Assembly (NCBI GenBank): GCA_963716565.1
Contig: OY970318.1
Span: forward strand, 128,830-192,829
Source: an uncultured Candidatus Saccharibacteria bacterium
GTDB lineage: Bacteria > Patescibacteriota > Saccharimonadia > Saccharimonadales > CAIOMD01
Direction of reading: 5' to 3'
Length of the DNA: 64,000 nucleotides
Shown here: in pieces, positions 1-64,000 of the stretch
How the letters are laid out: every line of letters starts with the position of its first letter
Position numbering within the stretch: the first letter of the stretch is position 1
Translations under genes and position numbers: made by a program
The notes under the pieces: generated by a model
Seen by the model: the letters and a program-made list of their open reading frames with translations, nothing else
What the model was told of the DNA's origin: nothing
The model's database searches: none

Positions 1-103
1 GTAAAAGTTCTGGTTTAAGAAGTTTGCGCTTCGGCAATTGCCGGAAACCAAGTCTGAAAGGAACTGCCTCCAACTATAAAAACTCTAATTTAGGGGGCTT
101 TTT

Positions 104-1192
104 ATGTCGACCACGGCAATTTTGGCAATTATAGCAGTACTAGTAGTTTTAATTGGTTTTGCCTTGTATGTGATTTACCAAAAAATCGGCGGGCTAAAAA
201 ACGACACCGCCGCCGGCCTAATTAAACAAGACATGACTAATCTAAGCGAGAACATCGAAAAGCTCAAAGATAGCCTAAACACCTCTGTTAACGAACGGCT
301 AGATAAAAGCCAAACTTTAATGCGTGATTCCATTCAAAAACAGTTTGGCGAAAGCGCTAAATTGATTACCGAGGTCACACAGCGTTTAGCCAAATTAGAC
401 GAAACCAATCGCCGAGTGGTAGATGTTGCCGACGAACTTAAAACCTTGCAAAACGTACTGCAAAACCCCAAACAAAGGGGCGTTCTGGGTGAATATTACT
501 TACAAACCGTTTTAGAAAACGTTTTACCGCCAGAGAGGTTCCAATTGCAATATCGCTTTAAAGACGGCGAAACTGTAGATGCTGTAATCTTTTTAGATAA
601 AAATAAAATGCTGCCGGTAGATTCCAAATTCAGCCTAGAAAATTACAATCGTTTAGTAGAAGAAAAAGATAAAGCCACTCGCGAAAAGTTGGTTGCGGCC
701 TTTAAGGCCGATTTAAAAAACCGCATAGACGAAACTTCCAAATACATCCGCCCAGCTGAGGGCACTATGGATTTTGCTTTTATGTTTATACCTAGCGAAG
801 CAATTTATTACGACCTACTTATTAACAAAGTTGGCGTTACCAGTACCAGCGCGCGCGATCTAATTGAATACGCTTTTAGGGATAAAAAGGTGATAATTGT
901 GAGCCCAACCAGCTTTATGGCCTATTTGCAAACAGTCTTGCAAGGCTTGCGTGGTTTACAAATAGAAGAACAGGCCAAAGAAATCCAAATACGCGTTGGC
1001 CAGCTGGGTGAGCACTTAAAAAGCTACGATTCTTACATGCAAAAATTAGGGATGAGTTTAGGCACAACAGTTAACCACTTTAATACTGCTCACAAAGAAC
1101 TCAAAAAAGTCGATAAAGACGTGGTCAAAATTGCTGGTAGTACTCCGGCTATAGAACCATTGCTGATCGATAAACCGCAAGCCGACGATTAG
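104..1192 (+). CDS. rmuC: DNA recombination protein RmuC
   Basis: 362-aa ORF with an N-terminal TM helix, a long coiled coil and a C-terminal RmuC-type region (DFAFMFIPSEAIYYDLL, VIIVSPTSFMAYLQTV). Confidence 0.85.
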   Translation: MSTTAILAIIAVLVVLIGFALYVIYQKIGGLKNDTAAGLIKQDMTNLSENIEKLKDSLNTSVNERLDKSQTLMRDSIQKQFGESAKLITEVTQRLAKLDETNRRVVDVADELKTLQNVLQNPKQRGVLGEYYLQTVLENVLPPERFQLQYRFKDGETVDAVIFLDKNKMLPVDSKFSLENYNRLVEEKDKATREKLVAAFKADLKNRIDETSKYIRPAEGTMDFAFMFIPSEAIYYDLLINKVGVTSTSARDLIEYAFRDKKVIIVSPTSFMAYLQTVLQGLRGLQIEEQAKEIQIRVGQLGEHLKSYDSYMQKLGMSLGTTVNHFNTAHKELKKVDKDVVKIAGSTPAIEPLLIDKPQADD

Positions 1193-1258
1193 CTTTACAT
1201 AAGTAGCATAATATGTTAGAATAGTTCTTGTTGGCAATCTTCCAAAGAGGGGTGTGCA

Positions 1259-1609
1259 ATGAGCAAGTTTTCTACTATTGTCGTCGTGCTTGTCGTGCTT
1301 TTGATCCTGGCGCTTATCATCGTGCCAATCGTCAAGGCGACTCACAGGGCAGATGTCGTGATTACGATCGACAACCTGCAGCCAGTTGCTGAGGGCGATG
1401 ACGGCAACTACCTCATCTGGGCAACGCGCGAAGACGGCTCGCAAGAGGTGTTTGAGTGCACAGATAGCCTGTACTTGGGTAAGTTCAACTCTAGTGATGT
1501 CTACGGGCAGCTAGAAGTTGGCAGTACCTACAAGGTACAGGTAGCAGGTTTCCGTTGGCCGTTCAGGTCTTGGTACCGCAATATCATCAAGATCTACTCT
1601 GAAGAGTAA
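1259..1609 (+). CDS. hypothetical membrane-anchored protein (G/C-rich orphan)
   Basis: 116-aa ORF with an SD (agagggg) 6 nt upstream, an N-terminal TM helix and G/C-ending codons unlike its neighbours. A hairpin plus T-run follows at 1644-1669. Confidence 0.55.
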   Translation: MSKFSTIVVVLVVLLILALIIVPIVKATHRADVVITIDNLQPVAEGDDGNYLIWATREDGSQEVFECTDSLYLGKFNSSDVYGQLEVGSTYKVQVAGFRWPFRSWYRNIIKIYSEE

Positions 1610-1704
1610 CCGACAAAAGTCCATTCAATTTGAGTGGCTCGCCGACCGAGAACGGTCATTTTTCTTTTTACATGGTATTATTTATTTGAAGACAGGAGGG
1701 TGAT

Positions 1705-1923
1705 ATGAAGGAAAAAGTTAAGAGAGAGATGAAAATGGACATTAATTGTTGCACTGGCAAGCACAAAGATAAGGCTAGCTGTGGCGGAGCCTACTTTTTA
1801 GGCTTTTTAGGCGCCGTTATCTATTTTGTGCAGCAAATCGATGGTTTTTGGCCTGGTGTTTTAGCTTTTCTAAAAGCTATTGTTTGGCCAGTTTTTGTGG
1901 TTTACCACCTGTTAGGCCTCTAG
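1705..1923 (+). CDS. small membrane protein, hypothetical
   Basis: 72-aa ORF with a strong SD (aggaggg), a Cys-rich N-terminus and two hydrophobic helices. Confidence 0.5.
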   Translation: MKEKVKREMKMDINCCTGKHKDKASCGGAYFLGFLGAVIYFVQQIDGFWPGVLAFLKAIVWPVFVVYHLLGL

Positions 1924-2061
1924 CTTAACCAAATATCCAATATTTCTATACTCGGCTAAAATGCTCGAGTGCTATTGAATATTACCTACAAATATGATAT
2001 TATATGTGTGATACTGCCATCGTAACAAATAGCTCGATGAGCTAGGACGCAAGGAGTGGTA

Positions 2062-2367
2062 ATGGTGGCGTATGGAGATTTGCAGACCCAAATAGGGAAC
2101 TGCATCAAGGAGCACCGGTTCGCTGACTTGTGGGATATTTGTGCAAAGCACAGTATCTCGCAGGAAGAGGTCCGGGCTGCGGTTATAGCCTTGGAGGGCA
2201 ACCTGGATGCTGTGGCGTACTACGTCACAAAGAGGGCGCAAGACCAATGTAGCGAAAAGGCCGCCTTAGGGCTGGCCAGGGTCGAGCTCGAAAGCATCAA
2301 AGCCCGTTCGGGCAAAGACCGCCAAGACAAGGGCGACGCGGATCTTCTGATGACGCTCTTGGGCTGA
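2062..2367 (+). CDS. hypothetical protein (G/C-rich orphan)
   Basis: The ORF track gives 2056-2367. ATG 2062 sits 6 nt after SD aaggag. The promoter is TTGAAT-17-TATTAT at about 1974-2002. The ORF is followed by three abutting hairpins at 2398-2471. Confidence 0.5.
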   Translation: MVAYGDLQTQIGNCIKEHRFADLWDICAKHSISQEEVRAAVIALEGNLDAVAYYVTKRAQDQCSEKAALGLARVELESIKARSGKDRQDKGDADLLMTLLG

Positions 2368-2504
2368 CCCAAATGTTCTTGGATCGGCAAGCGTTTGCTG
2401 GGGAGTACATAAACCCCAGAGGCCAACTGTATAAGTTGGCCGCAGTTGCGGCGGGCGAGTGGGCTCGCCGCTATTTAATTTGTTTAAATTTAGTCTACAC
2501 ATAA

Positions 2505-2533
2505 TAGACAATAAGCATATTATCTGGTATAAT
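2505..2533 (+). promoter_or_regulatory. sigma70-type promoter with extended -10 (TAGACA-17-TGgTATAAT)
   Basis: The hexamers and 17-nt spacer were read directly. SD taggagg and GTG 2583 lie downstream. Confidence 0.55.
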
Positions 2534-2582
2534 ATACCTAATACACGTATTCGCCCTGGCAACTACACATTAGGAGGAAACA

Positions 2583-3023
2583 GTGGAGGAATCGTTGTAT
2601 AGCAAGTTGGTGGACGTAGTTCACGATGCTTTTGGGAAACAGCCACTACGTTCAACGGAGTGGCTACGGTTTCTTCAGCAGCATGGTGCGGGCATGTCGG
2701 ACTACTTCAACGCCTACTCGGTGTTAGAAGGTGCCGATGAGATTGCGCTCTACTTGGTGCTAATAGGTGCTGGCTGTTCTAGCGGCGCGGCTCTGGCCGT
2801 TGCACTGGATACTCACCTGTACGCCAAGCTGTACGCTGGCCTGGACGACAACGCCGCTCGGCGGGATAAGAAGTCCGCTAAGGCTTTCGAGCGATCGACA
2901 AGGGTGATCCTGTACGATGCCTTGGCAGCCAACAAGCGTGGCGAGTACGCCAAGCTGTCGGTGCAAGAGCGCCGTCAGTTTGTCACCGAGGTCCTGGCCG
3001 ACTGGGTATCTTCTCGCCAGTAA
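2583..3023 (+). CDS. hypothetical protein (G/C-rich orphan)
   Basis: 146-aa ORF with a GTG start after SD aggagg and strongly G/C-ending codons. No family was recognised. Confidence 0.55.
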   Translation: MEESLYSKLVDVVHDAFGKQPLRSTEWLRFLQQHGAGMSDYFNAYSVLEGADEIALYLVLIGAGCSSGAALAVALDTHLYAKLYAGLDDNAARRDKKSAKAFERSTRVILYDALAANKRGEYAKLSVQERRQFVTEVLADWVSSRQ

Positions 3024-3098
3024 AGGCATCAAGAAGTGCCCGATGCCCAATCTTGCATCACAGACATTTTGCCGGTTTAAGTCTTTAAAAAAACCGGT

Positions 3099-3150
3099 GT
3101 AGTCGTAGATTGTTTTATCTGCCTGACGAGCTCAAAAAGAGCGAAACTAC
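3099..3150 (+). ncRNA. hammerhead ribozyme, type III topology (cleavage predicted after C3104)
   Basis: Reads GUAGUC|GUAGAU-UGUUUU-AUCUGC-CUGACGA-GCUC-AAAAA-GAGC-GAA-ACUAC. The full core is present: CUGANGA, GAA, the A15.1-U16.1 pair and a GUC cleavage triplet. Stems I, II and III have 6, 4 and 5 bp. Confidence 0.85.
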
Positions 3151-3915
3151 CTACTTATGCGTCAAAATAAAGTTAACGGTATCAGAGTATTCTGTTTTTG
3201 CTTTAATTGGCTTTAGCGGCTTTTGGGCCTCTAAGCTAAATGTTAGGGCTGAATTTAAAGAATCTTGCTCGCTGTGTCTTTCTAGCCCCTTTAGCTCATC
3301 AATATTACTTTGTTTTTCTTTATAGCGTTTGATATTGTCAAAGCCCAGCGCTTTTACGGTTTCATCTAAGGCTTCAAAATCCCATAGGTATTTGTGGCCA
3401 AAACCAATGAAGCTGGTGTTTAAAAACTCCGAGCCTAACATTTTATGGCGTTTTTTGTAGATTGGCTTTTTTATATCCGGAACAATTCGCTGCTGGAGTT
3501 TTAAGAAACTTTCCAACACCCTTTTATCTTTATTCACATAGGCTTTACAAATTGCCTCTAAGTCTGGCATAGATATCCGTATTATGCCACCGGGCTTTAA
3601 TACCCTGTATATTTCGTGTAAGTGTTTTACGGTTTGTTCGTAGCTTAGGTGCTCTAAAAAATGTTCCGAAAAAGCGTAATCAATAGAGCTATTTTTAAAT
3701 GGCAACTTTTTTAGGGCGTTAAAATAAACATCACCAGTCCAGATATCTGCTGTTAGCCACCCCGGCTGCTTAACTGGCAGTTCGCCAGGGGCTAAGTGGA
3801 GTTTTCTGACAGCATTGCTGTTTAAATACTCTCTAATTTTAAAATATCTAACCAGATGCCCCTTTTTTAGTTGGTGCTTTATTCTGTTTGATCTATGTAG
3901 CCATTGCCCGGTCAT
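3151..3915 (-). CDS. class I SAM-dependent methyltransferase
   Basis: 254-aa ORF with a Methyltransf_11/23-like motif (LKPGGIIRISMPDLE) and the surrounding Rossmann pattern. Confidence 0.65.
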   Translation of the reverse strand: MTGQWLHRSNRIKHQLKKGHLVRYFKIREYLNSNAVRKLHLAPGELPVKQPGWLTADIWTGDVYFNALKKLPFKNSSIDYAFSEHFLEHLSYEQTVKHLHEIYRVLKPGGIIRISMPDLEAICKAYVNKDKRVLESFLKLQQRIVPDIKKPIYKKRHKMLGSEFLNTSFIGFGHKYLWDFEALDETVKALGFDNIKRYKEKQSNIDELKGLERHSEQDSLNSALTFSLEAQKPLKPIKAKTEYSDTVNFILTHK

Positions 3916-3919
3916 AGGT

Positions 3920-4420
3920 TTACCTATAATTCGTAAACCAGATAGGGAAGTCGTAGTTTTGGTTCCATAACAAGTCTATAACGGCCTGCAACTCATCTTT
4001 CTTAGAGCTCATAACTCGAATTTCTTCGCCTTGAATCTGGGTTTTGACTTTGGGGTATTTATCTCTGATTAAGCTAGTAATTTTTTTGGCTCTTTCTTGG
4101 TCTAATCCGCGTTTTAGGGGCACAATTTTAGTCGTTACAAAATTATTGGTAGTTGGCTCTTTGGATGTATCTAAAACTTTTTGACTTTGTTTTCGTAGAG
4201 CCAGTTTTTTACGCACAATGTCTAAAATGGCATCTAAGTGGAAGTCGTTTTCGCCGATTATTTTTAGAGCCGTTTTGGTATCGTCAACCCATTCTAGGCT
4301 GGATTTGGTATCTTTTAAATCGTATCTATTGGCAATTTCGCGCCGGGCTTGGTCTACCACATTATTAAGCTCGGCCTTATCATAATCACTTACTAAGTCG
4401 AAAGAAAATAAACTGCTCAT
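3920..4420 (-). CDS. yajQ: YajQ family nucleotide/cyclic-di-GMP-binding protein (UPF0234)
   Basis: 166 aa. N-terminal SFDLVSDYDKAELNNVVDQARREIANRYDLK and C-terminal FTNYR are typical of YajQ. Confidence 0.85.
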   Translation of the reverse strand: MSSLFSFDLVSDYDKAELNNVVDQARREIANRYDLKDTKSSLEWVDDTKTALKIIGENDFHLDAILDIVRKKLALRKQSQKVLDTSKEPTTNNFVTTKIVPLKRGLDQERAKKITSLIRDKYPKVKTQIQGEEIRVMSSKKDELQAVIDLLWNQNYDFPIWFTNYR

Positions 4421-4445
4421 ATTGCGATTATACAGGCAACGGCTA

Positions 4446-5960
4446 TTAAGGTGAATATACCGTTATGGTTAGATAGTTATCTTTGTCTCGCAGCTCATTA
4501 GCGGTGTAGGTTTTTGGCAACTCATCTTTCCAGCGGGAATCTTTATCGATGGCTAAAAAGGTGGCATCATCATTCAGGGTGCACGAAGGCGATAAATCAT
4601 TCTTCTGGCTGTAATATGCTATTTGTAAGGGTTTCTGGTTTGTCAAATAATCAATAGTCCACTTGGTATGAAACGTGCTACCTAACACGCAGTACTTATT
4701 TTGTGGATTTTCTAAAATATACTCAGCTGCCTCGCTGGCATTGTAAAAATAAGCTTCCTTGGTTTTATCTGCGACGGCCCATCTTTGAAAATAGCCTGTA
4801 TAGCTAGAATAGGCTGTAAAGAGGTATATAAGGCAGACTGCTGATGGTATCAAAATCTTGAGCATTCGTTGTTTGGCTTTGATATTTAACAGCAGGTTAA
4901 AACCGTAGGCTGTTATGGTGACCAAAAATGGCAAAGCCCCTATGTTTCTTAAATAATGCGGGGCATTATGGTAACCGATAAAGCCGGGCACTAACATTAG
5001 CAACAGCCAGCTGGCGCAAAAAAGAACTTTTTTATCTCGTTTTTTGTATGCCCATACCAAGGCGCCTACAAAAAATGGTGCCACCACGTAAGACAGAGCC
5101 GGTTGGGCAAAGGTATTGTGCCGAGGCTCACCATCGCCTTTTATAAAGAACATAGCTGCCGTTTTGGCAGAAGTAACCGCTACGGCTCTGGGTACAGAAG
5201 GGGCATTTAAGATGCTAATGTCTCCACGAGTTGCAAAATAATCGGGGTGTCTTAGATATGTAGTAGCTATTGGAACCAACACAATCAAGGTAGTTAGCGA
5301 AGCAAGAACTATTGCCTTACGAATTTTTGGACGCTTAAAGAATGCCCATGCGACAAACATCAAAACAAACAAAAAGTAGAATCTGTAAGAGGTGTAAGTA
5401 TAAGCGCCTAGGCCAAAGAATAATCCTGCTAACATTGGCCAAAGTACTAGGCGGGGCTTTTTGTATGCTATACCAGCCATCCATACGGATAGACAAACAA
5501 TTAGCGGAAATAAGTTAGCCCTAAAACCGTCCCGGCTTACGACAATGGCCCATGGCAAGAGGGCATATAACAGGGCCGCTAAAAAGCCGATTCTCTTGCC
5601 AAAAAAATGCTTTACGGCGCAATATAAAACGATTGTTGTAATAATGCCAATGATTGCTGGCGCGATACGTAAGCCAAAAATTGTATTACCAAAGATTAGT
5701 ACCCCGATTGATTGTAAATAAAAAAACAGCGCTTCGCGGTAGCCATTAAGAGGATAAATTGTCTGCCAGTTACCCTTAAATATATTTTGTAAAATATCCA
5801 GCCCATTAGCGGCCTCGTCGCCATATAGACCTGGGGGTGTGGTGTTAAGGTGGTATAACCTAAAAAAACCACTTACAAGCAATAGGACGAGGATAGCAAT
5901 AATTTCTATTTTATGTTTTTTAATATAGCTGTACATCTTTTGCACCTGACGCCCCTCCAA
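4446..5960 (-). CDS. ArnT/GT39-like membrane glycosyltransferase
   Basis: 504-aa polytopic membrane protein with the N-terminal pattern LYHLNTTPPGLYGDEAANG typical of the GT39/GT83 (PMT_2) family. The start is uncertain (5960, 5945 or 5936). Confidence 0.65.
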   Translation of the reverse strand: MEGRQVQKMYSYIKKHKIEIIAILVLLLVSGFFRLYHLNTTPPGLYGDEAANGLDILQNIFKGNWQTIYPLNGYREALFFYLQSIGVLIFGNTIFGLRIAPAIIGIITTIVLYCAVKHFFGKRIGFLAALLYALLPWAIVVSRDGFRANLFPLIVCLSVWMAGIAYKKPRLVLWPMLAGLFFGLGAYTYTSYRFYFLFVLMFVAWAFFKRPKIRKAIVLASLTTLIVLVPIATTYLRHPDYFATRGDISILNAPSVPRAVAVTSAKTAAMFFIKGDGEPRHNTFAQPALSYVVAPFFVGALVWAYKKRDKKVLFCASWLLLMLVPGFIGYHNAPHYLRNIGALPFLVTITAYGFNLLLNIKAKQRMLKILIPSAVCLIYLFTAYSSYTGYFQRWAVADKTKEAYFYNASEAAEYILENPQNKYCVLGSTFHTKWTIDYLTNQKPLQIAYYSQKNDLSPSCTLNDDATFLAIDKDSRWKDELPKTYTANELRDKDNYLTITVYSP

Positions 5961-6046
5961 TATGTAATAACTTTAGCATCTTTCATAAAATATATTAATT
6001 TGTCATTAAGCGGTTGGCATTCAACATTCTAAGCAATACAGGTATA

Positions 6047-7096
6047 ATGAATAAAAATATGGCCGCTACTTTTGCAGAAATCACCAAGACACAAGAATCG
6101 CTTAAGCTCAAGTTTGCCAAACTAGAAGATAAGTCGGCAATTTTAAAAGATGCCGAATTTAGAGCTTTGCTTAATGGTATTGCCAAACAACCAACCGAGC
6201 AGCGGGCGGCCTATGGGCGAGCAGTTAATGAACTAAAACAAGAGATTTTAAGTTGGCTAAACCAGGCTGGCAGTAGCGTGACGCACCTAACGCCAATCGA
6301 CATCACTGCGCCGTTTGATGTAAATAGCAAACCAGCCGACAGGCCACGTTTGCTGGGTAGCGACCAAGGCAGTACCCATCCGTTAATGGCCGAGCTAGAT
6401 AATATTTTAGATATTTTTTACCGAATGGGCTTTGAGGCGGTAGAGTCGCGTCAAATTGACGATGATTACCATATGTTCGAAGCCTTAAACTTCCCAGCTG
6501 GCCACCCCGCCCGCGACGATTATGATAGCTTTACGACTACCGATGGCTTAATCGCCCCGGCTCATACCAGCACTATGCAAAACAGGGTGTTAAAAGCCAA
6601 CAAAAAGAACCTAGAAAACGGTGAAGCTATCGCCACAGTTATACCGGGCCGAGTTTTTAGAAACGAAGATTTAGATGCTCGCCACGAGCATACTTTTTAC
6701 CAAATCGAAGGCGTTTATGTAGGTAGGGGCGTTAATACTGGTCACTTAATTGCTACCTTAAAAACTTTCTTGCAAGAATATTACCAACAAGAACTAGATG
6801 TTCGCACTCAGCCATTCTATTTCCCATTCACCGAACCTAGTTTTGAGTTTGCCTTAAGTTGCCCGTTCTGTAAAAAGAAGGGCTGTAACATTTGTGGCCA
6901 AGAGGGCTGGATAGAACTTATTGGCTGTGGCTTAATTCACCCCAACGTTCTAAAAGAAGCCGGCATTGACCCCAAAGTTTATACCGGCTTTGCCTTTGGG
7001 CTAGGGATTGATCGCTTGGTAATGATGAAATATAACATAGAAGACATCCGCCATTTTGAAAGTGGTAAGCTAGAATTTTTGAGGCAATTCAAATGA
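6047..7096 (+). CDS. pheS: phenylalanine--tRNA ligase alpha subunit
   Basis: Class II aaRS motifs (FPAGHPARD, GRVFRNE, GFAFGLGIDRL). ATGA overlap with pheT. The start is ambiguous (6014, 6047 or 6059); a TTCAAC-17-TATAAT promoter ends at 6048. Confidence 0.9.
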   Translation: MNKNMAATFAEITKTQESLKLKFAKLEDKSAILKDAEFRALLNGIAKQPTEQRAAYGRAVNELKQEILSWLNQAGSSVTHLTPIDITAPFDVNSKPADRPRLLGSDQGSTHPLMAELDNILDIFYRMGFEAVESRQIDDDYHMFEALNFPAGHPARDDYDSFTTTDGLIAPAHTSTMQNRVLKANKKNLENGEAIATVIPGRVFRNEDLDARHEHTFYQIEGVYVGRGVNTGHLIATLKTFLQEYYQQELDVRTQPFYFPFTEPSFEFALSCPFCKKKGCNICGQEGWIELIGCGLIHPNVLKEAGIDPKVYTGFAFGLGIDRLVMMKYNIEDIRHFESGKLEFLRQFK

Positions 7097-9591
7097 AAAT
7101 ATCGCTTAATTGGGTGAAGGAATTTACTTCGGTAAAAGTACCAAATGATGAGTTGTTGGCTAAAATTGGCGCCCAACTTGGGGCCGTAGAAGAAGTAACC
7201 GATCTGGGCAAAGCTTACAAAGGCATCGTGGTTGTGAAGGTTGTAAAAGTAAGCGAACATTCCAATGCCGACAAGCTTCATGTTTGCTTGGTTGATGATG
7301 GTGGAGTTAACAAAGATGTTAAGCGCGACGGGCAAGGCTTTGTGCAAGTTGTTTGTGGAGCGCCAAATGTGGCCGAGGGTCAGTTAGTTGCCTGGATTCC
7401 ACCTGGCTCAATTGTGCCATCTACCCATAAGTATTCCGAGCAGATGGTTATTGATTCTCGCGAGGTGCGCGGCGTAATAAGCTATGGCATGTTGGCCAGC
7501 GCCAAAGAACTGGCACTGGGCAGCGACCATAACGGCATTATGGTTATAGAAGACGACGTTAAGCCCGGTACATCGCTTATAGAGCACTATCGACTTAATG
7601 ATTTAATAATCGATATCGAAAATAAGATGTTCACTCATAGGCCAGATTGTTTTGGGATCTTGGGTGTAGCCCGCGAAATCGCCGGTATTCAAAATATTGA
7701 ATTCAAAAGTCCGACCCATTACCTAAAAGCCGATTTGCCTACTAACCCTAAAGAAACCACTTTGCCAATTGCTATTAAAAATGAATTGCCAGATTTATGC
7801 CCGCGCTTTATGGCAGTGGCTATGAGCGACATCAAAATTAAACCCAGCCCAGCCAAACTACAGGCTTATTTAACGCGTTTGGGTGTTAGGCCAGTAAATA
7901 ACGTGGTAGATATTACTAACTATGTAATGTTGCTAACTGGCCAACCGCTTCATGCTTACGACTACGATAAAGTTTTAGCAATGGATAAGGGTGCTAAAGT
8001 GGCCACGATAGGTGTTCGCTACCCTAAAAAAGACGAAGAGTTGTTACTGTTAAACGGCAAAAAAATTAAACCGCACGAAAAGGCCATGCTTATAACTTCT
8101 GAAACTACCGCTTTGGGCTTAGCTGGCGTTATGGGTGGCGGTGATACCGAAGTAAGCGATAGTACCAAAAATATTTTATTAGAATGCGCCGTTTTTGATT
8201 TATATAGCATCCGTAAAACTTCTATGCAAAACGGTGTATTTACCGATGCCGTAACTCGTTACAGCAAAGGCCAAAGCCCATTGCAGTGCCCTTGTGTGTT
8301 GGCTCACACCGTTGCAGTATTACAAGAATTGGCCGAAGCCAAAGTCGCTAGCCCAGTTATTGACGATGACCATTCCAAGGCCATTCCGGCCGTATCTGTA
8401 AAAGCTGATTTTATTAATCAAAGGCTAGGTTCTGGCCTAGAGCCAGCCGAACTTGCCCAATTATTAAAAAATGTGGAATTTAACGTTACGGTTAATGGCA
8501 ATAATTTAACCGTACAACCACCGTTTTGGCGCATGGATATTGCCATCGCCGAAGATGTTGTAGAAGAAATTGGTCGCTTGTATGGTTACGATAAGCTGCC
8601 ACAAGAATTGCCAGCCCGTACTCTAAAACCGGCTGAACGCAATGACATGTTTGAGCTTAAAGCGGCTGCCAGGAAAATCCTTAGCGCCGCCGGTGCCAAC
8701 GAAGTTCTAACTTATAGCTTCGTGCACGGTAATACCCTAAAAAAAGCTGGTCAAGATACCAATAAGGCCCTTGCTTTGGGTAATGCTTTGAGCCCAGATT
8801 TGCAGTATTACCGCCTTAGCTTACTGCCAAGCTTGCTAGAAAAAGTACACTCTAACATCAAAGCCGGTTTTGATAATTTTGCCTTGTTCGAAATGAACAA
8901 AGTGCACATTAAAGACTGGCTAGACGCTGAACATTTGCCCAAAGAAGAAAATCGCCTAGGCTTCGTTTATGTTGATAGCAATCAGCCAAAAGACCAATCA
9001 GCATATTATTGGGCATTAAATTATGTTGCGAATCTTTTAGGTCCAATCCGCATTAGTGCTGAACTTATTGATTTGCCAAGTAAAGCCGAGCTGGCCATTA
9101 ATGAACAATTGGTGGCGCCTTTTGCCAAAGGACGTACAGCTGTTATTGTCGCAGATAGTGGTGAGCTATTGGGTGCAATGGGCGAATTTAAGCCCCAAGT
9201 CGCTAAAGAATTTAAATTGCCACCTTTTTGTAGTGGTTTTGAGCTAGATTTAGATGTGTTGCTAAAACATCAAGAAAAAGTTTCTGATTACCGGTCTTTA
9301 GCCAAATACCCCAAAGTTGAGCAAGACATTACTCTGCAGGTTGATGCCGACTTGGCGTATATAAAAGTAATGCAGAATTTAGCGGATGCCATTTGGAAAC
9401 TGACGTGTGACCTTCGAAGAATAACAGTAACCGATATCTACCAGCCAGATGACGACAAAGCCCACAAAAATGTTACGTTTCACGTAACTGCCAGTTCCGA
9501 TGGAAAGACCCTAAAAGCCGAGGAAGTAAACGACTGGCTAGATAAAGCAGCCGAAAACTTAGGCAAACAAATTGGCGCTAAGCGCATCTAG
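7093..9591 (+). CDS. pheT: phenylalanine--tRNA ligase beta subunit
   Basis: 832 aa with N-terminal MKISLNWVKEF, tRNA-binding, B3/4, B5 and FDX-ACB-like regions. Confidence 0.9.
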   Translation: MKISLNWVKEFTSVKVPNDELLAKIGAQLGAVEEVTDLGKAYKGIVVVKVVKVSEHSNADKLHVCLVDDGGVNKDVKRDGQGFVQVVCGAPNVAEGQLVAWIPPGSIVPSTHKYSEQMVIDSREVRGVISYGMLASAKELALGSDHNGIMVIEDDVKPGTSLIEHYRLNDLIIDIENKMFTHRPDCFGILGVAREIAGIQNIEFKSPTHYLKADLPTNPKETTLPIAIKNELPDLCPRFMAVAMSDIKIKPSPAKLQAYLTRLGVRPVNNVVDITNYVMLLTGQPLHAYDYDKVLAMDKGAKVATIGVRYPKKDEELLLLNGKKIKPHEKAMLITSETTALGLAGVMGGGDTEVSDSTKNILLECAVFDLYSIRKTSMQNGVFTDAVTRYSKGQSPLQCPCVLAHTVAVLQELAEAKVASPVIDDDHSKAIPAVSVKADFINQRLGSGLEPAELAQLLKNVEFNVTVNGNNLTVQPPFWRMDIAIAEDVVEEIGRLYGYDKLPQELPARTLKPAERNDMFELKAAARKILSAAGANEVLTYSFVHGNTLKKAGQDTNKALALGNALSPDLQYYRLSLLPSLLEKVHSNIKAGFDNFALFEMNKVHIKDWLDAEHLPKEENRLGFVYVDSNQPKDQSAYYWALNYVANLLGPIRISAELIDLPSKAELAINEQLVAPFAKGRTAVIVADSGELLGAMGEFKPQVAKEFKLPPFCSGFELDLDVLLKHQEKVSDYRSLAKYPKVEQDITLQVDADLAYIKVMQNLADAIWKLTCDLRRITVTDIYQPDDDKAHKNVTFHVTASSDGKTLKAEEVNDWLDKAAENLGKQIGAKRI

Positions 9592-9593
9592 CG

Positions 9594-9622
9594 TTGTAAT
9601 TTACGCAAAATAAGTTTATAAT
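9594..9622 (+). promoter_or_regulatory. sigma70-type promoter (TTGTAA-17-TATAAT)
   Basis: Perfect -10 and 17-nt spacer, 3 nt after the pheT stop. It would drive the two small ORFs and possibly the tRNA cluster. Confidence 0.6.
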
Positions 9623-9729
9623 AGCCGTTCTGGAATTGCCCCCAAACAGCACGACTGTATTGTGTGAGGCAGGTCCTTTCACAATCAGGTGTTGTTGATT
9701 AGAAACCTACGAGGCCTGGAGGCCATAAT

Positions 9730-9897
9730 ATGTTCGAGGCTGTGCTTGCGTGTGTGATCTTGTTGGTGCAAGTAGTCGTACTGGTATACGTAGCTGTTCT
9801 TATGATCAGCTCGTCTAAGTTGCATTGTAGAATGATGCAGCGACCTGAGCAGTTTAGCCAAGATGGTGGACTATCAGAACCCAAAAGGAAGTGGTGA
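9730..9897 (+). CDS. small hydrophobic protein, 55 aa (below the ORF-track cutoff)
   Basis: My translation is MFEAVLACVILLVQVVVLVYVAVLMISSSKLHCRMMQRPEQFSQDGGLSEPKRKW. SD ggagg lies 9 nt upstream. One TM helix and a charged tail. Confidence 0.4.
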   Translation: MFEAVLACVILLVQVVVLVYVAVLMISSSKLHCRMMQRPEQFSQDGGLSEPKRKW

Positions 9898-9900
9898 GTG

Positions 9901-10050
9901 ATGAAACGGCAGCCAACTTGTCAGCACAAAGCCCAAGAGCCAGTGTATTCGCGCTTGTGGCGAAAACGCAAGATCGTTAGGTACCGATGTATCAATTGTG
10001 GCCAGAAGGTACGTGTTCGTAAGATCAGGCGCTATCGCTGCCAGACATAA
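9901..10050 (+). CDS. small basic Cys-containing (zinc-ribbon-like) protein, 49 aa
   Basis: My translation is MKRQPTCQHKAQEPVYSRLWRKRKIVRYRCINCGQKVRVRKIRRYRCQT. It starts 3 nt after the previous stop, preceded by SD aaggaag. It has a CxH...CxxC...C pattern. Confidence 0.4.
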   Translation: MKRQPTCQHKAQEPVYSRLWRKRKIVRYRCINCGQKVRVRKIRRYRCQT

Positions 10051-10059
10051 TTGGCAAGG

Positions 10060-10133
10060 GGCCGTATAGCTCAGTGGCAGAGCGGTCGGGGTAAGACTCG
10101 ATGTCGTCAGCGGTTCGAGCCCGCTTACGGCCA
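10060..10133 (+). tRNA. tRNA-like gene with irregular anticodon arm (identity undetermined)
   Basis: The acceptor (GGCCGUA/UACGGCC), D arm (GCUC-AGUGGCA-GAGC) and T arm (AGCGG-UUCGAGC-CCGCU) are canonical. The anticodon arm folds only as 6 bp with a 6-nt loop (GUAAGA), or as 5 bp with an 8-nt loop (GGUAAGAC). Confidence 0.5.
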
Positions 10134-10159
10134 CCTATGTGGCGGTTGTTTGTTTCGAA

Positions 10160-10232
10160 TGGCGCGTAGCTCAGCCCGGGAGAGCACCCCCTTACAGGGG
10201 GGAGGTCGATGGTTCAAACCCATCCGTGCCCA
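10160..10232 (+). tRNA. tRNA-Val(UAC)-like, with a register anomaly in the anticodon stem
   Basis: The D and T arms are canonical. The sequence GAGC-A-CCCCC-UUACA-GGGGGG-AGGUC resembles tRNA-Val (loop CUUACAG), but has 5 C against 6 G and a U1:C72 mismatch. Confidence 0.6.
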
Positions 10233-10244
10233 TTTTGTAACGTG

Positions 10245-10341
10245 GTGTCTGAAGCTCAGTATTGGCAGCGAGCAACCCAATCATATCCAATTAAAGGAGT
10301 GGAGGGGAAGGAGTTTGCGGGTTCAAGTCCCGCCAGACACA
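10245..10341 (+). tRNA. tRNA-like element or disrupted tRNA (97 nt) lacking a foldable anticodon arm
   Basis: Perfect 7-bp acceptor (GUGUCUG/CAGACAC), a D stem GCUC/GAGC and a T arm GCGGG-UUCAAGU-CCCGC. The 43-nt centre reads ACCCA-AUCAUAU followed by a purine-rich UAAAGGAGUGGAGGGGAAGGAGUUU, and I found no 5-bp stem with a 7-nt loop in it. Confidence 0.35.
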
Positions 10342-10548
10342 CTTTGGTGTTGGTTGTCAGATAAGGTTGAACCAATCTGGCGCCAAACACACCAGCACCA
10401 ACTCGTGGCAGTGACTTCACTAGCCAGCGCGTACTTCCAAGGTACGTAGGCGTTCCTAGCGCCGACCTCAAAGAGGGGGTTGCGCACACAGCGAATCCTA
10501 CCATTCCTATCGTTCGCAACCTTAGCTTACTAGTGATCACTGCCCCCG

Positions 10549-10621
10549 CTTCCTGTAGCTCAGTTGGCAGAGCGCCGCCTTTCTACGGCGGAAGTCGCTG
10601 GTTCGAGTCCAGCCAGGGAGA
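10549..10621 (+). tRNA. tRNA-Arg (anticodon UCU)
   Basis: Fully canonical cloverleaf: acceptor CUUCCUG/CAGGGAG, anticodon arm CCGCC-UUUCUAC-GGCGG, variable loop AAGUC, T arm GCUGG-UUCGAGU-CCAGC. Confidence 0.9.
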
Positions 10622-10912
10622 CCTCGGCGCGTGGGAGACCCCTTTCCTCCGAACAACACGTGTCGAATGCTGCTATGGGTGGCCAGCCCAATAGCAGCGG
10701 CTTCTTCAAGTCCGAGGTGGGCGCTGTTCTGATCTTTGTCCACGGTACAATGTGACAATCCAGACAGCGCCCCTTTGGGCTCAATCATACAACACCTGAT
10801 CTTTACCCTAAATCACGAACTTCGCGGTTTGAGGCAAAGAATCAATTTTTACTACATAAAATTATTTGCATAAATAAAAACATTGCTATAATTAGGTCCG
10901 AGAGAGGGATTT

Positions 10913-11428
10913 ATGCAAACATCAAAAACCCAGAGGATTGTATCGTTAATGTTGGCGTTAATTATCGCCGGCTCAGCTGTTGGCATTTTAGTTTATTATG
11001 TGGCTGCCAATAAACAGCAAGCTGCCGAAGAAGAACAGATTTCCGATATCCAATCCTTAATCGACACAGAGACGAGGTATATGGAAAATTATCAACCCCA
11101 AGCCAGTGTTAGCGCTTTGCAAACTATTGATTTAACAACTGGTACAGGCGAAGCTGTTCAGCCTGGTGCAACAGTAACAGTTAATTACACAGGTGCTTTA
11201 GCGGCCACTGGCGTAATTTTTGAAAGCTCCTACGACAGCGGGCAACCAGCAACTTTTCCGCTTGATGGAGTAATTGCTGGCTGGACGCAGGGCATCCCCG
11301 GCATGCAGGTTGGTGGTAAGCGTCGCTTAATTATTCCCGCTAGTTTAGCTTATGGCGAAAGGGCATCAGAAAAGATACCCGCGAACTCCGATTTAGTGTT
11401 TGATGTGGAGCTAGTATCAATCAACTAA
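10913..11428 (+). CDS. FKBP-type peptidyl-prolyl cis-trans isomerase, membrane-anchored
   Basis: FKBP_C signature (VNYTGALAATGVIFESSYDSGQPATFPLDGVIAGWTQGIPGMQVGGKRRLIIP...LVFDVELVSI) plus an N-terminal TM helix. Confidence 0.85.
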   Translation: MQTSKTQRIVSLMLALIIAGSAVGILVYYVAANKQQAAEEEQISDIQSLIDTETRYMENYQPQASVSALQTIDLTTGTGEAVQPGATVTVNYTGALAATGVIFESSYDSGQPATFPLDGVIAGWTQGIPGMQVGGKRRLIIPASLAYGERASEKIPANSDLVFDVELVSIN

Positions 11429-11495
11429 AACGCTACCTGTAGCGTTTGCAAAATAAAAGAAAGCACTATAAAATAATAAAAAGGAAAAGCAAAAA

Positions 11496-11744
11496 ATGGC
11501 CAAAAATATCACTATCTACACCACCAACAGTTGCGCGTACTGCGCAATGGTAAAAAAGTGGCTGACCCTAAAAGGTTATAGCTACGACGAAGTAAATATA
11601 GAAGAACATCCCGAGCGCGGCCAAGAAGCCATTGATGCCAGTGGGCAGATGACTGTGCCAATCACAATTGTCACTAAAGCCGACGATAGCCAAGTAGTTG
11701 TTGTTGGCTATAACCTGTCAAGATTAGCCCCAGCGGTGGCTTAA
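11496..11744 (+). CDS. glutaredoxin/NrdH-like redoxin
   Basis: 82 aa with a CAYC active-site motif in a thioredoxin-fold context (ITIYTTNSCAYCAMVKKWL). Adjacent to trxB. Confidence 0.75.
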   Translation: MAKNITIYTTNSCAYCAMVKKWLTLKGYSYDEVNIEEHPERGQEAIDASGQMTVPITIVTKADDSQVVVVGYNLSRLAPAVA

Positions 11745-11747
11745 AAC

Positions 11748-12755
11748 ATGTCTTCCGTTGCTGTTAAAAACCCGAACAAGCCAAAGGCTAAAGTTCAGCC
11801 CGGGCAATTTGATAAGAATAAAAAGATGCACGATTTGATAATTATTGGCTCCGGCCCAGCGGCTCTAGCGACGGCTATTTATACTGCCCGCGAAGACATT
11901 GAAACCCTTGTTTTAGAAAAAGGCATTTTAGGCGGAGTGCCAGCAACAGTAGACAAAATAGAAAATTACCCCGGCTTTCCCCAGGGCCTGCCCGGCCTAG
12001 ATTTGGCCACAAAGTTTCAAGAACAGGCCGAAAGGTTTGGCGTAAAGTTTGAGCTTACCGAGGCACTAGGCGTAGAATCCAGCGGCAGTTGTATAACCGT
12101 AAGAACCAGCGACGGCAGCTATGCCACTAAAGCGTTGTTAATCGCCAGCGGCTGCGATAACAAAAAATTAGGCATTCCTGGCGAAAAAGAATATTTTGCT
12201 AAGGGCGTACACTATTGTGCTACCTGTGATGGCCCCTTGTATCGCGATAAAAACCTACTTGTAATAGGCGGTGGCAACGCAGCGGTCCAAGAGGCCTTGT
12301 TTTTGACCACTTATGCCAAGCATGTAGATTTATTAGTGCGTAGTACCATTAAGGCTACCGATATCTTAGTCCAGCAATTATCCAAGAATAAAAAGATTAC
12401 CGTGCATTTGCACACTACTGCTAACGAAATTATTGGCGATGGTCAAACTGTAGCTAAAGTCGTTGGCACGGATTTAGCTACCAACAAAAAAGTGCAGTTT
12501 AGCACCGATGGAGTGTTTATATTTGCTGGGCAATTCCCCAATACCGCTTTTTTGGCCGGAACTGGCATTATTTTTGACGAGGTTGGCTATATTCAGACCG
12601 ATCAAAAACTCCAAACTGCTATAAAGGGTATATTTGCGGCCGGCGATGTACGCAGTGGTGCAACCAGGCAGATTGCTTGTGCTGCTGGCGAAGGCGCAGC
12701 AGTGGCCTTTAGTATTCGTGAATATTTGCGCCACGAAGCGGCTCCTTGTTACTAA
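11748..12755 (+). CDS. trxB: thioredoxin-disulfide reductase
   Basis: FAD motif IIIGSGPAALATAIYTAR, redox-active CATCDG and NAD(P) motif VIGGGNAAVQEA. Confidence 0.9.
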   Translation: MSSVAVKNPNKPKAKVQPGQFDKNKKMHDLIIIGSGPAALATAIYTAREDIETLVLEKGILGGVPATVDKIENYPGFPQGLPGLDLATKFQEQAERFGVKFELTEALGVESSGSCITVRTSDGSYATKALLIASGCDNKKLGIPGEKEYFAKGVHYCATCDGPLYRDKNLLVIGGGNAAVQEALFLTTYAKHVDLLVRSTIKATDILVQQLSKNKKITVHLHTTANEIIGDGQTVAKVVGTDLATNKKVQFSTDGVFIFAGQFPNTAFLAGTGIIFDEVGYIQTDQKLQTAIKGIFAAGDVRSGATRQIACAAGEGAAVAFSIREYLRHEAAPCY

Positions 12756-12801
12756 AGTGCTAGCGCTTAAGTTGCAGTTTGGTTTATACTTTTAGACAAC
12801 T

Positions 12802-13386
12802 ATGAGCAGAACTAAATGGTCTACCAAAAAGAAGATTATAGTTAATCTATTAATTGCCTTGGCTGTTATTGGCGCCGGTTTGGCGTTCTATGTTTTTTAC
12901 GGCTATAAGTATTTTGAAAACAAAGATGATGACGTAACTAGCGAGAGCCTTGTCATTACGGCTACCGACGATATCGTAACAATCGTAAGTAATAACGGTG
13001 CCTTGGCGAAATTCAATCAAATTGTTACAGCTTCGGGGTTAAATTTTACTTTGCAAGTAGCGGGTACTAGCTACTTAGTTTTAGCGCCTCGTAACACTGG
13101 CTTCGAGGGCCTGCCGGCTGGCTATTTTGACTCTTTGCTAACTGCCGAAAAACAAACTATTGCCCAGAATATTGCCAAATATCATATAGCTATTCTGCCA
13201 ACTGCCGAATTAACTGATGGCCAAAAAATTATGACTCTAGCTGGCCAAGAAGTTGTTGTAGGCGTAAACGATGGCCAATATACCTTTACAGATGCCAAAG
13301 GCAATGTGGCTAACGTGATGGGTGAAGCCCGCAAAGCTACCAACGGCACCATCTACGTTCTAGACACCGTGTTACTGCCCCAATAG
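12802..13386 (+). CDS. fasciclin (FAS1) domain protein, membrane-anchored
   Basis: N-terminal TM helix and FAS1 motifs (YLVLAPRNTGFEGLP, TNGTIYVLDTVLLP). A long hairpin follows at 13387-13424. Confidence 0.75.
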   Translation: MSRTKWSTKKKIIVNLLIALAVIGAGLAFYVFYGYKYFENKDDDVTSESLVITATDDIVTIVSNNGALAKFNQIVTASGLNFTLQVAGTSYLVLAPRNTGFEGLPAGYFDSLLTAEKQTIAQNIAKYHIAILPTAELTDGQKIMTLAGQEVVVGVNDGQYTFTDAKGNVANVMGEARKATNGTIYVLDTVLLPQ

Positions 13387-13499
13387 CTTCCTCTTACTTT
13401 TGACACCAAAAGTAGCAGAAGAAGGTTTTATGTATTCTGTATCCTATGTTAAAATAGGCCTAATCTGTAAATTTTAACTAAAAATAGAAGGGAGCTTAA

Positions 13500-15515
13500 G
13501 TGAACGGTTATATTATTTTTGCGCTTGTCGCATCCGTAATAGCCATTGCTTACGGTGTTTATTTAACTAAGTGGATTTTGGCTCGTAAGGCCGGCGATGA
13601 CAAAATGAAAGAAATTGCCAGCGCCATACAAGAAGGTGCTAAGGCTTACTTAAAGCGCCAATACCTAACAATCACAATTGTAGCTGTGCCAGTATTCGCA
13701 GTTTTGCTGTTTACTCTTGGGCTTGCTACAGCTATCGGCTTTTTAGTTGGTGCTATTGCTTCGGCCGCGGCCGGCTTTATTGGCATGAATGTTTCGGTTC
13801 GCGCTAATGTGCGTACCACCGAAGCTGCCAAAAAATCTATGAAGAGCGCTCTACTAGTCGCCGTTCGCGGTGGTAGCGTAACCGGTTTGATGGTAGTTGG
13901 CCTTGCCCTATTGGTGGTAACTCTATTCTGGTTCTTTACCGAAGATGCCAAGGCTTTAATTGGCTTGGGCTTTGGTGGCAGTTTGATTTCTATTTTTGCC
14001 CGTCTTGGCGGTGGTATCTTTACCAAGGGCGCCGACGTTGGTGCTGACTTGGTTGGTAAGGTAGAAGCTGGTATTCCAGAAGACGACCCTCGTAACCCAG
14101 CCGTAATCGCCGACAACATTGGCGATCACGTAGGCGACTGTGCTGGTATGGCAGCCGACTTGTTCGAAACTTACGCCGTTACCGCTGTCGCTGCTATATT
14201 GCTTGGTACTTTAGTTTTGGGCGACTTTAGCAATGCCGTTTTCTACCCATTAGTTTTGGGTGGCGTTTCGGCTATTGCCTCGGTTATTGGCACCTTTGTT
14301 ATTAAGCTAGGCAAAAAGAAGAACATTATGAATGCCTTGTACAAGGGCTTAATTGTCTCTGGTGTTTTATCGGCTGTTGTTTTTTACTTTGTTACTGACA
14401 CTATGATGGCTAACAATGGTTTGTATTCTACTAACCGTATATTTTTGGCCTCATTAGTTGGCTTGGCGATTACTGGTTTAATGGTAGTTATTACCGAATA
14501 TTACACCTCCACTAAGTACAAGCCAGTAAAAAGCATTGCCGAAGCTTCGCAATCTGGGCATGGTACCAACATCATTACTGGCTTGGCTGTTAGTATGAAG
14601 TCGACCGCTTTGCCGGTAATCGCTATTGCCGCCGCCATTATCGCCGCTTATTCGGCGGCCGGTATCTATGGCGTAGCCGTTGCGGCCATGAGCATGCTTT
14701 CTATGGCTGGCATAATTATCACTATTGATGCTTACGGTCCAATTACCGACAACGCTGGCGGTATTGCCGAAATGGCTAACTTGCCTGAAAAAGTTCGTAA
14801 AATTACCGACCCATTGGACGCCGTTGGCAATACTACCAAAGCCGTTACCAAAGGCTATGCTATTGCTTCGGCTGGCTTGGCGGCCATAGTATTGTTTGCT
14901 GCCTTTACCGAAGAACTAGCTGCCGGTGGTAAAATTGTTAGCTTTGAACTGTCTGACCCTTACGTTTTGGTTGGCCTGTTTATTGGTGGTTTGTTGCCAT
15001 ATCTGTTTGGAGCTTTAGCTATGCAAGCTGTTGGCAAGGCCGCTCAGGCTGTGGTAACCGAAGTTCGTCGCCAGTTTAAAGAAATCAAAGGCATTATGAC
15101 TGGTGAAGCTAAGCCCGAATACGGCCACGCTGTAGATATTGTTACTAAGGCTGCCATTAAGCGCATGATTGTTCCAGCCCTTTTGCCAGTATTAGCCCCA
15201 TTTGTAATCGTGCTTATCGGTTTAGCTTTGGGCAACGATGCAGCTCCCAAAATGATGGGCGGCTTACTAGTTGGTTCAATCGTAACGGGTATTTTTGTAG
15301 CTATTTCTATGACCAGTGGTGGTGGTGCTTGGGACAACGCTAAAAAGTATATCGAAGACGGCAACTATGGTGGCAAGGGTTCCTTTGCTCATCAAGCAGC
15401 TGTTACCGGTGATACTGTTGGCGACCCTTACAAGGATACTGCTGGCCCAGCCATTAACCCAATGATCAAAATCTTGAATATCGTTGCTCTGCTATTAGTT
15501 GGCCTGATGATATAA
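13500..15515 (+). CDS. hppA: membrane-bound proton/sodium-translocating pyrophosphatase
   Basis: 671 aa, about 16 TM helices, with H+-PPase signatures ([59 protein letters not shown]). GTG start after SD aagggag. Confidence 0.95.
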
Positions 15516-15536
15516 AAAACTAAAATTGTTAGCACT

Positions 15537-15567
15537 AAAAGCGCTCCACCCAAAGGAGCGCTTTTTT
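15537..15567 (+). terminator. rho-independent terminator after hppA
   Basis: GCGCUCC-ACCCAAA-GGAGCGC hairpin followed by U6. Confidence 0.85.
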
Positions 15568-15634
15568 AATTCTCTTGAGTCATTAAGCGTTAGCATATAC
15601 AATATAACCAAACCGTATTTTTCAAGGGGGTAGG

Positions 15635-16816
15635 ATGAAAGTTAGAGTAGCGATAAATGGCTTTGGCCGCATCGGGCGCGGAGCTTTTAAGGTTGCTTTA
15701 ACCCGCGACGATATTGAAGTTGTGGCTATTAACGATTTAGCCAATGCCCAAACTTTAGCGAATCTGTTAAAGCACGATAGTGTTTATGGTGCCTACGAAA
15801 AGCAAGTTACGGTCGATGGCGAAAACTTAACCGTTGATGGACAAACCATAAAAGTTTTAAATCAACCCAATCCAGCCGCTCTACCATGGGCCAGCCTGGG
15901 TGTGCAAGTTGTTATTGAAGCTACTGGGCAATTTTGTGAGCCTCAAAAAGCCATGGCCCATATTACAGCTGGTGCTAAAAAAGTTATTATCGCCGCCACA
16001 GCAAAAGGCGATGGCGCTCCGGCCATAATTATTGGCGCCAACGAAGACAAATTAAAAGAAACTGGCGGTTGCATAAGTACCGGTGGTAGTACCTCGGCTT
16101 GCATGGCGCCGGTACTGGACGTTCTAAACCAGAGCTTTGGCGTAGAAAAAGCTATGTTAACTACAGTGCATAGCTACACTTCCGGCCAAAAGCTGGTTGA
16201 TTCTGTGGATTCAGATAATCGCCAAGCTAGGGCGGCTGCGCATAACATCGTGCCGTTAAAAAGTACTAGCACTGCCACAAGCCAAGTTGTTCCAGAGCTA
16301 AACGGCAAGTTGGACAATTTAACTATAAAAGTTCCAAGCTTGGCTGTATCATTGGCCGATTTCACGGTAGTGCTAAAACGAAACGTGACGGTTGAGGAAG
16401 TTAATGAGGCCTTCAAAAAAGTGGCCGCCGAGCCATACTATCAGGGCATTTTAACAGTCACCGACGAAGAATTAGTAAGCAGCGATTTCATTGGCAACAG
16501 CCACTCGGCAATTATTGATAGCAAACTGACTAAAGTTGTAGCTGGCAATATGGTAAAAGTTGTCGCTTGGTACGATAACGAATGGGGTTTTTGTAATCGT
16601 TTAGTAGAATTAACGGCCGATGTTGGTAAGTCTTTAGGCGGTGAATATGTTGCGTCTCAACAACCCGTAGAACAACCAGTAGAACCAGCACCGTTAGAGC
16701 CGGTGCAGCCAGTAGTGTCGGCTCCCCCAACTGGGCCTATTAATCCAATGAACTATCCCAGCATGCCGCCAGTCCAAACCAACAGCCCCCAGCGGATAGA
16801 TATTGTGAACCGTTAA
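15635..16816 (+). CDS. gap: glyceraldehyde-3-phosphate dehydrogenase homolog (atypical active site, Pro-rich C-terminal tail)
   Basis: N-terminal NGFGRIGR, plus TTVHSYT and WYDNEWG. Where canonical enzymes read SNASCTTNCLAP, this protein reads STGGSTSACMAP. About 55 extra C-terminal residues are rich in P, Q and V. Confidence 0.8.
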   Translation: MKVRVAINGFGRIGRGAFKVALTRDDIEVVAINDLANAQTLANLLKHDSVYGAYEKQVTVDGENLTVDGQTIKVLNQPNPAALPWASLGVQVVIEATGQFCEPQKAMAHITAGAKKVIIAATAKGDGAPAIIIGANEDKLKETGGCISTGGSTSACMAPVLDVLNQSFGVEKAMLTTVHSYTSGQKLVDSVDSDNRQARAAAHNIVPLKSTSTATSQVVPELNGKLDNLTIKVPSLAVSLADFTVVLKRNVTVEEVNEAFKKVAAEPYYQGILTVTDEELVSSDFIGNSHSAIIDSKLTKVVAGNMVKVVAWYDNEWGFCNRLVELTADVGKSLGGEYVASQQPVEQPVEPAPLEPVQPVVSAPPTGPINPMNYPSMPPVQTNSPQRIDIVNR

Positions 16817-16818
16817 TT

Positions 16819-17277
16819 ATGAAGATATTTTTAGCTGCCGATCACCAGGGCTACGAGCTTAAAGAAGCGGTTGAGGCCTATCTAAAAAAGGCTGGCTACG
16901 ATGTTGAAGACGCCGGCGATACAGAATACAAGCCAGATGACGATTTCCCAATTTTTGCATCAAAAGCAGTGCACAAGTTATTGAGTAGTCACGATAATGA
17001 TGCACGGGCAATTTTGCTCTGTGGTAGCGGGCAGGGCATGGTAATGGCTGCCAATCGCTTTAAGGGCATCCGTGCTGGTTTAGGCTGGAGCCTAGCTGCA
17101 GCAAAATCATTACGTAACGACGAAGACAGTAATGTTTTAGCCGTGCCAGCTGTTTTGTTTAAGGGCGAACAATGCCAAGAGGCCTATGCCATTATTGAAG
17201 CTTGGCTAAATACGCCATTTGCCGCCGCCGCTCGTTACGTCCGCCGCAACCAAGAACTCGACCAGCTAGCTGGCTAG
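16819..17277 (+). CDS. rpiB: ribose-5-phosphate isomerase B
   Basis: RpiB/LacAB family pattern (MKIFLAADHQGYELKE...LLCGSGQGMVMAANRFKGIRA). Confidence 0.85.
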   Translation: MKIFLAADHQGYELKEAVEAYLKKAGYDVEDAGDTEYKPDDDFPIFASKAVHKLLSSHDNDARAILLCGSGQGMVMAANRFKGIRAGLGWSLAAAKSLRNDEDSNVLAVPAVLFKGEQCQEAYAIIEAWLNTPFAAAARYVRRNQELDQLAG

Positions 17278-17297
17278 GCTATAAATCTAAACCGCTA

Positions 17298-17326
17298 TTG
17301 CTTGCGTTTCTTGTAGTTGTTAAATA
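17298..17326 (+). promoter_or_regulatory. promoter TTGCTT-17-TAAATA, 11 nt before ATG 17338 (near-leaderless)
   Basis: Hexamers read directly. It contains the 16-mer GCTATTGCTTGCGTTT, which recurs at 23880-23895 in front of another orphan gene. Confidence 0.5.
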
Positions 17327-17337
17327 TATTTCCTTGC

Positions 17338-18468
17338 ATGGGAATAGAACAAGCACACTGGTTTCGGAGTGAAAGGTGTAATTTGGATAGATGCGCCTAC
17401 TGCTTTGGGCCGGTTGCTACTCGCGAGGTTGTTTGTAAAGAATCCGATGTTGATATTGCAAAAGAACTGGTAAGAAATAAAGTTAGAATGGTCGTTTTGG
17501 GCGGCGGAGAGCCGACCCTAGCGCGCAACCAGCTAGAAGTATTAGAAATATTAAAACAGGGTGGGATTTATACTAGCGTTCATACCAATGGGCTAACTTT
17601 AACCGAGAAGAAGCTGGATGCCTGGATGGGGCTGGTAGATGAGATCGCTTTGCCAATAGACTCTGCGGATAGGCAGACCCAATCTATTCTTCGGCCGGCG
17701 CCTTTCTTGAAGGTCTACGATAACTTGGGTAATTTGTCAGAACAGATTAACGAGAGAGGAATAAATTTAGGCTGGCATACCGTATTCACGGATCTGAATG
17801 CGCAGGGCATCCCAGCGTTGCATGATAAACTGTGCCAGCATGATTTTAAGTTCTGGCGAATTTATGAATACAACGAGGATCTGGCATTAAGGGGTTGGCT
17901 AGATCACTCTGGCACAACAGGCGAAGGAGTTCATCAGAGCTACAGCCTGGCCGAGTCATTAAGCAACCCTGGAACACCCGAACTTGGGCAAACCGACTGC
18001 TTACTGGCCGATTTTTTGCGGGCAGAAGAGGCTATGCAGCGGCTGGGAGACGATAGGGTATGTTTTGTAGCTCGTAAGAATGAGCAATCCGCCCCGTATT
18101 TCTTTATTCGTCCTGGTGGTGATGTCCATTATTACGATTGGTGCTCAACCAACCAACGTCGACGACTAGGTAACATGCTTAAAGCCAGCTTGCCGACTAT
18201 TCTATCCAAAATGGATGATTTATACCCCGAGTTTTCTCCAACTAGCGAAGATAGGAGTAAATATACAGAAGATTGGCTGGAGGCAACAGCCGATATGCCG
18301 GTTTGGGCTAGAATGTGGGACGGAATAGGCTTTATAGAAGAAGAGCTTGATGAAATTACCGACGAAAAGGTCGCTCGCGAAGTTATAAGGTTGGCAAACT
18401 TGTGGGCAAAAAGAAATGGCTGTACGGATGTCGACTTAAGGTTGGAAGATTATTTTGTATTAGATTAA
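17338..18468 (+). CDS. radical SAM domain protein with atypical Cx4Cx2C cluster motif and an uncharacterised C-terminal half
   Basis: Contains RCNLDRCAYCFGP and GGGEPTL (GGE SAM-binding motif). The ORF-track start at 17317 lies inside the promoter, so ATG 17338 is preferred. Confidence 0.65.
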   Translation: MGIEQAHWFRSERCNLDRCAYCFGPVATREVVCKESDVDIAKELVRNKVRMVVLGGGEPTLARNQLEVLEILKQGGIYTSVHTNGLTLTEKKLDAWMGLVDEIALPIDSADRQTQSILRPAPFLKVYDNLGNLSEQINERGINLGWHTVFTDLNAQGIPALHDKLCQHDFKFWRIYEYNEDLALRGWLDHSGTTGEGVHQSYSLAESLSNPGTPELGQTDCLLADFLRAEEAMQRLGDDRVCFVARKNEQSAPYFFIRPGGDVHYYDWCSTNQRRRLGNMLKASLPTILSKMDDLYPEFSPTSEDRSKYTEDWLEATADMPVWARMWDGIGFIEEELDEITDEKVAREVIRLANLWAKRNGCTDVDLRLEDYFVLD

Positions 18469-18547
18469 CTAGCAACAAGCTCTAGGGATCTTGTTTAGTG
18501 AAAAAGTCTTCACTGACTTGGGTTAACTCCAAGCCTAGTATGGGGGC

Positions 18548-19285
18548 ATGAAAACATTTACAAAATTCGATTTACCAACCCAACATCTAGAAGGTATAGG
18601 CGAACCCTACCTTCCACCCAAAGCCCGCGACGAGCTAGAAATTGCCCGCCGTACAGGCCGGGCGCCAGGCGTACTAATGGCCGAGATGCAGCTAAGGGGC
18701 ATCCGTATTGCCGAGGGCATTTTAGAATACATCTTAAACGAAGAAGACATTCTATTTGCTACTAAAACCTTAGGTGCGGCCGCTTTGAATACTGCTTGGT
18801 ATAACATTGGTCGCGGAGCCAAAGATGTGATGAGCCGCCAGCTAACACTGCCGATCTACAGCGAATATGGGCCGGATGCAAACCAGGCTTTTGTTATTGG
18901 CGAGGCCATAGGTGAAATGAGTGAGGCCGAAGTGGCCGCCACTCAAATGGTTAAAGAAGGCCGCGAAAAAGGTGAGCTATATGACGTACGTAAGAAGGCA
19001 ATAGGCGTTAAGCTGGGCGACTCGGCCCTAACTTTAGCCAGCGTGCCGTCTTGCGCCGAAATCATTGCCGTGAGTGACAAACCGGCCGTACAGCAATCAA
19101 TTGCCCGCCGCAGCGCTTCAGAGCTTTTAGAAAATTCACGCCTGCTCTACAGGCAAATGAACGATACCAATCCAACTCTGGCCCAATTGGCAGACCAAGA
19201 TAGTCCACTATCGGTTTACTGGCGCAAACAGGCCAACAATTTAGCCTATGATGCTCTAGAAATGGCCAAAGAATTTAAAGTTTAA
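18548..19285 (+). CDS. hypothetical protein
   Basis: 245-aa ORF 79 nt downstream of the radical SAM gene. No recognisable motif. Confidence 0.5.
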   Translation: MKTFTKFDLPTQHLEGIGEPYLPPKARDELEIARRTGRAPGVLMAEMQLRGIRIAEGILEYILNEEDILFATKTLGAAALNTAWYNIGRGAKDVMSRQLTLPIYSEYGPDANQAFVIGEAIGEMSEAEVAATQMVKEGREKGELYDVRKKAIGVKLGDSALTLASVPSCAEIIAVSDKPAVQQSIARRSASELLENSRLLYRQMNDTNPTLAQLADQDSPLSVYWRKQANNLAYDALEMAKEFKV

Positions 19286-19943
19286 AAGTCTTGTCTATAA
19301 AGAAGGGCTTACCAGTTTGGGAATACTTTAGTATTTCTTGTGCGGTGGGCAATAGCTGGTCTTTGATGCCACTTAAATCGGTAGCCCAAAAATATTCGCC
19401 CTTTTGGTTGGTAGCTTTCAACTCTCCGTTTAAGTCTTGGGTTGCTAGGGCTGTGAAATGTGTGAAACTTTCTAGTTCTTGGCCCTTAAACACCTTAAAA
19501 TAGCCTTCGCCGGCATATGTGAAAGTTGCTGTTAAGCCAGTAGTTTCACGCAATTCATCCTGGGCAGTTTCAATAATTTCTTTATTAGCTATCGGATTAA
19601 CATGTGGCAAACCAGCCTCATTTATTAGCGGATGGGTATGGCGTTTAAATAGCAACCAAGCCTTATCTTCTGGGCGCTGAACAAGCAAAAAGACAACCGA
19701 ATGAGCTCTATCTAAAGCTAAAAACTGCTTGTTGGCTACGCCAACACCGATGCGCCGACCTTTAGCGGTCAAACTATAAAGCCCATCATTGTTCTTTTGC
19801 GCTAAGCCATCCCGAACGACTAGTTTTAGGTGGTAGTCAAATAGCTTATTGTCTAGCTCATCTGGCTGAAGTTCGCTAAATCGCATAGCTTCGACAAAAG
19901 CTAACTTATAAATAATGGCTTGTTGAATATGATGCTCTAACAT
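19275..19943 (-). CDS. winged-helix plus NUDIX-like domain protein
   Basis: The N-terminus is wHTH-like (IIYKLAFVEAMRFSELQPDELDNKLFDYHLKLVVRDGL). The C-terminus has a degenerate Nudix box (GLPHVNPIANKEIIETAQDELRETTGL). Its 3' end overlaps that of the 18548 gene by 11 nt. Confidence 0.55.
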   Translation of the reverse strand: MLEHHIQQAIIYKLAFVEAMRFSELQPDELDNKLFDYHLKLVVRDGLAQKNNDGLYSLTAKGRRIGVGVANKQFLALDRAHSVVFLLVQRPEDKAWLLFKRHTHPLINEAGLPHVNPIANKEIIETAQDELRETTGLTATFTYAGEGYFKVFKGQELESFTHFTALATQDLNGELKATNQKGEYFWATDLSGIKDQLLPTAQEILKYSQTGKPFFIDKTFKL

Positions 19944-20036
19944 AATTTAAGTATAACCCCATTCTGTAGATTCTATCGCCTATCGTCCATTGTCCAACGT
20001 CTGATTATGTGTTAAAATAACAACCGAAGGCAAAGA

Positions 20037-20061
20037 CCCGCCATTTAAGCGGGCTATTTTT
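20037..20061 (+). promoter_or_regulatory. terminator-like hairpin plus U-run abutting the typA start codon (possible leader attenuator)
   Basis: CCCGC-CAUUUAA-GCGGG followed by CUAUUUUU, then ATG at 20062. The candidate promoter is TTGTCC-17-TAAAAT at 19990-20018. No SD is visible. Confidence 0.4.
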
Positions 20062-21885
20062 ATGATAGATACTACCCACATTCGAAACATTGCCATTATT
20101 GCGCACGTAGACCATGGTAAAACTACCATTGTTGATGCGCTTTTAAAGCAAAGCCACACTTTTAGAGCCAACCAGGCCGAAATGCAGGCCAATCTTATTT
20201 TAGACAGTGGCGACCAAGAACGAGAACGTGGCATTACTATTCGCGCCAAGCAAACGGCCATTAACTACAATGGTTACCATATTAATATTATCGATACTCC
20301 CGGCCACGCCGATTTTAGCGGTGAAGTGGAGCGGACTCTAAACATGGCTGATGGCTGTTTGCTGATTGTAGATGCCCAAGAAGGCCCTATGCCACAAACC
20401 AAATTCGTACTAAAAAAAGCTCTGCAAACCGGCCTAAAGCCCATCGTTATCATTAACAAAATAGATAAAAAAGACGCTCGTATTCATAAAGTAGAAGACG
20501 AAATCGCCGATTTATTTTTAGAACTTGCTAGCGACGAAAGCCAGTTGCATTACTCGGTATTTTACGCTGTTGGCCGTCAGGGCAAAGCTTGGGACACTAA
20601 GCCAGACGATATGGATTCTAAGGCTGATATGAGCGTTATTTTTGACGCTGTAATTGCCGAAATCCCTTGCCCCAGCGGCGAGCTAGATAAACCATTCCAA
20701 ATGTTAATTACGGCCCTAGCCTGGGACAGTTTTTTGGGTAAATACGCTATTGGCCGTATTGCTAGGGGCAGTTTAAAAAGTGGCCAACAATTAAAACTTA
20801 TTAAAAAAGACGGGCGAGTAGTTAATACCAAAGCCGATAAGATTTTTATTAATCAAGGTTTAGCCAAAGCCGAAGTTGGCGAAGCCACCACCGGCGACAT
20901 TATATCTGTTACGGGCATAGCCGATGCTCAAATTGGCGAAACCATTGCCGATTATGATAACCCTGAAGCCTTGCCGGTAATTTTGGTAGAAGAGCCAACC
21001 CTAAAGATCACGCTTTTACCCAATAGTTCGCCATTTAAGGGTCAGGAGGGTGAATTCACTACTTCGCGCCAGATAGATAACCGGCTTAAACAAGAACTAG
21101 AAACTAACGTTGGGTTGCGTGTTGAACCGGATGGAGTAGGCTTTTTGGTGAGTGGCCGTGGCGAATTGCACTTAAGCGTGCTAATAGAAGCTATGCGCCG
21201 TGAGGGATTTGAATTCGAAGTTGGTAAGCCACACGTTGTTTTAAAAGAAGTCGATGGTAAAACTTGCGAGCCAGTAGAAGAGCTAACCATAGAAGTGCCA
21301 GACGATTACGTGGGCACTGTTCAGCAACAGCTTGGAGCCCGTAGGGCAGAGTTTATTCGCCAAGATGCTACTGGCACGGGTATTGCTCGCTTAGAATATA
21401 AAATCACTACTCGTTCATTGCTTGGTTTGCGTAACATTTTGCTGACCGCTACAAGAGGCACAGTTAATATGTATAGCTTAATGCTTGGCTACCAGCCAGT
21501 GGGCTCTAATTTAGCTAGCTCGCGCAACGGTGCCCTAATTGCCTGGGAAACCGGTGTTGCCACGGCTTACGCTCTGCAAACGGCCGAACAAAGAGGTATT
21601 TGTTTTATTGCTCCTGGCGTAAAAGTCTACGCCGGTCAAGTAGTTGGCTTAAATAGCCGAGCCGACGATATGGACATTAACGTGGTAAAAGAAAAACACC
21701 TAACTAATATGCGCTCTTCAAGCAGCGATGGTACCGTGCAGCTAACTCCGCCAGTAACGTTTAGCCTAGAGCAATCCCTAGATTTTATAGAAGATGACGA
21801 GTATTTAGAAGTTACGCCTAAATCTTTACGTATTCGTAAAAAGATTTTAGACCCCAACATGCGCAAGCGTGCCCCGAAGCAATAA
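20062..21885 (+). CDS. typA: translational GTPase TypA/BipA
   Basis: G-domain motifs [17 protein letters not shown] and NKID, plus EF-G-like domains and a BipA-type C-terminus. Confidence 0.95.
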
Positions 21886-21955
21886 AAGTATTTAAAAAAT
21901 GCACTTCCTGCCTTGTCGCTAACGGTTTAATGGCTTTTGTGCCATAATAGATTTT

Positions 21956-22477
21956 ATGCTTACACCAAAAACTATTTTGCTAATTATCAATATTATAGGT
22001 GGCATCGCTGTTGTTGGCAGCTATATCTGGGTGCTAACTAAAAGTGGCAAGGGAGCCACAGCTTTTTGGGGTGGTACACCGAAGAATGTAATATCAATCT
22101 ATACGTTATCGATGATTTTATCAGCACTGTCTTATTTTGCCTTTATCTTCTTTACGCTGTTTAAGCTTGATTTATCGGCTGTAAATCTGGCAGTTTTATA
22201 CAGTGCTTTTGTAGGTATATTAGCAATTTCGGCTTTTTGGATGCCATTAACAAATATGTATTTGGCGCATGCTTCCACCTTACTGTGGATCTGCGTAAGA
22301 TTGGTATTAGTTTTCGTTGGATTGGCCTCAATTTTGTTGGCTGGCTTCTTAATAAGCCTACATTCCCAGCAATCAGGAGCCGCTTATTGGGCGGCGCTTG
22401 CTGGCGCTTGCTACTTTGCTTTCCATACGGCAGTATTAGATGCCATATTTTGGCCGGTATTATTTAGGTCTGTTTAG
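21956..22477 (+). CDS. hypothetical polytopic membrane protein
   Basis: 173 aa with about 5 TM helices. No family was recognised. Confidence 0.5.
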   Translation: MLTPKTILLIINIIGGIAVVGSYIWVLTKSGKGATAFWGGTPKNVISIYTLSMILSALSYFAFIFFTLFKLDLSAVNLAVLYSAFVGILAISAFWMPLTNMYLAHASTLLWICVRLVLVFVGLASILLAGFLISLHSQQSGAAYWAALAGACYFAFHTAVLDAIFWPVLFRSV

Positions 22478-22565
22478 TACGCACTCCAAGGGGTAGACAA
22501 AAGGGCTACAATGTGTAATAATAGCTTTGTTCATTGTTGGCAAAAAATGCACCCAAGGGGGTCTC

Positions 22566-22814
22566 GTGAACGACTTAATAGAGGTCAGTCACATCCTGTT
22601 CGCCATAGCTCTGATCGCGCTTGGCCTCGTCGTTTTTCTTAGTTTTGCCTGGCTTGTTGGCAAGTTCATCTCCAAGATATCGGGCGATGAGGAGAATGAC
22701 AAGAGAGAGCGCAGGGTCGCAGCCAAGGTGATCGTCGCCTGTGCGCTAGTGTTTGCGGTGTCTCTTGGCTTGGGCTGGCTACTGTACTACCTAGGTGGTG
22801 GTACGGCAACATAG
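22566..22814 (+). CDS. hypothetical two-TM membrane protein (G/C-rich orphan)
   Basis: The in-frame GTG at 22566 follows SD aaggggg; the ORF track starts at 22527. Codons are G/C-ending. Confidence 0.45.
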   Translation: MNDLIEVSHILFAIALIALGLVVFLSFAWLVGKFISKISGDEENDKRERRVAAKVIVACALVFAVSLGLGWLLYYLGGGTAT

Positions 22815-22873
22815 CTGGCAGTGCCACTGGGCACCACCAAACTTCTGAGCTTTGGGCGACCAATGAACAAAAG

Positions 22874-22936
22874 GGCGGGAGATTGGGTGAATAACTCAAT
22901 CTCCCGCCTGTAGCACACCCCAAAAGGGTGTTTTTT
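22874..22936. terminator. bidirectional terminator pair between convergent genes
   Basis: A 12-bp hairpin GGCGGGAGAUUG/CAAUCUCCCGCC at 22874-22908 is T-rich on the minus-strand side. A hairpin ACACCC/GGGUGU followed by U6 at 22915-22936 serves the plus strand. Confidence 0.75.
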
Positions 22937-22938
22937 AT

Positions 22939-23739
22939 TTAGTCATGCTTTACATAAACTTGGGTTGGGCTAGTACCGGCAAAATGTAACTGGCCATTGC
23001 TAAAGGTAGCACTGCCGGCATTCAATCCGTATGTACCATTCATAGCGTTAACCACACCGCTATTTAAGACTTTACCGGCAATATCTAGCGGGGCATTAAA
23101 GCGCCCGATTTGAACTTGTTCAACTTGCATATTTAAAACGTTATTAACTACCTCGGCAGCAGCTCGTACGTAGATTGGCGGGCTACCTGCTAAACGTTTG
23201 CCCCAGCCTAGGGCTTTATCGATATCGGACTGGCTATAGCCAACTCCGCCTATAAAATTAACAAAGCTAGAGATTTGATCCATTTTAATGTTGCCACTAA
23301 TTTCTACGGTACCATCGCCAAAACGAACTTGGGTATTAGTAATTGGCATTTGCGACCAGCCAACCGAGTTAATGGTGGCGGTAATTTCTTCTTGAGTTAA
23401 GTTAACATCCATATATTTCGGGTTAGCAAAAATTGTCTTTTTAGCAGGATTGATAGCGCTAACTGGTGCGGTGGCGAAGTCTAAAAATTGGCCACCAGTC
23501 TTGGTTTGGTAACTAACGTAATCGGCCTCACTGTAACGTACGCCTAGGTCGCGGGCTTTGGTGGCGCCCATTAGGCTAGATAAACCAGGTATAAAACCCA
23601 GATACCCTAAGACGATCACTGGGGCCACAATAAATACTAAAACTAGAACGCTGACTACCCATGGCCACTTACGTCGTTTTTTGGGTTCTGGCTTGATGTT
23701 GGTCTCTTCCACCTCTGTCGGTTTGCTGTTTTCGTCCAT
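22939..23739 (-). CDS. hypothetical membrane-anchored extracytoplasmic protein
   Basis: 266 aa with a charged N-terminus, one TM helix and a large C-terminal domain. No family was recognised. Confidence 0.55.
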   Translation of the reverse strand: MDENSKPTEVEETNIKPEPKKRRKWPWVVSVLVLVFIVAPVIVLGYLGFIPGLSSLMGATKARDLGVRYSEADYVSYQTKTGGQFLDFATAPVSAINPAKKTIFANPKYMDVNLTQEEITATINSVGWSQMPITNTQVRFGDGTVEISGNIKMDQISSFVNFIGGVGYSQSDIDKALGWGKRLAGSPPIYVRAAAEVVNNVLNMQVEQVQIGRFNAPLDIAGKVLNSGVVNAMNGTYGLNAGSATFSNGQLHFAGTSPTQVYVKHD

Positions 23740-23798
23740 GGCTCCCTCACTGTTATTTAGCTGTATATTAGTATATATCTTTGGTTTAGTTATGAGAA

Positions 23799-23867
23799 TT
23801 CTATGGGCTTAGTAAAGAGTTCGGCGTTGTGCCTAAGCTGACGAGGCCAAAAGGCTTAAAAAACAGA
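23799..23867 (+). repeat. degenerate hammerhead copy, a direct repeat of the 26015-26073 ribozyme
   Basis: Positions 23827-23867 (ttgtgcctaagCTGACGAggccaaaaggctTAAaaaacaga) align with 26031-26071. G12 is changed to U, the nucleotide at the H17 position is G, the 5' strand of stem III has diverged, and loop I carries an insertion. Confidence 0.6.
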
Positions 23868-23923
23868 AAAAACCAAATTGCTATTGCTTGCGTTTTTAAA
23901 TTATTGGCTAATAATACAGCTTA

Positions 23924-24238
23924 ATGGAAACACTCGAACAAGAGAAAACTAACCAGTATCGTCGAGCAAGCGCCTTTTGTATGCTTGGCTGTGACGCTTG
24001 CGATGCAATGCTAGGCAAAGAATGTAAGCCAACACTGAGTCTGGATGGTAGTGGTATTTACTGCCACAGGCAAAGCAAAGAGGTCACATTCACGGCCCTA
24101 GATGCTCATCAACAAGTTTTTGGTAAGCCAGCTAGATTGCTAGAAGAAAAAGCCCAACTTATAAGTAGGATATTCGGCCACCTAGAAATGCCCAAAGAAC
24201 CCGAAGCGCCAAAAGATTCGACAGAGCAAGTTTTATAA
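23924..24238 (+). CDS. hypothetical Cys-rich protein
   Basis: 104 aa containing CMLGCDACDAMLGKEC...YCH. Preceded by the TTGCTT promoter motif at 23884, with an AT-rich -10 about 8-10 nt before the ATG. Confidence 0.5.
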   Translation: METLEQEKTNQYRRASAFCMLGCDACDAMLGKECKPTLSLDGSGIYCHRQSKEVTFTALDAHQQVFGKPARLLEEKAQLISRIFGHLEMPKEPEAPKDSTEQVL

Positions 24239-24309
24239 CAACACTATTTAGTATTTTTATCTCTAAGACGTACATCAATAAAACATTAAAGAGGTTATAA
24301 TGGCCGTAG

Positions 24310-24945
24310 ATGACAGGCCAAACCAAATCAACAATAAAAATCGTAGAAGAAATCTTTAACAGTATTTTGCATGGGCTAGGGGCCATCGCCGGCATTGTTG
24401 GCTTGGTTCTGGGCATAGTTACAATCACTGCCGACTTGTCTTATAAAGTTGGCTTTATCATTTATTGTGCCACTCTAATCTTATTGATGTTAATGTCTTG
24501 CTTGTACCATGCCTTAAAATTCACCAAAGCCACAAAAGTTTTTAGGGCGTTAGATCATAGCAGCATCTTTTTGCTAATAGCCGGCAGTTTTACGCCGTTT
24601 ATTATTCAGCTATATTCTGGCTGGGTGCAAATAGTGTTATTAAGTGTTACTTGGGTGATTGCTACTGCTGGCGTAAGCCTAACCCCAACTGTAATTTTGC
24701 CCAAAGACCTCAAAAAAACTAACGCTATATTTTACATTGCCTTTGGCTGGCTGGCTCTAATCTTTATTCCAAAAATTCATACCTTTTCGGCGACGGTGTT
24801 GTGGTTATTAGTAGCCGGCGGGGCTTTATATACGGTTGGCGTAATTTTATATGCTAGTAAAAAGCCATTTATGCATCTTGGTTGGCACGCATTTGTTATC
24901 GCTGCCGCAACCTTGCACTTCTTTGCCATTATAAAGCTCCCCTAG
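24310..24945 (+). CDS. hemolysin III / PAQR family membrane protein
   Basis: 211 aa, 7 TM helices, with conserved HLGAI, YHAL, DHSSIFLLIAGSFTPF and HAFV motifs of the HlyIII family. Confidence 0.85.
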   Translation: MTGQTKSTIKIVEEIFNSILHGLGAIAGIVGLVLGIVTITADLSYKVGFIIYCATLILLMLMSCLYHALKFTKATKVFRALDHSSIFLLIAGSFTPFIIQLYSGWVQIVLLSVTWVIATAGVSLTPTVILPKDLKKTNAIFYIAFGWLALIFIPKIHTFSATVLWLLVAGGALYTVGVILYASKKPFMHLGWHAFVIAAATLHFFAIIKLP

Positions 24946-24981
24946 CATAGACAGAAACATAATAAAGTGGTAATATATGCG

Positions 24982-25015
24982 CACTTTCGTTGAGATTACT
25001 CCGAAGGTGTTTTTT
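24982..25015 (+). terminator. rho-independent terminator after the hlyIII-family gene (or first hairpin of the downstream leader)
   Basis: CACUUUCG-12 nt-CGAAGGUG hairpin followed by U6. Confidence 0.7.
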
Positions 25016-25146
25016 GACAAGTAGGAAACGCAAAATGAGAGGCAAGGGCTTGGTTGCAAGCTTTTGCTCCTCATTTTGCGCTTCTCATAGGGAGAGGCCA
25101 ATAAGCTAAGGCTTGGGCGCTCGCCCAGTGAGGAGAAGGGGAAAAT

Positions 25147-25689
25147 ATGAATCTGCTATTGGACGTCAAAGGTGAGATGGTGGTTTTCGGCAAAAGCCTA
25201 GGCGACACCTTTCCTGAATGGGTGAAGGACGCCAAGGCGCTGGCCTATACCCAAGGGCATCAGTACGCGATGTTCGTGTATGAGGGCATCATAGTACGGG
25301 CGAGCCTGGGCTCAAGTTCCGAGCTCTTACTGCGCGATGTGCGGCGAGCGCGGTATGGTCATCTTGGTAACGCGGTGGGGCCGAAGTGCTGTGAGCATCT
25401 CACCGACGAGGACCTGCAGGAGGACGAGCTGGCCAGGGCTGCGTACGACGTCAACCATATCTTCACCTTGCTCATGGGCCTCATCAGTGAAGAGGTCCGT
25501 GCGGAATTGGATCGGGAGAACGTCGTGGCGTCCGGTATCAAAGGTGAACGGATCAAGCAGACGACTCGCCTAGTCCTTTCTATGAAGGACTTGGCCCGGC
25601 TCAGCATCCGGCTCGAAAGAGCGCAAGCAGGCGCCCAAGCCCAAGAGGTGGCTAAAGCCGAACCGGTCGCCGAAACGGTGGCGTCTTGA
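25147..25689 (+). CDS. hypothetical protein (G/C-rich orphan)
   Basis: 180 aa with SD gaggag and strongly G/C-ending codons. No family was recognised. Confidence 0.55.
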   Translation: MNLLLDVKGEMVVFGKSLGDTFPEWVKDAKALAYTQGHQYAMFVYEGIIVRASLGSSSELLLRDVRRARYGHLGNAVGPKCCEHLTDEDLQEDELARAAYDVNHIFTLLMGLISEEVRAELDRENVVASGIKGERIKQTTRLVLSMKDLARLSIRLERAQAGAQAQEVAKAEPVAETVAS

Positions 25690-25943
25690 ACGCCAAGCCA
25701 AAGTCGGCGTTGGTAACGGCCGGCTACAACGCGTTCTACGTACGTGCTGGTGTTCGGCTCGAAGACGCTCTGCGTGAAGCGGCGTCTGTGTCGGCCCAAG
25801 TGTGCAATCTGGTGACTGTTGTGTTCAACAATCGACCGCTTGCGATCGATACGACGACTGACGTCGAGAAGCTTCTAATAGCCGAAGGCCTAGACGGCAA
25901 TGCCGTTTCTTCGGACGTTTCTCGACGAAACGCTCACGCCTGA
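25686..25943 (+). CDS. hypothetical protein (G/C-rich orphan)
   Basis: 85 aa. The TTG start overlaps the upstream stop (TTGA), suggesting translational coupling. An 11-bp hairpin follows at about 25965-25994. Confidence 0.45.
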   Translation: MNAKPKSALVTAGYNAFYVRAGVRLEDALREAASVSAQVCNLVTVVFNNRPLAIDTTTDVEKLLIAEGLDGNAVSSDVSRRNAHA

Positions 25944-26014
25944 CCCCTCCCGGTTTTCAAAAGGGCGTAGTGGCCACCAACCACTACGCCCTATGCCGGT
26001 CTCCTACTTGTCAA

Positions 26015-26073
26015 TATCTGTTTACTTAAGTGTGCGCTTAAGCTGACGAGGTCAAAAGGCCGAAAAACAGATA
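26015..26073 (+). ncRNA. hammerhead ribozyme, type III topology (cleavage predicted after A26024)
   Basis: Reads UAUCUGUUUA|CUUAAG-UGUGCG-CUUAAG-CUGACGA-GGUC-AAAA-GGCC-GAA-AAACAGAUA. The full core is present. Stems I, II and III have 6, 4 and 9 bp, and all three covary with the 3099 copy. Confidence 0.85.
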
Positions 26074-26113
26074 GCAGTTTATTAAGTAGCAAAAACAATC
26101 TATTATTAATGTT

Positions 26114-26752
26114 ATGAGCATTATTTGTCCCACAATCCTAGCCAAAGATGAAGCCGATTTTAAAATTCAAATAGATAAAGTGGCTGGCTTTGCCAAGCGT
26201 ATTCAGATTGATTTAGAAGATGGTGTATTTGCTCCTAGCCAAAGTATTCCACTGGCCAAAGTTTGGTGGCCCAATGGTATCGAAGCCGACATTCACGTAA
26301 TGTACCAAAACCCCCAAGACTATCTAGAAACACTCATAAAACTTAAACCCAGCATGGTAATTGTGCACGCCGAAAGCACCTGTGATATTCCCAAACTGGC
26401 TGCCGATTTAAGAGTCGCCGGAATTAAAACGGGCCTAGCAATTTTGCAGCCAACTACTATTGATTCGGTAAAGTATATATTCCCGCACGTTCAGCATCTA
26501 TTAATCTTTAGTGGTGATTTGGGCCATTTCGGCGGCGTAGTCGACATGAGTTTAACCAGTAAAATCACCGAAGCTAAAACCGCTCACCAATATCTAGAGA
26601 TCGGTTGGGATGGTGGTATCACCGCCGAAAACGCCAAAGAGCTGGCCGAAGCCGGCGTAGATGTTCTAAATGTAGGCGGTGCCATCCAGAATGCTGATAA
26701 TCCACAAGAGGCTTATGCTAAAATAGTATCAAGTCTAAGTGGGCAAAAATAA
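26114..26752 (+). CDS. rpe: ribulose-phosphate 3-epimerase
   Basis: 212-aa TIM-barrel Rpe pattern (ICPTILA...IQIDLEDG...VIVHAES...GWDGGI). Confidence 0.8.
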   Translation: MSIICPTILAKDEADFKIQIDKVAGFAKRIQIDLEDGVFAPSQSIPLAKVWWPNGIEADIHVMYQNPQDYLETLIKLKPSMVIVHAESTCDIPKLAADLRVAGIKTGLAILQPTTIDSVKYIFPHVQHLLIFSGDLGHFGGVVDMSLTSKITEAKTAHQYLEIGWDGGITAENAKELAEAGVDVLNVGGAIQNADNPQEAYAKIVSSLSGQK

Positions 26753-26754
26753 TA

Positions 26755-27609
26755 TTGAAACAATATTCGCTTGAAGAATTAGAACAAATGGCCTGCGTCG
26801 TTCGGCGCGATGTTATTGATATGCTTGAACGTGCTGGCAGCGGCCACAGTGCCGGCTCGCTTGGTATGGCCGACATTTTTACAGCCCTATACTTTAGCGT
26901 GCTAAGGCACGATCCTAAAAAGCCCAACTGGGATGAGCGTGACATTTTAGTTATGAGCAATGGCCACCTAGCACCGGTGCGCTACGCCGCTATGGCCGAA
27001 GCCGGTTATTTTGATAAGAAAGAACTAGAAACTTTGCGCAAGTTAGGTTCTCGTTTACAAGGTCACCCCGAACGCACCAAATTGCCCGGGCTAGAAACTA
27101 CCAGTGGCCCCTTGGGCTCTGGCTTAAGCCAAGCTATTGGCATGGCCTTAGCGCTACGCCTAAACAAGCAGCCGCATCGCTGGATTTATGTAACTATGGG
27201 TGATGGCGAGCTGGATGAAGGCAATGTTTGGGAAGCGGCTATGCTGGCGCCTAAGTATAAGTTAAGCAACATTATTGGCATTATCGATCGTAACAACATT
27301 CAAATTGATGGCCCTACCGAAGAGGTTATGCCGCTAGAAGATTTGAAGGCCAAGTGGGAAGCTTTTGGCTGGCACGTAATAGAAGTTGATGGCAATAACA
27401 TAGAATCATTCATTGATGCTTGCGCCATGGCCAAAGCCATCACCGAAAAGCCAGTTATGATAATTGCCCACACCGTACCTGGCAAGGGCGTGGATTTTAT
27501 GGAATACGATTTTAAATGGCACGGCGTAGCACCCAATCACGAACAAGCCATGGAAGCTATAAAAGAGATACGAACTTTGCAGGGTAAAATAAGGGATGAA
27601 CATGAATAG
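26755..27609 (+). CDS. transketolase, N-terminal subunit
   Basis: ThDP-binding motifs GSGHSAGSLGMADI and GDGELDEGNVWEA. Split-type transketolase. Confidence 0.9.
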   Translation: MKQYSLEELEQMACVVRRDVIDMLERAGSGHSAGSLGMADIFTALYFSVLRHDPKKPNWDERDILVMSNGHLAPVRYAAMAEAGYFDKKELETLRKLGSRLQGHPERTKLPGLETTSGPLGSGLSQAIGMALALRLNKQPHRWIYVTMGDGELDEGNVWEAAMLAPKYKLSNIIGIIDRNNIQIDGPTEEVMPLEDLKAKWEAFGWHVIEVDGNNIESFIDACAMAKAITEKPVMIIAHTVPGKGVDFMEYDFKWHGVAPNHEQAMEAIKEIRTLQGKIRDEHE

Positions 27610-27622
27610 CGCTCATACATTA

Positions 27623-27693
27623 CTTTTTGTTGTGCGCTCTTTCGCCGAGAAGCCACGAACTTCTCGGGAAGCGCTAGCAAACCCAACAAAAAG
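27623..27693 (+). other. 71-nt extended stem-loop in the spacer between the two transketolase subunit genes
   Basis: Nested helices: a 10-bp helix CUUUUUGUUG/CAACAAAAAG, a 5-bp helix GCGCU/AGCGC and an 8-bp helix CCGAGAAG/CUUCUCGG with a 7-nt loop. The sequence is confirmed by the antisense ORF translation. Confidence 0.6.
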
Positions 27694-27733
27694 CAACATA
27701 TTCGCTGGTTATTATGGAAGGAATAATAATTAA

Positions 27734-28723
27734 ATGGGCAACCCAGAATTACATTTAACCGATTATTTATCCGACAAGGTCGAAATGGTGCCAATCCGCA
27801 AAGGTTTTGGTACGGGCCTTAAAAAAGCTGGCGAACTTAACGAAGACGTAGTTGGTTTATGCGCCGACTTAACCGAAAGCGTGCAGTTCCATGTTTTTAA
27901 AGAAGCCTTCCCAGATAGATTCTTCCAAGTTGGTATTGCCGAACAAAACTTAGTAACGGTTGGTTCTGGTTTGGCCGCCATGGGCAAAATCCCTTTTGTG
28001 GGCAGCTATGCCGCTTTTAGCCCAGGGCGCAACTGGGAGCAAATCCGCACTACCATTTGTTTGAATAATCAGCCCGTTAAAATTATTGGCGGTCATGCCG
28101 GTATTTACACTGGCGAAGACGGCGCCACTCACCAAATGCTAGAAGACATAACGTTAATGCGAGTATTGCCCAACATGGTAGTAATAGTGCCTGGCGATAG
28201 TGTGGAGGCCGAAAAGGCCACGCTAGCCATAGCGGCCCATAAACAGCCTTGCTACTTACGATTAGCCCGAGTAGCTTCACCGGTTTTTACGACCGAAAAA
28301 ACACCTTTTGAAATCGGCAAAGCCTACGTTTTAGAAAAGGGCCAAGATATCACTATTATTGCCTGTGGCACCATGACGCACCCCGCTCTAGTGGCAGCCG
28401 ATAAACTATTTAAAGAAGGTATTGATGCCGAAGTTATACATTGCCCAACCATTAAACCGCTAGATGCGGTTACCATTTTGCAAAGTGCCGGCAAAACCAA
28501 AGCTGTAATAACCGTAGAAGAAGGCCAAATTGCTGGTGGTTTAGGTGGAGCTGTGGCCGAACTATTAGGCGAAGAATTGCCAACCCCATTAAAGCGTGTG
28601 GGCATTCGCGATAGATTTGGCGAAAGCGGCCATCCGGATGAATTATTAGAACACCTAGGCCTAACCGCTAAACATATTGTTAGGGCTGCTCATCAATTAT
28701 TAACTTCGATAGGTAGGGAATAA
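27734..28723 (+). CDS. transketolase, C-terminal subunit
   Basis: Pyrimidine-binding and C-terminal domains (FQVGIAEQNLVTVGSGLA, GEDGATHQMLEDI). Confidence 0.9.
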   Translation: MGNPELHLTDYLSDKVEMVPIRKGFGTGLKKAGELNEDVVGLCADLTESVQFHVFKEAFPDRFFQVGIAEQNLVTVGSGLAAMGKIPFVGSYAAFSPGRNWEQIRTTICLNNQPVKIIGGHAGIYTGEDGATHQMLEDITLMRVLPNMVVIVPGDSVEAEKATLAIAAHKQPCYLRLARVASPVFTTEKTPFEIGKAYVLEKGQDITIIACGTMTHPALVAADKLFKEGIDAEVIHCPTIKPLDAVTILQSAGKTKAVITVEEGQIAGGLGGAVAELLGEELPTPLKRVGIRDRFGESGHPDELLEHLGLTAKHIVRAAHQLLTSIGRE

Positions 28724-28724
28724 T

Positions 28725-29636
28725 ATGGCTCGCAATTTAAAACAAATTCGTGAAGGTTGTGCCAAAGCTCGCGAAGCCATGGCTCGGTCTCGCCAAGAAC
28801 ACTTTGCTATCGGGGCTTTTAATATCGATAACCAAGAAACTTTAATTGCCGTGGCTAAAGCCGCTCAAAAGTTGCAGGCGCCGGTAATGGTAGAAGTTAG
28901 CGATACCGAAGTTAAAGCTATGGGCTTTGATAACATCCTAGACATGGTAGATAACTACAAAAGAGATTTTGACATAGAAATGTACATAAACATGGATCAC
29001 TGCCCAACAGTTGAAATGGCCAAAGAAGCCATCGATACTGGTTATGAATTCGTACACATTGATGTGTCTCAAGCTCAGCATGATGCTCCAGATTCCGAAA
29101 TTATCGAAGCCACCAAGCAAATTGTTGAATATGCCAAAACCACCGGCGCCCAGGTAGAAGGCGAGCTGCATTATTTTAGGGGTGGTTCCAACGTATTTAA
29201 AGAAGCCTTTAACTACGAAGAAATCAAAAAAACTTTTAGCACGCCCGAAGAGGCCAAGATGTTTGTTACTGCTACTGGCATAGATACTTACGCGGCGGCT
29301 ATTGGCAACTTGCACGGCTACTATCCGGTACCTAAAATTTTAGATTTAGATTTACTAGAGCAAATTCGCAAAGTTATAGATTGTAACATTAGCTTGCATG
29401 GCGGCAGCGACACGCCGGCCCATTATTTTGAAGGTGCCGTACACATTGGTGTGAGCAAGGTAAATGTTAATAGCGATTTGCGTAAAGCCTTTCGTGAGAC
29501 TCTAGAAAAAGTGCTACGCGAAAACCCCGATGAATACGCCATAGTTAAGCTAATGCCCGAAGTTTACGGGGCGGTGCGGGCGGTGGTGGAGAGCAAAATC
29601 CAGTGGTTTAACGCCGTGGGTAAGGCGAAGCCTTAG
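28725..29636 (+). CDS. fba: class II fructose-bisphosphate aldolase
   Basis: 303 aa, FBA class II pattern (FNIDNQETL, MDHCP, LHGGSDTP, VNVNSDLR). Confidence 0.85.
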   Translation: MARNLKQIREGCAKAREAMARSRQEHFAIGAFNIDNQETLIAVAKAAQKLQAPVMVEVSDTEVKAMGFDNILDMVDNYKRDFDIEMYINMDHCPTVEMAKEAIDTGYEFVHIDVSQAQHDAPDSEIIEATKQIVEYAKTTGAQVEGELHYFRGGSNVFKEAFNYEEIKKTFSTPEEAKMFVTATGIDTYAAAIGNLHGYYPVPKILDLDLLEQIRKVIDCNISLHGGSDTPAHYFEGAVHIGVSKVNVNSDLRKAFRETLEKVLRENPDEYAIVKLMPEVYGAVRAVVESKIQWFNAVGKAKP

Positions 29637-29733
29637 CCTTTACTTTGTAAAGTAACAAACTATTCTTTGCTACTTTTGCTGTCAAAAGTAGCCAAAACCA
29701 CTGGGCTGCTTTTTGGCCTTGGTATAACCTGTA

Positions 29734-29842
29734 GCCAAGCGCTACAACAGCTTGCGGGACTCCCTTAAGGTCGGCCAAACTTTTGTTCATTCTTCATAGA
29801 AGAAGTTTGGCAAGTCCTCAGCTTCCATGTTGTAGCTTTGGC
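29734..29842. repeat. long imperfect palindrome (about 109 nt) at the start of an accessory islet
   Basis: Paired blocks are GCUACAACA/UGUUGUAGC (9 bp), GGAC/GUCC, and CCAAACUU/AAGUUUGG (8 bp) around a UCUUC-AUA-GAAGA centre. The sequence is confirmed by the overlapping ORF translation. Confidence 0.6.
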
Positions 29843-29914
29843 CAGTTTATCCAGGCCCAAAAAGATGCCCAGACCCTTTTAATAGCAATATATCAGGCGT
29901 ACAATCCCTATATA

Positions 29915-30652
29915 ATGGATACGATAAGGTTCAGGATTTTTAATGGCGACTTAAACCTAAATATCAAGAAGGGTTATTGCGAAAAATTAAATAAAAAGGC
30001 TATAGCATATTTTCAAAACAATGGTATAGATGTTGAGTTGATGCCACCTCCGTGCAAAGGCGGCGCTGGTGCAGAGATGTCGTTACTTATAAAAATAATC
30101 CTTGTAATTAAAAGACTTTTTAGGCAGGTAGACAAGATTGTTGCTAAGCGTCTGGAAAAAGATGTTGATGGGGTAGCGCCCAAATATAATATTTATATGG
30201 AAATGAACAACAATATAGATATTATTTATGACTATGATTTTCAGCCAGGAACGTACATTGCTAGACTAGTGTTTAATTGCTACTGTCTGCAGAAGTTTCT
30301 TGTTATGAGCTATCCAGAATATAATTTTAATTTTTCATGCAGCATCCATTATCCAAAATTTGGCTATTCATTGACTGCAACAAGTCTGATTTACAATGCA
30401 AAAAAACATGAAATTGGAGCATTTATTAGAGTTATAAAAAAGATATTACTGAAAGCGAATCAGTCGGAATGCATACTACAAGCAAGCTGGTTGCGCTATA
30501 AGCAAGAGATAAGCTATTTTAAGGATAATTATTTGTATAAAACAAAAACTCGAAGATTGTTCATAAGAAATGGGTCTTTGATAAGGCGAGGCATTCATAA
30601 AAAATCATGCCCCAAGACGGGGGGAATTGCTTATGAGCCACTTAATAGATAA
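29915..30652 (+). CDS. hypothetical protein (AT-rich orphan)
   Basis: The ORF track gives 29783-30652, but its first 44 codons lie in the palindrome, so in-frame ATG 29915 is preferred. Composition is K/N/I/Y-rich. No family was recognised. Confidence 0.4.
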   Translation: MDTIRFRIFNGDLNLNIKKGYCEKLNKKAIAYFQNNGIDVELMPPPCKGGAGAEMSLLIKIILVIKRLFRQVDKIVAKRLEKDVDGVAPKYNIYMEMNNNIDIIYDYDFQPGTYIARLVFNCYCLQKFLVMSYPEYNFNFSCSIHYPKFGYSLTATSLIYNAKKHEIGAFIRVIKKILLKANQSECILQASWLRYKQEISYFKDNYLYKTKTRRLFIRNGSLIRRGIHKKSCPKTGGIAYEPLNR

Positions 30653-30661
30653 TACGCACTT

Positions 30662-30691
30662 CATCATCTAACCTGCTGGAAGAAAATGTTG
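30662..30691 (+). repeat. 30-nt direct repeat, copy A
   Basis: catcatctaacctgctggaagaaaatgttg matches 31550-31579 (caacatctaaactgctggaagaaaacgttg) at 27 of 30 positions. Confidence 0.7.
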
Positions 30692-30790
30692 CGCTAAAAG
30701 GGAAGTAGCGTGTGACGCCATTGATTAATAGCAAAGTTGGATTTTTATGTTTTTATAAAAAGCTAAAGGTTAATTAGTCTTAACATAAAA

Positions 30791-30819
30791 TTGACTTAGT
30801 AGCATATTACGGTTAAAGT
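30791..30819 (+). promoter_or_regulatory. sigma70-type promoter (TTGACT-17-TAAAGT)
   Basis: Hexamers read directly. SD aggagg and TTG 30868 lie downstream. Confidence 0.55.
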
Positions 30820-30867
30820 AATCTAATCTGGGTTATTGTACAAGCGTTCTTTAGTTAGGAGGCAGGG

Positions 30868-31440
30868 TTGAAAACGTCAACACTTGAAGCACTAATGGGC
30901 AAGATGGACGAGAACCCAAAGGTCTACCGGGTCGGGTCTACCGTTCCCAGTAGGCTTACGTGGGGTGACACCCGTGTGTTCGGGCAGGTGTTTGTTGCAC
31001 CGCAGCACTGTGGTGCTGGTGCGGCAGATGGTCTGTACAAGGTCGAGGCCTTGAATGGCTTCATGAAGGGCCTCATCCCGACCGATCACAGGCCTGTGGA
31101 AGAGATGCCCTTTATCGAAGAGGGCGGGAGTCTGTCGTTTGGCTGGATGGAGTTCGTTCAGGTTGTAGCACGGTCTCGCCGCGAGCTAACTCTCGTCCAA
31201 CTGACCAAGGACTTGGCACTTCCCGTGTTCAAAGCGGGCGACGAGAAGGGCAAGGAAGAAGGCAACGATCTGGTCAAGTCCTCTGAGGCCACTGACGTCG
31301 AGCTGGTTGTAAGGGTTTGCTGCTTTCCGGACGTGACTCTGGCCAAGAAGGCCATCAAGACCGACAAGACGAGCATCCAAAGCGCCTCTCTCTTTCGGTA
31401 CCAGCAACGGCTCGATAACGTCCTCAAGGGCCTCTTCTAG
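30868..31440 (+). CDS. hypothetical protein (G/C-rich orphan)
   Basis: 190 aa. TTG start 7 nt after SD aggagg. G/C-ending codons. No family was recognised. Confidence 0.55.
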   Translation: MKTSTLEALMGKMDENPKVYRVGSTVPSRLTWGDTRVFGQVFVAPQHCGAGAADGLYKVEALNGFMKGLIPTDHRPVEEMPFIEEGGSLSFGWMEFVQVVARSRRELTLVQLTKDLALPVFKAGDEKGKEEGNDLVKSSEATDVELVVRVCCFPDVTLAKKAIKTDKTSIQSASLFRYQQRLDNVLKGLF

Positions 31441-31476
31441 CCCACTGCGGCCACCGCCAAGAACCACCCGGAGTTG

Positions 31477-31516
31477 CCCGGTACGTCTAAAAAACGTACC
31501 GGGCTCTTCATTTTTA
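31477..31516 (+). terminator. rho-independent terminator
   Basis: 10-bp hairpin CCCGGUACGU/ACGUACCGGG followed by a U-rich tract (CUCUUCAUUUUUA). Confidence 0.8.
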
Positions 31517-31549
31517 TGGCCCAAAATCCACCATCTAACGTCTATCGTC

Positions 31550-31579
31550 CAACATCTAAACTGCTGGAAGAAAACGTTG
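31550..31579 (+). repeat. 30-nt direct repeat, copy B
   Basis: See copy A. It lies immediately upstream of the pfkB-family gene promoter (TTGAAT-17/18-TATACT at 31586-31615). Confidence 0.7.
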
Positions 31580-31622
31580 TTAAAATTGAATAAGTAAAAA
31601 CATTAGTGCTATACTTTAGTAA

Positions 31623-32606
31623 ATGATGGGCGAATATCAAAAACGGGCAGATATAAAGATTTTGTGTATTGGCGCGGCCGTGCAAGATGTATTTTTGCAG
31701 GGCAAGATATTTAAGCCCCACAAAGAAGACGGCGAGCTAGTTGAAGAATTCAAACTTGGCTCTAAAAACGATATTGAAGGCGTAACAATTAGTACCGGTG
31801 GTGGTGCAACCAACGGCGCGGTAACGTTTGCTAGGCAGGGCTTGCATGCCATGTTTATGGGCAAGATTGGCAACGATATTGCCGGCAGAATCGTATTAGA
31901 CGATTTACACCAAAACGGCGTAGATACCAGCTTGGTTGAAAAATTAGACGACGTTGGCACTGGCTATTCCTGTTTACTGTTAGCCCCAAATGGCGAAAGA
32001 ACCATTTTAACTTATCGCGGCGCCAGCACACATATGGACTTTTTAAGAGAGAGCTTTCATGATGTCGAAGCCGACTGGCTGTTTTTATCATCATTCGCTG
32101 GCGACTTTGAAGCTCTAGAAACAATCTTTGCTTATGCCAAAAGCAAAGGCATCAAGATTGCCATGATTCCGGGTAAAGATGAGCTGCAACACAAAGAAAA
32201 AATCCAAGAGCTAATCCCACAAGTAGAAATATTAATTGCCAATAAAGAAGAATTGGCTATGGTATTTTGCGGTGATACCTTAGAAGAATTAGTACGTGAT
32301 GCTAATAAAGTCGTTCATTACGTAGTTGGTACCGACGGGCCCAAGGGGGCTGTTGCGGCGGACAGGTGGCATATTATAAACGCTGGTATGTATAAAGACG
32401 TAGAAGTAGTTGATCGTACCGGTGCGGGCGATGCTTTTGCCAGTGGCTTTGTGGCTATGATTGCAGTTGGTGAGCCGTTAGAAAAAGCTATAACCCTAGC
32501 CAGTGCAAACTCCACCAGCGTGGTTACCAAAATTGGTGCCAAAGCCGGCATTTTAAGCGCACACGATCACATCCATGAAATGCCATTAGAAGTTAAAGAA
32601 TTATAA
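31623..32606 (+). CDS. PfkB-family carbohydrate/nucleoside kinase (ribokinase-like)
   Basis: Motifs GGGATNGAV and DRTGAGDAFASGF. The ATG lies 8 nt after the -10 box. Confidence 0.8.
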   Translation: MMGEYQKRADIKILCIGAAVQDVFLQGKIFKPHKEDGELVEEFKLGSKNDIEGVTISTGGGATNGAVTFARQGLHAMFMGKIGNDIAGRIVLDDLHQNGVDTSLVEKLDDVGTGYSCLLLAPNGERTILTYRGASTHMDFLRESFHDVEADWLFLSSFAGDFEALETIFAYAKSKGIKIAMIPGKDELQHKEKIQELIPQVEILIANKEELAMVFCGDTLEELVRDANKVVHYVVGTDGPKGAVAADRWHIINAGMYKDVEVVDRTGAGDAFASGFVAMIAVGEPLEKAITLASANSTSVVTKIGAKAGILSAHDHIHEMPLEVKEL

Positions 32607-32614
32607 GGGGTAAA

Positions 32615-33871
32615 ATGTCTAGATTAATTTCAAAATTACTAGGTGCCAGCGAACCAGCTTTTAGTATGGCCATTAAGCAGTTAGAGCAAATTACTAATCG
32701 CCAAGGAATTGATATCCGTTTAACGGCCGAAATCAGCAACAAAGTACGTTACACTGTTGGGCAATTTGGCCTAGACCCTTACGACACCACCGCCAAAGAA
32801 CTGTATCACTGCCTAATGAATAAAATTAAGGTAGACGATGAACGTTTTGTACGGCTAATTGGCGCCCAAGCTAGTGATAGCCCTACCGATTTAATTGAGC
32901 CGGTTATAAAAACTTTAGGCAACCTAAACTTATCTAAAAAATGCTGGGTTATCAAAAAGAGTGTGGCCAAAGAGTTGCTAAAGCAAAATCCACCTAAAAA
33001 TGTTATGAAGCAGCTGCGCTATAAGAGTATTGATAGCATGCTTAAAAACGAAAACATCTTTGAACTATATGGCGCTATTCGGTTTGCCGAAACGGCGGCT
33101 TGGCAAAGAAAGCTTATAAAGTCGTATAAAGTTTTAGGCCCATCCGATTTTGAAGTACGCAACATTGAAGTCTTTGTGATGCCAAAAGATCGCTGGGAGC
33201 AACTTAGCCACTCAGCAGTCAAGGCCAAAGGCCACTTTGTAACTAACTTAAAAGAATTAGGCGCCATTATTGTTTTACCGCCGGCGCATTCAAACCAAGT
33301 TGGCTATGCCACCTTGTTAGCGCTACTTATAATCCACTATATTAACGAAATTAGAACCTACAGTAGCTTCTTTAAGCTACATCAAGTTAAGCCGGATTTT
33401 GCAGCCATATTGTCTGGGGCGCTAAGCCACGACAAAGCTCATGTGGCGGTTGTTGGCGGCCATTCGGTACATTGGCGGGCGGTGCATCACCATTATGGCC
33501 AGCAAAGCAATGCCCAGCCAGAAATGTTTGAGCCGTTAATTCAATGGGAAGATTTGCAGTGGCACAAAGCCGAAAAAGCTTTGAGCAAAATCGACCAAGA
33601 CTATAGCTGGTGGTGTGATTTGGATTACGTTGGTTTGATTGCTACAAAAAATAATGTAAGCTTAAGCCTTATGGACGTCGTGAATAACTGTTACCTTGGC
33701 AAAGAATACGAAGAAGCTAGCAACAACTTTTTAAAGTTTAATCTGTGGAATGAATTATTTGCCCGTTATATGGGCGAAAAGGTTGTAGAGCAACAAGTAA
33801 TCAGACAATTAGATATTGAAATGATAGAAGGCGAAATGTTATTTGAGAGCCTAGAGCCGGGGGATATATAA
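32615..33871 (+). CDS. hypothetical protein
   Basis: 418-aa ORF tightly packed between the kinase and the LOG-like gene. No family was recognised. Confidence 0.55.
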   Translation: MSRLISKLLGASEPAFSMAIKQLEQITNRQGIDIRLTAEISNKVRYTVGQFGLDPYDTTAKELYHCLMNKIKVDDERFVRLIGAQASDSPTDLIEPVIKTLGNLNLSKKCWVIKKSVAKELLKQNPPKNVMKQLRYKSIDSMLKNENIFELYGAIRFAETAAWQRKLIKSYKVLGPSDFEVRNIEVFVMPKDRWEQLSHSAVKAKGHFVTNLKELGAIIVLPPAHSNQVGYATLLALLIIHYINEIRTYSSFFKLHQVKPDFAAILSGALSHDKAHVAVVGGHSVHWRAVHHHYGQQSNAQPEMFEPLIQWEDLQWHKAEKALSKIDQDYSWWCDLDYVGLIATKNNVSLSLMDVVNNCYLGKEYEEASNNFLKFNLWNELFARYMGEKVVEQQVIRQLDIEMIEGEMLFESLEPGDI

Positions 33872-33873
33872 GT

Positions 33874-34485
33874 ATGCAATATAGCATTTGTTTATCTGGA
33901 GCTTCTTCGGGCGAAACAGTCAATGCTTCGCGTGATTTAGCCGAAAGAATCGGAACGGCTATTGCCAAGTCGGGCCATACTTTAACGACCGGAGCGACTA
34001 CCGGATTACCATTTTTTGGTGCCAAGGCTGCTCATGAAGCTGGTGGTATGAGCATTGGTTTTTCGCCAGCTAGTAGTCTAAGGGAGCACATGTATAAATA
34101 TCGCCTACCAATTGGGGTTTATGACTTTATAAACTTTACTGGCCTAAACTATGTGGGGCGCGATGTTTACTTAGTGCAATCCAGCGATGCTGTTATTACA
34201 GTTGGCGGTCGTTTTGGCAGTTTGCATGAATTTACTTCGGCACTTGAAGACGGAAAGTTATGTGGTGTGCTACTAGGTAGTGGTGGTACGGCCGATTTGA
34301 TCCCAGAGCTATTCGAAAAACTAGAGAAGCCCCACCAGGATTTAGTAATCACCGATGACAATCCCGAGCGGCTAGTTGATAAAATCGTTAAAAGATTAGA
34401 TGTGCAGTTTAAAGACATCGATACCAGCGCTGTTGCTAACCGCTGGTTTTTAGAAAAACCCCCAATCCCTCGCCACGAGGGTTAA
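33874..34485 (+). CDS. TIGR00725/LOG-like (SLOG superfamily) Rossmann-fold protein
   Basis: Pattern LTTGATTGLPFFGAKAA...AVITVGGRFGSLHEFTSAL resembles the LOG-family PGGxGTxxE region. It starts 2 nt after the upstream stop. Confidence 0.6.
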   Translation: MQYSICLSGASSGETVNASRDLAERIGTAIAKSGHTLTTGATTGLPFFGAKAAHEAGGMSIGFSPASSLREHMYKYRLPIGVYDFINFTGLNYVGRDVYLVQSSDAVITVGGRFGSLHEFTSALEDGKLCGVLLGSGGTADLIPELFEKLEKPHQDLVITDDNPERLVDKIVKRLDVQFKDIDTSAVANRWFLEKPPIPRHEG

Positions 34486-34508
34486 GAATAAGTAGGAAGG
34501 GAAAGAAA

Positions 34509-35192
34509 ATGAAGAGACAGTTAAATCAAAGAGGGTTTCACATATACTTTATACCGCTAATAATCGTCCTTTTGGGTGCCGTTGGCTTTACGGGTTGGTA
34601 TGTATGGGATGCTCAAAAAGATAAGGAGACCGGAGCTGCTGTTACCGATAATGCTGCAATAACTCCTACGCCAACACCTACACCGACAACCACACCTACT
34701 CCCGCTTTAGATGTAACAGCTGGTTGGTCAACATATACAAATACGCAGTACCATTTTTCTCTTAAATATCCTACCGATTGGGCATACGGTGGTACGTCTG
34801 GGGATGCCCAGTATCCATATTTTACAAAAGGTGGCAACAACGAACTAACCGTCCATGTGGAAAATTATAGTTACACTCTAGAAAATCGCCGCATAGCGAT
34901 TGAAGCCGACGGGAAATCAATAGATACTATCTCTTTCGATGATTTAGTCAGGAACTACAATAAACAGTCAGAAGGCGTAGAGACATCTAACGAAATTATC
35001 AATTCGGGACTGGGAAACGTTTACTTTAGGTCCTACACGTTCAATTGGTTCGGCAGGACTATTTTGCAATACAATGGTTGTCTTAAGGATGATAGGCAGC
35101 AGTTTTATGGTTTATTCTTTAAGGACGATGCTACACCAGATGAAATTAGCACATATAAGCTAGTTATTGCGTCTTTACAACCAATTAACTAA
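34509..35192 (+). CDS. hypothetical secreted or membrane-anchored protein with TP-repeat linker
   Basis: N-terminal TM or signal anchor, then TPTPTPTPTTTPTP, then a globular domain. Confidence 0.55.
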   Translation: MKRQLNQRGFHIYFIPLIIVLLGAVGFTGWYVWDAQKDKETGAAVTDNAAITPTPTPTPTTTPTPALDVTAGWSTYTNTQYHFSLKYPTDWAYGGTSGDAQYPYFTKGGNNELTVHVENYSYTLENRRIAIEADGKSIDTISFDDLVRNYNKQSEGVETSNEIINSGLGNVYFRSYTFNWFGRTILQYNGCLKDDRQQFYGLFFKDDATPDEISTYKLVIASLQPIN

Positions 35193-35231
35193 TCTTACCC
35201 CGAATCTTAGTTCGCAGGTTATAATTCATAT

Positions 35232-37205
35232 GTGCAAAAGTTTGAGTTAGTTACAAAATATCAGCCCACTGGTGATCAGCCGGCGGCTATTGCTCAATTG
35301 AGCAAAGGGCTAAGGGCTGGCGAAAAAAACCAAGTACTTTTAGGTGTGACTGGTTCTGGCAAAACTTTTACTTTGGCCAATATAGTTGCCGAAATCCAAA
35401 GACCAACGCTGGTGCTAGCTCACAACAAAACTTTGGCCGCTCAGCTATATAACGAGTTTAAAAACTATTTCCCTAATAACGCGGTGCACTATTTTGTATC
35501 TTATTTTGATTACTATCAGCCCGAGGCCTACATTCCGCGAAGTGACACCTACATAGAAAAAGATAGCGCTATAAACGAAGAAATTGATCGCTTGCGCCAC
35601 GCCGCCACTAGTTCGCTTTTAAGTCGTCGTGATGTATTGATTGTGGCTAGCGTAAGTTGTATTTACGGTATGGGCTCGGTAGAAGATTATGGCGCCATGG
35701 CCGTAAAAGTAGCTGCCGGCGATAGGCGAGTGCGCGATAAATTACTGCGCCAGCTAAGTGATATTCAGTTGCATCGCAACGATGTAGCTTTTAGCCGCAA
35801 CAACTTTAGAGTTCACGGCGATGTGGTAGATATTTATCCAGCCGGTTCCGAAGTAGCTTACCGTTTAGAATTCGATGGCGACATTATTGAGCGCATTGTC
35901 CAAATTAACCCCTTAACCGGCGAAATCGAAGCCAAGCTAGACCAAGTAACAATCTACCCCAGCAGCCATTACGTAACGCCACACGAAAAGTTGCAAACAG
36001 CGCTAATAAAGATCCGCCAAGAGTTTGACGACCGCTTAAAGTATTTTAAAAAGCACGGCAAGTTGCTAGAAGCCCAGCGCCTAGAACAGCGCACCAAGTT
36101 CGACCTAGAAATGTTAGAAGAAACTGGCTTTGTAAAAGGCATAGAAAACTATAGCCGTTATTTGACCGACCGCGAAGAGGGTGAACAGCCAGCCACGTTA
36201 CTGGATTATTACCCTGATGATTTTTTGCTGGTAATAGACGAAAGCCACATGACCATTCCGCAAGTTCGGGGCATGTACAACGGCGATAGAGCGCGCAAAG
36301 AAGTTTTGGTAGAACACGGCTTTAGATTGCCCAGTGCCCTAGATAACCGCCCCTTAACATTCCCAGAATTCGAACGCCATATTAACCAAGTTATTTACAT
36401 GTCGGCTACGCCGGCCGAATACGAACTTAGTCGCTCGCCAAAACCGGTCGAGCAGGTTATTAGGCCAACCGGCTTGCTAGATCCCGAAATTGAAGTTCGG
36501 CCAATTGACGGCCAAGTAGATGATTTAATCAATGAAATCCGCGAGCGCATAAAGAAACATCAGCGAGTACTAGTGACCACCTTAACTAAACGCATGGCTG
36601 AAGATTTAACAGAGTATTTAAAAGATATAAACATTAAAGTTCAGTACTTACACAGTGATGTTGAAACACTGGAGCGCACCGACATTTTGCGTGATTTGCG
36701 CCTTGGTATTTACGACGTTTTGGTAGGCATTAACTTGCTGCGTGAAGGTTTGGATTTGCCAGAAGTTAGCTTAGTAGCCATTTTAGACGCTGATAAAGAA
36801 GGTTTTTTGCGTAGCGAAGCCGCCCTAGTGCAAACCATTGGCCGAGCTGCCAGGCATCAAGAAGGCCGAGTTATTATGTACGCCGACCGCATTACCGGTA
36901 GCATGCAAAAAGCTATAGACGAAACTAACCGCCGCCGAGCCATCCAGCAAAAGCACAATCAAGAGCATGACATTACGCCTACCAGCATTTCAAAACTAAT
37001 TGACGAATCTTTGCGGGCCGAAGTTGGCGCTGAAAGCGAAGAGGCTAAAACAGTCAGGCATAGTCTTAAGCACATTCCTAAAGATGAATACGAGCCAGTT
37101 ATTAAAGATTTAACCGCTCAGATGGAATTAGCTGCCGCCAACCTAGAGTTCGAAAAAGCCGCCGACTTGCGCGACCTCATCGCCGAGATGAAAGCTAAAA
37201 TTTAG
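35232..37205 (+). CDS. uvrB: excinuclease ABC subunit B
   Basis: [11 protein letters not shown], Walker [13 protein letters not shown] box and a C-terminal UVR motif ([11 protein letters not shown]). Confidence 0.95.
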
Positions 37206-37254
37206 CACTTTTATTTTTTTTATTTGCTAAACTAAGCTTAAGGTTACGCTACAG

Positions 37255-39216
37255 ATGAAGATATTCGAACTGATACTTCAAAAAAACCAAATCACAGCCG
37301 AAGAATGGCAAAAGTTGGTGGCGACTATTGCTAGGCACACCAAGGGCTTTAAACCGTTTAGTGTAGCCGTGGTTTTTAAAGAAAACATTATTAGGTATTT
37401 TTTGATTTCTAAAAAGGACTTATCCCAGTTATCAACTGGTCTAGAAGGCGTTATTATAGGTAGCGCTAGCGAAGAAGATCGTAAACTATTGGAACTGCCC
37501 GAGTCGCCTGACAAGATTCGTTTTTTGAAGGTTCCTGCCGGCGGCACACTAACTGACATAAGAGAGAACTATAAACTGCACGAATCTCTGAGCCTTTATT
37601 TAGCGATTATTGACGTTCAGCGGGTTGGTAAGCGGTTGGCAGCCAAGTTGCATGCTTATTTTTCTTTTAGTGGCGTACGTAAAGTTTGGCACCAGCAACT
37701 CACAACATTCCCCAGCCATTTGCTAAAGATGGATTTTAATACCAATTCTACATACATAAAAAAATCAGCGCCCAAGTATCTGAGCATCGAAAAAACGCTG
37801 CACATCTTAGATAGCGAGGATACCAACGCTATTTTTTCGGTCGACGCCTTCCCATATTTTTCACATAACTATTATTTGAATATTAACTCCTACGAGTTCG
37901 ATAAACATTCATTTATTTTGGGAGCCACAGGCACCGGCAAGTCTAAGCTTATAAGTCTAATTATTGATCGCCTGGCCCGCACTGACACCTTGGGCCAGTA
38001 TCGTATTGTGGTCATCGATCCGCACGCTTCGATCGGGGCAGACTTAGAAAACATTCCCAAGAGTCGAATAATCAATTTTAGTGGTGAGTCGACCGAGTTA
38101 TTCCCCGACGCCTCAGCTGACATATCGGCCGCTACGGAACTAACTACCACCCTATTTAAATCTTTGATTGCCGAACAGTATAATCCCAGATTAGAGCGAG
38201 TTTTAAGATACACTTTGTTTATTTTGCTTACCGCTCAAACTATGTCATTAGACATGCTAAAAACATTTTTAGTAGACATCGATACCAGAAACAGGGTAAT
38301 TGAGCATGTTAAAGGCTATGTACCAGTCAATGTAGTTAAATTTTTTGGCGGCGACTACAACGAAATTAGAACTAACTATTATAACGAAGCCGTGTTGCCA
38401 ATCATTTCATTAGTAGACGAGATGCAAATGCAGCCGGCCCTAGTTGGCGATACCGATTTATCACTCGCCAAAACTATCCAAGATAATTTCTTAACAGTTT
38501 TCTCACTGAATAAAGTAAGTATGGGGGACAAAGTAGTTAAGACGGTTGCTGGATTACTTATTCAGCAGATTTTCTTATTGGCTCAGGCCAGAGTTTTTGG
38601 CCAAAAAATTATTTTGTTTGTCGACGAAGTGTCTATCGTCCAGAATCCAGCCTTGGCTTCAATCTTGGCCGAAGCCCGCAAGTTTAACTTGTCTATAATC
38701 CTAACGCAGCAGTACTTTGGGCAAATCGAAAAAGACTTACGTGACGCTATACTAAGCAACGTCTATAACTACTATGTATTTAAAGTGTCCGAAGAAGATG
38801 CTCGTTCGCTAGAAGGCAATCTAGAAATAGATGTACCAAGCGAGATACTCGCCGAGGCCAAAGAAAAGGGCTTAAAGGAAGCCGATATTAGGGCCAAAAT
38901 TATGGTGGGGCTAGATCCAAGGGAGTGCCTAATAAGAGTATATGCCGGTGGCCAGTTGTTGCCGTGCATTATTGGGCGTACGGTGGATGCTCCGGCCATA
39001 AAAGACCAGCCTAGAAAAACTGGCACCGAAAGCCTTGAACCCTTTAAGCAATCTAAGCTACCGTCAAAGTTTAATCCCGATGAGTCTAGTGAATTGCCAC
39101 AGTTAGCAACCCTAGAGGCTATTAAAGGGCCCAAGCGCAGCATTGATGAGATTATCAAAGACCTAGGCGCCAAAGCGACAGATACCAGCATTAATTCCAA
39201 AGATGATATAAAATGA
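37255..39216 (+). CDS. HerA/DUF87-like P-loop ATPase with a unique N-terminal domain of about 210 aa
   Basis: Walker A ILGATGTGKSKL, VVIDPHASIG (compare HerA IDPHGEY), Walker B ILFVDEVS and ARKFNLSIILTQQ. Confidence 0.65.
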   Translation: MKIFELILQKNQITAEEWQKLVATIARHTKGFKPFSVAVVFKENIIRYFLISKKDLSQLSTGLEGVIIGSASEEDRKLLELPESPDKIRFLKVPAGGTLTDIRENYKLHESLSLYLAIIDVQRVGKRLAAKLHAYFSFSGVRKVWHQQLTTFPSHLLKMDFNTNSTYIKKSAPKYLSIEKTLHILDSEDTNAIFSVDAFPYFSHNYYLNINSYEFDKHSFILGATGTGKSKLISLIIDRLARTDTLGQYRIVVIDPHASIGADLENIPKSRIINFSGESTELFPDASADISAATELTTTLFKSLIAEQYNPRLERVLRYTLFILLTAQTMSLDMLKTFLVDIDTRNRVIEHVKGYVPVNVVKFFGGDYNEIRTNYYNEAVLPIISLVDEMQMQPALVGDTDLSLAKTIQDNFLTVFSLNKVSMGDKVVKTVAGLLIQQIFLLAQARVFGQKIILFVDEVSIVQNPALASILAEARKFNLSIILTQQYFGQIEKDLRDAILSNVYNYYVFKVSEEDARSLEGNLEIDVPSEILAEAKEKGLKEADIRAKIMVGLDPRECLIRVYAGGQLLPCIIGRTVDAPAIKDQPRKTGTESLEPFKQSKLPSKFNPDESSELPQLATLEAIKGPKRSIDEIIKDLGAKATDTSINSKDDIK

Positions 39217-39232
39217 TAAAAGGAGCAAACCA

Positions 39233-39931
39233 GTGACCGAAAAACAAGCACAAGAAATTCTGGATAAAATTGTAGGCCAAGTTTTTGGCTATAAAAATCC
39301 TTTTACCATAGATCAATTTGCTAAAAAGTTTGCCTATGATGTACGCGTGCCGGTGGAGGTTAGTGATACGACAACCGGTGAGGCTACCTGGACTCAAATT
39401 CCCAAACCCACCAAATATATGGCCGAAAAAAACGTTCACAAAATCTTTCAAGAAGGTGGTTTTGAGCTACCGAAACAGCCAATAAATAATATGGATGATT
39501 TGTTGAAAATCTGGGAGAAAACCAACTACATGACTGCCGAACGTACGTTTGAAGCCATAAATACTTCCAAAAGCGACGGCGTTGTAGAATCCGAAAATGT
39601 TTATAAGTCTATGGATATTAGAAAATCTAAAAACATTGTGTTGTGTGACGGGCTGGGCCATTGCGAATATGTTGCCGCTTCACAAAGGAATGGCTCGGTA
39701 GAATATTGTATTAGGGCAGAGGACTGCAAAACTTGCAGTAACTGCTACTCGGTCGCCTGGGGTGTTAAGGTAATCAATTCGATGTTTATCAATGACTGTT
39801 ATGATTTATACGAGTGCCTGTTTTGTTCTCACCTAGTTTCAAAAAAATTCTGGATTGCCAATATGCCTTTTGAAGAAGCTGAGTACTACAAAATTAAAAA
39901 TATGGTTGTTAAGTGGATTTTATCGCAATAA
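39233..39931 (+). CDS. hypothetical protein with Cys-rich C-terminal region
   Basis: GTG start after SD aaaggag, 16 nt after the ATPase stop. The C-terminal 90 aa contain 11 Cys (CDGLGHCEY...CIRAEDCKTCSNCY...CYDLYECLFCSH). Confidence 0.55.
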   Translation: MTEKQAQEILDKIVGQVFGYKNPFTIDQFAKKFAYDVRVPVEVSDTTTGEATWTQIPKPTKYMAEKNVHKIFQEGGFELPKQPINNMDDLLKIWEKTNYMTAERTFEAINTSKSDGVVESENVYKSMDIRKSKNIVLCDGLGHCEYVAASQRNGSVEYCIRAEDCKTCSNCYSVAWGVKVINSMFINDCYDLYECLFCSHLVSKKFWIANMPFEEAEYYKIKNMVVKWILSQ

Positions 39932-39984
39932 ATCATCAATCGGATATTGAATAACAGATTAGATAAGGGTTATACTAAGCTGTA

Positions 39985-40278
39985 ATGACAAAAATTTCTG
40001 TGGCGGATGTAAAAAAACTAGCTAAGCTTAGCCGATTAAAGCTGAACGATAAAGAGGTTGCCAAGTATCAGGATGAACTGAGCGCTATTTTAAGCTATGT
40101 CGAAAAGTTGCAAAAAGTGGATACCAAGGGCCTAGAGCCAACTAGCCAAGTGACCGGCTTAAAAAACGTTGTTAGGCCGGACGAGTTGATGGATTATGGC
40201 ACTACCCCAGATGAGTTGCTAAAAAATGCCCCAGCGGTTGAAGCCCACCAATTCAAGGTGAAAAGGATTATTCAATGA
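39985..40278 (+). CDS. gatC: Asp/Glu-tRNA amidotransferase subunit C
   Basis: 97 aa with the GatC pattern (VKKLAKLSRLKL...EPTSQV). Confidence 0.9.
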   Translation: MTKISVADVKKLAKLSRLKLNDKEVAKYQDELSAILSYVEKLQKVDTKGLEPTSQVTGLKNVVRPDELMDYGTTPDELLKNAPAVEAHQFKVKRIIQ

Positions 40279-41708
40279 GCTGGGACAAAATAGCCAAACT
40301 AGCCAGCGATGTTCAGTCTGGCAAGGTAAAAGCGGTTGATTTAGTCAAAAAATCAATTGAACTTATCGATAAAAACGAAGAGTTTCACGCACTACTCACA
40401 ACCACCAAGAACTCAGCAATTATTGAAGCAGCGTTAGCCAAGGCCAAAGAAATCGACGAAAAGGTAAAAAAAGGCCAAAAAGTCGGGCGTTTAGCCGGCG
40501 TACCCTTTGTAGCTAAGGATAATTTCTTGGTAAAGAATGGTTATACCACGGCTGGCAGTTTGATGTTGGCGCCTTTTGAAGCGCCCTACCAAGCTACGGC
40601 CATAAATAAGTTAGAGGCCGAAGGGGCAATTTTAGTTGGCAAGGCCAATTTGGATTCTTTTGCTCACGGTAGTAGCACCGAAAACAGCGCCTTTGGGCCA
40701 ACGTTAAACCCGCACGATAAAACTAGGGTTCCTGGCGGTTCATCTGGTGGTTCGGGCGCGTCCGTGGCACTAGATATGGTGCCATTCGCCCTAGGTACCG
40801 ACACGGGGGGTTCTATACGTTTACCGGCTAGCTTTTGTGGTGTAGTTGGCTATAAACCAACCTATGGTTTAGTGTCGCGTTATGGGGTAGTAGCTATGGC
40901 CAGTTCTACAGACGTGATTGGGCCACTTACTAAGAACGTCGAAGATGCCGCCTTGGTTTTAGATGTAATGAGTGGCCGCGATATCTTTGACGGCACTACT
41001 ATTGAGCGCGATAAACAAAACTACGCAGATTTAGATGATTCCATAAAAGGTAAAAAGATCGCTGTTATTAAAGAATATATGGGCGAAGGTTTAGACACCG
41101 GAGTTCGTAAATGCATTGAATTGTCTATTGAAAAGCTTAAAAAAGCTGGCGCTGATGTACAAGAAATAAGTTTGCCATCGCTTGATTTAGCTCTGGCCTG
41201 CTATTACATAATTGTGCCAGCCGAAATAAGCAGCAACCTTTGCCGCTACGATGGCCAGCGTTACGGCATTTACAGTGAGGAAGCAAAAGATATCTTTGAA
41301 AGCTACGAACAAGCCCGCGAAAAGGGCTTTACCGATGAAAATAAGCGCCGAATTATGATTGGTACCTATGTTCTAAGCAGTGGCTATTACGATGCTTATT
41401 ATCGGCAGGCTCAAACTGTTCGAACGAAACTAATAAAGGAATTTGAAACGGCCTTTAAAAAGTTTGATTTTTTGGTTGGCCCGGTAGCACCCACAACTGC
41501 CTTCAAGCTAGGTGAAAACGCTAATGACCCGCTTAAGATGTATCTAGCCGACATTATGACTGTGGCTGTGAACTTGGTTGGCATACCAGCCATTAGCTTG
41601 CCGGCTGGCTTAGCAGATAAATTGCCAGTTGGTTTACAAATAATGGCGCCTCAAAAAGCTGACAAAAAACTGTTAAATTTGGCCAAAGCGCTAGAGGGAG
41701 TCTTATAA
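40275..41708 (+). CDS. gatA: Asp/Glu-tRNA amidotransferase subunit A
   Basis: Amidase signature (GGSSGGSGASVA, GTDTGGSIRLPASFCG). Confidence 0.95.
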   Translation: MSWDKIAKLASDVQSGKVKAVDLVKKSIELIDKNEEFHALLTTTKNSAIIEAALAKAKEIDEKVKKGQKVGRLAGVPFVAKDNFLVKNGYTTAGSLMLAPFEAPYQATAINKLEAEGAILVGKANLDSFAHGSSTENSAFGPTLNPHDKTRVPGGSSGGSGASVALDMVPFALGTDTGGSIRLPASFCGVVGYKPTYGLVSRYGVVAMASSTDVIGPLTKNVEDAALVLDVMSGRDIFDGTTIERDKQNYADLDDSIKGKKIAVIKEYMGEGLDTGVRKCIELSIEKLKKAGADVQEISLPSLDLALACYYIIVPAEISSNLCRYDGQRYGIYSEEAKDIFESYEQAREKGFTDENKRRIMIGTYVLSSGYYDAYYRQAQTVRTKLIKEFETAFKKFDFLVGPVAPTTAFKLGENANDPLKMYLADIMTVAVNLVGIPAISLPAGLADKLPVGLQIMAPQKADKKLLNLAKALEGVL

Positions 41709-42116
41709 ATGGGTATTGCCGGTATTATCTTAATAATCGTTGGGGCTGTGATTATACTAGCCCTACTTAACCTTATTAATAGAACGCCCCCTAAGGGCAT
41801 AGATAAGCCGTATTTTCAGAACGAGTGGAACGACATTTTAAAAATGGTTGAAGACCCCAAAACTAGGCCCTTAAGTATCATCCATGCCGACAAATTGCTG
41901 GATGAAGCTCTAAAATGCTGTGGCTTCCACGGCGATACCATGGGCGAGCGTTTAGTATCAGCTAAAAAGTCTTTGAGCAATCGTGATAGTGTGTGGGGTG
42001 CTCATAAATTACGAAATCGCCTAGTGCATGAAAAGTTTGCTGAACCATCCGAAAGAGATGCTAAGACAGCTCTAAAGGGTTACTCCCAAGCCTTTAGGGA
42101 TTTGAGGGTTTTTTAA
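41709..42116 (+). CDS. membrane-anchored protein with HEPN-like RNxLVHE motif, embedded between gatA and gatB
   Basis: 135 aa with an N-terminal TM helix and a helical domain carrying AHKLRNRLVHEKF (Rx4H). The start abuts the gatA stop and the stop abuts the gatB ATG. Confidence 0.5.
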   Translation: MGIAGIILIIVGAVIILALLNLINRTPPKGIDKPYFQNEWNDILKMVEDPKTRPLSIIHADKLLDEALKCCGFHGDTMGERLVSAKKSLSNRDSVWGAHKLRNRLVHEKFAEPSERDAKTALKGYSQAFRDLRVF

Positions 42117-43580
42117 ATGAGCGCCGAGAACTATCTAGTAAGGGGTAAATATTACCCAACAATTGGTATTGAATGCCATGTACAGCTTAAGACTAAAACT
42201 AAGCTGTTCGCTGGTATAGATAACGATGCCCGCGAAGCCAAGCCCAACACCTTAATTTCACCTTTGTGTATAGGCATGCCCGGTACTTTGCCGGTTTTAA
42301 ATGCTCAAGCCGTTAAACTAACTATTAGGGCTGGCCTGGCCTTGCATGCCGAAATCGCCCAAGTGAGTCATTTTGATCGTAAACATTACTTTTACCCAGA
42401 TTTACCCAAGGGTTATCAAATCAGCCAGTTCGAAAAACCGCTAGTTGGCAAGGGTGCCATAGATGTGCCTTTAGAAGACGGCAGTAGTTTTACAGTTGGG
42501 ATAACCAGAGCCCACCTAGAAGAAGATGCTGGCAAAAACATCCATCCTGCAAACGGCGACTATTCGCTTGTCGACCTAAACCGTAGTGGTACGCCACTAC
42601 TCGAAATAGTTTCGGAACCCGACATTCATAGCCCGGCCCAAGCCAAAGCCTGCGCTAAAGAGCTGTATCTGCTGATGAAATATGCTGATGTATCAGATGT
42701 AGATTTGTACCATGGCAATATGCGTTTTGATGTTAACGTTAGCGTCAGTGATGACCCCCAAAAATTAGGTACCCGTTCTGAGACTAAAAACTTGAACAGT
42801 TTTAAGAGTGTTGAAAAGGCTGTGGAATTCGAAATTAATCGCCAAATTGAATTACTCGAAAAAGGCCAGCCAATCGTACAAGAAACTAGGGGCTGGGATG
42901 AGGCCAAGCAAAGAACCACTAGCCAGCGATCTAAAGAAGATGCTCACGATTACCGATATTTCCCAGAACCAGACATCCCGCCACTAGAAATCAGCAAAGA
43001 CCTAGTTAGTGAAATAGCCAAAGAAATGCCCCTGTTGCCACCGGCTTTAAGAGAACGATTTGCTGGCCTAGGCTTAAGTTTTGCCCAAATCAGCACCATT
43101 CTAGAAGAGCCGGAACTAGCCGGGATAATTCTTTATGTTAGTGATTCCCGCGATGCTAAGACTGCCAAGACTATAGCTAACTGGTGCTTGGTAATAATTC
43201 AAAAGTTGGTTGGCCAGAAATCTTTAAGCTGGCAGCAAGTGACAAGCAGCGTTGATAATTTAGCGCAGTTGGCCTCACTGCAAGATGGCGGGGTTATTAG
43301 TTCAACGGCGGCCAAAGAACTAATTGAGGATATGATTGGCAAGAACAAAGACCCAGAAGAGCTGGCTAAGCAACGGGGCTTGATTCAAGTTTCTGATGAA
43401 GGCGAACTGGCCATTATTATTGAGGGCGTATTAGCCGAAAACCCAAAAGCTGTTACAGACATTCGTGATGGCCAGCTAAAAGCGTTGGGCTTTTTAGTGG
43501 GCCAAGTTATGAAGGTTAGCCAAGGGCGGGCAAACCCAGCCAAGGTACAAGAATTAATAAAAAAACAGTTAGGAGCATAA
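42117..43580 (+). CDS. gatB: Asp/Glu-tRNA amidotransferase subunit B
   Basis: GatB pattern (IGIECHVQL, DRKHYFYPDLPKGYQISQ, HLEEDAGK) and a C-terminal YqeY-like domain. Confidence 0.95.
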   Translation: MSAENYLVRGKYYPTIGIECHVQLKTKTKLFAGIDNDAREAKPNTLISPLCIGMPGTLPVLNAQAVKLTIRAGLALHAEIAQVSHFDRKHYFYPDLPKGYQISQFEKPLVGKGAIDVPLEDGSSFTVGITRAHLEEDAGKNIHPANGDYSLVDLNRSGTPLLEIVSEPDIHSPAQAKACAKELYLLMKYADVSDVDLYHGNMRFDVNVSVSDDPQKLGTRSETKNLNSFKSVEKAVEFEINRQIELLEKGQPIVQETRGWDEAKQRTTSQRSKEDAHDYRYFPEPDIPPLEISKDLVSEIAKEMPLLPPALRERFAGLGLSFAQISTILEEPELAGIILYVSDSRDAKTAKTIANWCLVIIQKLVGQKSLSWQQVTSSVDNLAQLASLQDGGVISSTAAKELIEDMIGKNKDPEELAKQRGLIQVSDEGELAIIIEGVLAENPKAVTDIRDGQLKALGFLVGQVMKVSQGRANPAKVQELIKKQLGA

Positions 43581-43583
43581 ATA

Positions 43584-44462
43584 ATGGGCGCTTTATTAAG
43601 GAGGCCAACAAAGGCCATCATAACCGATGCGGGTTACGCTAGCCGCTTTTTGCCAATTACCAAAACAATCCCTAAGGCTATGCTGCCGCTTGGCGCCAAA
43701 CCAATTATCCAGTATGCCGTAGAAGAATGTTTGGCGGCGGGAATAAACGAAATCATTATTGTGGTTACACCAGAGGGCAAGCCGATTTACGAGGATTACT
43801 TTTTTGACTCGGCCAACCATATCCATGAGTTACTGCAAGCGCAAGGTAAAGAGGATCGCTATAAACCCGTGCAAGAAGTGCTAGACTTTCCCAAAATACA
43901 TATTGTTGTTCAGGGCCGCGAATTGCCGTATGGCAACGGAACGCCAATAGTTTGTGCTAGGGACTATATAGCAGACGATGAAGCTTTTGTGGTGATATAT
44001 AGCGACGATTTAATATTTGGTTCATCAGATGTGCAGACGATGATGGAAGTTTACGATAAACATCCTGACGCTAAAGGTGTAATTACTGCTCAAGAGATGC
44101 CACCAGAAGTGTTGCACAGGTACGGCATAATTTCATTAAAAGACGGCGATAAACTAGATAACATAGTAGAAAAACCGCCAACTGGCCAAGCTCCTTCTAC
44201 CTTGGCTTCTTACGGTCGCTATCTGCTCACCCCAGAAGTCTTTGACTATCTAAAATTTGATAATCTTGGCTTAGACAACGAATTATGGACAGTTGATGCT
44301 GTTACTAAACTAGCCGAGATAGGTGATGTTTATGTGGAAAAAACTAGGGGCGAATGGGTAACCACCGGCGACCCCAAAAACTACTTCTTGGCATGTTTGC
44401 GCTATGTGCTCGCCAAAGAAGATTATGCCGACGCCGTTCGGGATGTGGTATCAAAAGCATAA
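43584..44462 (+). CDS. galU: UTP--glucose-1-phosphate uridylyltransferase
   Basis: Nucleotidyltransferase pattern (AIITDAGYASRFLPITKTIPKAMLPL) typical of GalU. Confidence 0.8.
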   Translation: MGALLRRPTKAIITDAGYASRFLPITKTIPKAMLPLGAKPIIQYAVEECLAAGINEIIIVVTPEGKPIYEDYFFDSANHIHELLQAQGKEDRYKPVQEVLDFPKIHIVVQGRELPYGNGTPIVCARDYIADDEAFVVIYSDDLIFGSSDVQTMMEVYDKHPDAKGVITAQEMPPEVLHRYGIISLKDGDKLDNIVEKPPTGQAPSTLASYGRYLLTPEVFDYLKFDNLGLDNELWTVDAVTKLAEIGDVYVEKTRGEWVTTGDPKNYFLACLRYVLAKEDYADAVRDVVSKA

Positions 44463-44577
44463 AAGTTTTGCAAAAAGATCTAGATTTAAGGAACTTGGTA
44501 GATTTTACAGCGTTTTTATTGCCTTAATGGTAATATTTTTCTCTATAATGTAGAGATAATATGAGGGTAAACCAGTA

Positions 44578-47500
44578 ATGCCTAGCGGCTTAAAACCGGC
44601 TGATTATGTGCATTTGCACAATCATACTCAATATAGCCTGTTAGACGGGTTAACCAAGCTGGCTCCGCTAGTTGATTTTGTTAAAGAACAAGGCATGTAC
44701 GGCGTGGCCAAGACCGATCACGGTACGCTTTCGGGTACCATCGAGTTTTATAAAGAAGCTAGGTCAAAAGGTATCGAACCACTAATCGGTATCGAAATGT
44801 ATGTAGCCAATCGCAAACATACCGATAAAGACCCCAGTAAAGATCGCAGTCGCTTCCACTTAATCTTAATAGCCATGAATAACGCCGGCTACCAGAACTT
44901 AATGCGCCTTTCCACTTTAGCAAACCTCGAAGGGTTCTATTACCAGCCACGCATCGATCACGATTTATTAGAAAAATATAATGATGGTGTAATTGCCATG
45001 AGTGCCTGTATGGGCGGCGAAATTGGCGAGGCCTTTAATAGCAACCAAGACGAAGAGGCTAAAAAAATAGCCAGCTGGTACAAGCAAGTCTTTGGTGATC
45101 GTTTTTATTTAGAAGTCCAAGACCATGGCCATCCCAAGAACCCTTTGTTCAACAAAGAACAGCAGAGAGTTAACAACAAAATTATAAAACTTGGCCAAGA
45201 GCTAGATATTCCTGTCGTAGTTACCTGTGATGCGCATTATCTAAAAAAGGAAGACCAAGAAGCCCACGAAGTTCTGTTGTGTGTTGGTACCGCCTCGTAT
45301 TTGAATGACGAAAAACGGATGAGCCTAAAAGACTACCCTTTGCATGTCGAAGATCCGCAAGCCATTATCGACCGTTGGGGTAAAGAACACCCAGAGTTCA
45401 TCACCAATACCCTAAAATTAGCCAAGCGTTGCCATGTTGAAATCGAACTAGGCAAGATTTTGATCCCCAAATTTCCAGTGCCCCAAGGTGAGACCGAAAA
45501 AAGCTATTTAGATGTATTGGTTTATCAGGGCTTGGCTCATCGCTATGGTGTAGCCACCCCTAAAAAAGCCAAAGAACTTTCTAAGGCCAAGATTGTTAAG
45601 TTGTTGCCCAGAGACGTTATAAAAAGGGTTGATTACGAGTTAGAGATTGTTGATTCTATGAACTTTAATGGCTATTTTTTGATTATCTGGGATTTTGTTA
45701 ATTGGGGCAAAGACCATGGTATAGTTTTTGGCCCAGGGCGTGGTAGCGCGGCCGGTTCGATTATTTCTTATGCCTTGCGCATTACAGACCTAGACCCCCT
45801 AAAGTACGATCTGTTATTTGAGCGTTTTCTAAACCCCGATCGTATTAGCATGCCCGATATCGACATTGATATCCAGGATTCTAGGCGAGACGAAGTTATT
45901 CAGTATTGCGTTGAAAAGTACGGCAAAGACCGAGTGGCCAATATTGTAACCTTTGGTCGTATGGCCGCCAGAGCGGCAGTGCGCGATGTTGGCCGAGTGA
46001 TGCAGGTGCCTTATGGTGACGTGGATAGAATAGCTAAGCTTATTCCACCACCGGTGCAAGGGCGGCATACCCCACTGGATCAAACTGTTAAAACTGCGGG
46101 CGAGCTAAAGGACGAATATGACTCTAACCCGATAGCCAAAGAGGTTATTGATATGGCCATAAAGCTGGAAGGTACGGTGCGCAGCCACGGCGTGCATGCC
46201 GCCGGTGTGGTTATTGCCCCCGATGACATTGTCAAATATGTACCTTTAGAAATGGCTCAAAAAGGCGTAATTGCCACCCAATACCCAATGGGTCCAATCG
46301 AAGATATTGGCCTGCTTAAGATGGACTTTTTGGGTTTATCTAACCTAACAACCATCAAGAATGCCTTAAGAATTATCAAAAGAGTCTATGGCAAAAATCT
46401 CGATATTGGTAATTTACCTTTGGATGATAAGAAAACTTTTGGGTTGCTCGGCCGAGGCGATACCACTGGCGTGTTCCAGCTAGAATCGGCCGGCATGAAG
46501 CGTTATTTAAAAGAGCTTAAACCTAATGTCTTTGACGATATTATTGCCATGGTGGCTCTGTACCGCCCTGGTCCGATGCAGTTTTTAGATGATTTTATAG
46601 CTCGCAAGCACGGCCTTAAAGAAATTGAATATTTTCACCCCAAAATGGAAAATGCTCTAAAAAACACTTATGGTGTGTTGATCTATCAAGAACAAGTTAT
46701 GCAAATTAGCAAAGATTTGTGTGGCTTTACCGGCGGCCAAGCCGACGTTTTACGCAAGGGTATTGGTAAAAAGATTCCCGAAGTTTTGGCCAAAATGAAA
46801 GTCGATTTTATAGAAGGGGCCATTAAAAACTCTAAGGCCGATCGTGATCGAATGGAAGTGTTTTGGAAGCAGATAGAAGAATTTGCCGCTTACTGTTTTA
46901 ACAAGAGCCACGCCGCTTGCTACGCCATGATTGCCTACTGGACTGCTTACTTAAAAGCCCATTTTCCGGCGGCTTTTATGGCGGCCCTAATGACTACCGA
47001 TTTTGACGACATCGACAGATTAGCAATAGAAATTAGTGAATGCCGGCGCATGGGCATAAAAGTGTTGCCTCCAGACGTGAACCAATCGTTCCACGAGTTT
47101 GCCGTTGTGCCGCATAAAGAGGGCGAACAAGTAGAAGTTCGTTTTGGTATGGATGCTGTTAAAAATGTTGGCCATGGCGCTGTGGCAGAAATAATTCGTT
47201 TGCGCGACCAAGAGGGGCCATACCAATCGATTAGTGACTTTGTGTCTAAGGTTGATAGCCATTTGGTTAATCGCAAAACCTGGGAAAGTCTAATAAAAAC
47301 TGGCGGTTTTGACCGCTTCGCCGAAAGAGGCGTGTTGTTAGAAAGCTTAGATTTAATACTGAACTCCGCGGCTAAACTAAACAAAGACCGCTTAAAAGGG
47401 CAGACAGATTTATTCGGCAACGACGAAAATGTAAAAAACAGCGCTTTCAAGATAGATATTGCTAAAAAGAGCCAATATTCTGAGCACGATTATTTATTGT

Positions 47501-48207
47501 GGGAAAGAGAGCTGATGGGCCTGTATTTATCTAGCCACCCACTGGAAAGTTTTGACAGCATGCTCACTGAACAGGCCGTTCCATTGGCCGAAATAACCAA
47601 AGAACAAGATGGCAAAACAGCTCAGGTTGGTGGCATGATTAGTGCTATTAGGCAGATAACCACTAAAAACGGCCAGCCTATGGCCTTTGTGAAACTAGAA
47701 GACGTGGTGGGTGACGAACGAGAATTAGTAGTGTTTCCGTCGGTATATAAAGATACCAGTGATATTTGGCAGACTCAAAAAGTAATATTGGCTAGCGGAC
47801 GTATTAGTACTGCAGATAAAAATGGCAATAATTTAGATGAGCCTAAAATATTGGTTTCTAAGGCTCAGGTTATTGATATAGCTGATGCCAAGGCTTATTC
47901 TCCGTCTGGCCGTAAGCAGCAAGTCAAACAAAAAGTTAGTAGCAAAAAAGCCAGCAATGAGAAGTTTGCCGACGAGCCCAAGGAACCTATTAAAAGGCTG
48001 TACCTTAGGTTAAATGACGCTTCCGACCATGAAGTTTTGCAACAGATAAAACAATTATTAGATGTTAGCTTAGGAGCAAACGAGGCGGTATTGGTTTTAG
48101 GTCCAGATAAACAAATCATCAAACTGCCACAACTTGTTAAAGTCGAAGACGATTTGGTAGACAAGTTAAAGGCAATCTTAGGTAGCGATAAAGTAAAGTT
48201 CCAGTAA
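44578..48207 (+). CDS. dnaE: DNA polymerase III subunit alpha
   Basis: 1209 aa with a PHP domain (HLHNHTQYSLLDG), a palm/fingers region (PDIDIDI, GLLKMDFLGL) and an OB fold. Confidence 0.95.
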   Translation: MPSGLKPADYVHLHNHTQYSLLDGLTKLAPLVDFVKEQGMYGVAKTDHGTLSGTIEFYKEARSKGIEPLIGIEMYVANRKHTDKDPSKDRSRFHLILIAMNNAGYQNLMRLSTLANLEGFYYQPRIDHDLLEKYNDGVIAMSACMGGEIGEAFNSNQDEEAKKIASWYKQVFGDRFYLEVQDHGHPKNPLFNKEQQRVNNKIIKLGQELDIPVVVTCDAHYLKKEDQEAHEVLLCVGTASYLNDEKRMSLKDYPLHVEDPQAIIDRWGKEHPEFITNTLKLAKRCHVEIELGKILIPKFPVPQGETEKSYLDVLVYQGLAHRYGVATPKKAKELSKAKIVKLLPRDVIKRVDYELEIVDSMNFNGYFLIIWDFVNWGKDHGIVFGPGRGSAAGSIISYALRITDLDPLKYDLLFERFLNPDRISMPDIDIDIQDSRRDEVIQYCVEKYGKDRVANIVTFGRMAARAAVRDVGRVMQVPYGDVDRIAKLIPPPVQGRHTPLDQTVKTAGELKDEYDSNPIAKEVIDMAIKLEGTVRSHGVHAAGVVIAPDDIVKYVPLEMAQKGVIATQYPMGPIEDIGLLKMDFLGLSNLTTIKNALRIIKRVYGKNLDIGNLPLDDKKTFGLLGRGDTTGVFQLESAGMKRYLKELKPNVFDDIIAMVALYRPGPMQFLDDFIARKHGLKEIEYFHPKMENALKNTYGVLIYQEQVMQISKDLCGFTGGQADVLRKGIGKKIPEVLAKMKVDFIEGAIKNSKADRDRMEVFWKQIEEFAAYCFNKSHAACYAMIAYWTAYLKAHFPAAFMAALMTTDFDDIDRLAIEISECRRMGIKVLPPDVNQSFHEFAVVPHKEGEQVEVRFGMDAVKNVGHGAVAEIIRLRDQEGPYQSISDFVSKVDSHLVNRKTWESLIKTGGFDRFAERGVLLESLDLILNSAAKLNKDRLKGQTDLFGNDENVKNSAFKIDIAKKSQYSEHDYLLWERELMGLYLSSHPLESFDSMLTEQAVPLAEITKEQDGKTAQVGGMISAIRQITTKNGQPMAFVKLEDVVGDERELVVFPSVYKDTSDIWQTQKVILASGRISTADKNGNNLDEPKILVSKAQVIDIADAKAYSPSGRKQQVKQKVSSKKASNEKFADEPKEPIKRLYLRLNDASDHEVLQQIKQLLDVSLGANEAVLVLGPDKQIIKLPQLVKVEDDLVDKLKAILGSDKVKFQ

Positions 48208-48208
48208 A

Positions 48209-48916
48209 TTACCCAAACAAGGGCATTCTATGGAGGCGCTTGATGTGTTTTAGTTCCAAAACAATACCCACAAGGGCAAGCACGCCGGCGATCACGCCAA
48301 TAACTAGTGGCGAGCCAGATAATAGTTGGGGCTTAAGGGAAGTGCTTATACCAGCCGGTACGGTAGCGGCGGTTAAAACTTGGACTGCTGCCGACTTTCC
48401 ATATAGGGCTACTATCACGTAGGTGCCGGTGTGACTTTTATAATCACCAAAATAGGCCAAGCCAATACCAAAATCGGCGTAATCGGTACTCAAAAGATTA
48501 TCACGGTGAGTTGGGCTATTTAGCCAGCCATTAACTACCGCTTGGGCATCTTCGTTAGTAATCGCTAAATTTTCACCGGCCTTGGAGTATTTATAGCCGA
48601 CATCGTTAAGATAATCCCAAGCTACAGTGCCATCGGGGGCGGTGTGGGCAAAATAATGTTGGGCAGCCATATCTTCGGCCTTCATCTGAGCAGCGTTCAT
48701 TAGGGCGGTGTTTATTTGCAAGGGATCTAGTCCAAAGCTGTCACGCGATTGGTTGGATAAATCAATAATGTCGCTAACGCCAAAAGCCTTAGTGATTGTG
48801 GCGCTCATTGGCGCCAACAAAGTAATGCCTACCAGCGCAAAAAAGACGGCAACTACAAAAAAGAAATGGCCGACGTGTTTTTGGGTTTTTATTTGCTGGA
48901 GCATTTGTTCTTTCAA
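48209..48916 (-). CDS. CAP/SCP-domain protein with N- and C-terminal TM segments
   Basis: CAP motifs (YFAHTAPDG, GENLA, GWLNSPTHRDNLL). Confidence 0.75.
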   Translation of the reverse strand: MKEQMLQQIKTQKHVGHFFFVVAVFFALVGITLLAPMSATITKAFGVSDIIDLSNQSRDSFGLDPLQINTALMNAAQMKAEDMAAQHYFAHTAPDGTVAWDYLNDVGYKYSKAGENLAITNEDAQAVVNGWLNSPTHRDNLLSTDYADFGIGLAYFGDYKSHTGTYVIVALYGKSAAVQVLTAATVPAGISTSLKPQLLSGSPLVIGVIAGVLALVGIVLELKHIKRLHRMPLFG

Positions 48917-49428
48917 GTTTTTATTCTTAACGAATACAGAGCTATAGCTGCCGCAGTTGATACATTTAAGGATTCTTTTTTACCGAACTGTGGTATCTCT
49001 AATATTTTATCACAAGCATTAAGGATTTGTGTTGGCAAACCGGTTACTTCATTGCCTAGTAACAAAGCCGTAGGCTGTTTTAGGGTAAACTCCGATAACT
49101 TTATACTGCTGGGCGATTGTTCTATAGCGGCTATTTGGTAGCCTCTTTGTTTTAAGGACTCAATTGCTTCATGGATGCCAGTAATTACGGCCATTGGTAG
49201 ATTAGTTTCTGCGCCTAGGGCGGTTTTATGGATACTGTTTGTAATTTTATTTACCAGATGGGGTAAGCGCTTATCGCCAGGCATTTTAGGGTACGGCGTG
49301 TAGCCGGTAAATATAACTTGCTCAGCGCCAAAGCAGTCGGCTAACCTTAGCAAACTACCAACATTGTGAGTGCTGCGGATGTCGACTAAAACTAGAATAA
49401 TTGGAGTCATATGAAGATATAATAACAA
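48913..49428 (-). CDS. SpoU/TrmH-family RNA 2'-O-methyltransferase
   Basis: 171 aa with SPOUT motifs (HNVGSLLRLAD, LLLGNEVTGL, IPQFGKKESLNVSTAAAIALY). Confidence 0.8.
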   Translation of the reverse strand: MLLYLHMTPIILVLVDIRSTHNVGSLLRLADCFGAEQVIFTGYTPYPKMPGDKRLPHLVNKITNSIHKTALGAETNLPMAVITGIHEAIESLKQRGYQIAAIEQSPSSIKLSEFTLKQPTALLLGNEVTGLPTQILNACDKILEIPQFGKKESLNVSTAAAIALYSLRIKT

Positions 49429-49471
49429 AATGCGTTCTAGTGCTTATGCTTAAGCTATAATATAGCTAACT

Positions 49472-51070
49472 ATGATAGACGAAGGCCGTAGAATTGACGA
49501 ACAAAATGCTGAGCGCCGTGCTCGAATTCTTAATATACCTTACGTCGACACTTCGGCAACAGAGTTTGAATTGTACCACGATATTCTGCCACTCAACGAA
49601 CTTTACTCCTTAAAAATCATTCCACTAGTGGCCGATCAGCATAATATTCAATTTGGTATTACCAACAATACTTCGCAAGAACATATGACTGCTTTAAAGC
49701 AGCGCTTTTCTGATCAGCAAGTTGGTTTTGCCATGATTTCAGACACTGGCTACCGGGATCTAATGCGTCGCTATGACCCGCCTAAACAGGTTGTTTACCA
49801 AGACATAACTTTAACTAAAACAGACAATGCTAGCCAATTAGCAGCAGTTTCGGAAACTTTAAATAGCGTTCGGGCCGACGATATGCTGGCCTATATTGTT
49901 CAGCAAGCCTACAATTTAAAAGCTTCGGACATTCATTTAGAAAATACCGATGAGGCAATTCGTATTCGTTATAGGGTAGACGGTGTATTGCACCCGGTAG
50001 CGCAGTTGTCTAAAGAGAAATATCGTTTATTACTGTCTAGCTTGGCGTCGGCTGCCAATATTTCTACCAATGTAGCTGAGTCCCAAACAGGGCATATTAA
50101 TCAAACTGCTACCATGGCCGATGGCAGCAAGGTGGGCATTAACTTAAGAGTAGAGTCAGTCCCAGCCTTATATGGTATGGACATGGTCTTAAGGCTGTTT
50201 AACTTGCAACCCGAACTGATGCGTTTAGACAAGTTAGATTTAAACGATACCGAACGCGAAATTATTTATGATATTATTCGCCATCCAACTGGCTTGGTGT
50301 TAGCAGTTGGCCCTACCGGTTCCGGTAAAACTACCACTTTATATAGCATCATTAACGAGCTTAACACGCCCGAAAGAAAAATAATTACCCTAGAAGACCC
50401 AGTTGAATACTACATAAAGGGCATAACTCAGATTCCAGTTAGTTCTAATAACAATCCTACGGCCTTTGCTGATGGTTTTAGGGCGGTTCTAAGGCTTGAC
50501 CCAGATGTCATAATGGTTGGCGAAATAAGGGATAACGACACCGCTAAAACCGCTTTGCAATCGGCCCTAACGGGGCATTTGGTGCTATCTACTTATCACG
50601 CTAGTTCAGCCTGCGCGGCCTTAACCAGAATGCTTGATGCTATTGGTGAGAATCCACTATTTACCTCGGCTATCAGGCTAGTTGCAGCCCAAAGGCTGGT
50701 ACGCCGGCTAGATGACAGCACTAAAAAGACCTATGCCCCGGACGAAAAAACAAAACAGTGGCTAAGAGGTGTTATTGATACCCTACCACCGCACATTGAA
50801 AAGCCAAATATTGATGGTGTTGAGCTTTATGAACCGGGCGCTTCAGAAACTAATCCGTTTGGCTATACCGGCCAATTTGCGATTAGAGAATTGCTAATAA
50901 TGACACCGGCCTTGCAACAAGAGCTACAAAAGCCAGCTAACGCTATAACTACCGATAATCTCCAACAAATTGCCGTCGAAGCTGGCATGCTAACTATGCT
51001 CCAAGACGGAGTGCTTAGAGTATTGAATGGCGATACTAGTTTGCAAGAAGTATTAAGAGTAATCGGGTAA
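49472..51070 (+). CDS. type II/IV secretion-system ATPase (PilB/GspE family)
   Basis: Walker A GPTGSGKTTT, Asp box, Walker B, and His box (LVLSTYHA). Confidence 0.9.
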   Translation: MIDEGRRIDEQNAERRARILNIPYVDTSATEFELYHDILPLNELYSLKIIPLVADQHNIQFGITNNTSQEHMTALKQRFSDQQVGFAMISDTGYRDLMRRYDPPKQVVYQDITLTKTDNASQLAAVSETLNSVRADDMLAYIVQQAYNLKASDIHLENTDEAIRIRYRVDGVLHPVAQLSKEKYRLLLSSLASAANISTNVAESQTGHINQTATMADGSKVGINLRVESVPALYGMDMVLRLFNLQPELMRLDKLDLNDTEREIIYDIIRHPTGLVLAVGPTGSGKTTTLYSIINELNTPERKIITLEDPVEYYIKGITQIPVSSNNNPTAFADGFRAVLRLDPDVIMVGEIRDNDTAKTALQSALTGHLVLSTYHASSACAALTRMLDAIGENPLFTSAIRLVAAQRLVRRLDDSTKKTYAPDEKTKQWLRGVIDTLPPHIEKPNIDGVELYEPGASETNPFGYTGQFAIRELLIMTPALQQELQKPANAITTDNLQQIAVEAGMLTMLQDGVLRVLNGDTSLQEVLRVIG

Positions 51071-51158
51071 CTTCTTTGCAGTGTAAATTAACTCTTTGAA
51101 ATTATTACAAGATATGTTACAGTGTTGGCTGACTAAATTTTAAAAGTATCTAAAATAT

Positions 51159-51710
51159 ATGCCTAGTCCAATCCAGATTATCGAAGCCAAGTATAAAAAG
51201 CGCCAGATTATAGGTGTGCGCAGCGGTGATACTGTTGCTATCCACCAAAAAATTAAAGAAGGTGCCAAAGAGCGCGTTCAGGTTTATGAAGGCATGGTTA
51301 TTAACACCAGCCGAATGGGCAGTTTAACTGCCAGCATTACCGTTAGGCGCATCGCTAGTGGTGTTGGTGTAGAAAAATCCTTCATGCTGCATCACCCTAA
51401 TATTCTTAAAGTTATTATCAAAAAGCGCGGTAAAGTCCGTCGCAATTATTTGAGCTATATGCGTCAGCGTCGTGGCAAGAGCAGCCGTTTAACTGGTTTA
51501 GATTTTGATGCCCGAGCGGTTAATAAAGTTGCCGATCACGAGGCCGAAAAAGAAGAAGAAAAATTACGCGAAGAAGCTGCTGCTTTGCACGAAGCCGAAA
51601 TGAAGGCCGAGGCCGAAAAAGCTGCCGCCGAAGAAAAAGCCCACGAAGCCGAGTTCAAAGCTCACGAAGAGATTGCCGAAGAGCTAGCCGAAGAAGCTCC
51701 CCAAAAATAG
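51159..51710 (+). CDS. rplS: 50S ribosomal protein L19 with E/A/K-rich C-terminal extension
   Basis: L19 core (GDTVAIHQKIKEGAKERVQVYEGMVI...RRNYLSYMRQRRGK) plus a charged low-complexity tail of about 65 aa. Confidence 0.9.
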   Translation: MPSPIQIIEAKYKKRQIIGVRSGDTVAIHQKIKEGAKERVQVYEGMVINTSRMGSLTASITVRRIASGVGVEKSFMLHHPNILKVIIKKRGKVRRNYLSYMRQRRGKSSRLTGLDFDARAVNKVADHEAEKEEEKLREEAAALHEAEMKAEAEKAAAEEKAHEAEFKAHEEIAEELAEEAPQK

Positions 51711-51758
51711 CCTTTTCAAACTTATTACTTACAACTTAATACTTTATACTTAACCCAT

Positions 51759-52295
51759 ATGGTTGGTATTGATGAAGTTGGGAGGGGGGCGTGGGCTGGG
51801 CCGTTGCTGGTCTGTGCTGCTCGTTTAGGCAAATCAATCGACGGACTAAAAGATTCCAAATTATTAAGCGCTAAAAAGCGTGAAACATTTACAGAAGTCA
51901 TTTTAGGCGTAGCTGATATTGGGTATGGTTGGGTGAGCGCCAAAGAAATTGACGATATTGGCTTGTCGGCAGCCTTAAAACTAGCCGCTACTAAAGCTTT
52001 ACAAGATATAAATTATCAAACTAATGAAGAATTAGTAATTGATGGCACAGTTAACTTTGTGCCAGATTTAAAAGCCACTTGTATGCCCAGGGCCGATAAT
52101 TTAGTGCCCGCATGTAGTGCTGCCAGTATTGTAGCCAAAGTTACGCGCGACAAGCACATGGCCGAACTGGCCCAAAAATATCCTAATTATGGTTTTGAAA
52201 AACACGTAGGCTACGGTGCTAAGGGCCACCTAGAGGCTATCAAAAAACACGGCTATTGCACCGAACATCGCCGTAGTTTTAAGATTAAGATATGA
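51759..52295 (+). CDS. rnhB: ribonuclease HII
   Basis: GIDEVGRGAWAGPL and DSKLLS motifs. Confidence 0.85.
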   Translation: MVGIDEVGRGAWAGPLLVCAARLGKSIDGLKDSKLLSAKKRETFTEVILGVADIGYGWVSAKEIDDIGLSAALKLAATKALQDINYQTNEELVIDGTVNFVPDLKATCMPRADNLVPACSAASIVAKVTRDKHMAELAQKYPNYGFEKHVGYGAKGHLEAIKKHGYCTEHRRSFKIKI

Positions 52296-52630
52296 GTACG
52301 ACTTCAACTGGGCGTCAGGCCGAGAAAGCGGCCGCTAAATATTTAAAAAAGCTAGGTTACAAAATACTAGTCTTTAATTGGCGGACTCGCTGGTGCGAAG
52401 TTGACGTTGTGGCTACCAAAAACGGGGTGGTCTTTTTTGTAGAAGTAAAATATCGTGCTCAGAGTAATTGGGGCGATGGCTTAGAGGTGATTACTGCCAA
52501 AAAGCTAAAACAGATGGAATTTGCGGCTCAAAATTGGGTAAACGATAACGACTGGACTGGCGACTACCGCTTAGCAGTAGTTAGTGTTAGCGGTGACCCT
52601 GAAAAAGTTTTAGATTTTATTGAGCTTTGA
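52292..52630 (+). CDS. yraN: YraN-family endonuclease (UPF0102)
   Basis: 112 aa with the pattern G+QAEKAAAKYLKKLGYKIL..NWR....EVDVVA......FVEVKYR. Confidence 0.85.
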   Translation: MSTTSTGRQAEKAAAKYLKKLGYKILVFNWRTRWCEVDVVATKNGVVFFVEVKYRAQSNWGDGLEVITAKKLKQMEFAAQNWVNDNDWTGDYRLAVVSVSGDPEKVLDFIEL

Positions 52631-55127
52631 AATTTTTGAGCCACTTTAGTAGTCTTGCTTCGTCGCGCTGCCGCCACTCAATCTGATTATGGAGTGTTTC
52701 GATACCTTGCTTAATAGAGCGTTTTAGGCCCGGTTCAGAAACCTTGGCAAAGAATTGCTTATATTCTGGCAAGAAGCTGGGCTCGCTATAACATCTGGCA
52801 ATAAAAACCGGTATACGCGGGTAGCTAATGTCGCCACTCAAGCTAGTTGTTAGCCACGACCAGTTAACTTTAATCCACTTCCAGGCCATGTCTCGGGAAT
52901 AGGGGTTAGAAAAAGCCCCGATTATCCAATGTATGGCGTCTTGCACGCGAACGTCGTCGGATTTAATTAGGTCTAGTGAGCGCTTAATCAATTCTGGTTT
53001 GCGGAAGTCGGTTAGGGCATCGGCCAGAGTATTCTTTTCTTCGGCGGAAGTTGTTGCTCGGTACATAGCCAACATTTTGTCGAAGTCATTTTGATCGCCT
53101 CGGCGCGAAACACTAATAAGTATCATACCGCGGAGGTTCTTATCTAAATCTTCTACTTGTTTAGCGACATCAAAACGCTTTCGGGCTTCTTTAATTATTG
53201 CTGGGTTATCAGACATGTCGGATAGGGCTAATATAAGAGGCCGTAGCATCTTGTCGTAGTAGCTATCGGTTACTTTCTCTCTCCAGCCTAATCGCTTGGC
53301 CTGTTTGGCAGTCAAGTAGTTAACTAATGGTTTTGTGGCTTCGCGTACATCGAGTCCTAACACTCGGCGGATGTCACCCAGAGTAATGGCTATACTATCC
53401 CACACCGGCGAGCTACGACTATGGCGATAATATGGCAACAGATCAAATAGCAGTTCTATTGGTAGGCGATCTATTTTTATTACGGCCAGCAGGTCCGATA
53501 TCAAACCCAAGCTATCGTTTTCGGACAACTTGCCGTTAGCAACTAGTGTCCCAAGTTTTTGATAATGCTCGGGCCAGTATTTAGTAACGTAAAAGCCGGT
53601 GTGATTATGATTAATATAAAATTTGTCATCTATCAGATTCTTAGACGTTAGTTTAAGAGTATTCAACATTTCAGCGTCAAGGCTGGGCGATAATAATGGC
53701 ACTGGCCATTTTTGCTTGTTATCCGGGCTATGCTTACTGACAAATCGGCCCTGTTTTACCGTTAACTGATTCTTGGTTAGCTTTGCTTCTAAAAGCGGGA
53801 AGCCGGGCGTAGAGGTCCAGGTTAGCATGAATTCTTTGATTGATTTTGAGCTGACAGAGCCAAAACTATTGCACAAATCGGTTGTAGAGCTGCACGAATA
53901 GGCGTAATCGGTTAAATAATTGTTTAGCCCTTTTCTAAAATCCTTATCGCCCAAGAAATCGTGTAGCATATGAACAACGCAGGCGGCTTTGTTGTAACTG
54001 ATAGCATCGAATACCGAACGAATTTCGTCTGGGTGGGAAATTTTAACTTCAATGGGGTGCGTATTGTCTAAAGCATCTAGGCGCAGGGCTGGCAGTTGTT
54101 CCGAAACTAAAAACTGGGTCCACATATGCCATTTGGGGAACATGTGGTCGACTGCTAAGTATTCTAACCAGCTAGCGAAGCCTTCATTAAGCCACAAATC
54201 ATTCCACCACTTCATAGTAACCAAGTCGCCAAACCACTGGTGGGCAATTTCGTGAGCTACCACACTGGCCACCCACTGTTTAACGTCTAGGCTAGAGTTA
54301 GCCCTATCAATTAGCATGCAGGATTCCCTAAAAGTCATTAAGCCCCAGTTTTCCATTGCTCCAGCACCAAAGTCGGGCAAGGCTACTAAATCTAATTTTT
54401 TCAACGGGTAGGGGAAGTCCAAGTAACTGTTAAGGAAGTCTACTGTTTTTTTAGCTGCCTTAAGGCTGTAATCAACTTGGTTAATCTTGTCTGGGGCGGC
54501 CCAGGCCCTTATTAGGGTGTCATTTTTAGTTTTAACTCTTCGGCAACGGAGCTTGCCTATTACAAAAGCCAGCAAGTAGGTAGACATTAACGGGGTATCG
54601 CTAAATTGAACAATTTGTTGGCTAGACTTATATGTTTTGGATAGTTTTGGAGTGTTAGAAATTACAGCTTCGTTTTTGGGGGCACTTAAAGTTAAAGAAA
54701 AAATGGCCTTAGCGGCTGGTTCGTCAATACACGGAAAAGCTTCGCGGGCGTGATGGCTTTCGAACTGAGTAACAATAAAAATTTCTTTTTTAGAACTGTA
54801 ACAAGGGTAGATGCCATGCAGCTGAGGGGTGATTGGTGCCTTAAAGTTAACATCGGCCGTGATCTCGCTCCTGCAACAATCTTTTGTAAGGCTAATCTGT
54901 AACTCATCGATGGCTTTAACTAGTTTAAATTTAGCAGGCTGGCCATTTATTTTTACAGATAGTATTTCTAAGCCTTTGGCGTGCAAGCGTAGAACTTTTT
55001 GGTTGCCAACAAGCTCCCCAAGAATTTTTACATTACCCGTAAACAGCAACTGTTTCTTGTCGGGCCTTAAAAATAGCTCATAACGAGCTGGTTTAAAAAA
55101 ACGCAGTAAACGCACTACCTCAGTCAT
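52617..55127 (-). CDS. pepN: M1-family aminopeptidase N
   Basis: GAMENWG exopeptidase motif and the zinc site HEIAHQWFG...WLNEGFA. 836 aa with an ERAP1-like C-terminal domain. Confidence 0.9.
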   Translation of the reverse strand: MTEVVRLLRFFKPARYELFLRPDKKQLLFTGNVKILGELVGNQKVLRLHAKGLEILSVKINGQPAKFKLVKAIDELQISLTKDCCRSEITADVNFKAPITPQLHGIYPCYSSKKEIFIVTQFESHHAREAFPCIDEPAAKAIFSLTLSAPKNEAVISNTPKLSKTYKSSQQIVQFSDTPLMSTYLLAFVIGKLRCRRVKTKNDTLIRAWAAPDKINQVDYSLKAAKKTVDFLNSYLDFPYPLKKLDLVALPDFGAGAMENWGLMTFRESCMLIDRANSSLDVKQWVASVVAHEIAHQWFGDLVTMKWWNDLWLNEGFASWLEYLAVDHMFPKWHMWTQFLVSEQLPALRLDALDNTHPIEVKISHPDEIRSVFDAISYNKAACVVHMLHDFLGDKDFRKGLNNYLTDYAYSCSSTTDLCNSFGSVSSKSIKEFMLTWTSTPGFPLLEAKLTKNQLTVKQGRFVSKHSPDNKQKWPVPLLSPSLDAEMLNTLKLTSKNLIDDKFYINHNHTGFYVTKYWPEHYQKLGTLVANGKLSENDSLGLISDLLAVIKIDRLPIELLFDLLPYYRHSRSSPVWDSIAITLGDIRRVLGLDVREATKPLVNYLTAKQAKRLGWREKVTDSYYDKMLRPLILALSDMSDNPAIIKEARKRFDVAKQVEDLDKNLRGMILISVSRRGDQNDFDKMLAMYRATTSAEEKNTLADALTDFRKPELIKRSLDLIKSDDVRVQDAIHWIIGAFSNPYSRDMAWKWIKVNWSWLTTSLSGDISYPRIPVFIARCYSEPSFLPEYKQFFAKVSEPGLKRSIKQGIETLHNQIEWRQRDEARLLKWLKNFKAQ

Positions 55128-55242
55128 ATGGCTGTAGAATAATTAATTGATTTGATGATATCAAGTATGATACCATTAATTTGTTGTTGAATCCGTCCGA
55201 AAGGCGGATTTTTTCATTAAAACCCATCAACCAGGAGAAACC

Positions 55243-56418
55243 ATGGAACTAGAGACAAAACAATTAGTACTAGCAGTAAAAACTATATCCGAAGAAAAGA
55301 ATCTGCCAGAAACAGTCGTGCAGGAAGCCATAGAAATGGCTTTGGCGGCTGCTTGGCGTCGTGACTTTGGCGACCGCGAACAAGAAGTGCGCGCCCAAAT
55401 TAACGTTAATACCGGTAGTGTATTAGTATATGTAACCAAAGAAGTTGTCGCCGAAGTAGAAAACGAACATGTCCAAATTAAACTAGAAGACGCCAAGAAG
55501 ATTAAAAAAGATGTAAAAGTTGGCGAGACCGTAGAAATCGAGCACAAAGTTGAAAGTTTTGGTCGCGTAGCTGCCCAAACTGCCAAACAAGTTATTTTAC
55601 AGCGCCTGCGTGAAGCCGAGCGCGAAATTGTTATGGCCGAGTTCGAAGATAAGATTAACTCGATAGTAAATGGTACGGTTACCAGAATTGAAGGCCGATT
55701 AATCCGCCTAGAGCTCAACAAAGCTCAAGGAATTATGCCAGCTAGCGAACAAATCCAAGGGGAGCGTTACTATCCTGGCCAAAGGCTAAAAGTGTACTTA
55801 AAAGAAGTTGAGCGTGGTGTTAGAGGCGCTCAATTGATTGTTAGCCGTGGTTGTGGGGAATTTGTAGAGGGTCTGTTTAAGAACGAAGTGCCAGAAATGG
55901 AAAACGGAGCTGTTTCTATAAAAGATATCGCTCGCGAACCTGGTGTTCGCAGTAAAATTGCCGTGGTCAGCAACGTACAAGGAGTAGATGCGGTAGGAAC
56001 TTTTGTAGGCGGTCACGGTACTAGAGTCCAAGCCGTTATGAGCGAAATTGGTGAGCAAGAAAAAATCGATATTGTAGTCTGGGCCGATAAGCCAGCCGAA
56101 TATATTACTAACGCTCTAAGCCCTACTGAAGTAACCAAAGTAGAAATTGATGAAGCTAATAAAAGAGCCAGAGTAACCGTACCAGACGATCAGCTATCTA
56201 TTGCCATTGGCAAAAATGGCCAAAATGTTCGCCTGGCCAGCAAATTAACCGGTTATGAGCTTGATATTGAAGGTACTAGCGGTGACGGCGGTATTAAATC
56301 AGAAGTTGTACAACCGGCTAATGTGGTGCCTAAATTAAAGAAAAAGAGCGAACTAGAAAGCAAGCTACTAGAAGCTATCGAAGAACATGGTGAGGATGTA
56401 GAAAAACCTCAAGAATAA
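55243..56418 (+). CDS. nusA: transcription termination/antitermination factor NusA
   Basis: NusA N-terminal domain, S1 domain and two KH domains (QLSIAIGKNGQNVRLASKLTG). Confidence 0.9.
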   Translation: MELETKQLVLAVKTISEEKNLPETVVQEAIEMALAAAWRRDFGDREQEVRAQINVNTGSVLVYVTKEVVAEVENEHVQIKLEDAKKIKKDVKVGETVEIEHKVESFGRVAAQTAKQVILQRLREAEREIVMAEFEDKINSIVNGTVTRIEGRLIRLELNKAQGIMPASEQIQGERYYPGQRLKVYLKEVERGVRGAQLIVSRGCGEFVEGLFKNEVPEMENGAVSIKDIAREPGVRSKIAVVSNVQGVDAVGTFVGGHGTRVQAVMSEIGEQEKIDIVVWADKPAEYITNALSPTEVTKVEIDEANKRARVTVPDDQLSIAIGKNGQNVRLASKLTGYELDIEGTSGDGGIKSEVVQPANVVPKLKKKSELESKLLEAIEEHGEDVEKPQE

Positions 56419-56422
56419 GACC

Positions 56423-56638
56423 ATGGAAGGATTCAAGCCACAACTAAGATGCCCCAGGGGTGAAGAGAAGTGTCTTTGTATGGGTTGTCTCCACTTGGAT
56501 ATTGAGTACAACAAGAAAACTTTTCCCACAGAAGAGCAATTTTGTCGGCCATGCAATGAGTGCAGTATAGATGACCGCAAACCGGTAGAAATCCCAGACG
56601 ATTGCACATTTTATTTATCAGAAGAAGATATCAAGTAG
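56423..56638 (+). CDS. small Cys-rich protein, hypothetical
   Basis: 71 aa with 8 Cys (CPRGEEKCLCMGC...CRPCNEC...C). It starts 4 nt after the nusA stop. It does not resemble YlxR. Confidence 0.45.
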   Translation: MEGFKPQLRCPRGEEKCLCMGCLHLDIEYNKKTFPTEEQFCRPCNECSIDDRKPVEIPDDCTFYLSEEDIK

Positions 56639-56647
56639 GCATTTAAA

Positions 56648-56674
56648 TTAGCACTCTTGCATCGTGAGTGCCAG
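56648..56674 (+). promoter_or_regulatory. CIRCE-like inverted repeat (HrcA operator) overlapping the clpC promoter
   Basis: TTAGCACTC-N9-GAGTGCCAG compared with the consensus TTAGCACTC-N9-GAGTGCTAA. The -35 TTGCAT lies in the N9 spacer, -10 TATACT is at 56681-56686, and the ATG is at 56694. Confidence 0.7.
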
Positions 56675-56693
56675 CTGGGCTATACTGGTATAT

Positions 56694-59171
56694 ATGCCAG
56701 AAATACCAGAGTTGCATGAACTCTTTAACCACTTAACAGAAAACGCCATAATGAGCCTTAGGCAGGCCGACCAAATTGCTCGGGCCCAAGGTTCTGCCTA
56801 TGTTGGCACAGAGCATGTTTTGCTTGGTGTTTTGGCTCAAGAGTCATCAGTGGCTTCCAAAATTTTAAACGAATCCGGCGTTAACTACGAAAGGGCTCAA
56901 CTAGCCCTAAACCTTACTCCTAAAACCCTAAACTTAAATATTGGTGTTAAGGGCTTGAGCGAAACTGCCAAGCTGGCCTTAAAGCTAAGCTGGGAATACG
57001 CCCAAGACTTTAACCAAGATATGTGTGGTACGGAGCACATTTTGTATAGCTTGCTCTGCCAAAAGAATGCCCGGGCCTCAACACTTCTAAAAGATATGAA
57101 TATTGATACCGACAGGTTAACCGACCATTTAGAAGAATATCTACAGCGTCAGCAATTCGAGAGCGAACAAGGCAGCATTAAACGGACGGCTACCAAGATG
57201 CGCCGTAAAAACGGCAAAACGGCCTTGGATATTTTTGGCACCGATTTAACCGAACTAGCGGCCAATAATAAACTAGATCCAGTTGTGGGGCGCGACGAAG
57301 TTATTAGGCGAGTAATTACTATCTTAAATCGCCGTACCAAAAACAACCCAGTTTTGATTGGCGAACCAGGCGTTGGTAAAACGGCCGTAGTAGAGGGCTT
57401 GGCCCAGCGGATTATCAGTGAAGACGTACCAGACAGTTTGCTAGATAAAAGAATTATTATGCTTGATTTGGCCGGTATGATTGCCGGTACCAAATATCGT
57501 GGCGAGTTCGAAGAACGGCTCAAAAAGGTCATGGAAGAAATAAAAAATGAGCCCAAAATTATACTGTTCATCGACGAAATGCATTTACTGGTTGGAGCCG
57601 GCGCGGCCGAAGGCGCCATAGACGCTGGCAATATCTTAAAGCCCGCTTTGGCTAGGGGCCAAATACAAGTGATTGGGGCTACAACCATTGCCGAATATCA
57701 CAAACACATCGAAAAAGACGCCGCTTTAGAGCGCCGTTTTCAGCCGGTAGTGGTGCCCGAAACCACCTTGCCCGAAACTCTCGCTATCTTAAAAGGCCTT
57801 AAGAGTTATTATGAGCAATTCCACGGTGTAGTTATAAGTGACGAAGTGGTAGAAGACGCTGTATATTTTGCCGATAGGTACATTAACGATCGGTTCATGC
57901 CCGATAAAGCTATCGACTTACTAGACGAAGCCGCCGCTTTATTGCGCGTTGATAAGGGTAAAACTCCTAGCGAATACCGCACACTGTTAAAAGAAATAAA
58001 GCTATTAACTCTAAAACGAGATGACGCCGTAGAACTAGAAAACTACGAAAAAGCCGCTGAATTTAAGCAAAAAATTAGCACTGCCCAAAAACAGCTAGAT
58101 GAACTTAAAGAAAAGAACGCCATTAATAAGCGATTGCATTTAACCAGCGATGATGTGGCCGCCGTGGTTGCCCAAGCCACCGGTATTCCGGTAAGAAAGC
58201 TGGTTAGGCAAGAAGCCAATAATTTATTAAAGCTAGAACAACAAATATCCAAACATCTAATTGGCCAAGCTGAAGCTGTAGAAGCCGTGTCTAAAGCCAT
58301 TAGGCGTAATCGGGCTGGCATAGGCAACGAAAACCGTCCCATTGGCTCGTTTGTTTTTATGGGTCCTACCGGCGTTGGCAAAACCGAACTAGCCAGAATC
58401 TTAGCCAAAGAATTTTTTGGCCGTGAAGATTCGCTGGTAAAAATAGATATGAGTGAGTTTGGTGAAAAACACACTGTAGCTCGCTTAATTGGCGCTCCGG
58501 CTGGCTATATCGGTTACGAAGATGGTGGCCAGCTTACCGATAAGATTCGCCGTCAGCCATATAGCCTAGTTTTGTTTGATGAAATAGAAAAAGCCCACTC
58601 CGAAGTCTTTAATATGCTTTTGCAAATATTCGAAGACGGCACGCTAACTGATGCCAAAGGCCGCAAAGTAGATTTTAAAAATACTATCGTTATTCTAACC
58701 AGCAATATTGGCGCCGAATTATTACAAAAAGAAGCTAACTTGGGCTTTAGGGTTGATAAAGATGAAGATAAGAACTTAGAAACTTTGCATCAAGAAAATA
58801 AAGAGAAAGTACTAGGCCAGCTAAAAAGATACATGCGCCCAGAACTCATTAACCGAATAGATAAAATAGTTGTTTTTAGGGCCTTGTCAGAGGCCGACGT
58901 GCGCAAAATAGTCGAAGTTCAAATTGCCGACTTGCAAACTCGTCTGCAGCGCAAAAAGTTGGGGATTAGTTTAACTAAAAGCGCCAAAGAGTGGTTGTTA
59001 AAAAAAGGCTACGATAAGCATAATGGCGTAAGGCCCTTAAGGCGTGTTATCCAAGATCATATAGAAGATAACCTGGCCGAAGGCTTGCTAGGCGGTGATT
59101 ACCAAGAGGGTGATGTTGTTCAAATTAAAGCCCAAAAAGATAAGTTAAGCTTTTCTGTCGTCAAAGAATAG
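56694..59171 (+). CDS. clpC: ATP-dependent Clp protease ATP-binding subunit ClpC-like (class I AAA+)
   Basis: Clp_N repeats, two AAA+ modules ([16 protein letters not shown]) and a UVR-like linker ([13 protein letters not shown]). The ORF-track start at 56664 lies inside CIRCE, so ATG 56694 is preferred. Confidence 0.9.
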
Positions 59172-59209
59172 ATTACAGTTAACATTTGTGATTAACTTAA
59201 GCGTATAAA

Positions 59210-60172
59210 ATGACTAAAAAACGCGTTGTTTCGGTAATTTTAACTTTAGTACTTATCGGCGGTTTAGCGTTGGGCTGGCTAAGGCGCTGGGATATTCATG
59301 ATTTTATAAAACTTATCAATTACGTTGCGCCTGCCGATGTAGCCCAATTAGCAGCCGATGGTGGTTTTACTGATTATGGCAAAAGGCTGTTCTACGTAAA
59401 TAATCCAACAGTTTCAAACAAAGAAACCTTTAATACTCAATGCACTAATAGGGAGCAGACTATTGTGCTCGGTTGCTACACAGGTGGAAATATCTACGTA
59501 TTCAATGTCGAAGACACTAAGCTGGATGGAGTCGAACAAGTTACCGCAGCTCACGAAATGTTGCATGTGGCCTATAGTCGGTTGGGGGCGAGCGAAAAGA
59601 GTAGGATAGACAAGCTTACACAAGACTTCTTTAGCACTACAACAGACGAACGGTTGTTATCTGTCGCAGCCAGCTATGAGCAGGATGACCCCAGTGTATT
59701 GCCAAATGAGTTACATTCTATTATCGCTACCGAAGTAACAGATATTGGTGCCGAACTAGAAGAGTATTACAGTAAATATTTTATAAATCGCTTAGCGGTT
59801 GTTGATTTTGCCAGGTCTTACGAGCAGGTGTTTGAAGATTTGCAGAACCAGTTAGAAGAGTACGATGCTAATCTTAACGTCCGTCGTAGCGAAATAACCA
59901 GCCGCGAAGCTAGCTTAGCCGAAAAAGAGATTCAAGCCAGGCAATTATATGTCCAGTTACAGCAGCTACTAAGCAGCGGACAGGTGACAGCTTATAATGC
60001 CCAAGTTAATCGTTACAATTCGATGGTCAAAGACTACAACCAGGAAGTTCAAAACATCCAGGCGTTGATCGAAGAATATAACAGCTTAGTAATAGCCAGA
60101 AACCAGATAGTGATATTACAGCAAGACTTAGCTCAAAGCATCGATAGCCGCCCCAGTGCTATAGAGCAATAA
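59210..60172 (+). CDS. membrane-anchored protein with HExxH motif and C-terminal coiled coil
   Basis: N-terminal TM helix, AAHEMLHVAY (HExxH) and a long Q/E/L-rich coiled coil. Confidence 0.5.
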   Translation: MTKKRVVSVILTLVLIGGLALGWLRRWDIHDFIKLINYVAPADVAQLAADGGFTDYGKRLFYVNNPTVSNKETFNTQCTNREQTIVLGCYTGGNIYVFNVEDTKLDGVEQVTAAHEMLHVAYSRLGASEKSRIDKLTQDFFSTTTDERLLSVAASYEQDDPSVLPNELHSIIATEVTDIGAELEEYYSKYFINRLAVVDFARSYEQVFEDLQNQLEEYDANLNVRRSEITSREASLAEKEIQARQLYVQLQQLLSSGQVTAYNAQVNRYNSMVKDYNQEVQNIQALIEEYNSLVIARNQIVILQQDLAQSIDSRPSAIEQ

Positions 60173-60190
60173 TCCTGCTAAACTAAAGTT

Positions 60191-61559
60191 ATGGCAAAAT
60201 CAAAAGTAACCTACATCTGCAATGCTTGCGGGGCTGTTCATAATGGCTGGTCGGGTCGTTGCGATGCCTGTGGTGCCTGGAATACCATTGAACAGCAAAT
60301 TGATGTTACTAGCCCAACCAAGGCCGCCCAAGCGCTTAAAAGCGGTAGAGTTATAGATACCATAGAGCTGGGTTCGAAAGTTGCTAAACCCAAAAATCGA
60401 TTACTAGTTGGCATAAAAGAGATTAACGATGTGCTAGGTGGCGGCATAGTTGAAGGCAGCGTTATTTTAATTGCTGGGCAACCAGGTATTGGCAAAAGTA
60501 CAATTATGATGCAGCTGGCCAATGAAATCGCCCGCCAAGAAAAAGTTTTATACATAAGTGGCGAAGAATCACCTCAGCAGGTGGCTATGCGGGGTCAGCG
60601 TTTAAAAACTAGCAGTCAAAATCTTAAATTAGCTAGCAGCACTAGTGCCAACGATATTGCAGCCACTATTAGCACCGGCCAGCATAAGTTAGTGGTGGTG
60701 GATTCTATCCAAACTATTGCCGCCGAAGAAATAGCCGGTGTACCAGGCAGTGTTAGCCAAGTAACCAATAGCACGCAGCTAATCAGTTTAGCGGCCAAAC
60801 AAAGCGATACGGCGGTAATTTTGGTAGGGCACGTTACCAAAGAAGGAAATATTGCTGGGCCGAAGGTACTTAGAACACGTTGTGGATGTGGTACTTGAAT
60901 TTAGAAGGCGAACGATATGGCGGTTTTAGGGTACTACGAGCTATTAAGAATCGTTTTGGCTCTACCAACGAAGCTGCCATTTTAGAGATGATGGACAGAC
61001 GGTCTACAGATTGTTCAAAACCCATCGGCTGCCTTGCTGGCGGAACGTCAAAAAAGCGATGGTTCAGTTGTTTTAGCCACTCTAGAAGGTACTCAGGCCA
61101 ATCTTGGTAGAAGTTCAAGCACTGGTTAATCCACATCTTATGGCTATCCTAAAACGGGCTAGCGCCGGCTTTGATATTAATCGCTTAAATTTGCTAGTGG
61201 CCATGCTGGAACGTCGAACTAAACTGCACTTAAGCGATAAAGATATTTATATAAATATTGTTGGGGGAGTTAAGATTAGCGAACCGGCCGCCGATTTGGC
61301 AGTTTGTATGGCTATTGCTTCCGCCGATCGTGGCATGCAACTAAAAGATGATGCGGTGGTATTTGGTGAGGTTGGATTAAGTGGCGAAATCCGCCATGTG
61401 CCTTGGCTAGAAAAACGCTTAAGTGAAGCCGAAAAAATGGGCTTTAAGTCGGCCATTGGGCCAAAACCTTTGGGAAATGTAAAGGCGCCAACCTGGTTAA
61501 ATAAGATGCCCGATGTTCGAACAGCTTTAAATACATTTTTAACAAAAGAAGGGAAGTAG
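60191..61559 (+). pseudogene. radA: DNA repair protein RadA/Sms, interrupted by four +1 frameshifts
   Basis: Zn ribbon CNACGAVHNGWSGRCDACGAW, Walker A GQPGIGKST, then the reading frame moves 2>0>1>2>0 at about 60872, 60903, 61000 and 61100. All conserved segments (LEHVVDVVLEF, EGERYGGFRVLRAIKNRFGSTNE, Lon-like C-terminus) are recoverable. Confidence 0.85.
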
Positions 61560-61563
61560 ATTG

Positions 61564-62413
61564 ATGCTCGATGTAATCCAGTTAATACTAATTGTAGTCT
61601 TAGCCTTATTTGTAATTTATAAGAGTTACCCGGCCAGACAAAAAAAGATCTAGCAAAGAGAAAGTTATTCTGTTAGATAGTTGTGCTGTTATTGATGGAC
61701 GCATTATTGAACTGGCCAAAGCTGGGTTCTTGCCGGGCAGACTTGTAGTGCCGGAATTTATTGTAGCCGAATTGCAACTTTTGGCCGATGGCAATGATGC
61801 CCATAAGACGAGAACGCGCTCGATTTGGGTTAGAAGTTATTAGGCAGTTACAAGACGATCCGAATGTATTATTTGCAGATAGAACATCAATTAATTACGG
61901 CCACCACAACCGATGATAAATTGGTAAAACTGGCCAAAAAAATTAGGTGCCGATTTGTTTACGACAGATTTTAATCTAAACCAAGTGGCTAGCATTGAAG
62001 GCGTAAGGGTGCTTAACGTTAACGAGTTAGCTCATGCCTTAAGGCCAGTTGCTTTACCGGGTGATAGTTTTGAGGTAAAAGTTTTACAGGTTGGCCAAAA
62101 CCGCGACCAAGGCGTAGGTTATTTAGAAGACGGCACTATGATTGTTGTTGATAACGCTCGCAAAGACATTGGTAAAAAAGTGCGCGTACATGTAACTCGT
62201 ACCCACCAAACGGTGGCCGGCAAAATGCTGTTTGCTCAAAAGGTTAATGCCGTAGCTCCTGTTGCTCGGCAGCAGTCTAAAGCAGTTAATTTAGAGTCAA
62301 ATTATCGAAAGGCTCCTAGCCCGCAGAGAAACAGTAATTATAGACACTCAGCCAATAACACTAGAGTTACACCAGGCGAAAAGTCACTATTCAAAGCCAT
62401 TGATGAATCTTAG
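61564..62413 (+). pseudogene. PIN/TRAM-domain protein (YacL-like), interrupted by four +1 frameshifts
   Basis: N-terminal TM, PIN (VILLDSCAVIDGRIIELAKAGFLPGRLVVPEFIVAELQLLAD) and TRAM (ORF 61955-62413) segments lie in four frames. The shifts are at about 61640-46 (A7), 61805, 61870-80 and 61936-42 (A7). Confidence 0.8.
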
Positions 62414-62420
62414 TTAAGGC

Positions 62421-62716
62421 TCAATATTGGGTCTTAAGCACAATCTTTGGGTTGGAGGTGTTGCCATATAAGACGCTATCGGTGATTTCGGCGGTGACGG
62501 TAAATGTAGCGGTGCCCGGGGCTGGCTCATAGGTAGCTTTAACGCTATCATTTTCTGTAACGGTAAACGAACCACCAGCTATGATTGAGCCGTCTACTTT
62601 TATGTTAACCGTGGATGTTCGGCCATTGTAACTTAATGGGTACTTACCCTGCGTGAAGCTAACAGTAATCTCGTACTTACCACGAGCTCTTAGGTTTTCG
62701 TTACGGAGTCGATGCT
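62421..62716 (-). other. start-less ORF continuing the PBP C-terminus in another frame (beta-rich domain)
   Basis: The minus-strand frame is open from about 62716 to the TGA at 62421 (…LRARGKYEITVSFTQGKYPLSYNGRTSTVNIKVDG…). It has no ATG, GTG or TTG start and overlaps the PBP stop. Confidence 0.5.
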
Positions 62717-64000
62717 AATACTTGGCAAATCAGAATCATCACAAGTGTGAATGTCATCATTAACAGTAGGCACTAAGCCACCGACTGTGGCGCCGTAACG
62801 AGTCATTATTGGCTGTAGCCAGTTATTGTAGTAAGGATCGCTGGTGGGCAACTCCGATAATATGCCTCCGCCAGTAATTTCTTTTTTGGCAGCTTCGGGT
62901 GTGCATTCAGTAGCCAATTTGTTAGAGATAATATCGACTGTTGCTTTCTGTGAAGCATCGGGGGTGCGGGGAATGTACCAGCTGGGGAATATGTCGCATT
63001 CGCCACCGGTAGTTGCTACGTAACCGCTGACCCTATCAATACAGACTGTCTTTATGCCACTGGGCTGTGTCCAGCGGGCGTCCGAGCCGGCAACACCCTG
63101 ATGAGCCTTCTTCATATATTCGGCTAACATAGGGCCGGTTTTGCCCTCCATACAACCGTTGCGGCCACACCACATAGGTGTATTCTCGTGGTTGCCAATC
63201 CAAACACCGGCAGCGTACTTTGTGGAATACATCATTAGCCAGCCATTATCCATGTTGTTGGTGGTTCCGGTTTTTAAGGCCGTAGTAATACCAGGCAGAT
63301 TAAAGTTACTGCTACCCCTGATATATCGGGCGCTATCGTCGGAAAGCATATTGTTTATAATGTAGGCTACTTGCGGATCTAAAACTTGTTCGCCTGCGGA
63401 ATCCTTCCACTCCTTTAGCACTTTTCCGTGGGAGTCTTCGACCTTTAAGACGTACGTTAAAGGCTTGTAAACACCCATTCTAGAGAATGTGGCAAAGCCA
63501 TTTACGTGCTCATCAAGCCGTATTTCGCTACCGTCACCGATGGCCGAAGACAAGCCGCAATTTGGCTCACAAGATGTACCACTAACAACTCCAACTTTGT
63601 GCACTAGTTCTAGGGTTTTTTCTACGCCGGCAATATACATAGCCTTAATGGCGGGGATGTTTCTAGAACCGCCCAAAGCATTACGTACCGACATCGCGCC
63701 AGGCTCCTTAAAGTCATAATCGCGTGGCATATAAGATGGGTAGCCTCCAAAGTTTGTTACTAAATCATAGATAGTACTACCGGCGCCCCAGTTTTGAGTG
63801 TTAGTGAATAACGAAGCGTAATCGTAGGGCTTAAACGAAGAGCCTGGGCTCCTTGCTGAGGTTGCCATATTCAATTCACCAAAATCTGGGTAATAAAAGT
63901 CACGGCTGCCTACCTGAGCGACTACTTGTCCTGTAGCAACTTCTACAGAGCTAAGTGCGGCGTTGTCGCCACCGTCTGTATCTACTCGGTACACATTATT
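62690..64000 (-). CDS. penicillin-binding protein, transpeptidase domain (5'-partial, continues beyond the window)
   Basis: SxxK active site (PGSSFKPY), plus SSN- and KTGT-like motifs (LKTGTTNN). The frame is open to the window edge. Confidence 0.85.
   Translation of the reverse strand, partial: NNVYRVDTDGGDNAALSSVEVATGQVVAQVGSRDFYYPDFGELNMATSARSPGSSFKPYDYASLFTNTQNWGAGSTIYDLVTNFGGYPSYMPRDYDFKEPGAMSVRNALGGSRNIPAIKAMYIAGVEKTLELVHKVGVVSGTSCEPNCGLSSAIGDGSEIRLDEHVNGFATFSRMGVYKPLTYVLKVEDSHGKVLKEWKDSAGEQVLDPQVAYIINNMLSDDSARYIRGSSNFNLPGITTALKTGTTNNMDNGWLMMYSTKYAAGVWIGNHENTPMWCGRNGCMEGKTGPMLAEYMKKAHQGVAGSDARWTQPSGIKTVCIDRVSGYVATTGGECDIFPSWYIPRTPDASQKATVDIISNKLATECTPEAAKKEITGGGILSELPTSDPYYNNWLQPIMTRYGATVGGLVPTVNDDIHTCDDSDLPSISIDSVTKT

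Follow-up and report, generated by a model that had tools for sequence, protein, structure and literature searches.

The window, that is, the whole 64,000-nt stretch of Saccharibacterium DNA analysed here, carries seven GC-rich ORFs (o1–o7) on the plus strand, which form four islets dispersed among Saccharibacteria housekeeping genes and have a third-position GC content (GC3) of 0.60–0.70. No phage gene adjoins the islets, which neighbour rmuC, yajQ, typA, rpe, tkt, fba, and pfkB and are separated, over 30 kb, by core genes (pheST, GAPDH, typA, tkt, and fba) whose composition is native. The ORFs are arranged in six units, referred to below as cassettes, of which o5-o6 is the only one with two ORFs.

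Gene content and composition of the islets

Islet 1 begins with o1 (1259–1609; GC3 0.66), which encodes a 116-aa membrane-anchored OB-fold protein of a phage "secreted protein" family (phrog_301, DUF1523-like). A promoter-like site found by consensus scan (TTTACA-17-TAGAAT, 1194–1222) precedes it and an intrinsic terminator, composed of a hairpin and a T-run (1644–1668), follows. The match to phrog_301 (E = 7.7e-22, residues 3–112) was the sole one when the seven islet proteins were scanned against Pfam, NCBIfam, PADLOC, and PHROG; the view of the earlier note that these ORFs belong to no recognisable family thus stands for six of them and falls for o1. An invariant family motif, KFNSSD...G.R...S.YRNII, is common to 19 o1 homologues; one homologue lies on a phage-like contig and adjoins RusA, endonuclease VII, and GIY-YIG genes, and the predicted fold of o1 is confident (pLDDT 86). 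Pfam PF07509 gave no match to o1 itself and is recorded for two of its homologues. Downstream of o1 lies a small Cys-rich membrane ORF (1705–1923, plus strand) that is native in composition (GC3 0.44) and has a homologue in the relative L009; the G/C-rich islet proposed earlier is confirmed for o1–o3, with a native-type ORF in its midst. The 101-aa ORFan o2 (2062–2367; GC3 0.70; alternative GTG start at 2056) has a promoter-like site at 1975–2003 (TTGAAT-17-TATTAT) and is followed by three abutting hairpins (2398–2471; fold z = −4.0), the last of which (2448–2471) forms a terminator with its T-rich tail; no match to o2 was found in an IMG/VR scan. The last member, o3 (2583–3023; GC3 0.66), is a 146-aa ORFan bearing a hydrophobic core segment, with a promoter-like site of 11/12 consensus matches (TAGACA-17-TATAAT with TGn, 2505–2533) and a conserved 3' hairpin without a U-tract (3071–3098) that directly abuts the hammerhead HH1 described below. 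Its sole homologue is an orthologue in the related metagenome contig L081, with 72% amino acid identity and dS of ~0.74, and the dN/dS of 0.24 between the two sequences indicates purifying selection on o3.

The ORFan o4 (22566–22814; GC3 0.63) encodes 82 aa with two transmembrane segments; it is preceded by a promoter-like site (TAGACA-17-AATAAT with TGn, 22494–22522) and followed by a 15-bp hairpin (22874–22908) and an intrinsic terminator (22915–22931 plus a T-run), the whole 3' region (22874–22931) folding at z = −5.1. The interval 25147–25943, previously read as one ORF, consists of two ORFs in different frames, the 180-aa ORFan o5 (25147–25689; GC3 0.70) and the 85-aa ORFan o6 (25686–25943; GC3 0.60), the start of which overlaps the o5 stop by 4 nt (TTGA). 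Their common promoter-like site (TAGACA-17-TAATAT with TGn, 24948–24976) is followed by a structured o5 leader (25022–25146) with two mutually exclusive hairpins, the second of which (25065–25140) closes over the Shine-Dalgarno sequence, and a 12-bp hairpin without a U-tract (25962–25992) lies 3' of o6. The leader weakly matches RAGATH-10 (RF03147) at 29.0 bits (E = 0.038 in 10 kb), below the gathering score of 41.2, and was treated as a structured leader only. AlphaFold prediction of o5 from a single sequence gave no usable model (pLDDT 38). Permissive Rfam scans beside islets 2 and 4 yielded no other ribozyme class, and IMG/VR scans with o4 and with o6 gave no match.

Islet 4 is bounded by a direct repeat, with copies at 30662–30691 and, just 5' of the pfkB promoter, at 31550–31579 (27/30 identical; 28/32 nt over the longer alignment, chance expectation 0). 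It was not found 5' of pfkB in 80 relatives with 5 mismatches allowed, nor in IMG/VR. Between the copies lie a promoter-like site (TTGACT-17-TAAAGT, 30791–30819), the 190-aa ORFan o7 (30868–31440; GC3 0.69), which has no homologue besides itself, and an intrinsic terminator with an 11-bp stem and a T-run (31476–31512). Since the repeat-bounded segment (GC 0.34 in its 5' part) includes the AT-rich promoter, this promoter probably came along with the cassette, and the promoters described earlier as "host-type" need not be of local origin. No flanking direct repeats of at least 12 nt were detected around o1, o2, o3, o4, or o5-o6 taken individually.

Each of the six cassettes has a Shine-Dalgarno sequence and a promoter-like site at its 5' end, as the earlier note had proposed, and a terminator or hairpin at its 3' end, promoters and terminators alike being matches to consensus only. 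In the region 1100–3300, the scan returned nine promoter-like and eight terminator-like sites, where 2.1 of each were expected. Apart from the short o1 terminator, all 3' regions fold with z-scores of −3.4 to −5.1. The hairpin claimed after each ORF was found in the form of a structured 3' end at all six units; a U-tract is missing from those of o3 and o6, and the hammerheads next to them had been overlooked. Three units (o3, o4, and o5-o6) have the TAGACA-17-TGn promoter form in common, a weak signature around which no further sequence homology was found, and all-against-all BLASTP of the seven proteins revealed no paralogy.

Native genes (n = 50) have a mean GC3 of 0.414 (sd 0.032, maximum 0.475), and native 100-codon chunks a mean of 0.423 (sd 0.049, maximum 0.54), above which the islet ORFs lie by 3.5–5.6 sd. 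The contrast drawn earlier between G/C-ending codons in the islets and A/T-ending codons in the flanking genes is therefore real, and windowed GC and codon usage agree with it: the 100-nt GC profile peaks at 0.55–0.61 within islet ORFs, with troughs of 0.31–0.38 at promoters, and the relative synonymous codon usage (RSCU) of the pooled islets does not correlate with that of native genes (r = −0.01), while islet 1 resembles islets 2–4 (r = 0.56). The order GC3 > GC1 > GC2 is seen in all islet ORFs. High-GC3 outliers account for 7 of ~65 ORFs in the window vs 8 of 1476 in relatives. The location of all islet ORFs on the plus strand is also correct but carries no weight, as ~85% of all genes in the window share this orientation.

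It is barely credible that the islets are an artefact, either of a chimeric assembly or of spurious ORFs in GC-rich non-coding DNA. The source is indeed an assembly of the metagenome type, and chance could produce ORFs as short as o4 and o6 in sequence of 56% GC; however, independent Logan assemblies reproduce the order RmuC-o1-oL-o2-o3-MTase-YajQ of islet 1 and the g29783-o7 pair of islet 4 at identical spacing, and the codon-position order in every ORF, the dN/dS of o3, and the family motifs and confident fold of o1 speak for genuine genes.

Hammerhead motifs at cassette ends

As judged from sequence and predicted fold, two canonical hammerhead motifs stand at cassette ends, both of type III and both on the cassette strand, where they begin 72–74 nt past the stop codon of o3 or o6. 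HH1 (3097–3152), recognised by Rfam score, descriptor, and fold, has its predicted cleavage site at 3104/3105, after GUC. HH2 (26015–26073), recognised by descriptor and fold, lies 41 nt before the rpe start codon and is predicted to cleave at 26024/26025, after UUA, an uncommon cleavage triplet. The hammerhead core is defined as C3 U4 G5 A6 N7 G8 A9 ... G12 A13 A14, with an A15.1-U16.1 pair and any base but G at position 17, and both motifs read CUGACGA...GAA with the A-U pair and the triplets given above. They also share the expected architecture of three helices, in which loops cap stems I and II, stem III is left open, and no mismatch adjoins the core (PMC3088659): the stems measure 5, 6, and 4 bp in HH1 (closing pairs G-C/G-C/A-U intact) and 9, 7–8, and 4 bp in HH2 (closing pairs C-G/G-C/A-U intact), and minimum-energy folds of 137-nt contexts give the three-way junction of each. 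A decayed copy at 23805–23870 (plus strand) departs from the core, with U in place of G12, and has a broken stem III. It is a direct repeat of HH2 (30/35 nt identical at 23828–23862), and the two paralogous elements flank a 2.2-kb block.

Within the window, a strict hammerhead descriptor found HH1 and HH2 only, with no hit in 300 shuffles, and a loose scan of 1.36 Mb of relatives returned merely two weak matches. With the Rfam model RF00008, HH1 reached 36.5 bits (E = 2.1e-5 in 4 kb), below the gathering score of 48.5, which is a curated cut-off rather than a property of the RNA. HH2 received no score from the Rfam type III model and only 14.1 bits from the HH9 model, in a different topology, and its core found no match in IMG/VR. 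A generic hammerhead pattern (stem III GUAGU/ACUAC) retrieved 32 loci from IMG/VR and JGI metagenomes, all of them unrelated hammerheads with no relative of HH1 among them.

In L081, HH1 and o3 have been kept together at the corresponding position of the chromosome, with different DNA downstream. In this comparison of two sequences only, the 10 differences between the HH1 copies fall in loops, at N7, or where pairing is preserved, none being in the core; 100% of the cells stay paired, with one compensatory and two wobble changes, a pattern consistent with constraint. HH1, at the 3' end of its cassette, faces a convergent gene. Intact hammerheads occur in only two of the four islets, and the cassettes bearing them (o3 and o5-o6) are precisely those with a 3' hairpin lacking a U-tract. 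Bacterial hammerheads are known to flank small, non-conserved genes in phage-related DNA, for which transcript processing has been proposed (PMC3088659, PMC6155905, PMC6765202), and their biological role is an open question (PMC6765202). No paper on hammerheads in Saccharibacteria came up in a literature search.

Distribution and source of the cassettes

The sites of islets 2–4 were compared in 80 related Saccharibacteria loci, and the presence or absence of islet 1 in one relative only. No match to o4, o5, o6, or o7 was found in the 80 loci, in many of which the flanking genes are adjacent (rpiB-rpe and fba-pfkB); the present genome has an 8.8-kb rearranged block between rpiB and rpe. Searches of 5.8 billion proteins, 1.84 billion representatives, and 50,697 phage genomes gave one homologue for o3, none for o7, and none better than E = 5e-4 for o5. 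These three proteins were also without a match in IMG/VR and GenBank phages and in PDB sequence searches. The alien composition, the absence at comparable sites, and the ORFan or phage-family proteins mark the cassettes as foreign to the lineage, and these findings, together with the o7 repeat, uphold the earlier proposal of a repeated acquisition of small foreign cassettes.

The opposite view, that the ORFs are native lineage-specific or de novo genes with GC-rich codons kept by selection, for example on mRNA structure or stability, is very unlikely. It would fit the unusually structured 3' regions and 5' leader, and the retention of GC3 0.66 by both o3 orthologues despite a dS of ~0.74, in hosts with GC3 of 0.34–0.42. 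Highly expressed and essential native genes, however, all lie within 0.34–0.48, and GC1 is shifted as well in the islets, which indicates a different mutational background, not synonymous selection alone; o1, moreover, belongs to a widespread phage family, and the ORFs are missing from the 80 relatives where the flanking genes abut.

On another, unlikely reading, a single phage or mobile element with intergenic hammerheads integrated here and was broken up by deletions and rearrangements of a very plastic region, the cassettes being what is left of it. The similar codon usage across islets, the promoter form found in three units, the paralogy of HH2 and the relic, and the 8.8-kb rearranged block are all compatible with it, and prophages typically have hammerheads flanking short gene blocks (PMC3088659). 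Against a single event, core genes of native composition intervene over 30 kb, a native-type ORF separates o1 and o2, islet 4 has a flanking repeat pair of its own, and no phage structural or integration gene is left.

The composition of the islets points to a donor of ~56–59% GC rather than 65–72%, as the implied donor GC is 56.0% from GC1 and 58.9% from GC3. Applied to native genes as a control, the method implied 43.9 and 44.2% vs the true 44.2%. The RSCU of the islets correlates with that of Saccharibacteria loci of 53–56% GC (r = 0.65). The most likely source pool is mobile DNA, of phages or otherwise, from organisms not yet sampled, among which may be higher-GC relatives in the candidate phyla radiation.

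Cultivated Saccharibacteria live on Actinobacteria, and the earlier note had named such a host or its phages as a candidate donor, in which case the cassettes would be ameliorating towards the 44% GC of the recipient. Among the 85 phage genomes of diverse hosts that contain the o1 family, nine are Microbacterium and eight Mycobacterium phages; a two-state model at a dS of ~0.74 allows an ancestral GC3 of ~0.83, and the S/W pattern at third positions fits this model and stationarity equally well. Nevertheless, a high-GC actinobacterial source is improbable. A Berkelbacteria protein (46%), whose gene also has the highest GC3 of its locus, and proteins of Bacillus phages (43%) are the nearest relatives of o1, and amelioration predicts a higher GC from GC1 than from GC3, the opposite of what is seen, with both values far from 65–72%. 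As no actinobacterial or actinophage homologue of o3, o5, or o7 was found in the very large searches described above, the proposal is unsupported.

Cassette function and comparison with known systems

The islets probably represent self-sufficient expression cassettes that were acquired horizontally from one pool, or from similar pools, of ~56–59% GC and are moron-like in organisation and, in two cases, hammerhead-ended. Each cassette, with a promoter and a strong Shine-Dalgarno sequence of its own ahead of one or two small ORFs and a structured 3' end behind them, would have been inserted directly into intergenic hot spots of the Saccharibacteria chromosome. It speaks against this reading that the window yielded no donor sequence, phage structural gene, integrase, or transposase. 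The o1, o2, o4, and o7 units may end at ordinary intrinsic terminators, whereas transcription of o3 and o5-o6 may read through the hairpin without a U-tract into the type III hammerhead, cleavage of which would leave a hairpin-protected mRNA 3' end and part the foreign message from downstream RNA. For HH2, this downstream part would be the rpe-tkt-fba operon, which has lost its ancestral upstream partner rpiB to the 8.8-kb interposed block. A crude scan found no plus-strand promoter-like site from the o5 promoter to the rpe start; as no promoter of the operon itself can thus be recognised and the operon lies downstream of HH2, HH2 would be a natural insulator or a site of processing. The cassette proteins may be accessory: o1 and o4 are clearly membrane proteins and o3 has its hydrophobic core segment, features often found in the surface or exclusion factors that morons encode.

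One observation, that o3 has a GC3 of 0.66 in both genomes, fits poorly with a recent arrival followed by drift to host composition. It would be accounted for if the cassettes belonged to a circulating, unsampled extrachromosomal element of ~57% GC in Saccharibacteria and other candidate-phyla bacteria that delivers "ribozyme-terminated" units, since continued exchange with such an element would stop the GC-rich codons from ameliorating. The hammerhead would then be part of the mobile unit and may mark a recombination or processing site, and the hammerhead repeats around the 2.2-kb block could in principle release a circularisable RNA. Such an element is nonetheless a rather doubtful explanation.

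As probably acquired units, the cassettes can be compared with phage morons, a concept reportedly due to Hendrix and Juhala. Morons are defined by their own promoter, their own terminator, and a deviant GC content (PMC3594210). The cassettes likewise form independent units between unrelated genes and encode small accessory proteins, often in the membrane. In contrast to morons, they are sited between bacterial housekeeping genes without a prophage around, are GC-richer than the recipient, and in two cases have a ribozyme in place of the intrinsic terminator. They thus work like morons but, lying outside any phage or prophage genome, are not morons in the strict sense. With the hammerheads of prophage regions (Perreault et al., 2011, PMC3088659), they share canonical cores beside small ORFs of non-constant identity, two copies (one decayed here) flanking a short gene block, and a proposed role in transcript processing (PMC6155905, PMC6765202). 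The host phylum differs, integrase and phage genes are not nearby, and here a single hammerhead lies 3' of a hairpin without a U-tract, one copy fronting a core metabolic operon. In its position between an upstream unit and rpe, HH2 resembles RiboJ-type synthetic insulators (hammerhead plus hairpin) and would uncouple the two RNAs, a likeness that is a functional analogy only.

The small ORFans in the same orientation, each followed by a structured element, also recall integron gene cassettes and CALINs, the hallmarks of which are a promoterless ORF followed by an attC site with R''/R' cores (RYYYAAC ... GTTRRRY). This assignment was rejected, because no attC core pair was found in any islet and each unit has a promoter-like site; the units are also dispersed rather than arrayed, and the window contains no integrase. 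Compositionally atypical genomic islands, for which the amelioration framework is said to be that of Lawrence and Ochman, share the deviant GC1, GC3, and codon usage, the patchy distribution, and the variable hot spots. The islets differ in being miniature (0.4–1.9 kb, single genes) and in exceeding the host in GC content, the more usual bias of acquired DNA being towards AT, and the single o3 orthologue pair shows no sign of amelioration.

The locus thus adds a new instance, from a candidate-phyla bacterium, of phenomena already known on two counts: foreign cassettes resembling morons, and hammerheads with small non-conserved ORFs beside them. It also cautions that GC content alone is insufficient to name the host as donor. 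With HH2 placed where a foreign cassette borders on an essential pentose-phosphate operon that seems to have lost its promoter, and with the ordinary-terminator cassettes of the same genome as internal controls, it offers a simple natural test case for the role of bacterial hammerheads. For the biology of the organism, it means that the strongly reduced genome of an epibiont still acquires ORFan cassettes of a single gene and retains them within core operons.

GC-rich ORFs and their foreign character

The seven GC-rich ORFs fall into four islets, with o1 (1259–1609, GC3 0.66), o2 (2062–2367, 0.70), and o3 (2583–3023, 0.66) in islet 1, o4 (22566–22814, 0.63) in islet 2, o5 (25147–25689, 0.70) and o6 (25686–25943, 0.60) in islet 3, and o7 (30868–31440, 0.69) in islet 4. 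The stretch 25147–25943, taken as a single ORF in the earlier note, is actually two, o5 and o6, overlapping by 4 nt in different frames. At a window GC content of 44.2%, the native genes (n = 50) have a GC3 of 0.414 ± 0.032 (maximum 0.475), and their contiguous 100-codon pieces stay at or below 0.54 throughout; the GC3 of o1–o7 lies 3.5–5.6 standard deviations over this background. The order GC3 > GC1 > GC2 holds in all seven ORFs, the relative synonymous codon usage of the pooled islets (893 codons) is uncorrelated with that of the native genes (r = −0.01), and islet 1 is similar in codon usage to islets 2–4 (r = 0.56). ORFs exceeding the local GC3 median by more than 0.15 number 7 of ~65 in the window versus 8 of 1476 in the relatives. 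The preference for G/C-ending codons that the earlier note described is real and statistically strong, and the alternation of AT-rich promoters with GC-rich ORFs is confirmed by the 100-nt GC profile (0.55–0.61 within the ORFs, 0.31–0.38 at their promoters). All seven ORFs are indeed on the plus strand, but this means little because ~85% of the genes here are. Islet 1 also contains an ORF of native composition (1705–1923), of which one relative has a homologue.

The islet ORFs are genuine genes in a genuine assembly. Metagenome contig L081 carries an o3 orthologue with 72% identity (dN/dS = 0.24, dS ~0.74), the gene order of islet 1 is reproduced in independent Logan assemblies, and the g29783–o7 pair recurs with identical spacing in an independent Logan assembly. 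The o1 protein matches phrog_301 ("secreted protein", E = 7.7e-22) and contains a KFNSSD...YRNII motif that is invariant across o1 and 19 homologues. Its predicted model (pLDDT 86) comprises an N-terminal transmembrane helix and then an OB-fold barrel, for which Foldseek returned generic OB-folds only. The earlier statement that no ORF belongs to a recognisable family fails for o1; o3, o5, and o7 are near-singletons. A collection of 5.8 billion proteins yielded a single homologue of o3, apart from o3 itself, and none of o7; o5 has a single marginal match (E = 5e-4) in an exhaustive HMMER search of 1.84 billion representatives. No relatives of o2, o4, and o6 were found in IMG/VR, and no match to o3, o5, or o7 in 50,697 phage genomes.

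For comparison, 80 loci were retrieved from species-representative genomes with the transketolase N-terminal subunit as query. Nearly all are titled Saccharibacteria or Saccharimonadales, and since the best transketolase identity to the window is 83%, the collection lacks the species of the window itself. In these relatives, rpiB-rpe-tktN-tktC-fba-pfkB follow one another in a tight, conserved row; the window has 8.8 kb between rpiB and rpe, and a low-GC ORFan plus o7 between fba and pfkB. No tblastn match to o4–o7 was found in the 80 loci. The islets neighbour ordinary genes: rmuC, a methyltransferase gene, yajQ, and a PMT_2 glycosyltransferase gene for islet 1, and typA/bipA, a haemolysin-III family gene, rpe, both tkt subunits, class II fba, and pfkB for islets 2–4. 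The window proteins that were scanned include no integrase, transposase, or phage structural protein. The alien composition and the absence of o4–o7 from related loci support the general interpretation that small cassettes were imported, and the islet ORFs are foreign to the lineage.

In most of the 80 relatives, rpiB and rpe are neighbours; here the block that parts them (17317–26014) holds a radical-SAM gene, typA/bipA, several family-less genes, the haemolysin-III gene, and o4–o6; in L001, the closest relative, this interval contains just two ORFs, one of them a g22939 homologue. Beside o7 in the fba–pfkB gap lies a 289-aa ORFan (29783–30652, GC 0.35, GC3 0.35), absent from the 80 relatives and without a family match. 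Since this low-GC ORFan adjoins the high-GC o7, one hot spot holds foreign genes of opposite compositional bias. Elsewhere in the window, a 1.3-kb non-coding gap of ~52% GC between pheT and an FKBP gene (9592–10912) contains a normal tRNA-Arg(TCT) at 10549–10623 as well as three tRNA-like genes whose anticodon arms are abnormal and whose Rfam tRNA scores reach only 34–45 bits; ARAGORN called those at 10060–10135 and 10160–10232 "tRNA-???" with two-letter anticodons, and a 37-nt insertion interrupts the anticodon region of that at 10245–10341. Beside uvrB, 37255–39216 encodes a protein of 653 aa that has HerA/DUF87 and TrwB-type coupling-protein ATPase domains and may belong to an apparatus for type IV secretion or DNA transfer.

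An actinobacterial host or its phages had been proposed as donor, which would mean high-GC DNA ameliorated since its transfer. Our own calculation with a simple decay model is compatible with such a donor. The codon-position regressions of Lawrence and Ochman returned 43.9% (GC1) and 44.2% (GC3) for the native genes against a true 44.2%, and for the pooled islets imply a donor GC of 56.0% (GC1) and 58.9% (GC3). Amelioration from a donor of 65–72% GC should place the GC1 estimate above the GC3 estimate, the opposite of what is seen. Moreover, the closest relatives of o1 are a Berkelbacteria protein (46%) and Bacillus phages (43%), and actinophages account for 17 of its 85 phage matches. Based on these estimates and the o1 relatives, an origin in Actinobacteria is unsupported. 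Same-order relatives span 36–56% GC with GC3 up to 0.72, and codon usage in the high-GC relatives correlates with that of the islets at r = 0.65, versus r = 0.28 for the native genes. One o1 homologue lies on a phage-like contig. The Berkelbacteria homologue (L114 6001–6378) is chromosomal, beside a Fic/Phd toxin-antitoxin pair, and its GC3 of 0.79 is the maximum of its 12-kb locus (other genes 0.46–0.69); the o1 family may be a GC-rich import in this candidate-phyla lineage too.

Architecture and junctions of the units

As the earlier note had it, each of the six units (o1, o2, o3, o4, o5–o6, and o7) has its own sigma-70-like site, at 1194, 1975, 2505, 22494, 24948, and 30791 as consensus matches, a strong Shine-Dalgarno sequence, and a 3' hairpin. 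Promoter-like sites in 1100–3300 number nine versus 2.1 expected. The sites of o3 (2505–2533), o4 (22494–22522), and o5 (24948–24976) have in common a TAGACA-17-(TGn)-10 form, with no homology beyond it; TAGACA-N17-NANNNT has six matches in the window versus 1.5 expected, three of them being these promoters. The 3' regions fold at z = −2.5 to −5.1 except the short o1 terminator (z = −1.5). The hairpins of o1, o2, o4, and o7 are followed by a T-run in the form of intrinsic terminators, and those after o3 (3071–3098) and o6 (25962–25992) have no T-run and were not called terminators. The o5 5' leader (25022–25146) can form two mutually exclusive structures, a long hairpin (25027–25081) or a three-way junction (25065–25140) that folds at z = −3.0, pairs with the Shine-Dalgarno sequence, and weakly resembles RAGATH-10 in Rfam (29 bits, gathering score 41.2, E = 0.038). 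The leader may be a translational switch.

The o7 unit is flanked by direct repeats matching at 28/32 nt (30660–30691 and 31548–31579; 0 expected by chance), with its AT-rich promoter region (30692–30867, GC 0.34) inside the bounded segment and the right copy just upstream of the pfkB promoter. The repeat motif is absent from the 80 relatives, no comparable flanking repeats were found at the other units, and no attC-like sites in the islets. Morons are autonomous promoter-ORF-terminator modules of deviant GC (PMC3594210); the islet units resemble them in having a promoter-like site, ORF, 3' hairpin, and deviant GC, but are placed directly in chromosomal hot spots.

Hammerhead motifs downstream of o3 and o6

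A type III hammerhead motif lies on the cassette strand after o3 and o6 only, the two units whose hairpins lack T-runs. HH1 (3097–3152, +) begins 74 nt past the o3 stop codon, abuts the hairpin, and scores 36.5 bits against Rfam RF00008 (E = 2.1e-5), under the 48.5-bit gathering score. HH2 (26015–26073, +) begins 72 nt past the o6 stop codon and was not scored by the Rfam type III model; its core is complete (CUGACGA, GAA, A15.1-U16.1, H17 = A), with stems of 9, 7–8, and 4 bp and intact core-adjacent pairs. Both satisfy the acceptance rules of Perreault et al. (PMC3088659), and minimum-energy folds of their 137-nt contexts recovered the three-way junctions. The core pattern has four matches versus 0.26 expected, and a strict descriptor found exactly HH1 and HH2 in the window, with none in 300 composition-preserving shuffles. 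In 1.36 Mb of relatives, a less strict scan gave two weak matches only, and permissive Rfam scans found no ribozyme in islets 2 and 4. A direct repeat of HH2 at 23805–23870 shares 30/35 core nucleotides; with U in place of G12 and stem III disrupted, this third copy is a relic. The relic and HH2 bound a 2.2-kb block of g23924, the haemolysin-III gene, o5, and o6. In L001, the g22939 homologue is directly beside rpe across a 94-nt gap without a hammerhead, indicating that the hammerheads arrived with the inserted DNA. Unrelated metagenomic type III hammerheads (L094, L104, L105, L111, and others) usually lie 10–20 nt upstream of a Shine-Dalgarno sequence and ATG; the HH2-rpe layout resembles these loci, but rpe has no Shine-Dalgarno sequence. 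A literature search found no paper combining hammerhead ribozymes with Saccharibacteria, and none surfaced when Patescibacteria and the candidate phyla radiation were added in a looser search.

The 1,068-bp JGI contig L081 carries the 3' part of the o3 orthologue, the same hairpin, and HH1, and its DNA identity to the window (77%) stops exactly at the HH1 3' end. The o3-HH1 pair has the same chromosomal position in both genomes, which are separated by that dS of ~0.74. In L081 (393–466), HH1 is followed directly by the yajQ stop codon and yajQ is reduced to its last ~24 codons; next comes a different methyltransferase-like ORF on the plus strand; the window has a methyltransferase gene (3151–3915, −) between HH1 and yajQ that L081 lacks. 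The HH1-yajQ junction is very plastic. Of the 56 HH1 positions, 10 differ between the two copies: six are in loops or at N7, two are wobble-preserving changes in stem I, and the remaining two make up one compensatory change in stem II, from C-G to U-A; the core is unchanged and 100% of the pairs are kept, which in these two sequences is consistent with constraint on the pairing. The GC3 of o3 is 0.66 in both genomes, compared with 0.34–0.42 in its neighbours, possibly because both copies ameliorated in parallel from a higher value, because selection keeps it there, or because exchange with an outside element continues.

Possible role of the hammerheads

Where the 3' hairpin is unable to terminate transcription (o3 and o5–o6), read-through RNA would enter the hammerhead, and the predicted cut would leave an mRNA 3' end shielded by the hairpin. 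Cutting at HH1 would cut off antisense transcription of the convergent methyltransferase gene, and cutting at HH2 would part the transcript of the foreign o5-o6 unit from rpe-tkt-fba. The start of rpe is 41 nt past HH2, a consensus scan found no plus-strand promoter-like site between the o5 promoter and rpe, and rpiB, the ancestral upstream partner of rpe, is now far removed. Processing roles have been proposed for bacterial hammerheads and are unproven (PMC3088659, PMC6765202), and bacterial hammerheads repeatedly flank small non-conserved ORFs in phage-related DNA (PMC6155905); the proposed cutting at HH1 and HH2 agrees with both. What is new is the link of the cassettes to hammerhead ribozymes, which brings a known, functionally unsolved class into a candidate-phyla bacterium.

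Follow-up and report, generated by a model that had tools for sequence, protein, structure and literature searches.

The window, a stretch of 64,000 nt, carries on its plus strand a 52-nt element that reads as a complete hammerhead ribozyme and lies between a small GC-rich gene and a convergent methyltransferase gene. The locus raises the questions whether this element (HH-A) is a genuine ribozyme under selection and what a self-cleaving RNA might do at such a position. The reading favored here, with a probability of roughly 0.65 for its parts taken jointly, is that HH-A is a genuine, selected hammerhead in the 3' UTR of the upstream gene (c1d) that would cleave itself to form the 3' end of the mRNA and to sever convergent read-through. 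The coordinates of all features are collected in table 1.

Table 1. Features of the HH-A locus and of the related elements elsewhere in the window
Feature	Position	Strand	Description or basis
Terminator before the c1d promoter-like site	2448-2471	+	Terminator call
Promoter-like site	2505-2533	+	TAGACA-17-TATAAT with TG, 11/12; consensus match only
c1d	2583-3023	+	146 aa; no Pfam/PHROG/PADLOC match; predicted all-helical; GC3 0.66
Ultra-conserved 3' UTR block	3052-3108	+	Hairpin plus first 10 nt of the ribozyme
Hairpin CCGGUUU/AAACCGG	3072-3078/3091-3097	+	Forms in the MFE fold
HH-A, type III hammerhead ribozyme	3099-3150	+	52 nt; direct sequence read, RF00008 and descriptor
HH-A stem III	3099-3103/3146-3150	+	5 bp, open
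HH-A stem I	3105-3110/3117-3122	+	6 bp including one U.G; loop 1 is 3111-3116
HH-A stem II	3130-3133/3139-3142	+	4 bp; loop 2 is 3134-3138
Convergent methyltransferase ORF	3151-3915	-	Pfam Methyltransf_11; stop codon 3151-3153
Inserted methyltransferase segment	3154-3920	-	Separates HH-A from the stop codon of DUF520
HH-C, decayed hammerhead-like copy	23819-23864 (approx.)	+	Similarity to HH-B
RAGATH-10-like leader of the gene pair before HH-B	25065-25140	+	RF03147, lead only
HH-B, complete type III hammerhead	26016-26072	+	Descriptor (26020-26068) and model R1
HH-B stem III		+	AUCUGUUU/AAACAGAU, 8 bp
HH-B cleavage site A17	26024	+	UUA site
HH-B stem I	26025-26031/26036-26042	+	7 bp
HH-B core, stem II and GAA	26043-26049 (core); 26062-26064 (GAA)	+	Core CUGACGA; stem II GGUC/GGCC, 4 bp

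Read from the plus strand, the sequence of HH-A is GUAGU-C-GUAGAU(UGUUUU)AUCUGC-CUGACGA-GCUC(AAAAA)GAGC-GAA-ACUAC. The core positions C3 to A9 are CUGACGA (3123-3129), G12-A13-A14 is GAA (3143-3145), the A15.1:U16.1 pair is A3146:U3103 and the G10.1:C11.1 pair is G3130:C3142. C17 (position H17) is C3104 within a GUC triplet and cleavage is predicted between 3104 and 3105. Helices I and II are closed, helix III is open and pairs form directly at the core. The canonical three-way junction is the minimum free energy (MFE) structure of HH-A within a context of 137 nt, whereas the MFE structure of the 52-mer alone is an alternative fold with an extended stem I and not the active fold; this alternative and the shortness of stem III, at 5 bp, count against the favored reading.

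A tertiary contact between stems I and II matters for fast hammerhead cleavage at physiological Mg2+. Four pairs are possible between loops 1 and 2 of HH-A, and up to five between the corresponding loops (UAUUUC and GAGUA) of the orthologous locus described below. Over 20 hammerhead sequences, the complementarity between the two loops (2.7) was not above expectation (2.48 in shuffles), and the candidate loop–loop pairing in HH-A (UUUU/AAAA) does not stand out from it. The first U of loop 1 and the last A of loop 2 match the consensus of the comparison set at the level of at least 70%.

A type III descriptor that requires the core, H17, the A15.1:U16.1 pair and minimal helices matched twice in the window (HH-A and 26020-26068) and not once in 400 first-order Markov simulations built from the dinucleotide transition frequencies of the window, both strands being searched. 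The Rfam type III model RF00008 aligns to HH-A end to end with 36.5 bits (E = 1.9e-6 on 351 nt; window-wide E = 3.4e-4 in a permissive scan with all 4227 Rfam families). The search of HH-A with a covariance model that the earlier note had proposed as a check is positive, although the score lies below the RF00008 gathering score of 48.5 bits, a threshold that is a curation choice and sets no structural criterion. A default Rfam scan of the window, which returned tRNAs only, missed HH-A because of this threshold. A covariance model of environmental hammerheads (R1, see below) scores HH-A at 61.6 bits, HH-A itself being one of its training sequences.

The comparison of HH-A with related DNA is a comparison with one independent orthologue. 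A partial homologue of c1d (72% identical) is encoded on L001, a 1-kb JGI metagenome contig that carries the same hairpin and hammerhead at its positions 344-395 (RF00008, 36.0 bits). Between HH-A and the L001 hammerhead, 10 of the 52 positions are substituted; five of these fall in loops, four in helices and one at N7. The L001 core, CUGAUGA, differs from that of HH-A at the free position N7 only, and the four helix changes all keep pairing (in stem I, U-A for U.G and G.U for A-U; in stem II, a double change that puts U-A in place of C-G), leaving no pair of HH-A broken in L001. Stem III is invariant in this comparison and among the environmental sequences described below, and the observed covariation concerns stems I and II. 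Among random variants of HH-A with 10 substitutions, 0.012% (1.2e-4) still meet the hammerhead rules. The direct reading of the sequence and the exclusively structure-compatible substitutions in L001 together bear out the earlier note, which had described a complete type III hammerhead with all invariant positions at this site.

Conservation is even higher immediately upstream. In the block that spans the hairpin and the start of the ribozyme, all 55 aligned bases are identical between the window and L001, with one 2-nt indel in a loop, compared with approximately 76% identity elsewhere (75.8% in the DNA of the c1d ORF and 74% in the DUF520 flank). By simple arithmetic (0.77^55), the chance of such a 55-nt identity is approximately 6e-7. 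Within c1d, the differences between the window and L001 are distributed as 20, 12 and 32 over the three codon positions of 88 codons, which is the pattern of a coding sequence; c1d is a real gene.

Similarity between the two loci breaks off 3 nt past stem III, and a transfer of c1d and the ribozyme as a cassette into an unrelated context was considered. This was ruled out: L001 continues as the 3' end of DUF520, and the window has a methyltransferase insertion at that point. Positions 393-466 of L001 run on into window positions 3921-3994 at 74% identity, and since the similarity resumes in this way within DUF520 the loci are orthologous. The minus strand of L001 retains a remnant of the DUF520 C terminus (…ELQAVMDLLRQQNFDFAIQFTNYR, compared with …ELQAVIDLLWNQNYDFPIWFTNYR in the window) and a stop codon interrupts the frame further upstream. 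The convergent gene is therefore dead in L001 while the hairpin and the ribozyme are intact, which places the constraint on the plus strand. Judged by its sequence, HH-A is very probably a real self-cutting RNA, and there is strong reason to regard it as a genuine hammerhead maintained by selection, with a predicted cleavage activity.

The same comparison accounts for the tight packing on the 3' side. HH-A ends exactly where the earlier note had placed its end, at the stop codon of the convergent methyltransferase gene, which directly abuts position 3150. A direct repeat, TACCTA, flanks the methyltransferase insertion (3148-3153 and 3921-3926), and the methyltransferase stop codon derives from the left copy. 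HH-A abuts this stop codon because the gene was inserted later at the junction of the ribozyme and DUF520. As reconstructed from these junctions, the ancestral order is c1d, hairpin, hammerhead and a convergent DUF520 gene with a stop codon that overlaps stem III; the methyltransferase segment is no part of the ribozyme unit. A scan of the genome collection returned no relatives of the methyltransferase.

The upstream gene, a fast-evolving accessory gene, is GC-rich, as the earlier note had claimed (GC 0.57; its GC3 compares with 0.37-0.44 for host genes), and HH-A begins 76 nt past its stop codon, directly behind the noted hairpin, which ends 1 nt before stem III. The hairpin lacks a U-tract and is therefore not a canonical terminator, and no terminator-like site was called between the c1d stop codon and HH-A. 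The description of c1d as an orphan was nearly right only: an exhaustive HMMER and profile search identified a family of six members including the one in the window, five homologues among approximately 15 billion proteins. No relatives of the c1d family or of c1a, another small gene of the window, were found among viral contigs as far as these could be searched. An AlphaFold prediction of c1d without an alignment reached a pLDDT of 44, too low to be of use.

Several homologues reveal what follows the gene in other lineages. On L118, the order is a c1b homologue (86% amino acid identity), a GH63-like gene, the c1d homologue and PheS; this c1d homologue is followed by a GC hairpin and a T-run that were called as a terminator, without a hammerhead. 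The homologue on L117 ends in GCGGUAAGCGAGUGGGCCUUACCGC plus U6, again without a hammerhead. In a third case (P0006) the next gene begins 29 nt past the stop codon of the c1d homologue, which leaves no room for a ribozyme. A fourth homologue (P0007; 28% protein identity; contigs of runs ERR15459707 and ERR12035931) belongs to the same island and is separated by 126 nt from a convergent YajQ/DUF520 gene, matching the spacing in the window, where 127 nt separate the c1d stop codon from the convergent stop codon. The hammerhead and the intrinsic terminator take the same position in different lineages of the c1d family.

The genomic neighborhood identifies the host and sets the small genes apart from it. 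PheS, encoded 2.9 kb from HH-A, is 59-71% identical to its counterparts in 80 species representatives, nearly all of which belong to Candidatus Saccharibacteria/Saccharimonadales; the contig that contains the window is 799 kb long. Approximately 58 of these loci keep the order RmuC, variable gap, DUF520, PheS, with a GH63-like gene usually present in the gap. The small genes of the window, the methyltransferase and a PMT_2 gene are absent from all of these RmuC-PheS loci, and neither the descriptor nor the covariance model found a type III hammerhead in 1.33 Mb of sequence from the 80 relatives. The small genes of the islands in the window have a GC3 of 0.59-0.70 compared with 0.37-0.44 in the host, and their sense RNAs are unusually structured (z scores of -2.7 to -7.1). 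Apart from c1a (a PHROG "secreted protein" family) and c2 (a weak SieB-like match), these GC-rich genes have no Pfam, PHROG or PADLOC assignment. A megablast search of window positions 2000-4500 against deposited phages gave no match, and a literature search found no report of a hammerhead in the Saccharibacteria phylum. HH-A extends the hammerhead, a known ribozyme class and not a new kind of RNA, to Saccharibacteria, which are ultra-small epibiotic bacteria with very compact genomes.

A second complete hammerhead is present in the same window (HH-B). R1, the training set of which does not contain HH-B, scores it at 26.6 bits (window-wide E = 3.2e-4), whereas the Rfam models produce only an HH9 match of 14 bits. 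HH-B sits behind two overlapping GC-rich ORFs (25147-25689 and 25686-25943) and a 12-bp hairpin, and precedes a same-strand rpe-like gene (26114) by 41 nt. This model-supported copy in an analogous position adds to the case for the hammerhead proposed at HH-A. The layout is the same as that of HH-A behind another GC-rich gene pair, an observation in favor of a role at mRNA 3' ends. The gene before HH-B has no homologues at all and its cassette is bracketed by a 15/16 inverted repeat.

The leader of this gene pair resembles the RAGATH-10 RNA, a family defined by its proximity to genes that accompany hammerhead or twister ribozymes. The match to RF03147 is a full-length alignment with all helices (29 bits, below the 41.2 required for gathering; E = 7e-4 for a 201-nt target, 0.24 for the whole window) and stands as a lead; the outer helix is predicted to sequester the GAGGAG ribosome-binding site. 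A decayed hammerhead-like copy, HH-C, lies in an AT-rich intergenic region approximately 55 nt upstream of ORF 23924-24238. HH-C equals HH-B at 21 of 22 nt across the core and stem II, carries a U in place of G12 and has a G at the cleavage-site position; its R1 score is not significant (10.4 bits, E = 2.4). One further weak model hit (20107-20157) lies inside the coding region of a GTPase and was rejected as a chance match.

Hammerheads with the stem III of HH-A also occur in metagenomes. A search pattern that fixed only GUAGUC, CUGANGAG and CGAAACUAC (core and stem III) matched 30 contigs. In approximately 24 of the 30, stems I and II are 3-7 bp long although the pattern did not require their pairing, whereas the matches in obvious coding sequences have stems of 0-2 bp. 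R1 is a covariance model of 21 environmental type III hammerheads, whose shared stem III differs from that of HH-B. In the 21-sequence alignment 99.4% of the cells are paired and 83 double changes are found compared with 22 in shuffles; since the 21 sequences had been filtered for pairing, the informative figure is the share of raw matches that pair. An HH-B-like pattern produced two matches in viral contigs (L035 and L036), of which the one inspected, L035, has stems of only 2 and 1 bp and was rejected.

Among the metagenome contigs, L019 (38% GC) carries a MOSC-domain gene of 53% GC, behind which come a short hairpin and then the hammerhead; a HAD hydrolase gene begins 31 nt further on. The layout of HH-A thus recurs in an unrelated AT-rich contig, an observation that again favors a role at mRNA 3' ends. 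Complementarities between the 5' and 3' ends in L019 are at chance level by estimate. On another contig (L027) the GC content steps from 62% to 36% at the hammerhead.

More distant homologues of c1d (L117 and L118) end in intrinsic terminators, and for this reason the ribozyme is proposed to form the 3' end of the c1d mRNA and to sever read-through into the convergent genes. Self-cleavage of a hammerhead produces a 2',3'-cyclic phosphate and a 5'-OH. In the proposed mechanism, transcription of c1d would start at the promoter-like site and the transcript would run through the conserved hairpin, after which HH-A, once made, would cleave itself after C3104. The c1d mRNA would be left ending in the hairpin followed by UGUAGUC with a 2',3'-cyclic phosphate, the hairpin lying approximately 8 nt from the 3' end. 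The downstream RNA, antisense to the convergent methyltransferase and DUF520 genes, would be detached with a 5'-OH and presumably degraded. A precedent for this fate is the glmS cleavage product with its 5'-OH, which is cleared by the 5'-3' exonuclease RNase J. HH-A would in this way do the job of the intrinsic terminator of other c1d family members, in line with earlier proposals for bacterial hammerheads (PMC3088659, PMC6765202). The motif, its significance, its conservation with compensatory change, its strand and position, and the terminators of the homologues are observed; we infer that HH-A is transcribed, that it cleaves in the cell and what becomes of the two RNA pieces. A role at the 3' end is consistent with the 100% conservation over 55 nt, with the terminators of the homologues and with the intact element in L001 despite its dead convergent gene. 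Considered by itself, the specific role of HH-A as a 3'-end former and firewall has about an even chance of being correct.

The main rival of this role is that HH-A is active but selected for its effect on the downstream RNA or for the processing of a polycistronic transcript, whereby the downstream message would start at a fixed 5'-OH and carry two hairpins on its 5' side, a scheme already suggested for hammerheads of prophages. Such processing of operons was put forward by Perreault et al. (2011, PMC3088659), and a same-strand gene lies 31-41 nt downstream of the L019 hammerhead and of HH-B, so that selection may there act on the RNA downstream; even the relic HH-C precedes an ORF on its 3' side. 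Processing of a downstream gene fits HH-B and L019 but it does not fit HH-A. On the 3' side of HH-A lies a convergent gene; in L001 that place is taken by the dead remnant, beyond which lies a gene with a promoter-like site of its own. With the downstream DNA either convergent or dead, the conserved partner of HH-A is the upstream gene with its hairpin, and selection for the downstream RNA appears improbable at this locus.

A different possibility is that the DNA is kept as a terminator or signal for the convergent gene on the minus strand and that the hammerhead reading is incidental. The ancestral overlap of the DUF520 stop codon with stem III and the perfect conservation of the 55-nt block speak for such a signal, as do the ACCGG and U7 that come after the antisense structure. 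From this last feature the earlier note had suggested that the same DNA may also terminate the convergent gene. A stretch of seven T is indeed present on the minus strand (the A-run 3087-3093 on the plus strand), but the CCGG hairpin absorbs it in its stem or loop. No terminator-like site was called on the minus strand in this region and the minus-strand fold is unremarkable (z = -0.9), which speaks against the proposed termination. Furthermore, L001 retains the whole element even though its convergent gene is cut short and broken by a stop codon, and the substitutions preserve G.U pairs of the plus strand and all core bases, neither of which a minus-strand hairpin would need. A minus-strand signal is for these reasons a very unlikely explanation of the conservation.

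Comparably small is the likelihood that the hammerhead is part of a mobile element or of one that replicates as RNA (retrozyme-like, a viroid-like or Obelisk-like circular RNA, or a transposable cassette) and serves its processing or circularization. The foreign-looking codon usage of the GC-rich genes and the strong structure of their sense RNAs agree with such an origin, as do the inverted repeat around the cassette before HH-B and the sharp GC boundaries at the L019 and L027 hammerheads. No inverted repeat brackets the HH-A unit, however, and no reverse transcriptase, integrase or transposase is encoded nearby; c1d occupies a syntenic place within the RmuC-PheS islands of several genomes and has not arrived recently. 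Each unit contains one ribozyme: permissive Rfam scans of both strands revealed no further one at the 5' end, whether a hammerhead or a member of a different class. Cleavage of a type III hammerhead leaves the upstream RNA with only 6 nt of the ribozyme, and an element copied through this RNA would therefore lose it.

A chance resemblance or a dead relic without present function is extremely unlikely: the score below the Rfam gathering threshold and the decayed HH-C, which shows that such elements die in this genome, are outweighed by the 0 of 400 simulations with a match, by the compatibility of 10 out of 10 substitutions in L001 (P of approximately 1e-4) and by the second intact copy, HH-B.

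The preferred reading of HH-A as a 3'-end former can be extended to a wider class, though this generalization is tentative and on balance doubtful. GC3-rich, fast-evolving and structured small-gene units in some Saccharibacteria and in other AT-rich genomes (the L019 contig) may carry the hammerhead as a portable, host-independent 3'-end former or insulator that is interchangeable with terminators and is sometimes combined with a RAGATH-10-like leader and with pairing between the 5' and 3' ends. If true, this would give bacterial hammerheads a concrete and testable function, that of a terminator surrogate and read-through firewall serving accessory genes where genes converge or are densely packed.

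Among the known systems, the type III hammerheads of RF00008 (clan CL00010) are closest in structure. HH-A has the identical 11-nt catalytic core with H17, the open helix III, the GUC site and the length of approximately 52 nt, but differs from that set in scoring below its gathering threshold, in being a chromosomal single copy and in having no rolling-circle RNA replicon; the loops of stems I and II also differ from the viroid and satellite consensus. The known hammerheads of bacterial and phage DNA number in the hundreds; a role in mRNA processing has been proposed for them, their biological role being described as unresolved (PMC6765202). The hammerheads that Perreault et al. (2011, PMC3088659) reported from bacteria and prophages adjoin short gene blocks, with mRNA processing as the proposed and so far unproven function. 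Like HH-A, they are encoded in DNA, intergenic and located beside single small genes of variable function, and the 6-bp stem I and 4-bp stem II of HH-A are typical of the type III set in that study. Unlike them, HH-A has no integrase or prophage nearby, occurs once per gene rather than in pairs or triplets that flank genes, and lies in a convergent intergenic spacer.

The retrozymes, viroid-like RNAs and Obelisks share the ribozyme type, and some of them have structured RNAs of approximately 1 kb that bear small ORFs. These systems excise RNAs of unit length by means of repeats or of ribozymes in both polarities, whereas HH-A is a single ribozyme at a DNA locus that is syntenic between species and free of a repeat or circular signature: the unit contains one hammerhead and no direct repeats flank it. 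The RAGATH-10 RNA is matched by the leader of the HH-B unit over the whole model, with four helices and the GAGGAG 3' end; this likeness scores below gathering and concerns the unit of HH-B and not that of HH-A.

The glmS ribozyme and the twister ribozymes of 3' UTRs are cis-cleaving elements that set the fate of an mRNA (reviewed in PMC6765202). HH-A would likewise be a self-cleaving RNA within an mRNA that alters its stability or expression. The glmS ribozyme is ligand-dependent and located in a 5' UTR, and nothing suggests a comparable regulation of HH-A. The closest functional counterparts are the intrinsic terminators on L117 and L118. They follow members of the c1d family at the place that HH-A takes in the window, and both devices would presumably yield an mRNA with a defined 3' end. 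These terminators release the polymerase at a hairpin and U-tract, whereas HH-A would cut the RNA while the polymerase continues. The locus is consequently a natural comparison, with one gene family in the same island that carries a hammerhead in one sub-lineage and a terminator in others, and the combination of purifying selection with this alternation makes the notion of a terminator surrogate or read-through firewall directly testable.

Besides the main type III hammerhead (HH-A, in the 3' UTR of the small GC-rich gene c1d), the window contains another complete one of this type (HH-B) and a decayed, hammerhead-like copy (HH-C). HH-B follows two orphan ORFs that are GC-rich (25147-25689 and 25686-25943); an rpe-like gene starts 41 nt downstream of it. 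HH-C departs from the hammerhead consensus at G12, which is replaced by U, and at the cleavage position, which is a G, and it is located in an AT-rich spacer without an adjoining GC-rich gene. The GAGGAG ribosome-binding site of ORF 25147 is sequestered by the predicted outer helix of a leader that resembles RAGATH-10 (Rfam RF03147).

Features of the window and of related loci (window positions unless a locus is named)
Feature	Position	Strand	Remarks
HH-B, complete type III hammerhead	26016-26072	+	UUA site, 8-bp stem III
HH-C, decayed hammerhead copy	23819-23864	+	core and stem II match HH-B at 21/22 nt
RAGATH-10-like leader of ORF 25147	25065-25140	+	full-length match, 29 bits, sub-threshold (gathering score 41.2)
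Structured GC-rich gene units	25014-26014; 22526-22871; 2010-2480; 30830-31510	sense RNA	fold z-scores
Inverted repeat, unit 25014-26014	25014-25029/25999-26014		15/16
Inverted repeat, unit 22526-22871	22526-22546/22851-22871		17/21
Terminators behind c1d homologues	L117 1208-1232; L118 2141-2165		close likeness to c1c terminator
Methyltransferase gene insertion	3148-3926	-	precise, between HH-A and DUF520 stop codon
GC-rich island with four tRNA-like genes	10011-10740	+	

In the sense direction, RNA from the GC-rich gene units has an unusual degree of structure (z-scores of -2.7 to -7.1; host genes, -1.5 to +1.8), higher than that of the matching antisense RNA. End-to-end inverted repeats bracket two of these units. 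Copies of a 27-nt direct repeat (30665-30691 and 31553-31579, 25/27 identical) stand on both sides of the GC-rich orphan gene 30868-31440. A heptad-like repeat (TCTAACG TCTATCG TCCAAC…, 31534-31552) adjoins the gene and is found again in one other promoter region of the window (19972-19990) and, in locus L117, on the right-hand side of the c1d homologue (1270-1294); this heptad-like repeat probably represents a regulatory array of the host. Within the tRNA-like island, two of the four genes have abnormal anticodon loops (2-nt "anticodons" according to ARAGORN), one carries an insert of ~37 nt, and tRNA-Arg(TCT) (10549-10623) is the only normal-looking one.

The terminator of the island gene c1c (GCGGCGGGCGAGUGGGCUCGCCGC, 2448-2471) is closely similar to those that L117 and L118 have behind their c1d homologues, which suggests that gene and terminator modules have been shuffled within the island. 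The methyltransferase insertion has the direct repeat TACCTA on both sides, and this repeat supplies the stop codon of the gene. As the gene lies 4 nt past DUF520, the two are probably co-transcribed.

Two unrelated metagenome contigs (L019, 9878-10429; L027, 1986-2037) each contain a type III hammerhead exactly on a sharp transition from GC-rich to AT-rich sequence. L019 displays the order MOSC-domain gene, hairpin, hammerhead, and the hairpin abutting stem III of the hammerhead is common to this contig and the window.

Follow-up and report, generated by a model that had tools for sequence, protein, structure and literature searches.

Beside pheT on a Saccharibacteria chromosome lie two tRNA genes with well-formed acceptor, D and T arms and with anticodon arms that are out of register, and the question they raise is what such genes are. 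They were found in a 64,000-nucleotide stretch of DNA (the window), and the initial annotation had offered three explanations for them: assembly indels, decaying tRNA genes or genuinely unusual tRNAs. Our analysis comes closest to the third, though not as decoders, and makes the other two unlikely. Both odd genes are real and lie where they had been placed. ARAGORN called each of them tRNA-??? with a 6-nt loop (10060-10135, anticodon 'aa'; 10160-10232, anticodon 'ac'), and the Rfam tRNA model RF00005, with a gathering score of 29, gave about 45 bits to both (Table 1) in alignments that bypass the anticodon loop. As a baseline, 60 phage loci contained 3 'tRNA-???' calls among about 508 tRNAs (0.6%, ARAGORN), and judged against this the odd calls in the window exceed chance.

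The first gene (w1) is laid out as GGCCGTA TA GCTC AGTGGCA GAGC G GTCGG-GGTAAGAC-TCGAT GTCGTC AGCGG TTCGAGC CCGCT TACGGCC A, and its acceptor, D and T arms are perfect. Its 18-nt anticodon arm can close either an 8-nt loop with 5 bp or, with 6 bp, the 6-nt loop GUAAGA, as had been described, and the latter is the minimum-energy fold; the variable region, earlier given as 6-7 nt, counts as 6 nt. The second gene (w2), TGGCGCG TA GCTC AGCCCGGGA GAGC A CCCCC-TTACAG-GGGGG AGGTC GATGG TTCAAAC CCATC CGTGCCC A, has 5 C (10187-10191) opposite 6 G (10197-10202) in a 16-nt arm and at 73 nt is one nucleotide shorter than a canonical tRNA. Its arm folds with minimum energy as 6 bp and a 3-nt loop (UAC), a 7-nt loop (CUUACAG) is attainable only at the cost of nucleotide 26, and U1:C72 is mismatched, so that the initial reading of this gene was also borne out. 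With T loops TTCGAGC (w1) and TTCAAAC (w2) and GG in both D loops, the two genes have the canonical acceptor, D and T stems and T loop of an elongator tRNA, and neither has the canonical anticodon arm (5-bp stem, 7-nt loop, U33 and purine 37, in register with nucleotide 26 and a variable region of 4-5 nt). The open reading frame at 10051-10449 (TTG start, 132 aa), which had been used to confirm the nucleotide counts, does exist and the counts are as described; it overlaps three tRNA-like genes and is therefore treated as spurious, and it had no Pfam match. The anomalies of w1 and w2 both fall in homopolymer G/C runs, which counts against the reading that we come to prefer.

Overlooked in the initial annotation were two further tRNA-shaped modules, w3 and w4, and the unit that encloses all four. 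Within 560 nt there are four tRNA-like genes, three of which have arms of 18, 16 and 33 nt. ARAGORN gives no call at w3, whose fold has a z-score of -3.08. A short intron in w3 was considered and rejected on reading the sequence, as removal of any insert still leaves no canonical 5-bp stem with a 7-nt loop.

The organism is a relative of the Saccharibacteria (TM7), with a PheT 49-56% identical to that of Saccharimonadales assemblies. The unit, at about 9594-10850, is GC-rich and about 1.2 kb long, adjoins pheT and occupies a fixed site between pheT and an FKBP gene, among housekeeping genes and without mobility genes. Its GC content is 53% against 44% in the rest of the window, and the same bias was seen in all seven close loci. 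In an Rfam search of the unit, tRNA was the sole family matched. A phage origin of the locus was considered and rejected: megablast of 9000-12000 against phage records gave no match, w1 and w2 had no usable distant match, their arms had no exact match in IMG/VR, and the neighbours are housekeeping genes. A scan of IMG/VR with the group 3 3'-end pattern returned ordinary phage tRNAs only, which served as the baseline for the ARAGORN calls, and the leader and trailer patterns of the unit had 0 matches each in JGI metagenomes.

Table 1. Features of the unit downstream of pheT (positions in the window)
Feature	Position	Strand	Evidence
Sigma-70-type promoter: TTGTAA, 17-nt spacer, TATAAT	9594-9622	+	Promoter scan, 10/12 matches
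Conserved 5' leader hairpin, then linker UUUCACA	9627-9683	+	Conservation, folds
Closing helix, 5' strand ATCAGGTGTTGT (partner 10789-10800)	9684-9695	+	Inverted-repeat search, folds, covariation
Small ORF, 55 aa, hydrophobic single-pass peptide, GGAGG upstream	9730-9897	+	ORF list, translation
Small ORF, 50 aa, very basic, CxH...CxxC pattern	9898-10050	+	ORF list, translation
tRNA-shaped module w1 (gene 1)	10060-10133	+	ARAGORN tRNA-???, Rfam 45.3 bits, 16/16 stem pairs, fold
Hairpin GCCACCTATGTGGC with T-rich tail, overlapping the w1 3' end; looks like a weak terminator	10130-10143	+	Terminator scan
tRNA-shaped module w2 (gene 2)	10160-10232	+	ARAGORN tRNA-???, Rfam 44.9 bits, 15/16 stem pairs
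tRNA-shaped module w3, 97 nt, 33-nt three-tier extended 'anticodon' arm	10245-10341	+	Rfam 34.1 bits, fold
Stable hairpin domain H1	10344-10401	+	-24.9 kcal/mol, z-score -4.33
Multi-branched domain H2, closed by GGCAGTGA/TCACTGCC	10407-10544	+	-60.6 kcal/mol, z-score -7.05
tRNA-shaped module w4, canonical-looking tRNA-Arg(UCU), 5-bp stem, 7-nt loop	10549-10621	+	ARAGORN, Rfam 66.8 bits
Three further stable hairpins (10624-10666, 10669-10698, 10709-10781)	10624-10781	+	Whole-unit fold
Closing helix, 3' strand ACAACACCTGAT	10789-10800	+	Inverted-repeat search, folds, covariation
Two-tier trailer hairpin CTTTACC...GGCAAAG (10801-10839), then T run (10846-10850)	10801-10850	+	Sequence reading

The modules sit inside a frame made of a promoter, a leader hairpin, a closing helix and a trailer hairpin, and at least 20 Saccharimonadales loci (numbered with an L below) have the same frame downstream of pheT; in the distant ones the frame can be aligned and the interior cannot. 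The promoter starts 3 nt past the pheT stop codon (9589-9591), is kept in the alignment of L081-L084, and has equivalent hexamers upstream of the frame in distant loci. In the leader, GGAATTGCC is able to pair with GGCAGGTCC, and the leader as a whole is 81-90% identical in L081-L083, where the interior is unalignable. Whole-unit folds of L187 and L188 show an equivalent hairpin, and distant loci have a GGTTGAGTC...GATTCC hairpin at the same position. At the other end, the trailer hairpin is 96% identical in L081, and L188 and the distant loci carry a clear hairpin (CCGTTCCC...GGGAACGG) followed by Ts at its place. Together with the T run it probably marks the 3' end of the unit. The terminator scan made no call at the window's trailer hairpin, because the T run is not adjacent to the stem, and the FKBP gene that follows has a promoter of its own at 10865-10892. 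One further 'frame', in L016, was rejected as a chance match within coding sequence.

The closing helix joins the two ends of the frame. The region has no longer inverted repeat than this one, which is complementary at all 12 positions and ranks as the top inverted repeat in each locus, and the minimum-energy whole-unit fold recovers it in seven of seven loci. Over 20 loci, 86% of its cells are paired compared with 27-42% in slid registers, and several of the exceptions are G:U pairs. Both sides have changed at 12 of its 15 pairs (59 cells), and the covariation score of 0.497 stands against 0.200 in shuffled data and was reached by none of 500 shuffles. Covariation of this kind is expected equally for an inverted repeat that acts in the DNA, a point to which we return below.

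What the frame encloses is 350-1100 nt of mostly non-coding structured RNA, as judged by folding, and in many units there are no ORFs. L033 (382 nt) and L064 (353 nt) are examples of short units. The 55-aa ORF of the window is missing from L082-L084 and is not conserved, and it had no significant match in Pfam or NCBIfam. The 50-aa ORF likewise matched no family there and showed no detectable similarity to the Cys ORF of 44 aa that occupies its place in L081. Small Cys-rich ORFs do recur in 8 of about 20 units, and both window ORFs are possibly real cargo. Among the hairpin domains, H2 ends 4 nt before w4, and none of 200 shuffles was equally stable; its position is taken in L082, L083 and L084 by a long closed hairpin whose sequence differs. 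The region 10622-10770, beyond w4, folds with a z-score of -3.58.

We compared the modules across 13 copies in the seven closest loci, with the window contributing w1-w4. A simple pairing-rule scanner found 12 of 12 well-formed modules in the close loci, missed the degenerate L083b and produced numerous false positives within coding sequence. In the acceptor, D and T stems 202 of 208 cells (97%) are paired, and changes between orthologues are mostly compensatory. The arms measure 16, 16, 17, 17, 17, 18, 19, 20, 21, 21, 33, 34 and 40 nt, and ten of the 13 are non-canonical. Orthologue cores are 57-81% identical (67-81% without L083b), compared with only 29-53% for the arms in 13 of 15 orthologue pairs, and in every orthologous group conservation along the gene is lowest in the arm. 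The three orthologues with a canonical arm carry UCU, AAC and AAU, and the conserved anticodon and loop of a decoder tRNA were not found.

For w1 we found no orthologue in the compared relatives. An orthologue of w2 with a 20-nt arm lies at 4591-4667 in L084, a 3' fragment is left in L081, and a module with a 40-nt arm in L188 (8651-8747) is, from its sequence, probably another orthologue. The orthologues of w3 (L084 4681-4770, L082 8604-8679, L083 2921-2996) are all arm-expanded, and the one in L084 (L084b) shares the three-tier architecture. At the position of w4, where orthology reaches into the flanking sequence, the counterparts have AAC (L082), AAU with A33 and no nucleotide 26 (L084), or a 6-nt loop (L083). 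Among the distant loci, L045 (with a 40-nt arm) and L050 (with the anticodon AUC) likewise have a module inside the frame. A locus can hold from one to four modules. In the closest relative, L081 (PheT 89% identical), w1 and most of w2 are lost, a 66-nt mini tRNA-like is left and no Rfam tRNA match had an E-value below 1, and most of the distant loci have the frame with no module; the modules are therefore dispensable for the role of the frame.

Since 97% of the stem pairs are kept, the arms vary from 16 to 40 nt and orthologues differ in their anticodons, the modules are most likely non-decoding structural or processing elements, as far as function and decoding can be read from sequence. More specifically, and at somewhat less than an even chance, we propose that w1 and w2 are genuine tRNA-shaped modules not built for codon reading, two of four in a dedicated unit, that act as processing or stabilising handles. 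Transcription would start from the promoter directly after pheT. The 5' leader would fold as a hairpin and the final 12 nt of the leader would pair with the trailer, closing the transcript into a loop at the RNA level, and the trailer hairpin would terminate the unit. The cargo inside this loop would vary among relatives and consist of stable GC-rich hairpins, sometimes small Cys-rich ORFs, and one to four modules. Selection would retain the parts of the cloverleaf that are read by RNase P, RNase Z and the CCA-adding enzyme, that is the acceptor/T-arm stack and the D-loop/T-loop elbow, and would leave the anticodon arm free to vary in length and sequence, and it is for this reason that we propose built-in handles for processing or stabilisation. 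Through cleavage by RNase P and RNase Z the modules may cut the closed transcript into defined pieces, or they may cap the pieces, much as mascRNA does in MALAT1 or tRNA 'punctuation' in mitochondrial transcripts. A module of the mascRNA kind should keep the acceptor/T stack and the D/T elbow with an unconstrained arm, and this is what we found. Assembly indels, frameshift suppression and plain decay each fit the observations less well than non-decoding modules do.

Decay is nevertheless the most serious competitor. The modules could be tRNA pseudogenes that entered a hypervariable, recombination-prone stretch between genes by duplication or capture and are now eroding; the arm would be the first part to be disabled, since a tRNA that mis-decodes does harm. 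Each relative has a different set of modules, with fragments only in L081, the interior of the unit turns over fast, and the modules are dispensable for the frame. Some are also defective at normally invariant positions (U53:C61 in L082b, A53-U61 in L084c) or have a weak acceptor stem (L083b), and these defects fit partial decay. However, uniform decay predicts as much damage to the helices as to the arm, and we observed 6 of 208 stem cells unpaired with 10 of 13 arms non-canonical. Cores remain 67-81% identical (L083b excepted), with compensatory changes, despite a PheT identity of 72-89% and in one group possibly 57%; cargo beside the modules is wholly unalignable whereas the modules align; and the three-tier extended arm of w3 is kept in L084b. 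Pairing loss over all helices and conservation no better than in the flanks, as expected from neutral decay, were not seen. On this pattern in the sequences simple decay appears unlikely, and we give the pseudogene explanation in its wider form a minor share of the probability.

The pattern of constraint, with top half and elbow kept and the arm free, would be the same if the modules were functional tRNA-likes with tasks outside decoding, either as charged amino-acid donors recognised by synthetases that ignore the anticodon, or as decoys or sponges for tRNA-binding or tRNA-cleaving proteins. A donor role would be in line with a G3:U70 pair, the alanine identity element, which we read in L188a, and possible non-canonical functions are mentioned for the tRNAs of arrays (PMC8421152). 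Yet G3:U70 is absent from the putative orthologues w2 and L084a, and the conserved neighbourhood has neither a tRNA-dependent transferase gene nor a toxin gene. A decoy for an anticodon nuclease should moreover mimic a specific anticodon loop, and the loops of the modules are not conserved. Compared with processing or stabilising handles, donors or decoys seem improbable to us.

Nor do we expect the whole unit to be an element that acts at the level of DNA, for instance a cassette or an invertible segment between inverted repeats, with the tRNA-likes as incidental cargo, although a perfect 10-15-bp inverted repeat around a hypervariable interior, at a fixed site in many genomes, is how such an element would look, and covariation cannot tell a DNA repeat from an RNA helix. 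As for one RNA, the left arm of the repeat is closely preceded by the conserved promoter and the right arm closely followed by a hairpin with a T run, and several of the helix exceptions are G:T combinations that remain paired as RNA. In every locus the modules and ORFs are oriented as pheT, so no inversion was seen, and the neighbourhood has no recombinase gene. We regard this explanation as quite improbable.

Were the anomalies assembly indels in G/C homopolymers, w2 would in truth be a canonical tRNA-Val(UAC) and w1 a tRNA whose 7-nt loop is GUAAGAC. The anomalies do lie in runs (GGGG at 10088-10091 in w1, C5 against G6 at 10187-10202 in w2), adding one C brings w2 to 74 nt with a CUUACAG loop on a 5-bp stem, and the DNA comes from one 799-kb contig, possibly the product of a long-read assembly. 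Against this, intact ORFs of 100 aa or more cover about 89% of the window, and the intact long ORFs contain about 20 G/C runs of at least 5 and 21 A/T runs of at least 7. Arms of 19-40 nt, beyond any homopolymer miscount, occur in related modules from independently made short-read assemblies, and 'repair' leaves w1 with an A34 anticodon, a pairable G32:C38 and the 6-nt variable region, and w2 with U1:C72 and a pairable C32:G38. Miscounted runs are thus a very improbable source of the two arms.

Least credible of all is that the genes decode after all and that their loops make them, for example, a +1 frameshift suppressor (8 nt) or a -1 shifter (6 nt). Expanded anticodon loops are the classic mark of frameshift suppressors and w1 can be read with 8 nt, which is where the initial annotation took its hint. 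That loop (GGUAAGAC) nevertheless has U at position 3, where a suppressor would have U33 at loop position 2, then a four-base anticodon and a purine on its 3' side, and in the minimum-energy fold its first G and last C pair and reduce it to 6 nt. For w2 there is no reading with 8 nt, w1 has no orthologue and no loop is conserved in any group. Most sister arms cannot present an anticodon (7-bp stem with 5-nt loop, or 33-40 nt), no frameshifted or split genes in need of suppression were seen in the window, and the arm is the least conserved part, the opposite of the pattern in a decoder.

Read as non-decoding modules in a framed transcript, the tRNA-likes resemble the cloverleafs of longer transcripts in mascRNA and menRNA (MALAT1/NEAT1), the MHV68 tRNA-miRNA transcripts and mitochondrial punctuation. 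Such cloverleafs keep the features for RNase P and RNase Z, and hairpins often follow them. These systems are all eukaryotic, viral or organellar, whereas the unit described here is on a bacterial chromosome; to our knowledge there is no bacterial chromosomal case with several modules inside a helix-closed transcript. Closure of a transcript by a helix between 5' leader and 3' trailer is familiar from fold-back inhibition in hok and from the processing stems of rRNA operons. The unit shares this leader-trailer helix with type I toxin mRNAs and rRNA operons, and some units have small hydrophobic or Cys-rich ORFs; unlike type I toxin systems it has no identified antisense RNA. For MALAT1, a leader-trailer interaction is also reported in 3'-end maturation (PMC8457004, PMC4337559).

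Among bacterial RNAs, GOLLD and ROOL are like the unit large, highly structured and non-coding, and they occur in bacteria and phages near tRNA islands. Their Rfam models had no match in the window at the gathering threshold, none over 9500-11000 at E-values up to 5, and none in L083, L084, L187 and L188 at E-values up to 1. Unlike them, the unit conserves the frame alone (leader hairpin, closing helix, trailer hairpin), is chromosomal beside pheT and not in a prophage, and embeds tRNAs with non-decoding arms. Bacillus cereus tRNA-Other is a non-decoding RNA with tRNA-like D and T arms. Another is YrlA (PMC4201824), whose open ends are on the arm that replaces the anticodon stem, whereas the modules have their ends on the acceptor stem as a true tRNA does; the YrlA model RF02553 gave 16.4 bits (E = 3.7) over 9500-11000 against a gathering score of 69. 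Long tRNA arrays such as the Anabaena trn operon, which spread horizontally, are extra tRNA gene clusters in one operon that include pseudogenes, and in this they are like the unit. One published definition asks for at least 20 genes, the arrays have up to 43 and cover most isotypes, 23 of the 26 tRNAs of the Anabaena array were detected and charged, and non-translational roles have been suggested (PMC8421152, PMC4758250). Unlike such arrays, the unit has one to four modules, most of them unable to decode, at a vertically inherited site in a conserved frame, and the many genes and isotypes and the mobile element or plasmid of an array were not found.

Taken together, the loci suggest a broader proposition that we put forward as a possibility and expect to be wrong more often than right, namely that Saccharimonadales possess an undescribed RNA locus 3' of pheT, with a conserved frame and a fast-changing structured interior into which non-decoding modules of the w1/w2 type and Cys-rich ORFs have repeatedly been built. 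If this is true, current annotation mislabels the modules, which ARAGORN calls tRNA-???, Asn(AUU), Val(AAC), Ile(AAU), Phe(AAA) and Asp(AUC), and this would inflate tRNA counts and could lead to false codon reassignments or false A34 decoding in Patescibacteria. It would also mean that bacteria reuse the tRNA fold as a part of larger RNAs, for structure or for processing, and would provide the first tRNA shapes on a bacterial chromosome that serve as such parts and not as decoders. Some Saccharibacteria are now grown in co-culture. These ultra-small episymbionts form a major group in which RNA biology has hardly been explored, and for them the unit would be a conserved and so far unannotated structured RNA locus.

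Both unusual tRNA genes of the window, w1 and w2, are real, non-canonical and tRNA-shaped. ARAGORN found three tRNA genes in the 64 kb, and the Rfam tRNA model matched four modules (w1 to w4), including w3, which ARAGORN missed. Both w1 and w2 were called 'tRNA-???' with two-base anticodons and 6-nt loops; as a baseline, 3 of ~508 ARAGORN tRNAs in 60 phage loci received this call. Direct reading of the sequence bore out the nucleotide counts of the initial annotation. The anticodon arm of w1 has 18 nt (GTCGG-GGTAAGAC-TCGAT) and its variable region 6 nt, and w2, which is a single nucleotide shorter than a canonical tRNA, sets five C against six G in a 16-nt arm and carries the U1:C72 mismatch already described. 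The two alternatives offered for w1 are both readable, 5 bp with an 8-nt loop or 6 bp with a 6-nt loop when G:C closes, and the latter is the minimum-energy fold; w2 folds into 6 bp with a 3-nt loop. The 97-nt w3 has a 12-nt D loop and a 33-nt arm in three tiers (CCC/GGG, TCAT/GTGG and TCC/GGA) with loop AAUUAAA. The counts had also been checked against ORF 10051-10449 (132 aa, TTG start); they stand, but the ORF, which overlaps three tRNA-like genes and has no match in a family search, was almost certainly called in error and is best treated as spurious. The same almost certainly applies to L082 8577-9269 (minus strand, 230 aa), called over tRNA-like genes in a close relative.

Features of the unit in the window and of compared loci (L-numbers; positions without a locus name refer to the window)
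Feature	Coordinates	Description	Rfam tRNA (bits)
w1	10060-10133	ARAGORN 10060-10135	45.3
w2	10160-10232	ARAGORN 10160-10232	44.9
w3	10245-10341	37-nt insertion at the model's 17-position anticodon arm	34.1
w4	10549-10621	ARAGORN 10549-10623, tRNA-Arg(UCU)	66.8
L084 module	4681-4770	arm architecture as in w3	
Promoter (promoter scan)		TTGTAA-17-TATAAT, starts three nt after the pheT stop	
Closing helix	9684-9695/10789-10800	final 12 nt of the leader, perfect complement	
Cys-rich/zinc-ribbon ORF	9898-10050		
Cys-rich/zinc-ribbon ORF, L026	7238-7393		
Cys-rich/zinc-ribbon ORF, L034	7113-7265		
Cys-rich/zinc-ribbon ORF, L081	8632-8766		
Cys-rich/zinc-ribbon ORF, L187	7425-7625		
Cys-rich/zinc-ribbon ORF, L188	9025-9147		
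Cys-rich/zinc-ribbon ORF, L031 and L045		in the units	

The window is bacterial chromosome and not phage, and the genes around the cluster encode PheS and PheT (overlapping), an FKBP isomerase, thioredoxin reductase, a fasciclin protein, H+-pyrophosphatase, GAPDH and TypA/BipA. Its PheT is 49-56% identical to those of Saccharimonadales (TM7, Patescibacteria) genome assemblies, and a protein search gave closer relatives at 100% (one, on a 799-kb contig), 89%, 82%, ~72% (three), 60% and 57% identity. The contigs compared, those of the relatives at 89% and below, were L081-L085, L187 and L188, and the order pheS-pheT-spacer (650-1320 nt)-FKBP was kept in all of them except L085, which stops at pheT and has no sequence beyond it. 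Small extra genes lie between pheS and pheT in two relatives, one for a 23S rRNA intervening-sequence protein (PF05635) in L082 (5535-5936) and, in L081 (5376-6004), two ORFs that match no family.

Together with w3 and w4, w1 and w2 make up an array of four modules within a conserved unit that is rich in GC (49-53% vs. 38-44% in the surroundings) and closed by a helix. The leader downstream of the promoter is conserved, but the interior is not. In each of the five closest loci no inverted repeat of the region ranks above the closing helix, and minimum-energy folding of the whole unit recovered this helix in 7 of 7 loci. A two-tier hairpin and a T run follow its 3' strand directly, and at this position L188 and distant loci have a clear terminator-like hairpin. 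The hairpin domains between modules are very stable (z-scores -4.3, -7.05 and -3.6); their positions recur in relatives but their sequences do not, and L187 and L188 have 48 predicted pairs in common, 8 with compensatory changes. Between unit and FKBP promoter, 'GGTAATAGG/CCTATTACC'-like repeats form long imperfect hairpins in L084 (5161-5249) and L187 (7792-7900), and the L187 hairpin gives a false hit below the Rfam threshold to a plant microRNA precursor (36.9 bits).

Since GC-rich stretches were seen after pheT in distant Saccharimonadales, we searched for the frame there. Its parts came in order: promoter, leader hairpin (GGTTGAGTC...GATTCC), linker GYACTTTG, and a helix with left arm (G)ACAG... 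and right arm ...CTGT(C), followed by CCGTTCCC...GGGAACGG and Ts. It was found in L010, L026, L028, L031, L033, L034, L045, L048, L050 and L055, and ~1.9 kb further downstream in L005, L052 and L064. Across 20 loci the closing helix was 86% paired (27-42% in slid registers), 12 of 15 pairs changed on both sides (59 cells), and the covariation score of 0.497, against 0.200 in shuffles, was reached by none of 500 shuffles. The interior is hypervariable, GC-rich and 350-1100 nt long, and those of distant loci gave no alignment between loci. Two distant loci hold tRNA-like modules within the frame, one of 94 nt with a 40-nt arm (L045) and one of canonical shape with anticodon AUC (L050); L052 has a poor candidate. 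An Rfam search returned nothing except tRNA in any unit. In the distant Saccharibacteria genome L061, ~2.3 kb downstream of pheT, a LOOT RNA match (RF03000; 8889-9016, minus strand; 63.2 bits, above the gathering score) appears unrelated to the frame.

Every close relative has tRNA-like genes in the pheT-FKBP spacer, each with a different set, and BLAST of spacers with core identities defined three orthologous groups: group 2 (w2, L084a, probably L188a; arms of 16, 20 and 40 nt), group 3 (w3, L084b, L082a, L083a; 33, 34, 19 and 21 nt), where w3 and L084b have the same three-tier arm, and group 4 (w4, L082b, L084c, L083b; three arms of 17 nt and one of 16 nt). Three group 4 arms are of canonical size, with anticodons UCU, AAC and AAU, and the fourth has a 6-nt loop; in L084c nucleotide 26 is missing and position 33 is an A. 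No orthologue of w1 was found among the close relatives. In 13 modules 202 of 208 acceptor, D and T stem positions were paired, and stem differences between orthologues were mostly double compensatory or G:U. Outside the anticodon arm orthologues were 57-81% identical (67-81% without the degenerate L083b), and within it 29-53% in 13 of 15 pairs. In decoding tRNAs the anticodon loop ranks among the most conserved parts; here the reverse holds, the anticodon arm being least conserved and drifting freely while the top half of the cloverleaf and the elbow are maintained. In L081, the closest relative, w1 and most of w2 are gone; since this locus retains only a 66-nt mini cloverleaf (no Rfam tRNA match at E < 1), the modules are dispensable.

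Small Cys-rich or zinc-ribbon ORFs of 40-66 aa with good ribosome-binding sites, often a perfect AAGGAGGTGAT, occur inside the frame in about eight units. Compared by eye, the L026 and L034 translations appear to be homologous (MPRxG..., 7 Cys). The L187 and L188 ORFs are similar to the DnaJ CxxCxGxG zinc finger and to anti-TRAP, where only the L187 Anti-TRAP match reached the Pfam cut-off. Just inside the closing helix, 9730-9897 encodes a 55-aa hydrophobic single-pass peptide with a GGAGG site, not conserved in relatives; taken with the predicted pairing of the transcript ends, it is reminiscent of type I toxin mRNAs.

What is claimed here about structure stands on much firmer ground than what is claimed about function. 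Tentatively, we propose that the unit is one RNA, closed by its helix at the RNA level, whose modules would be excised by RNase P and RNase Z, or would protect ends, rather than decode. Plain decay of tRNA genes, also considered in the initial annotation, would explain why the modules turn over and why a few are defective (e.g. U53:C61 in L082b), but is doubtful, as it leaves the selective sparing of three helices unexplained. A role in non-ribosomal charging or as a decoy predicts the same pattern of constraint and is unlikely, with neither a partner gene nor a conserved identity element. Covariation alone is also compatible with a DNA-level cassette, but promoter, terminator, G:U exceptions and constant orientation speak against it and make it improbable. 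Assembly indels, conceivable for w1 and w2 only, whose anomalies both fall in G/C runs, are quite improbable: the window has no sign of homopolymer errors, and sister modules from independent assemblies depart from the canonical form in ways that could not arise from indels. Of the options first raised, genuinely unusual genes come closest, though probably not as decoders. The suggested frameshift suppression, for which the 8-nt reading of w1 and nothing else speaks, is highly improbable.

Other unusual tRNA calls were noted in IMG/VR phage loci: 'tRNA-???' in L088 (1894-1969, 'cctt'), L100 (12685-12756) and L134 (605-682), and, in loci such as L107 (3316-3602), L113 (2179-2465) and L092 (351-440 and 581-670), ARAGORN tRNA-Lys, tRNA-His and tRNA-Thr of 85-91 nt, too long for their isotype, which suggests insertions of 10-17 nt.

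For the RNA processing or end-protecting parts proposed here, the nearest analogues by mechanism would be the tRNA-like processing modules of MALAT1/NEAT1, the MHV68 tRNA-miRNA transcripts and mitochondrial punctuation. The known system most similar in architecture is GOLLD RNA, sometimes with tRNAs in its variable linker (PMC12286853). Covariance models ruled out membership of GOLLD, ROOL or YrlA, and the unit does not qualify as a tRNA array as defined in PMC4758250 and PMC8421152. It is a realistic possibility that the framed locus represents a new class in its own right.
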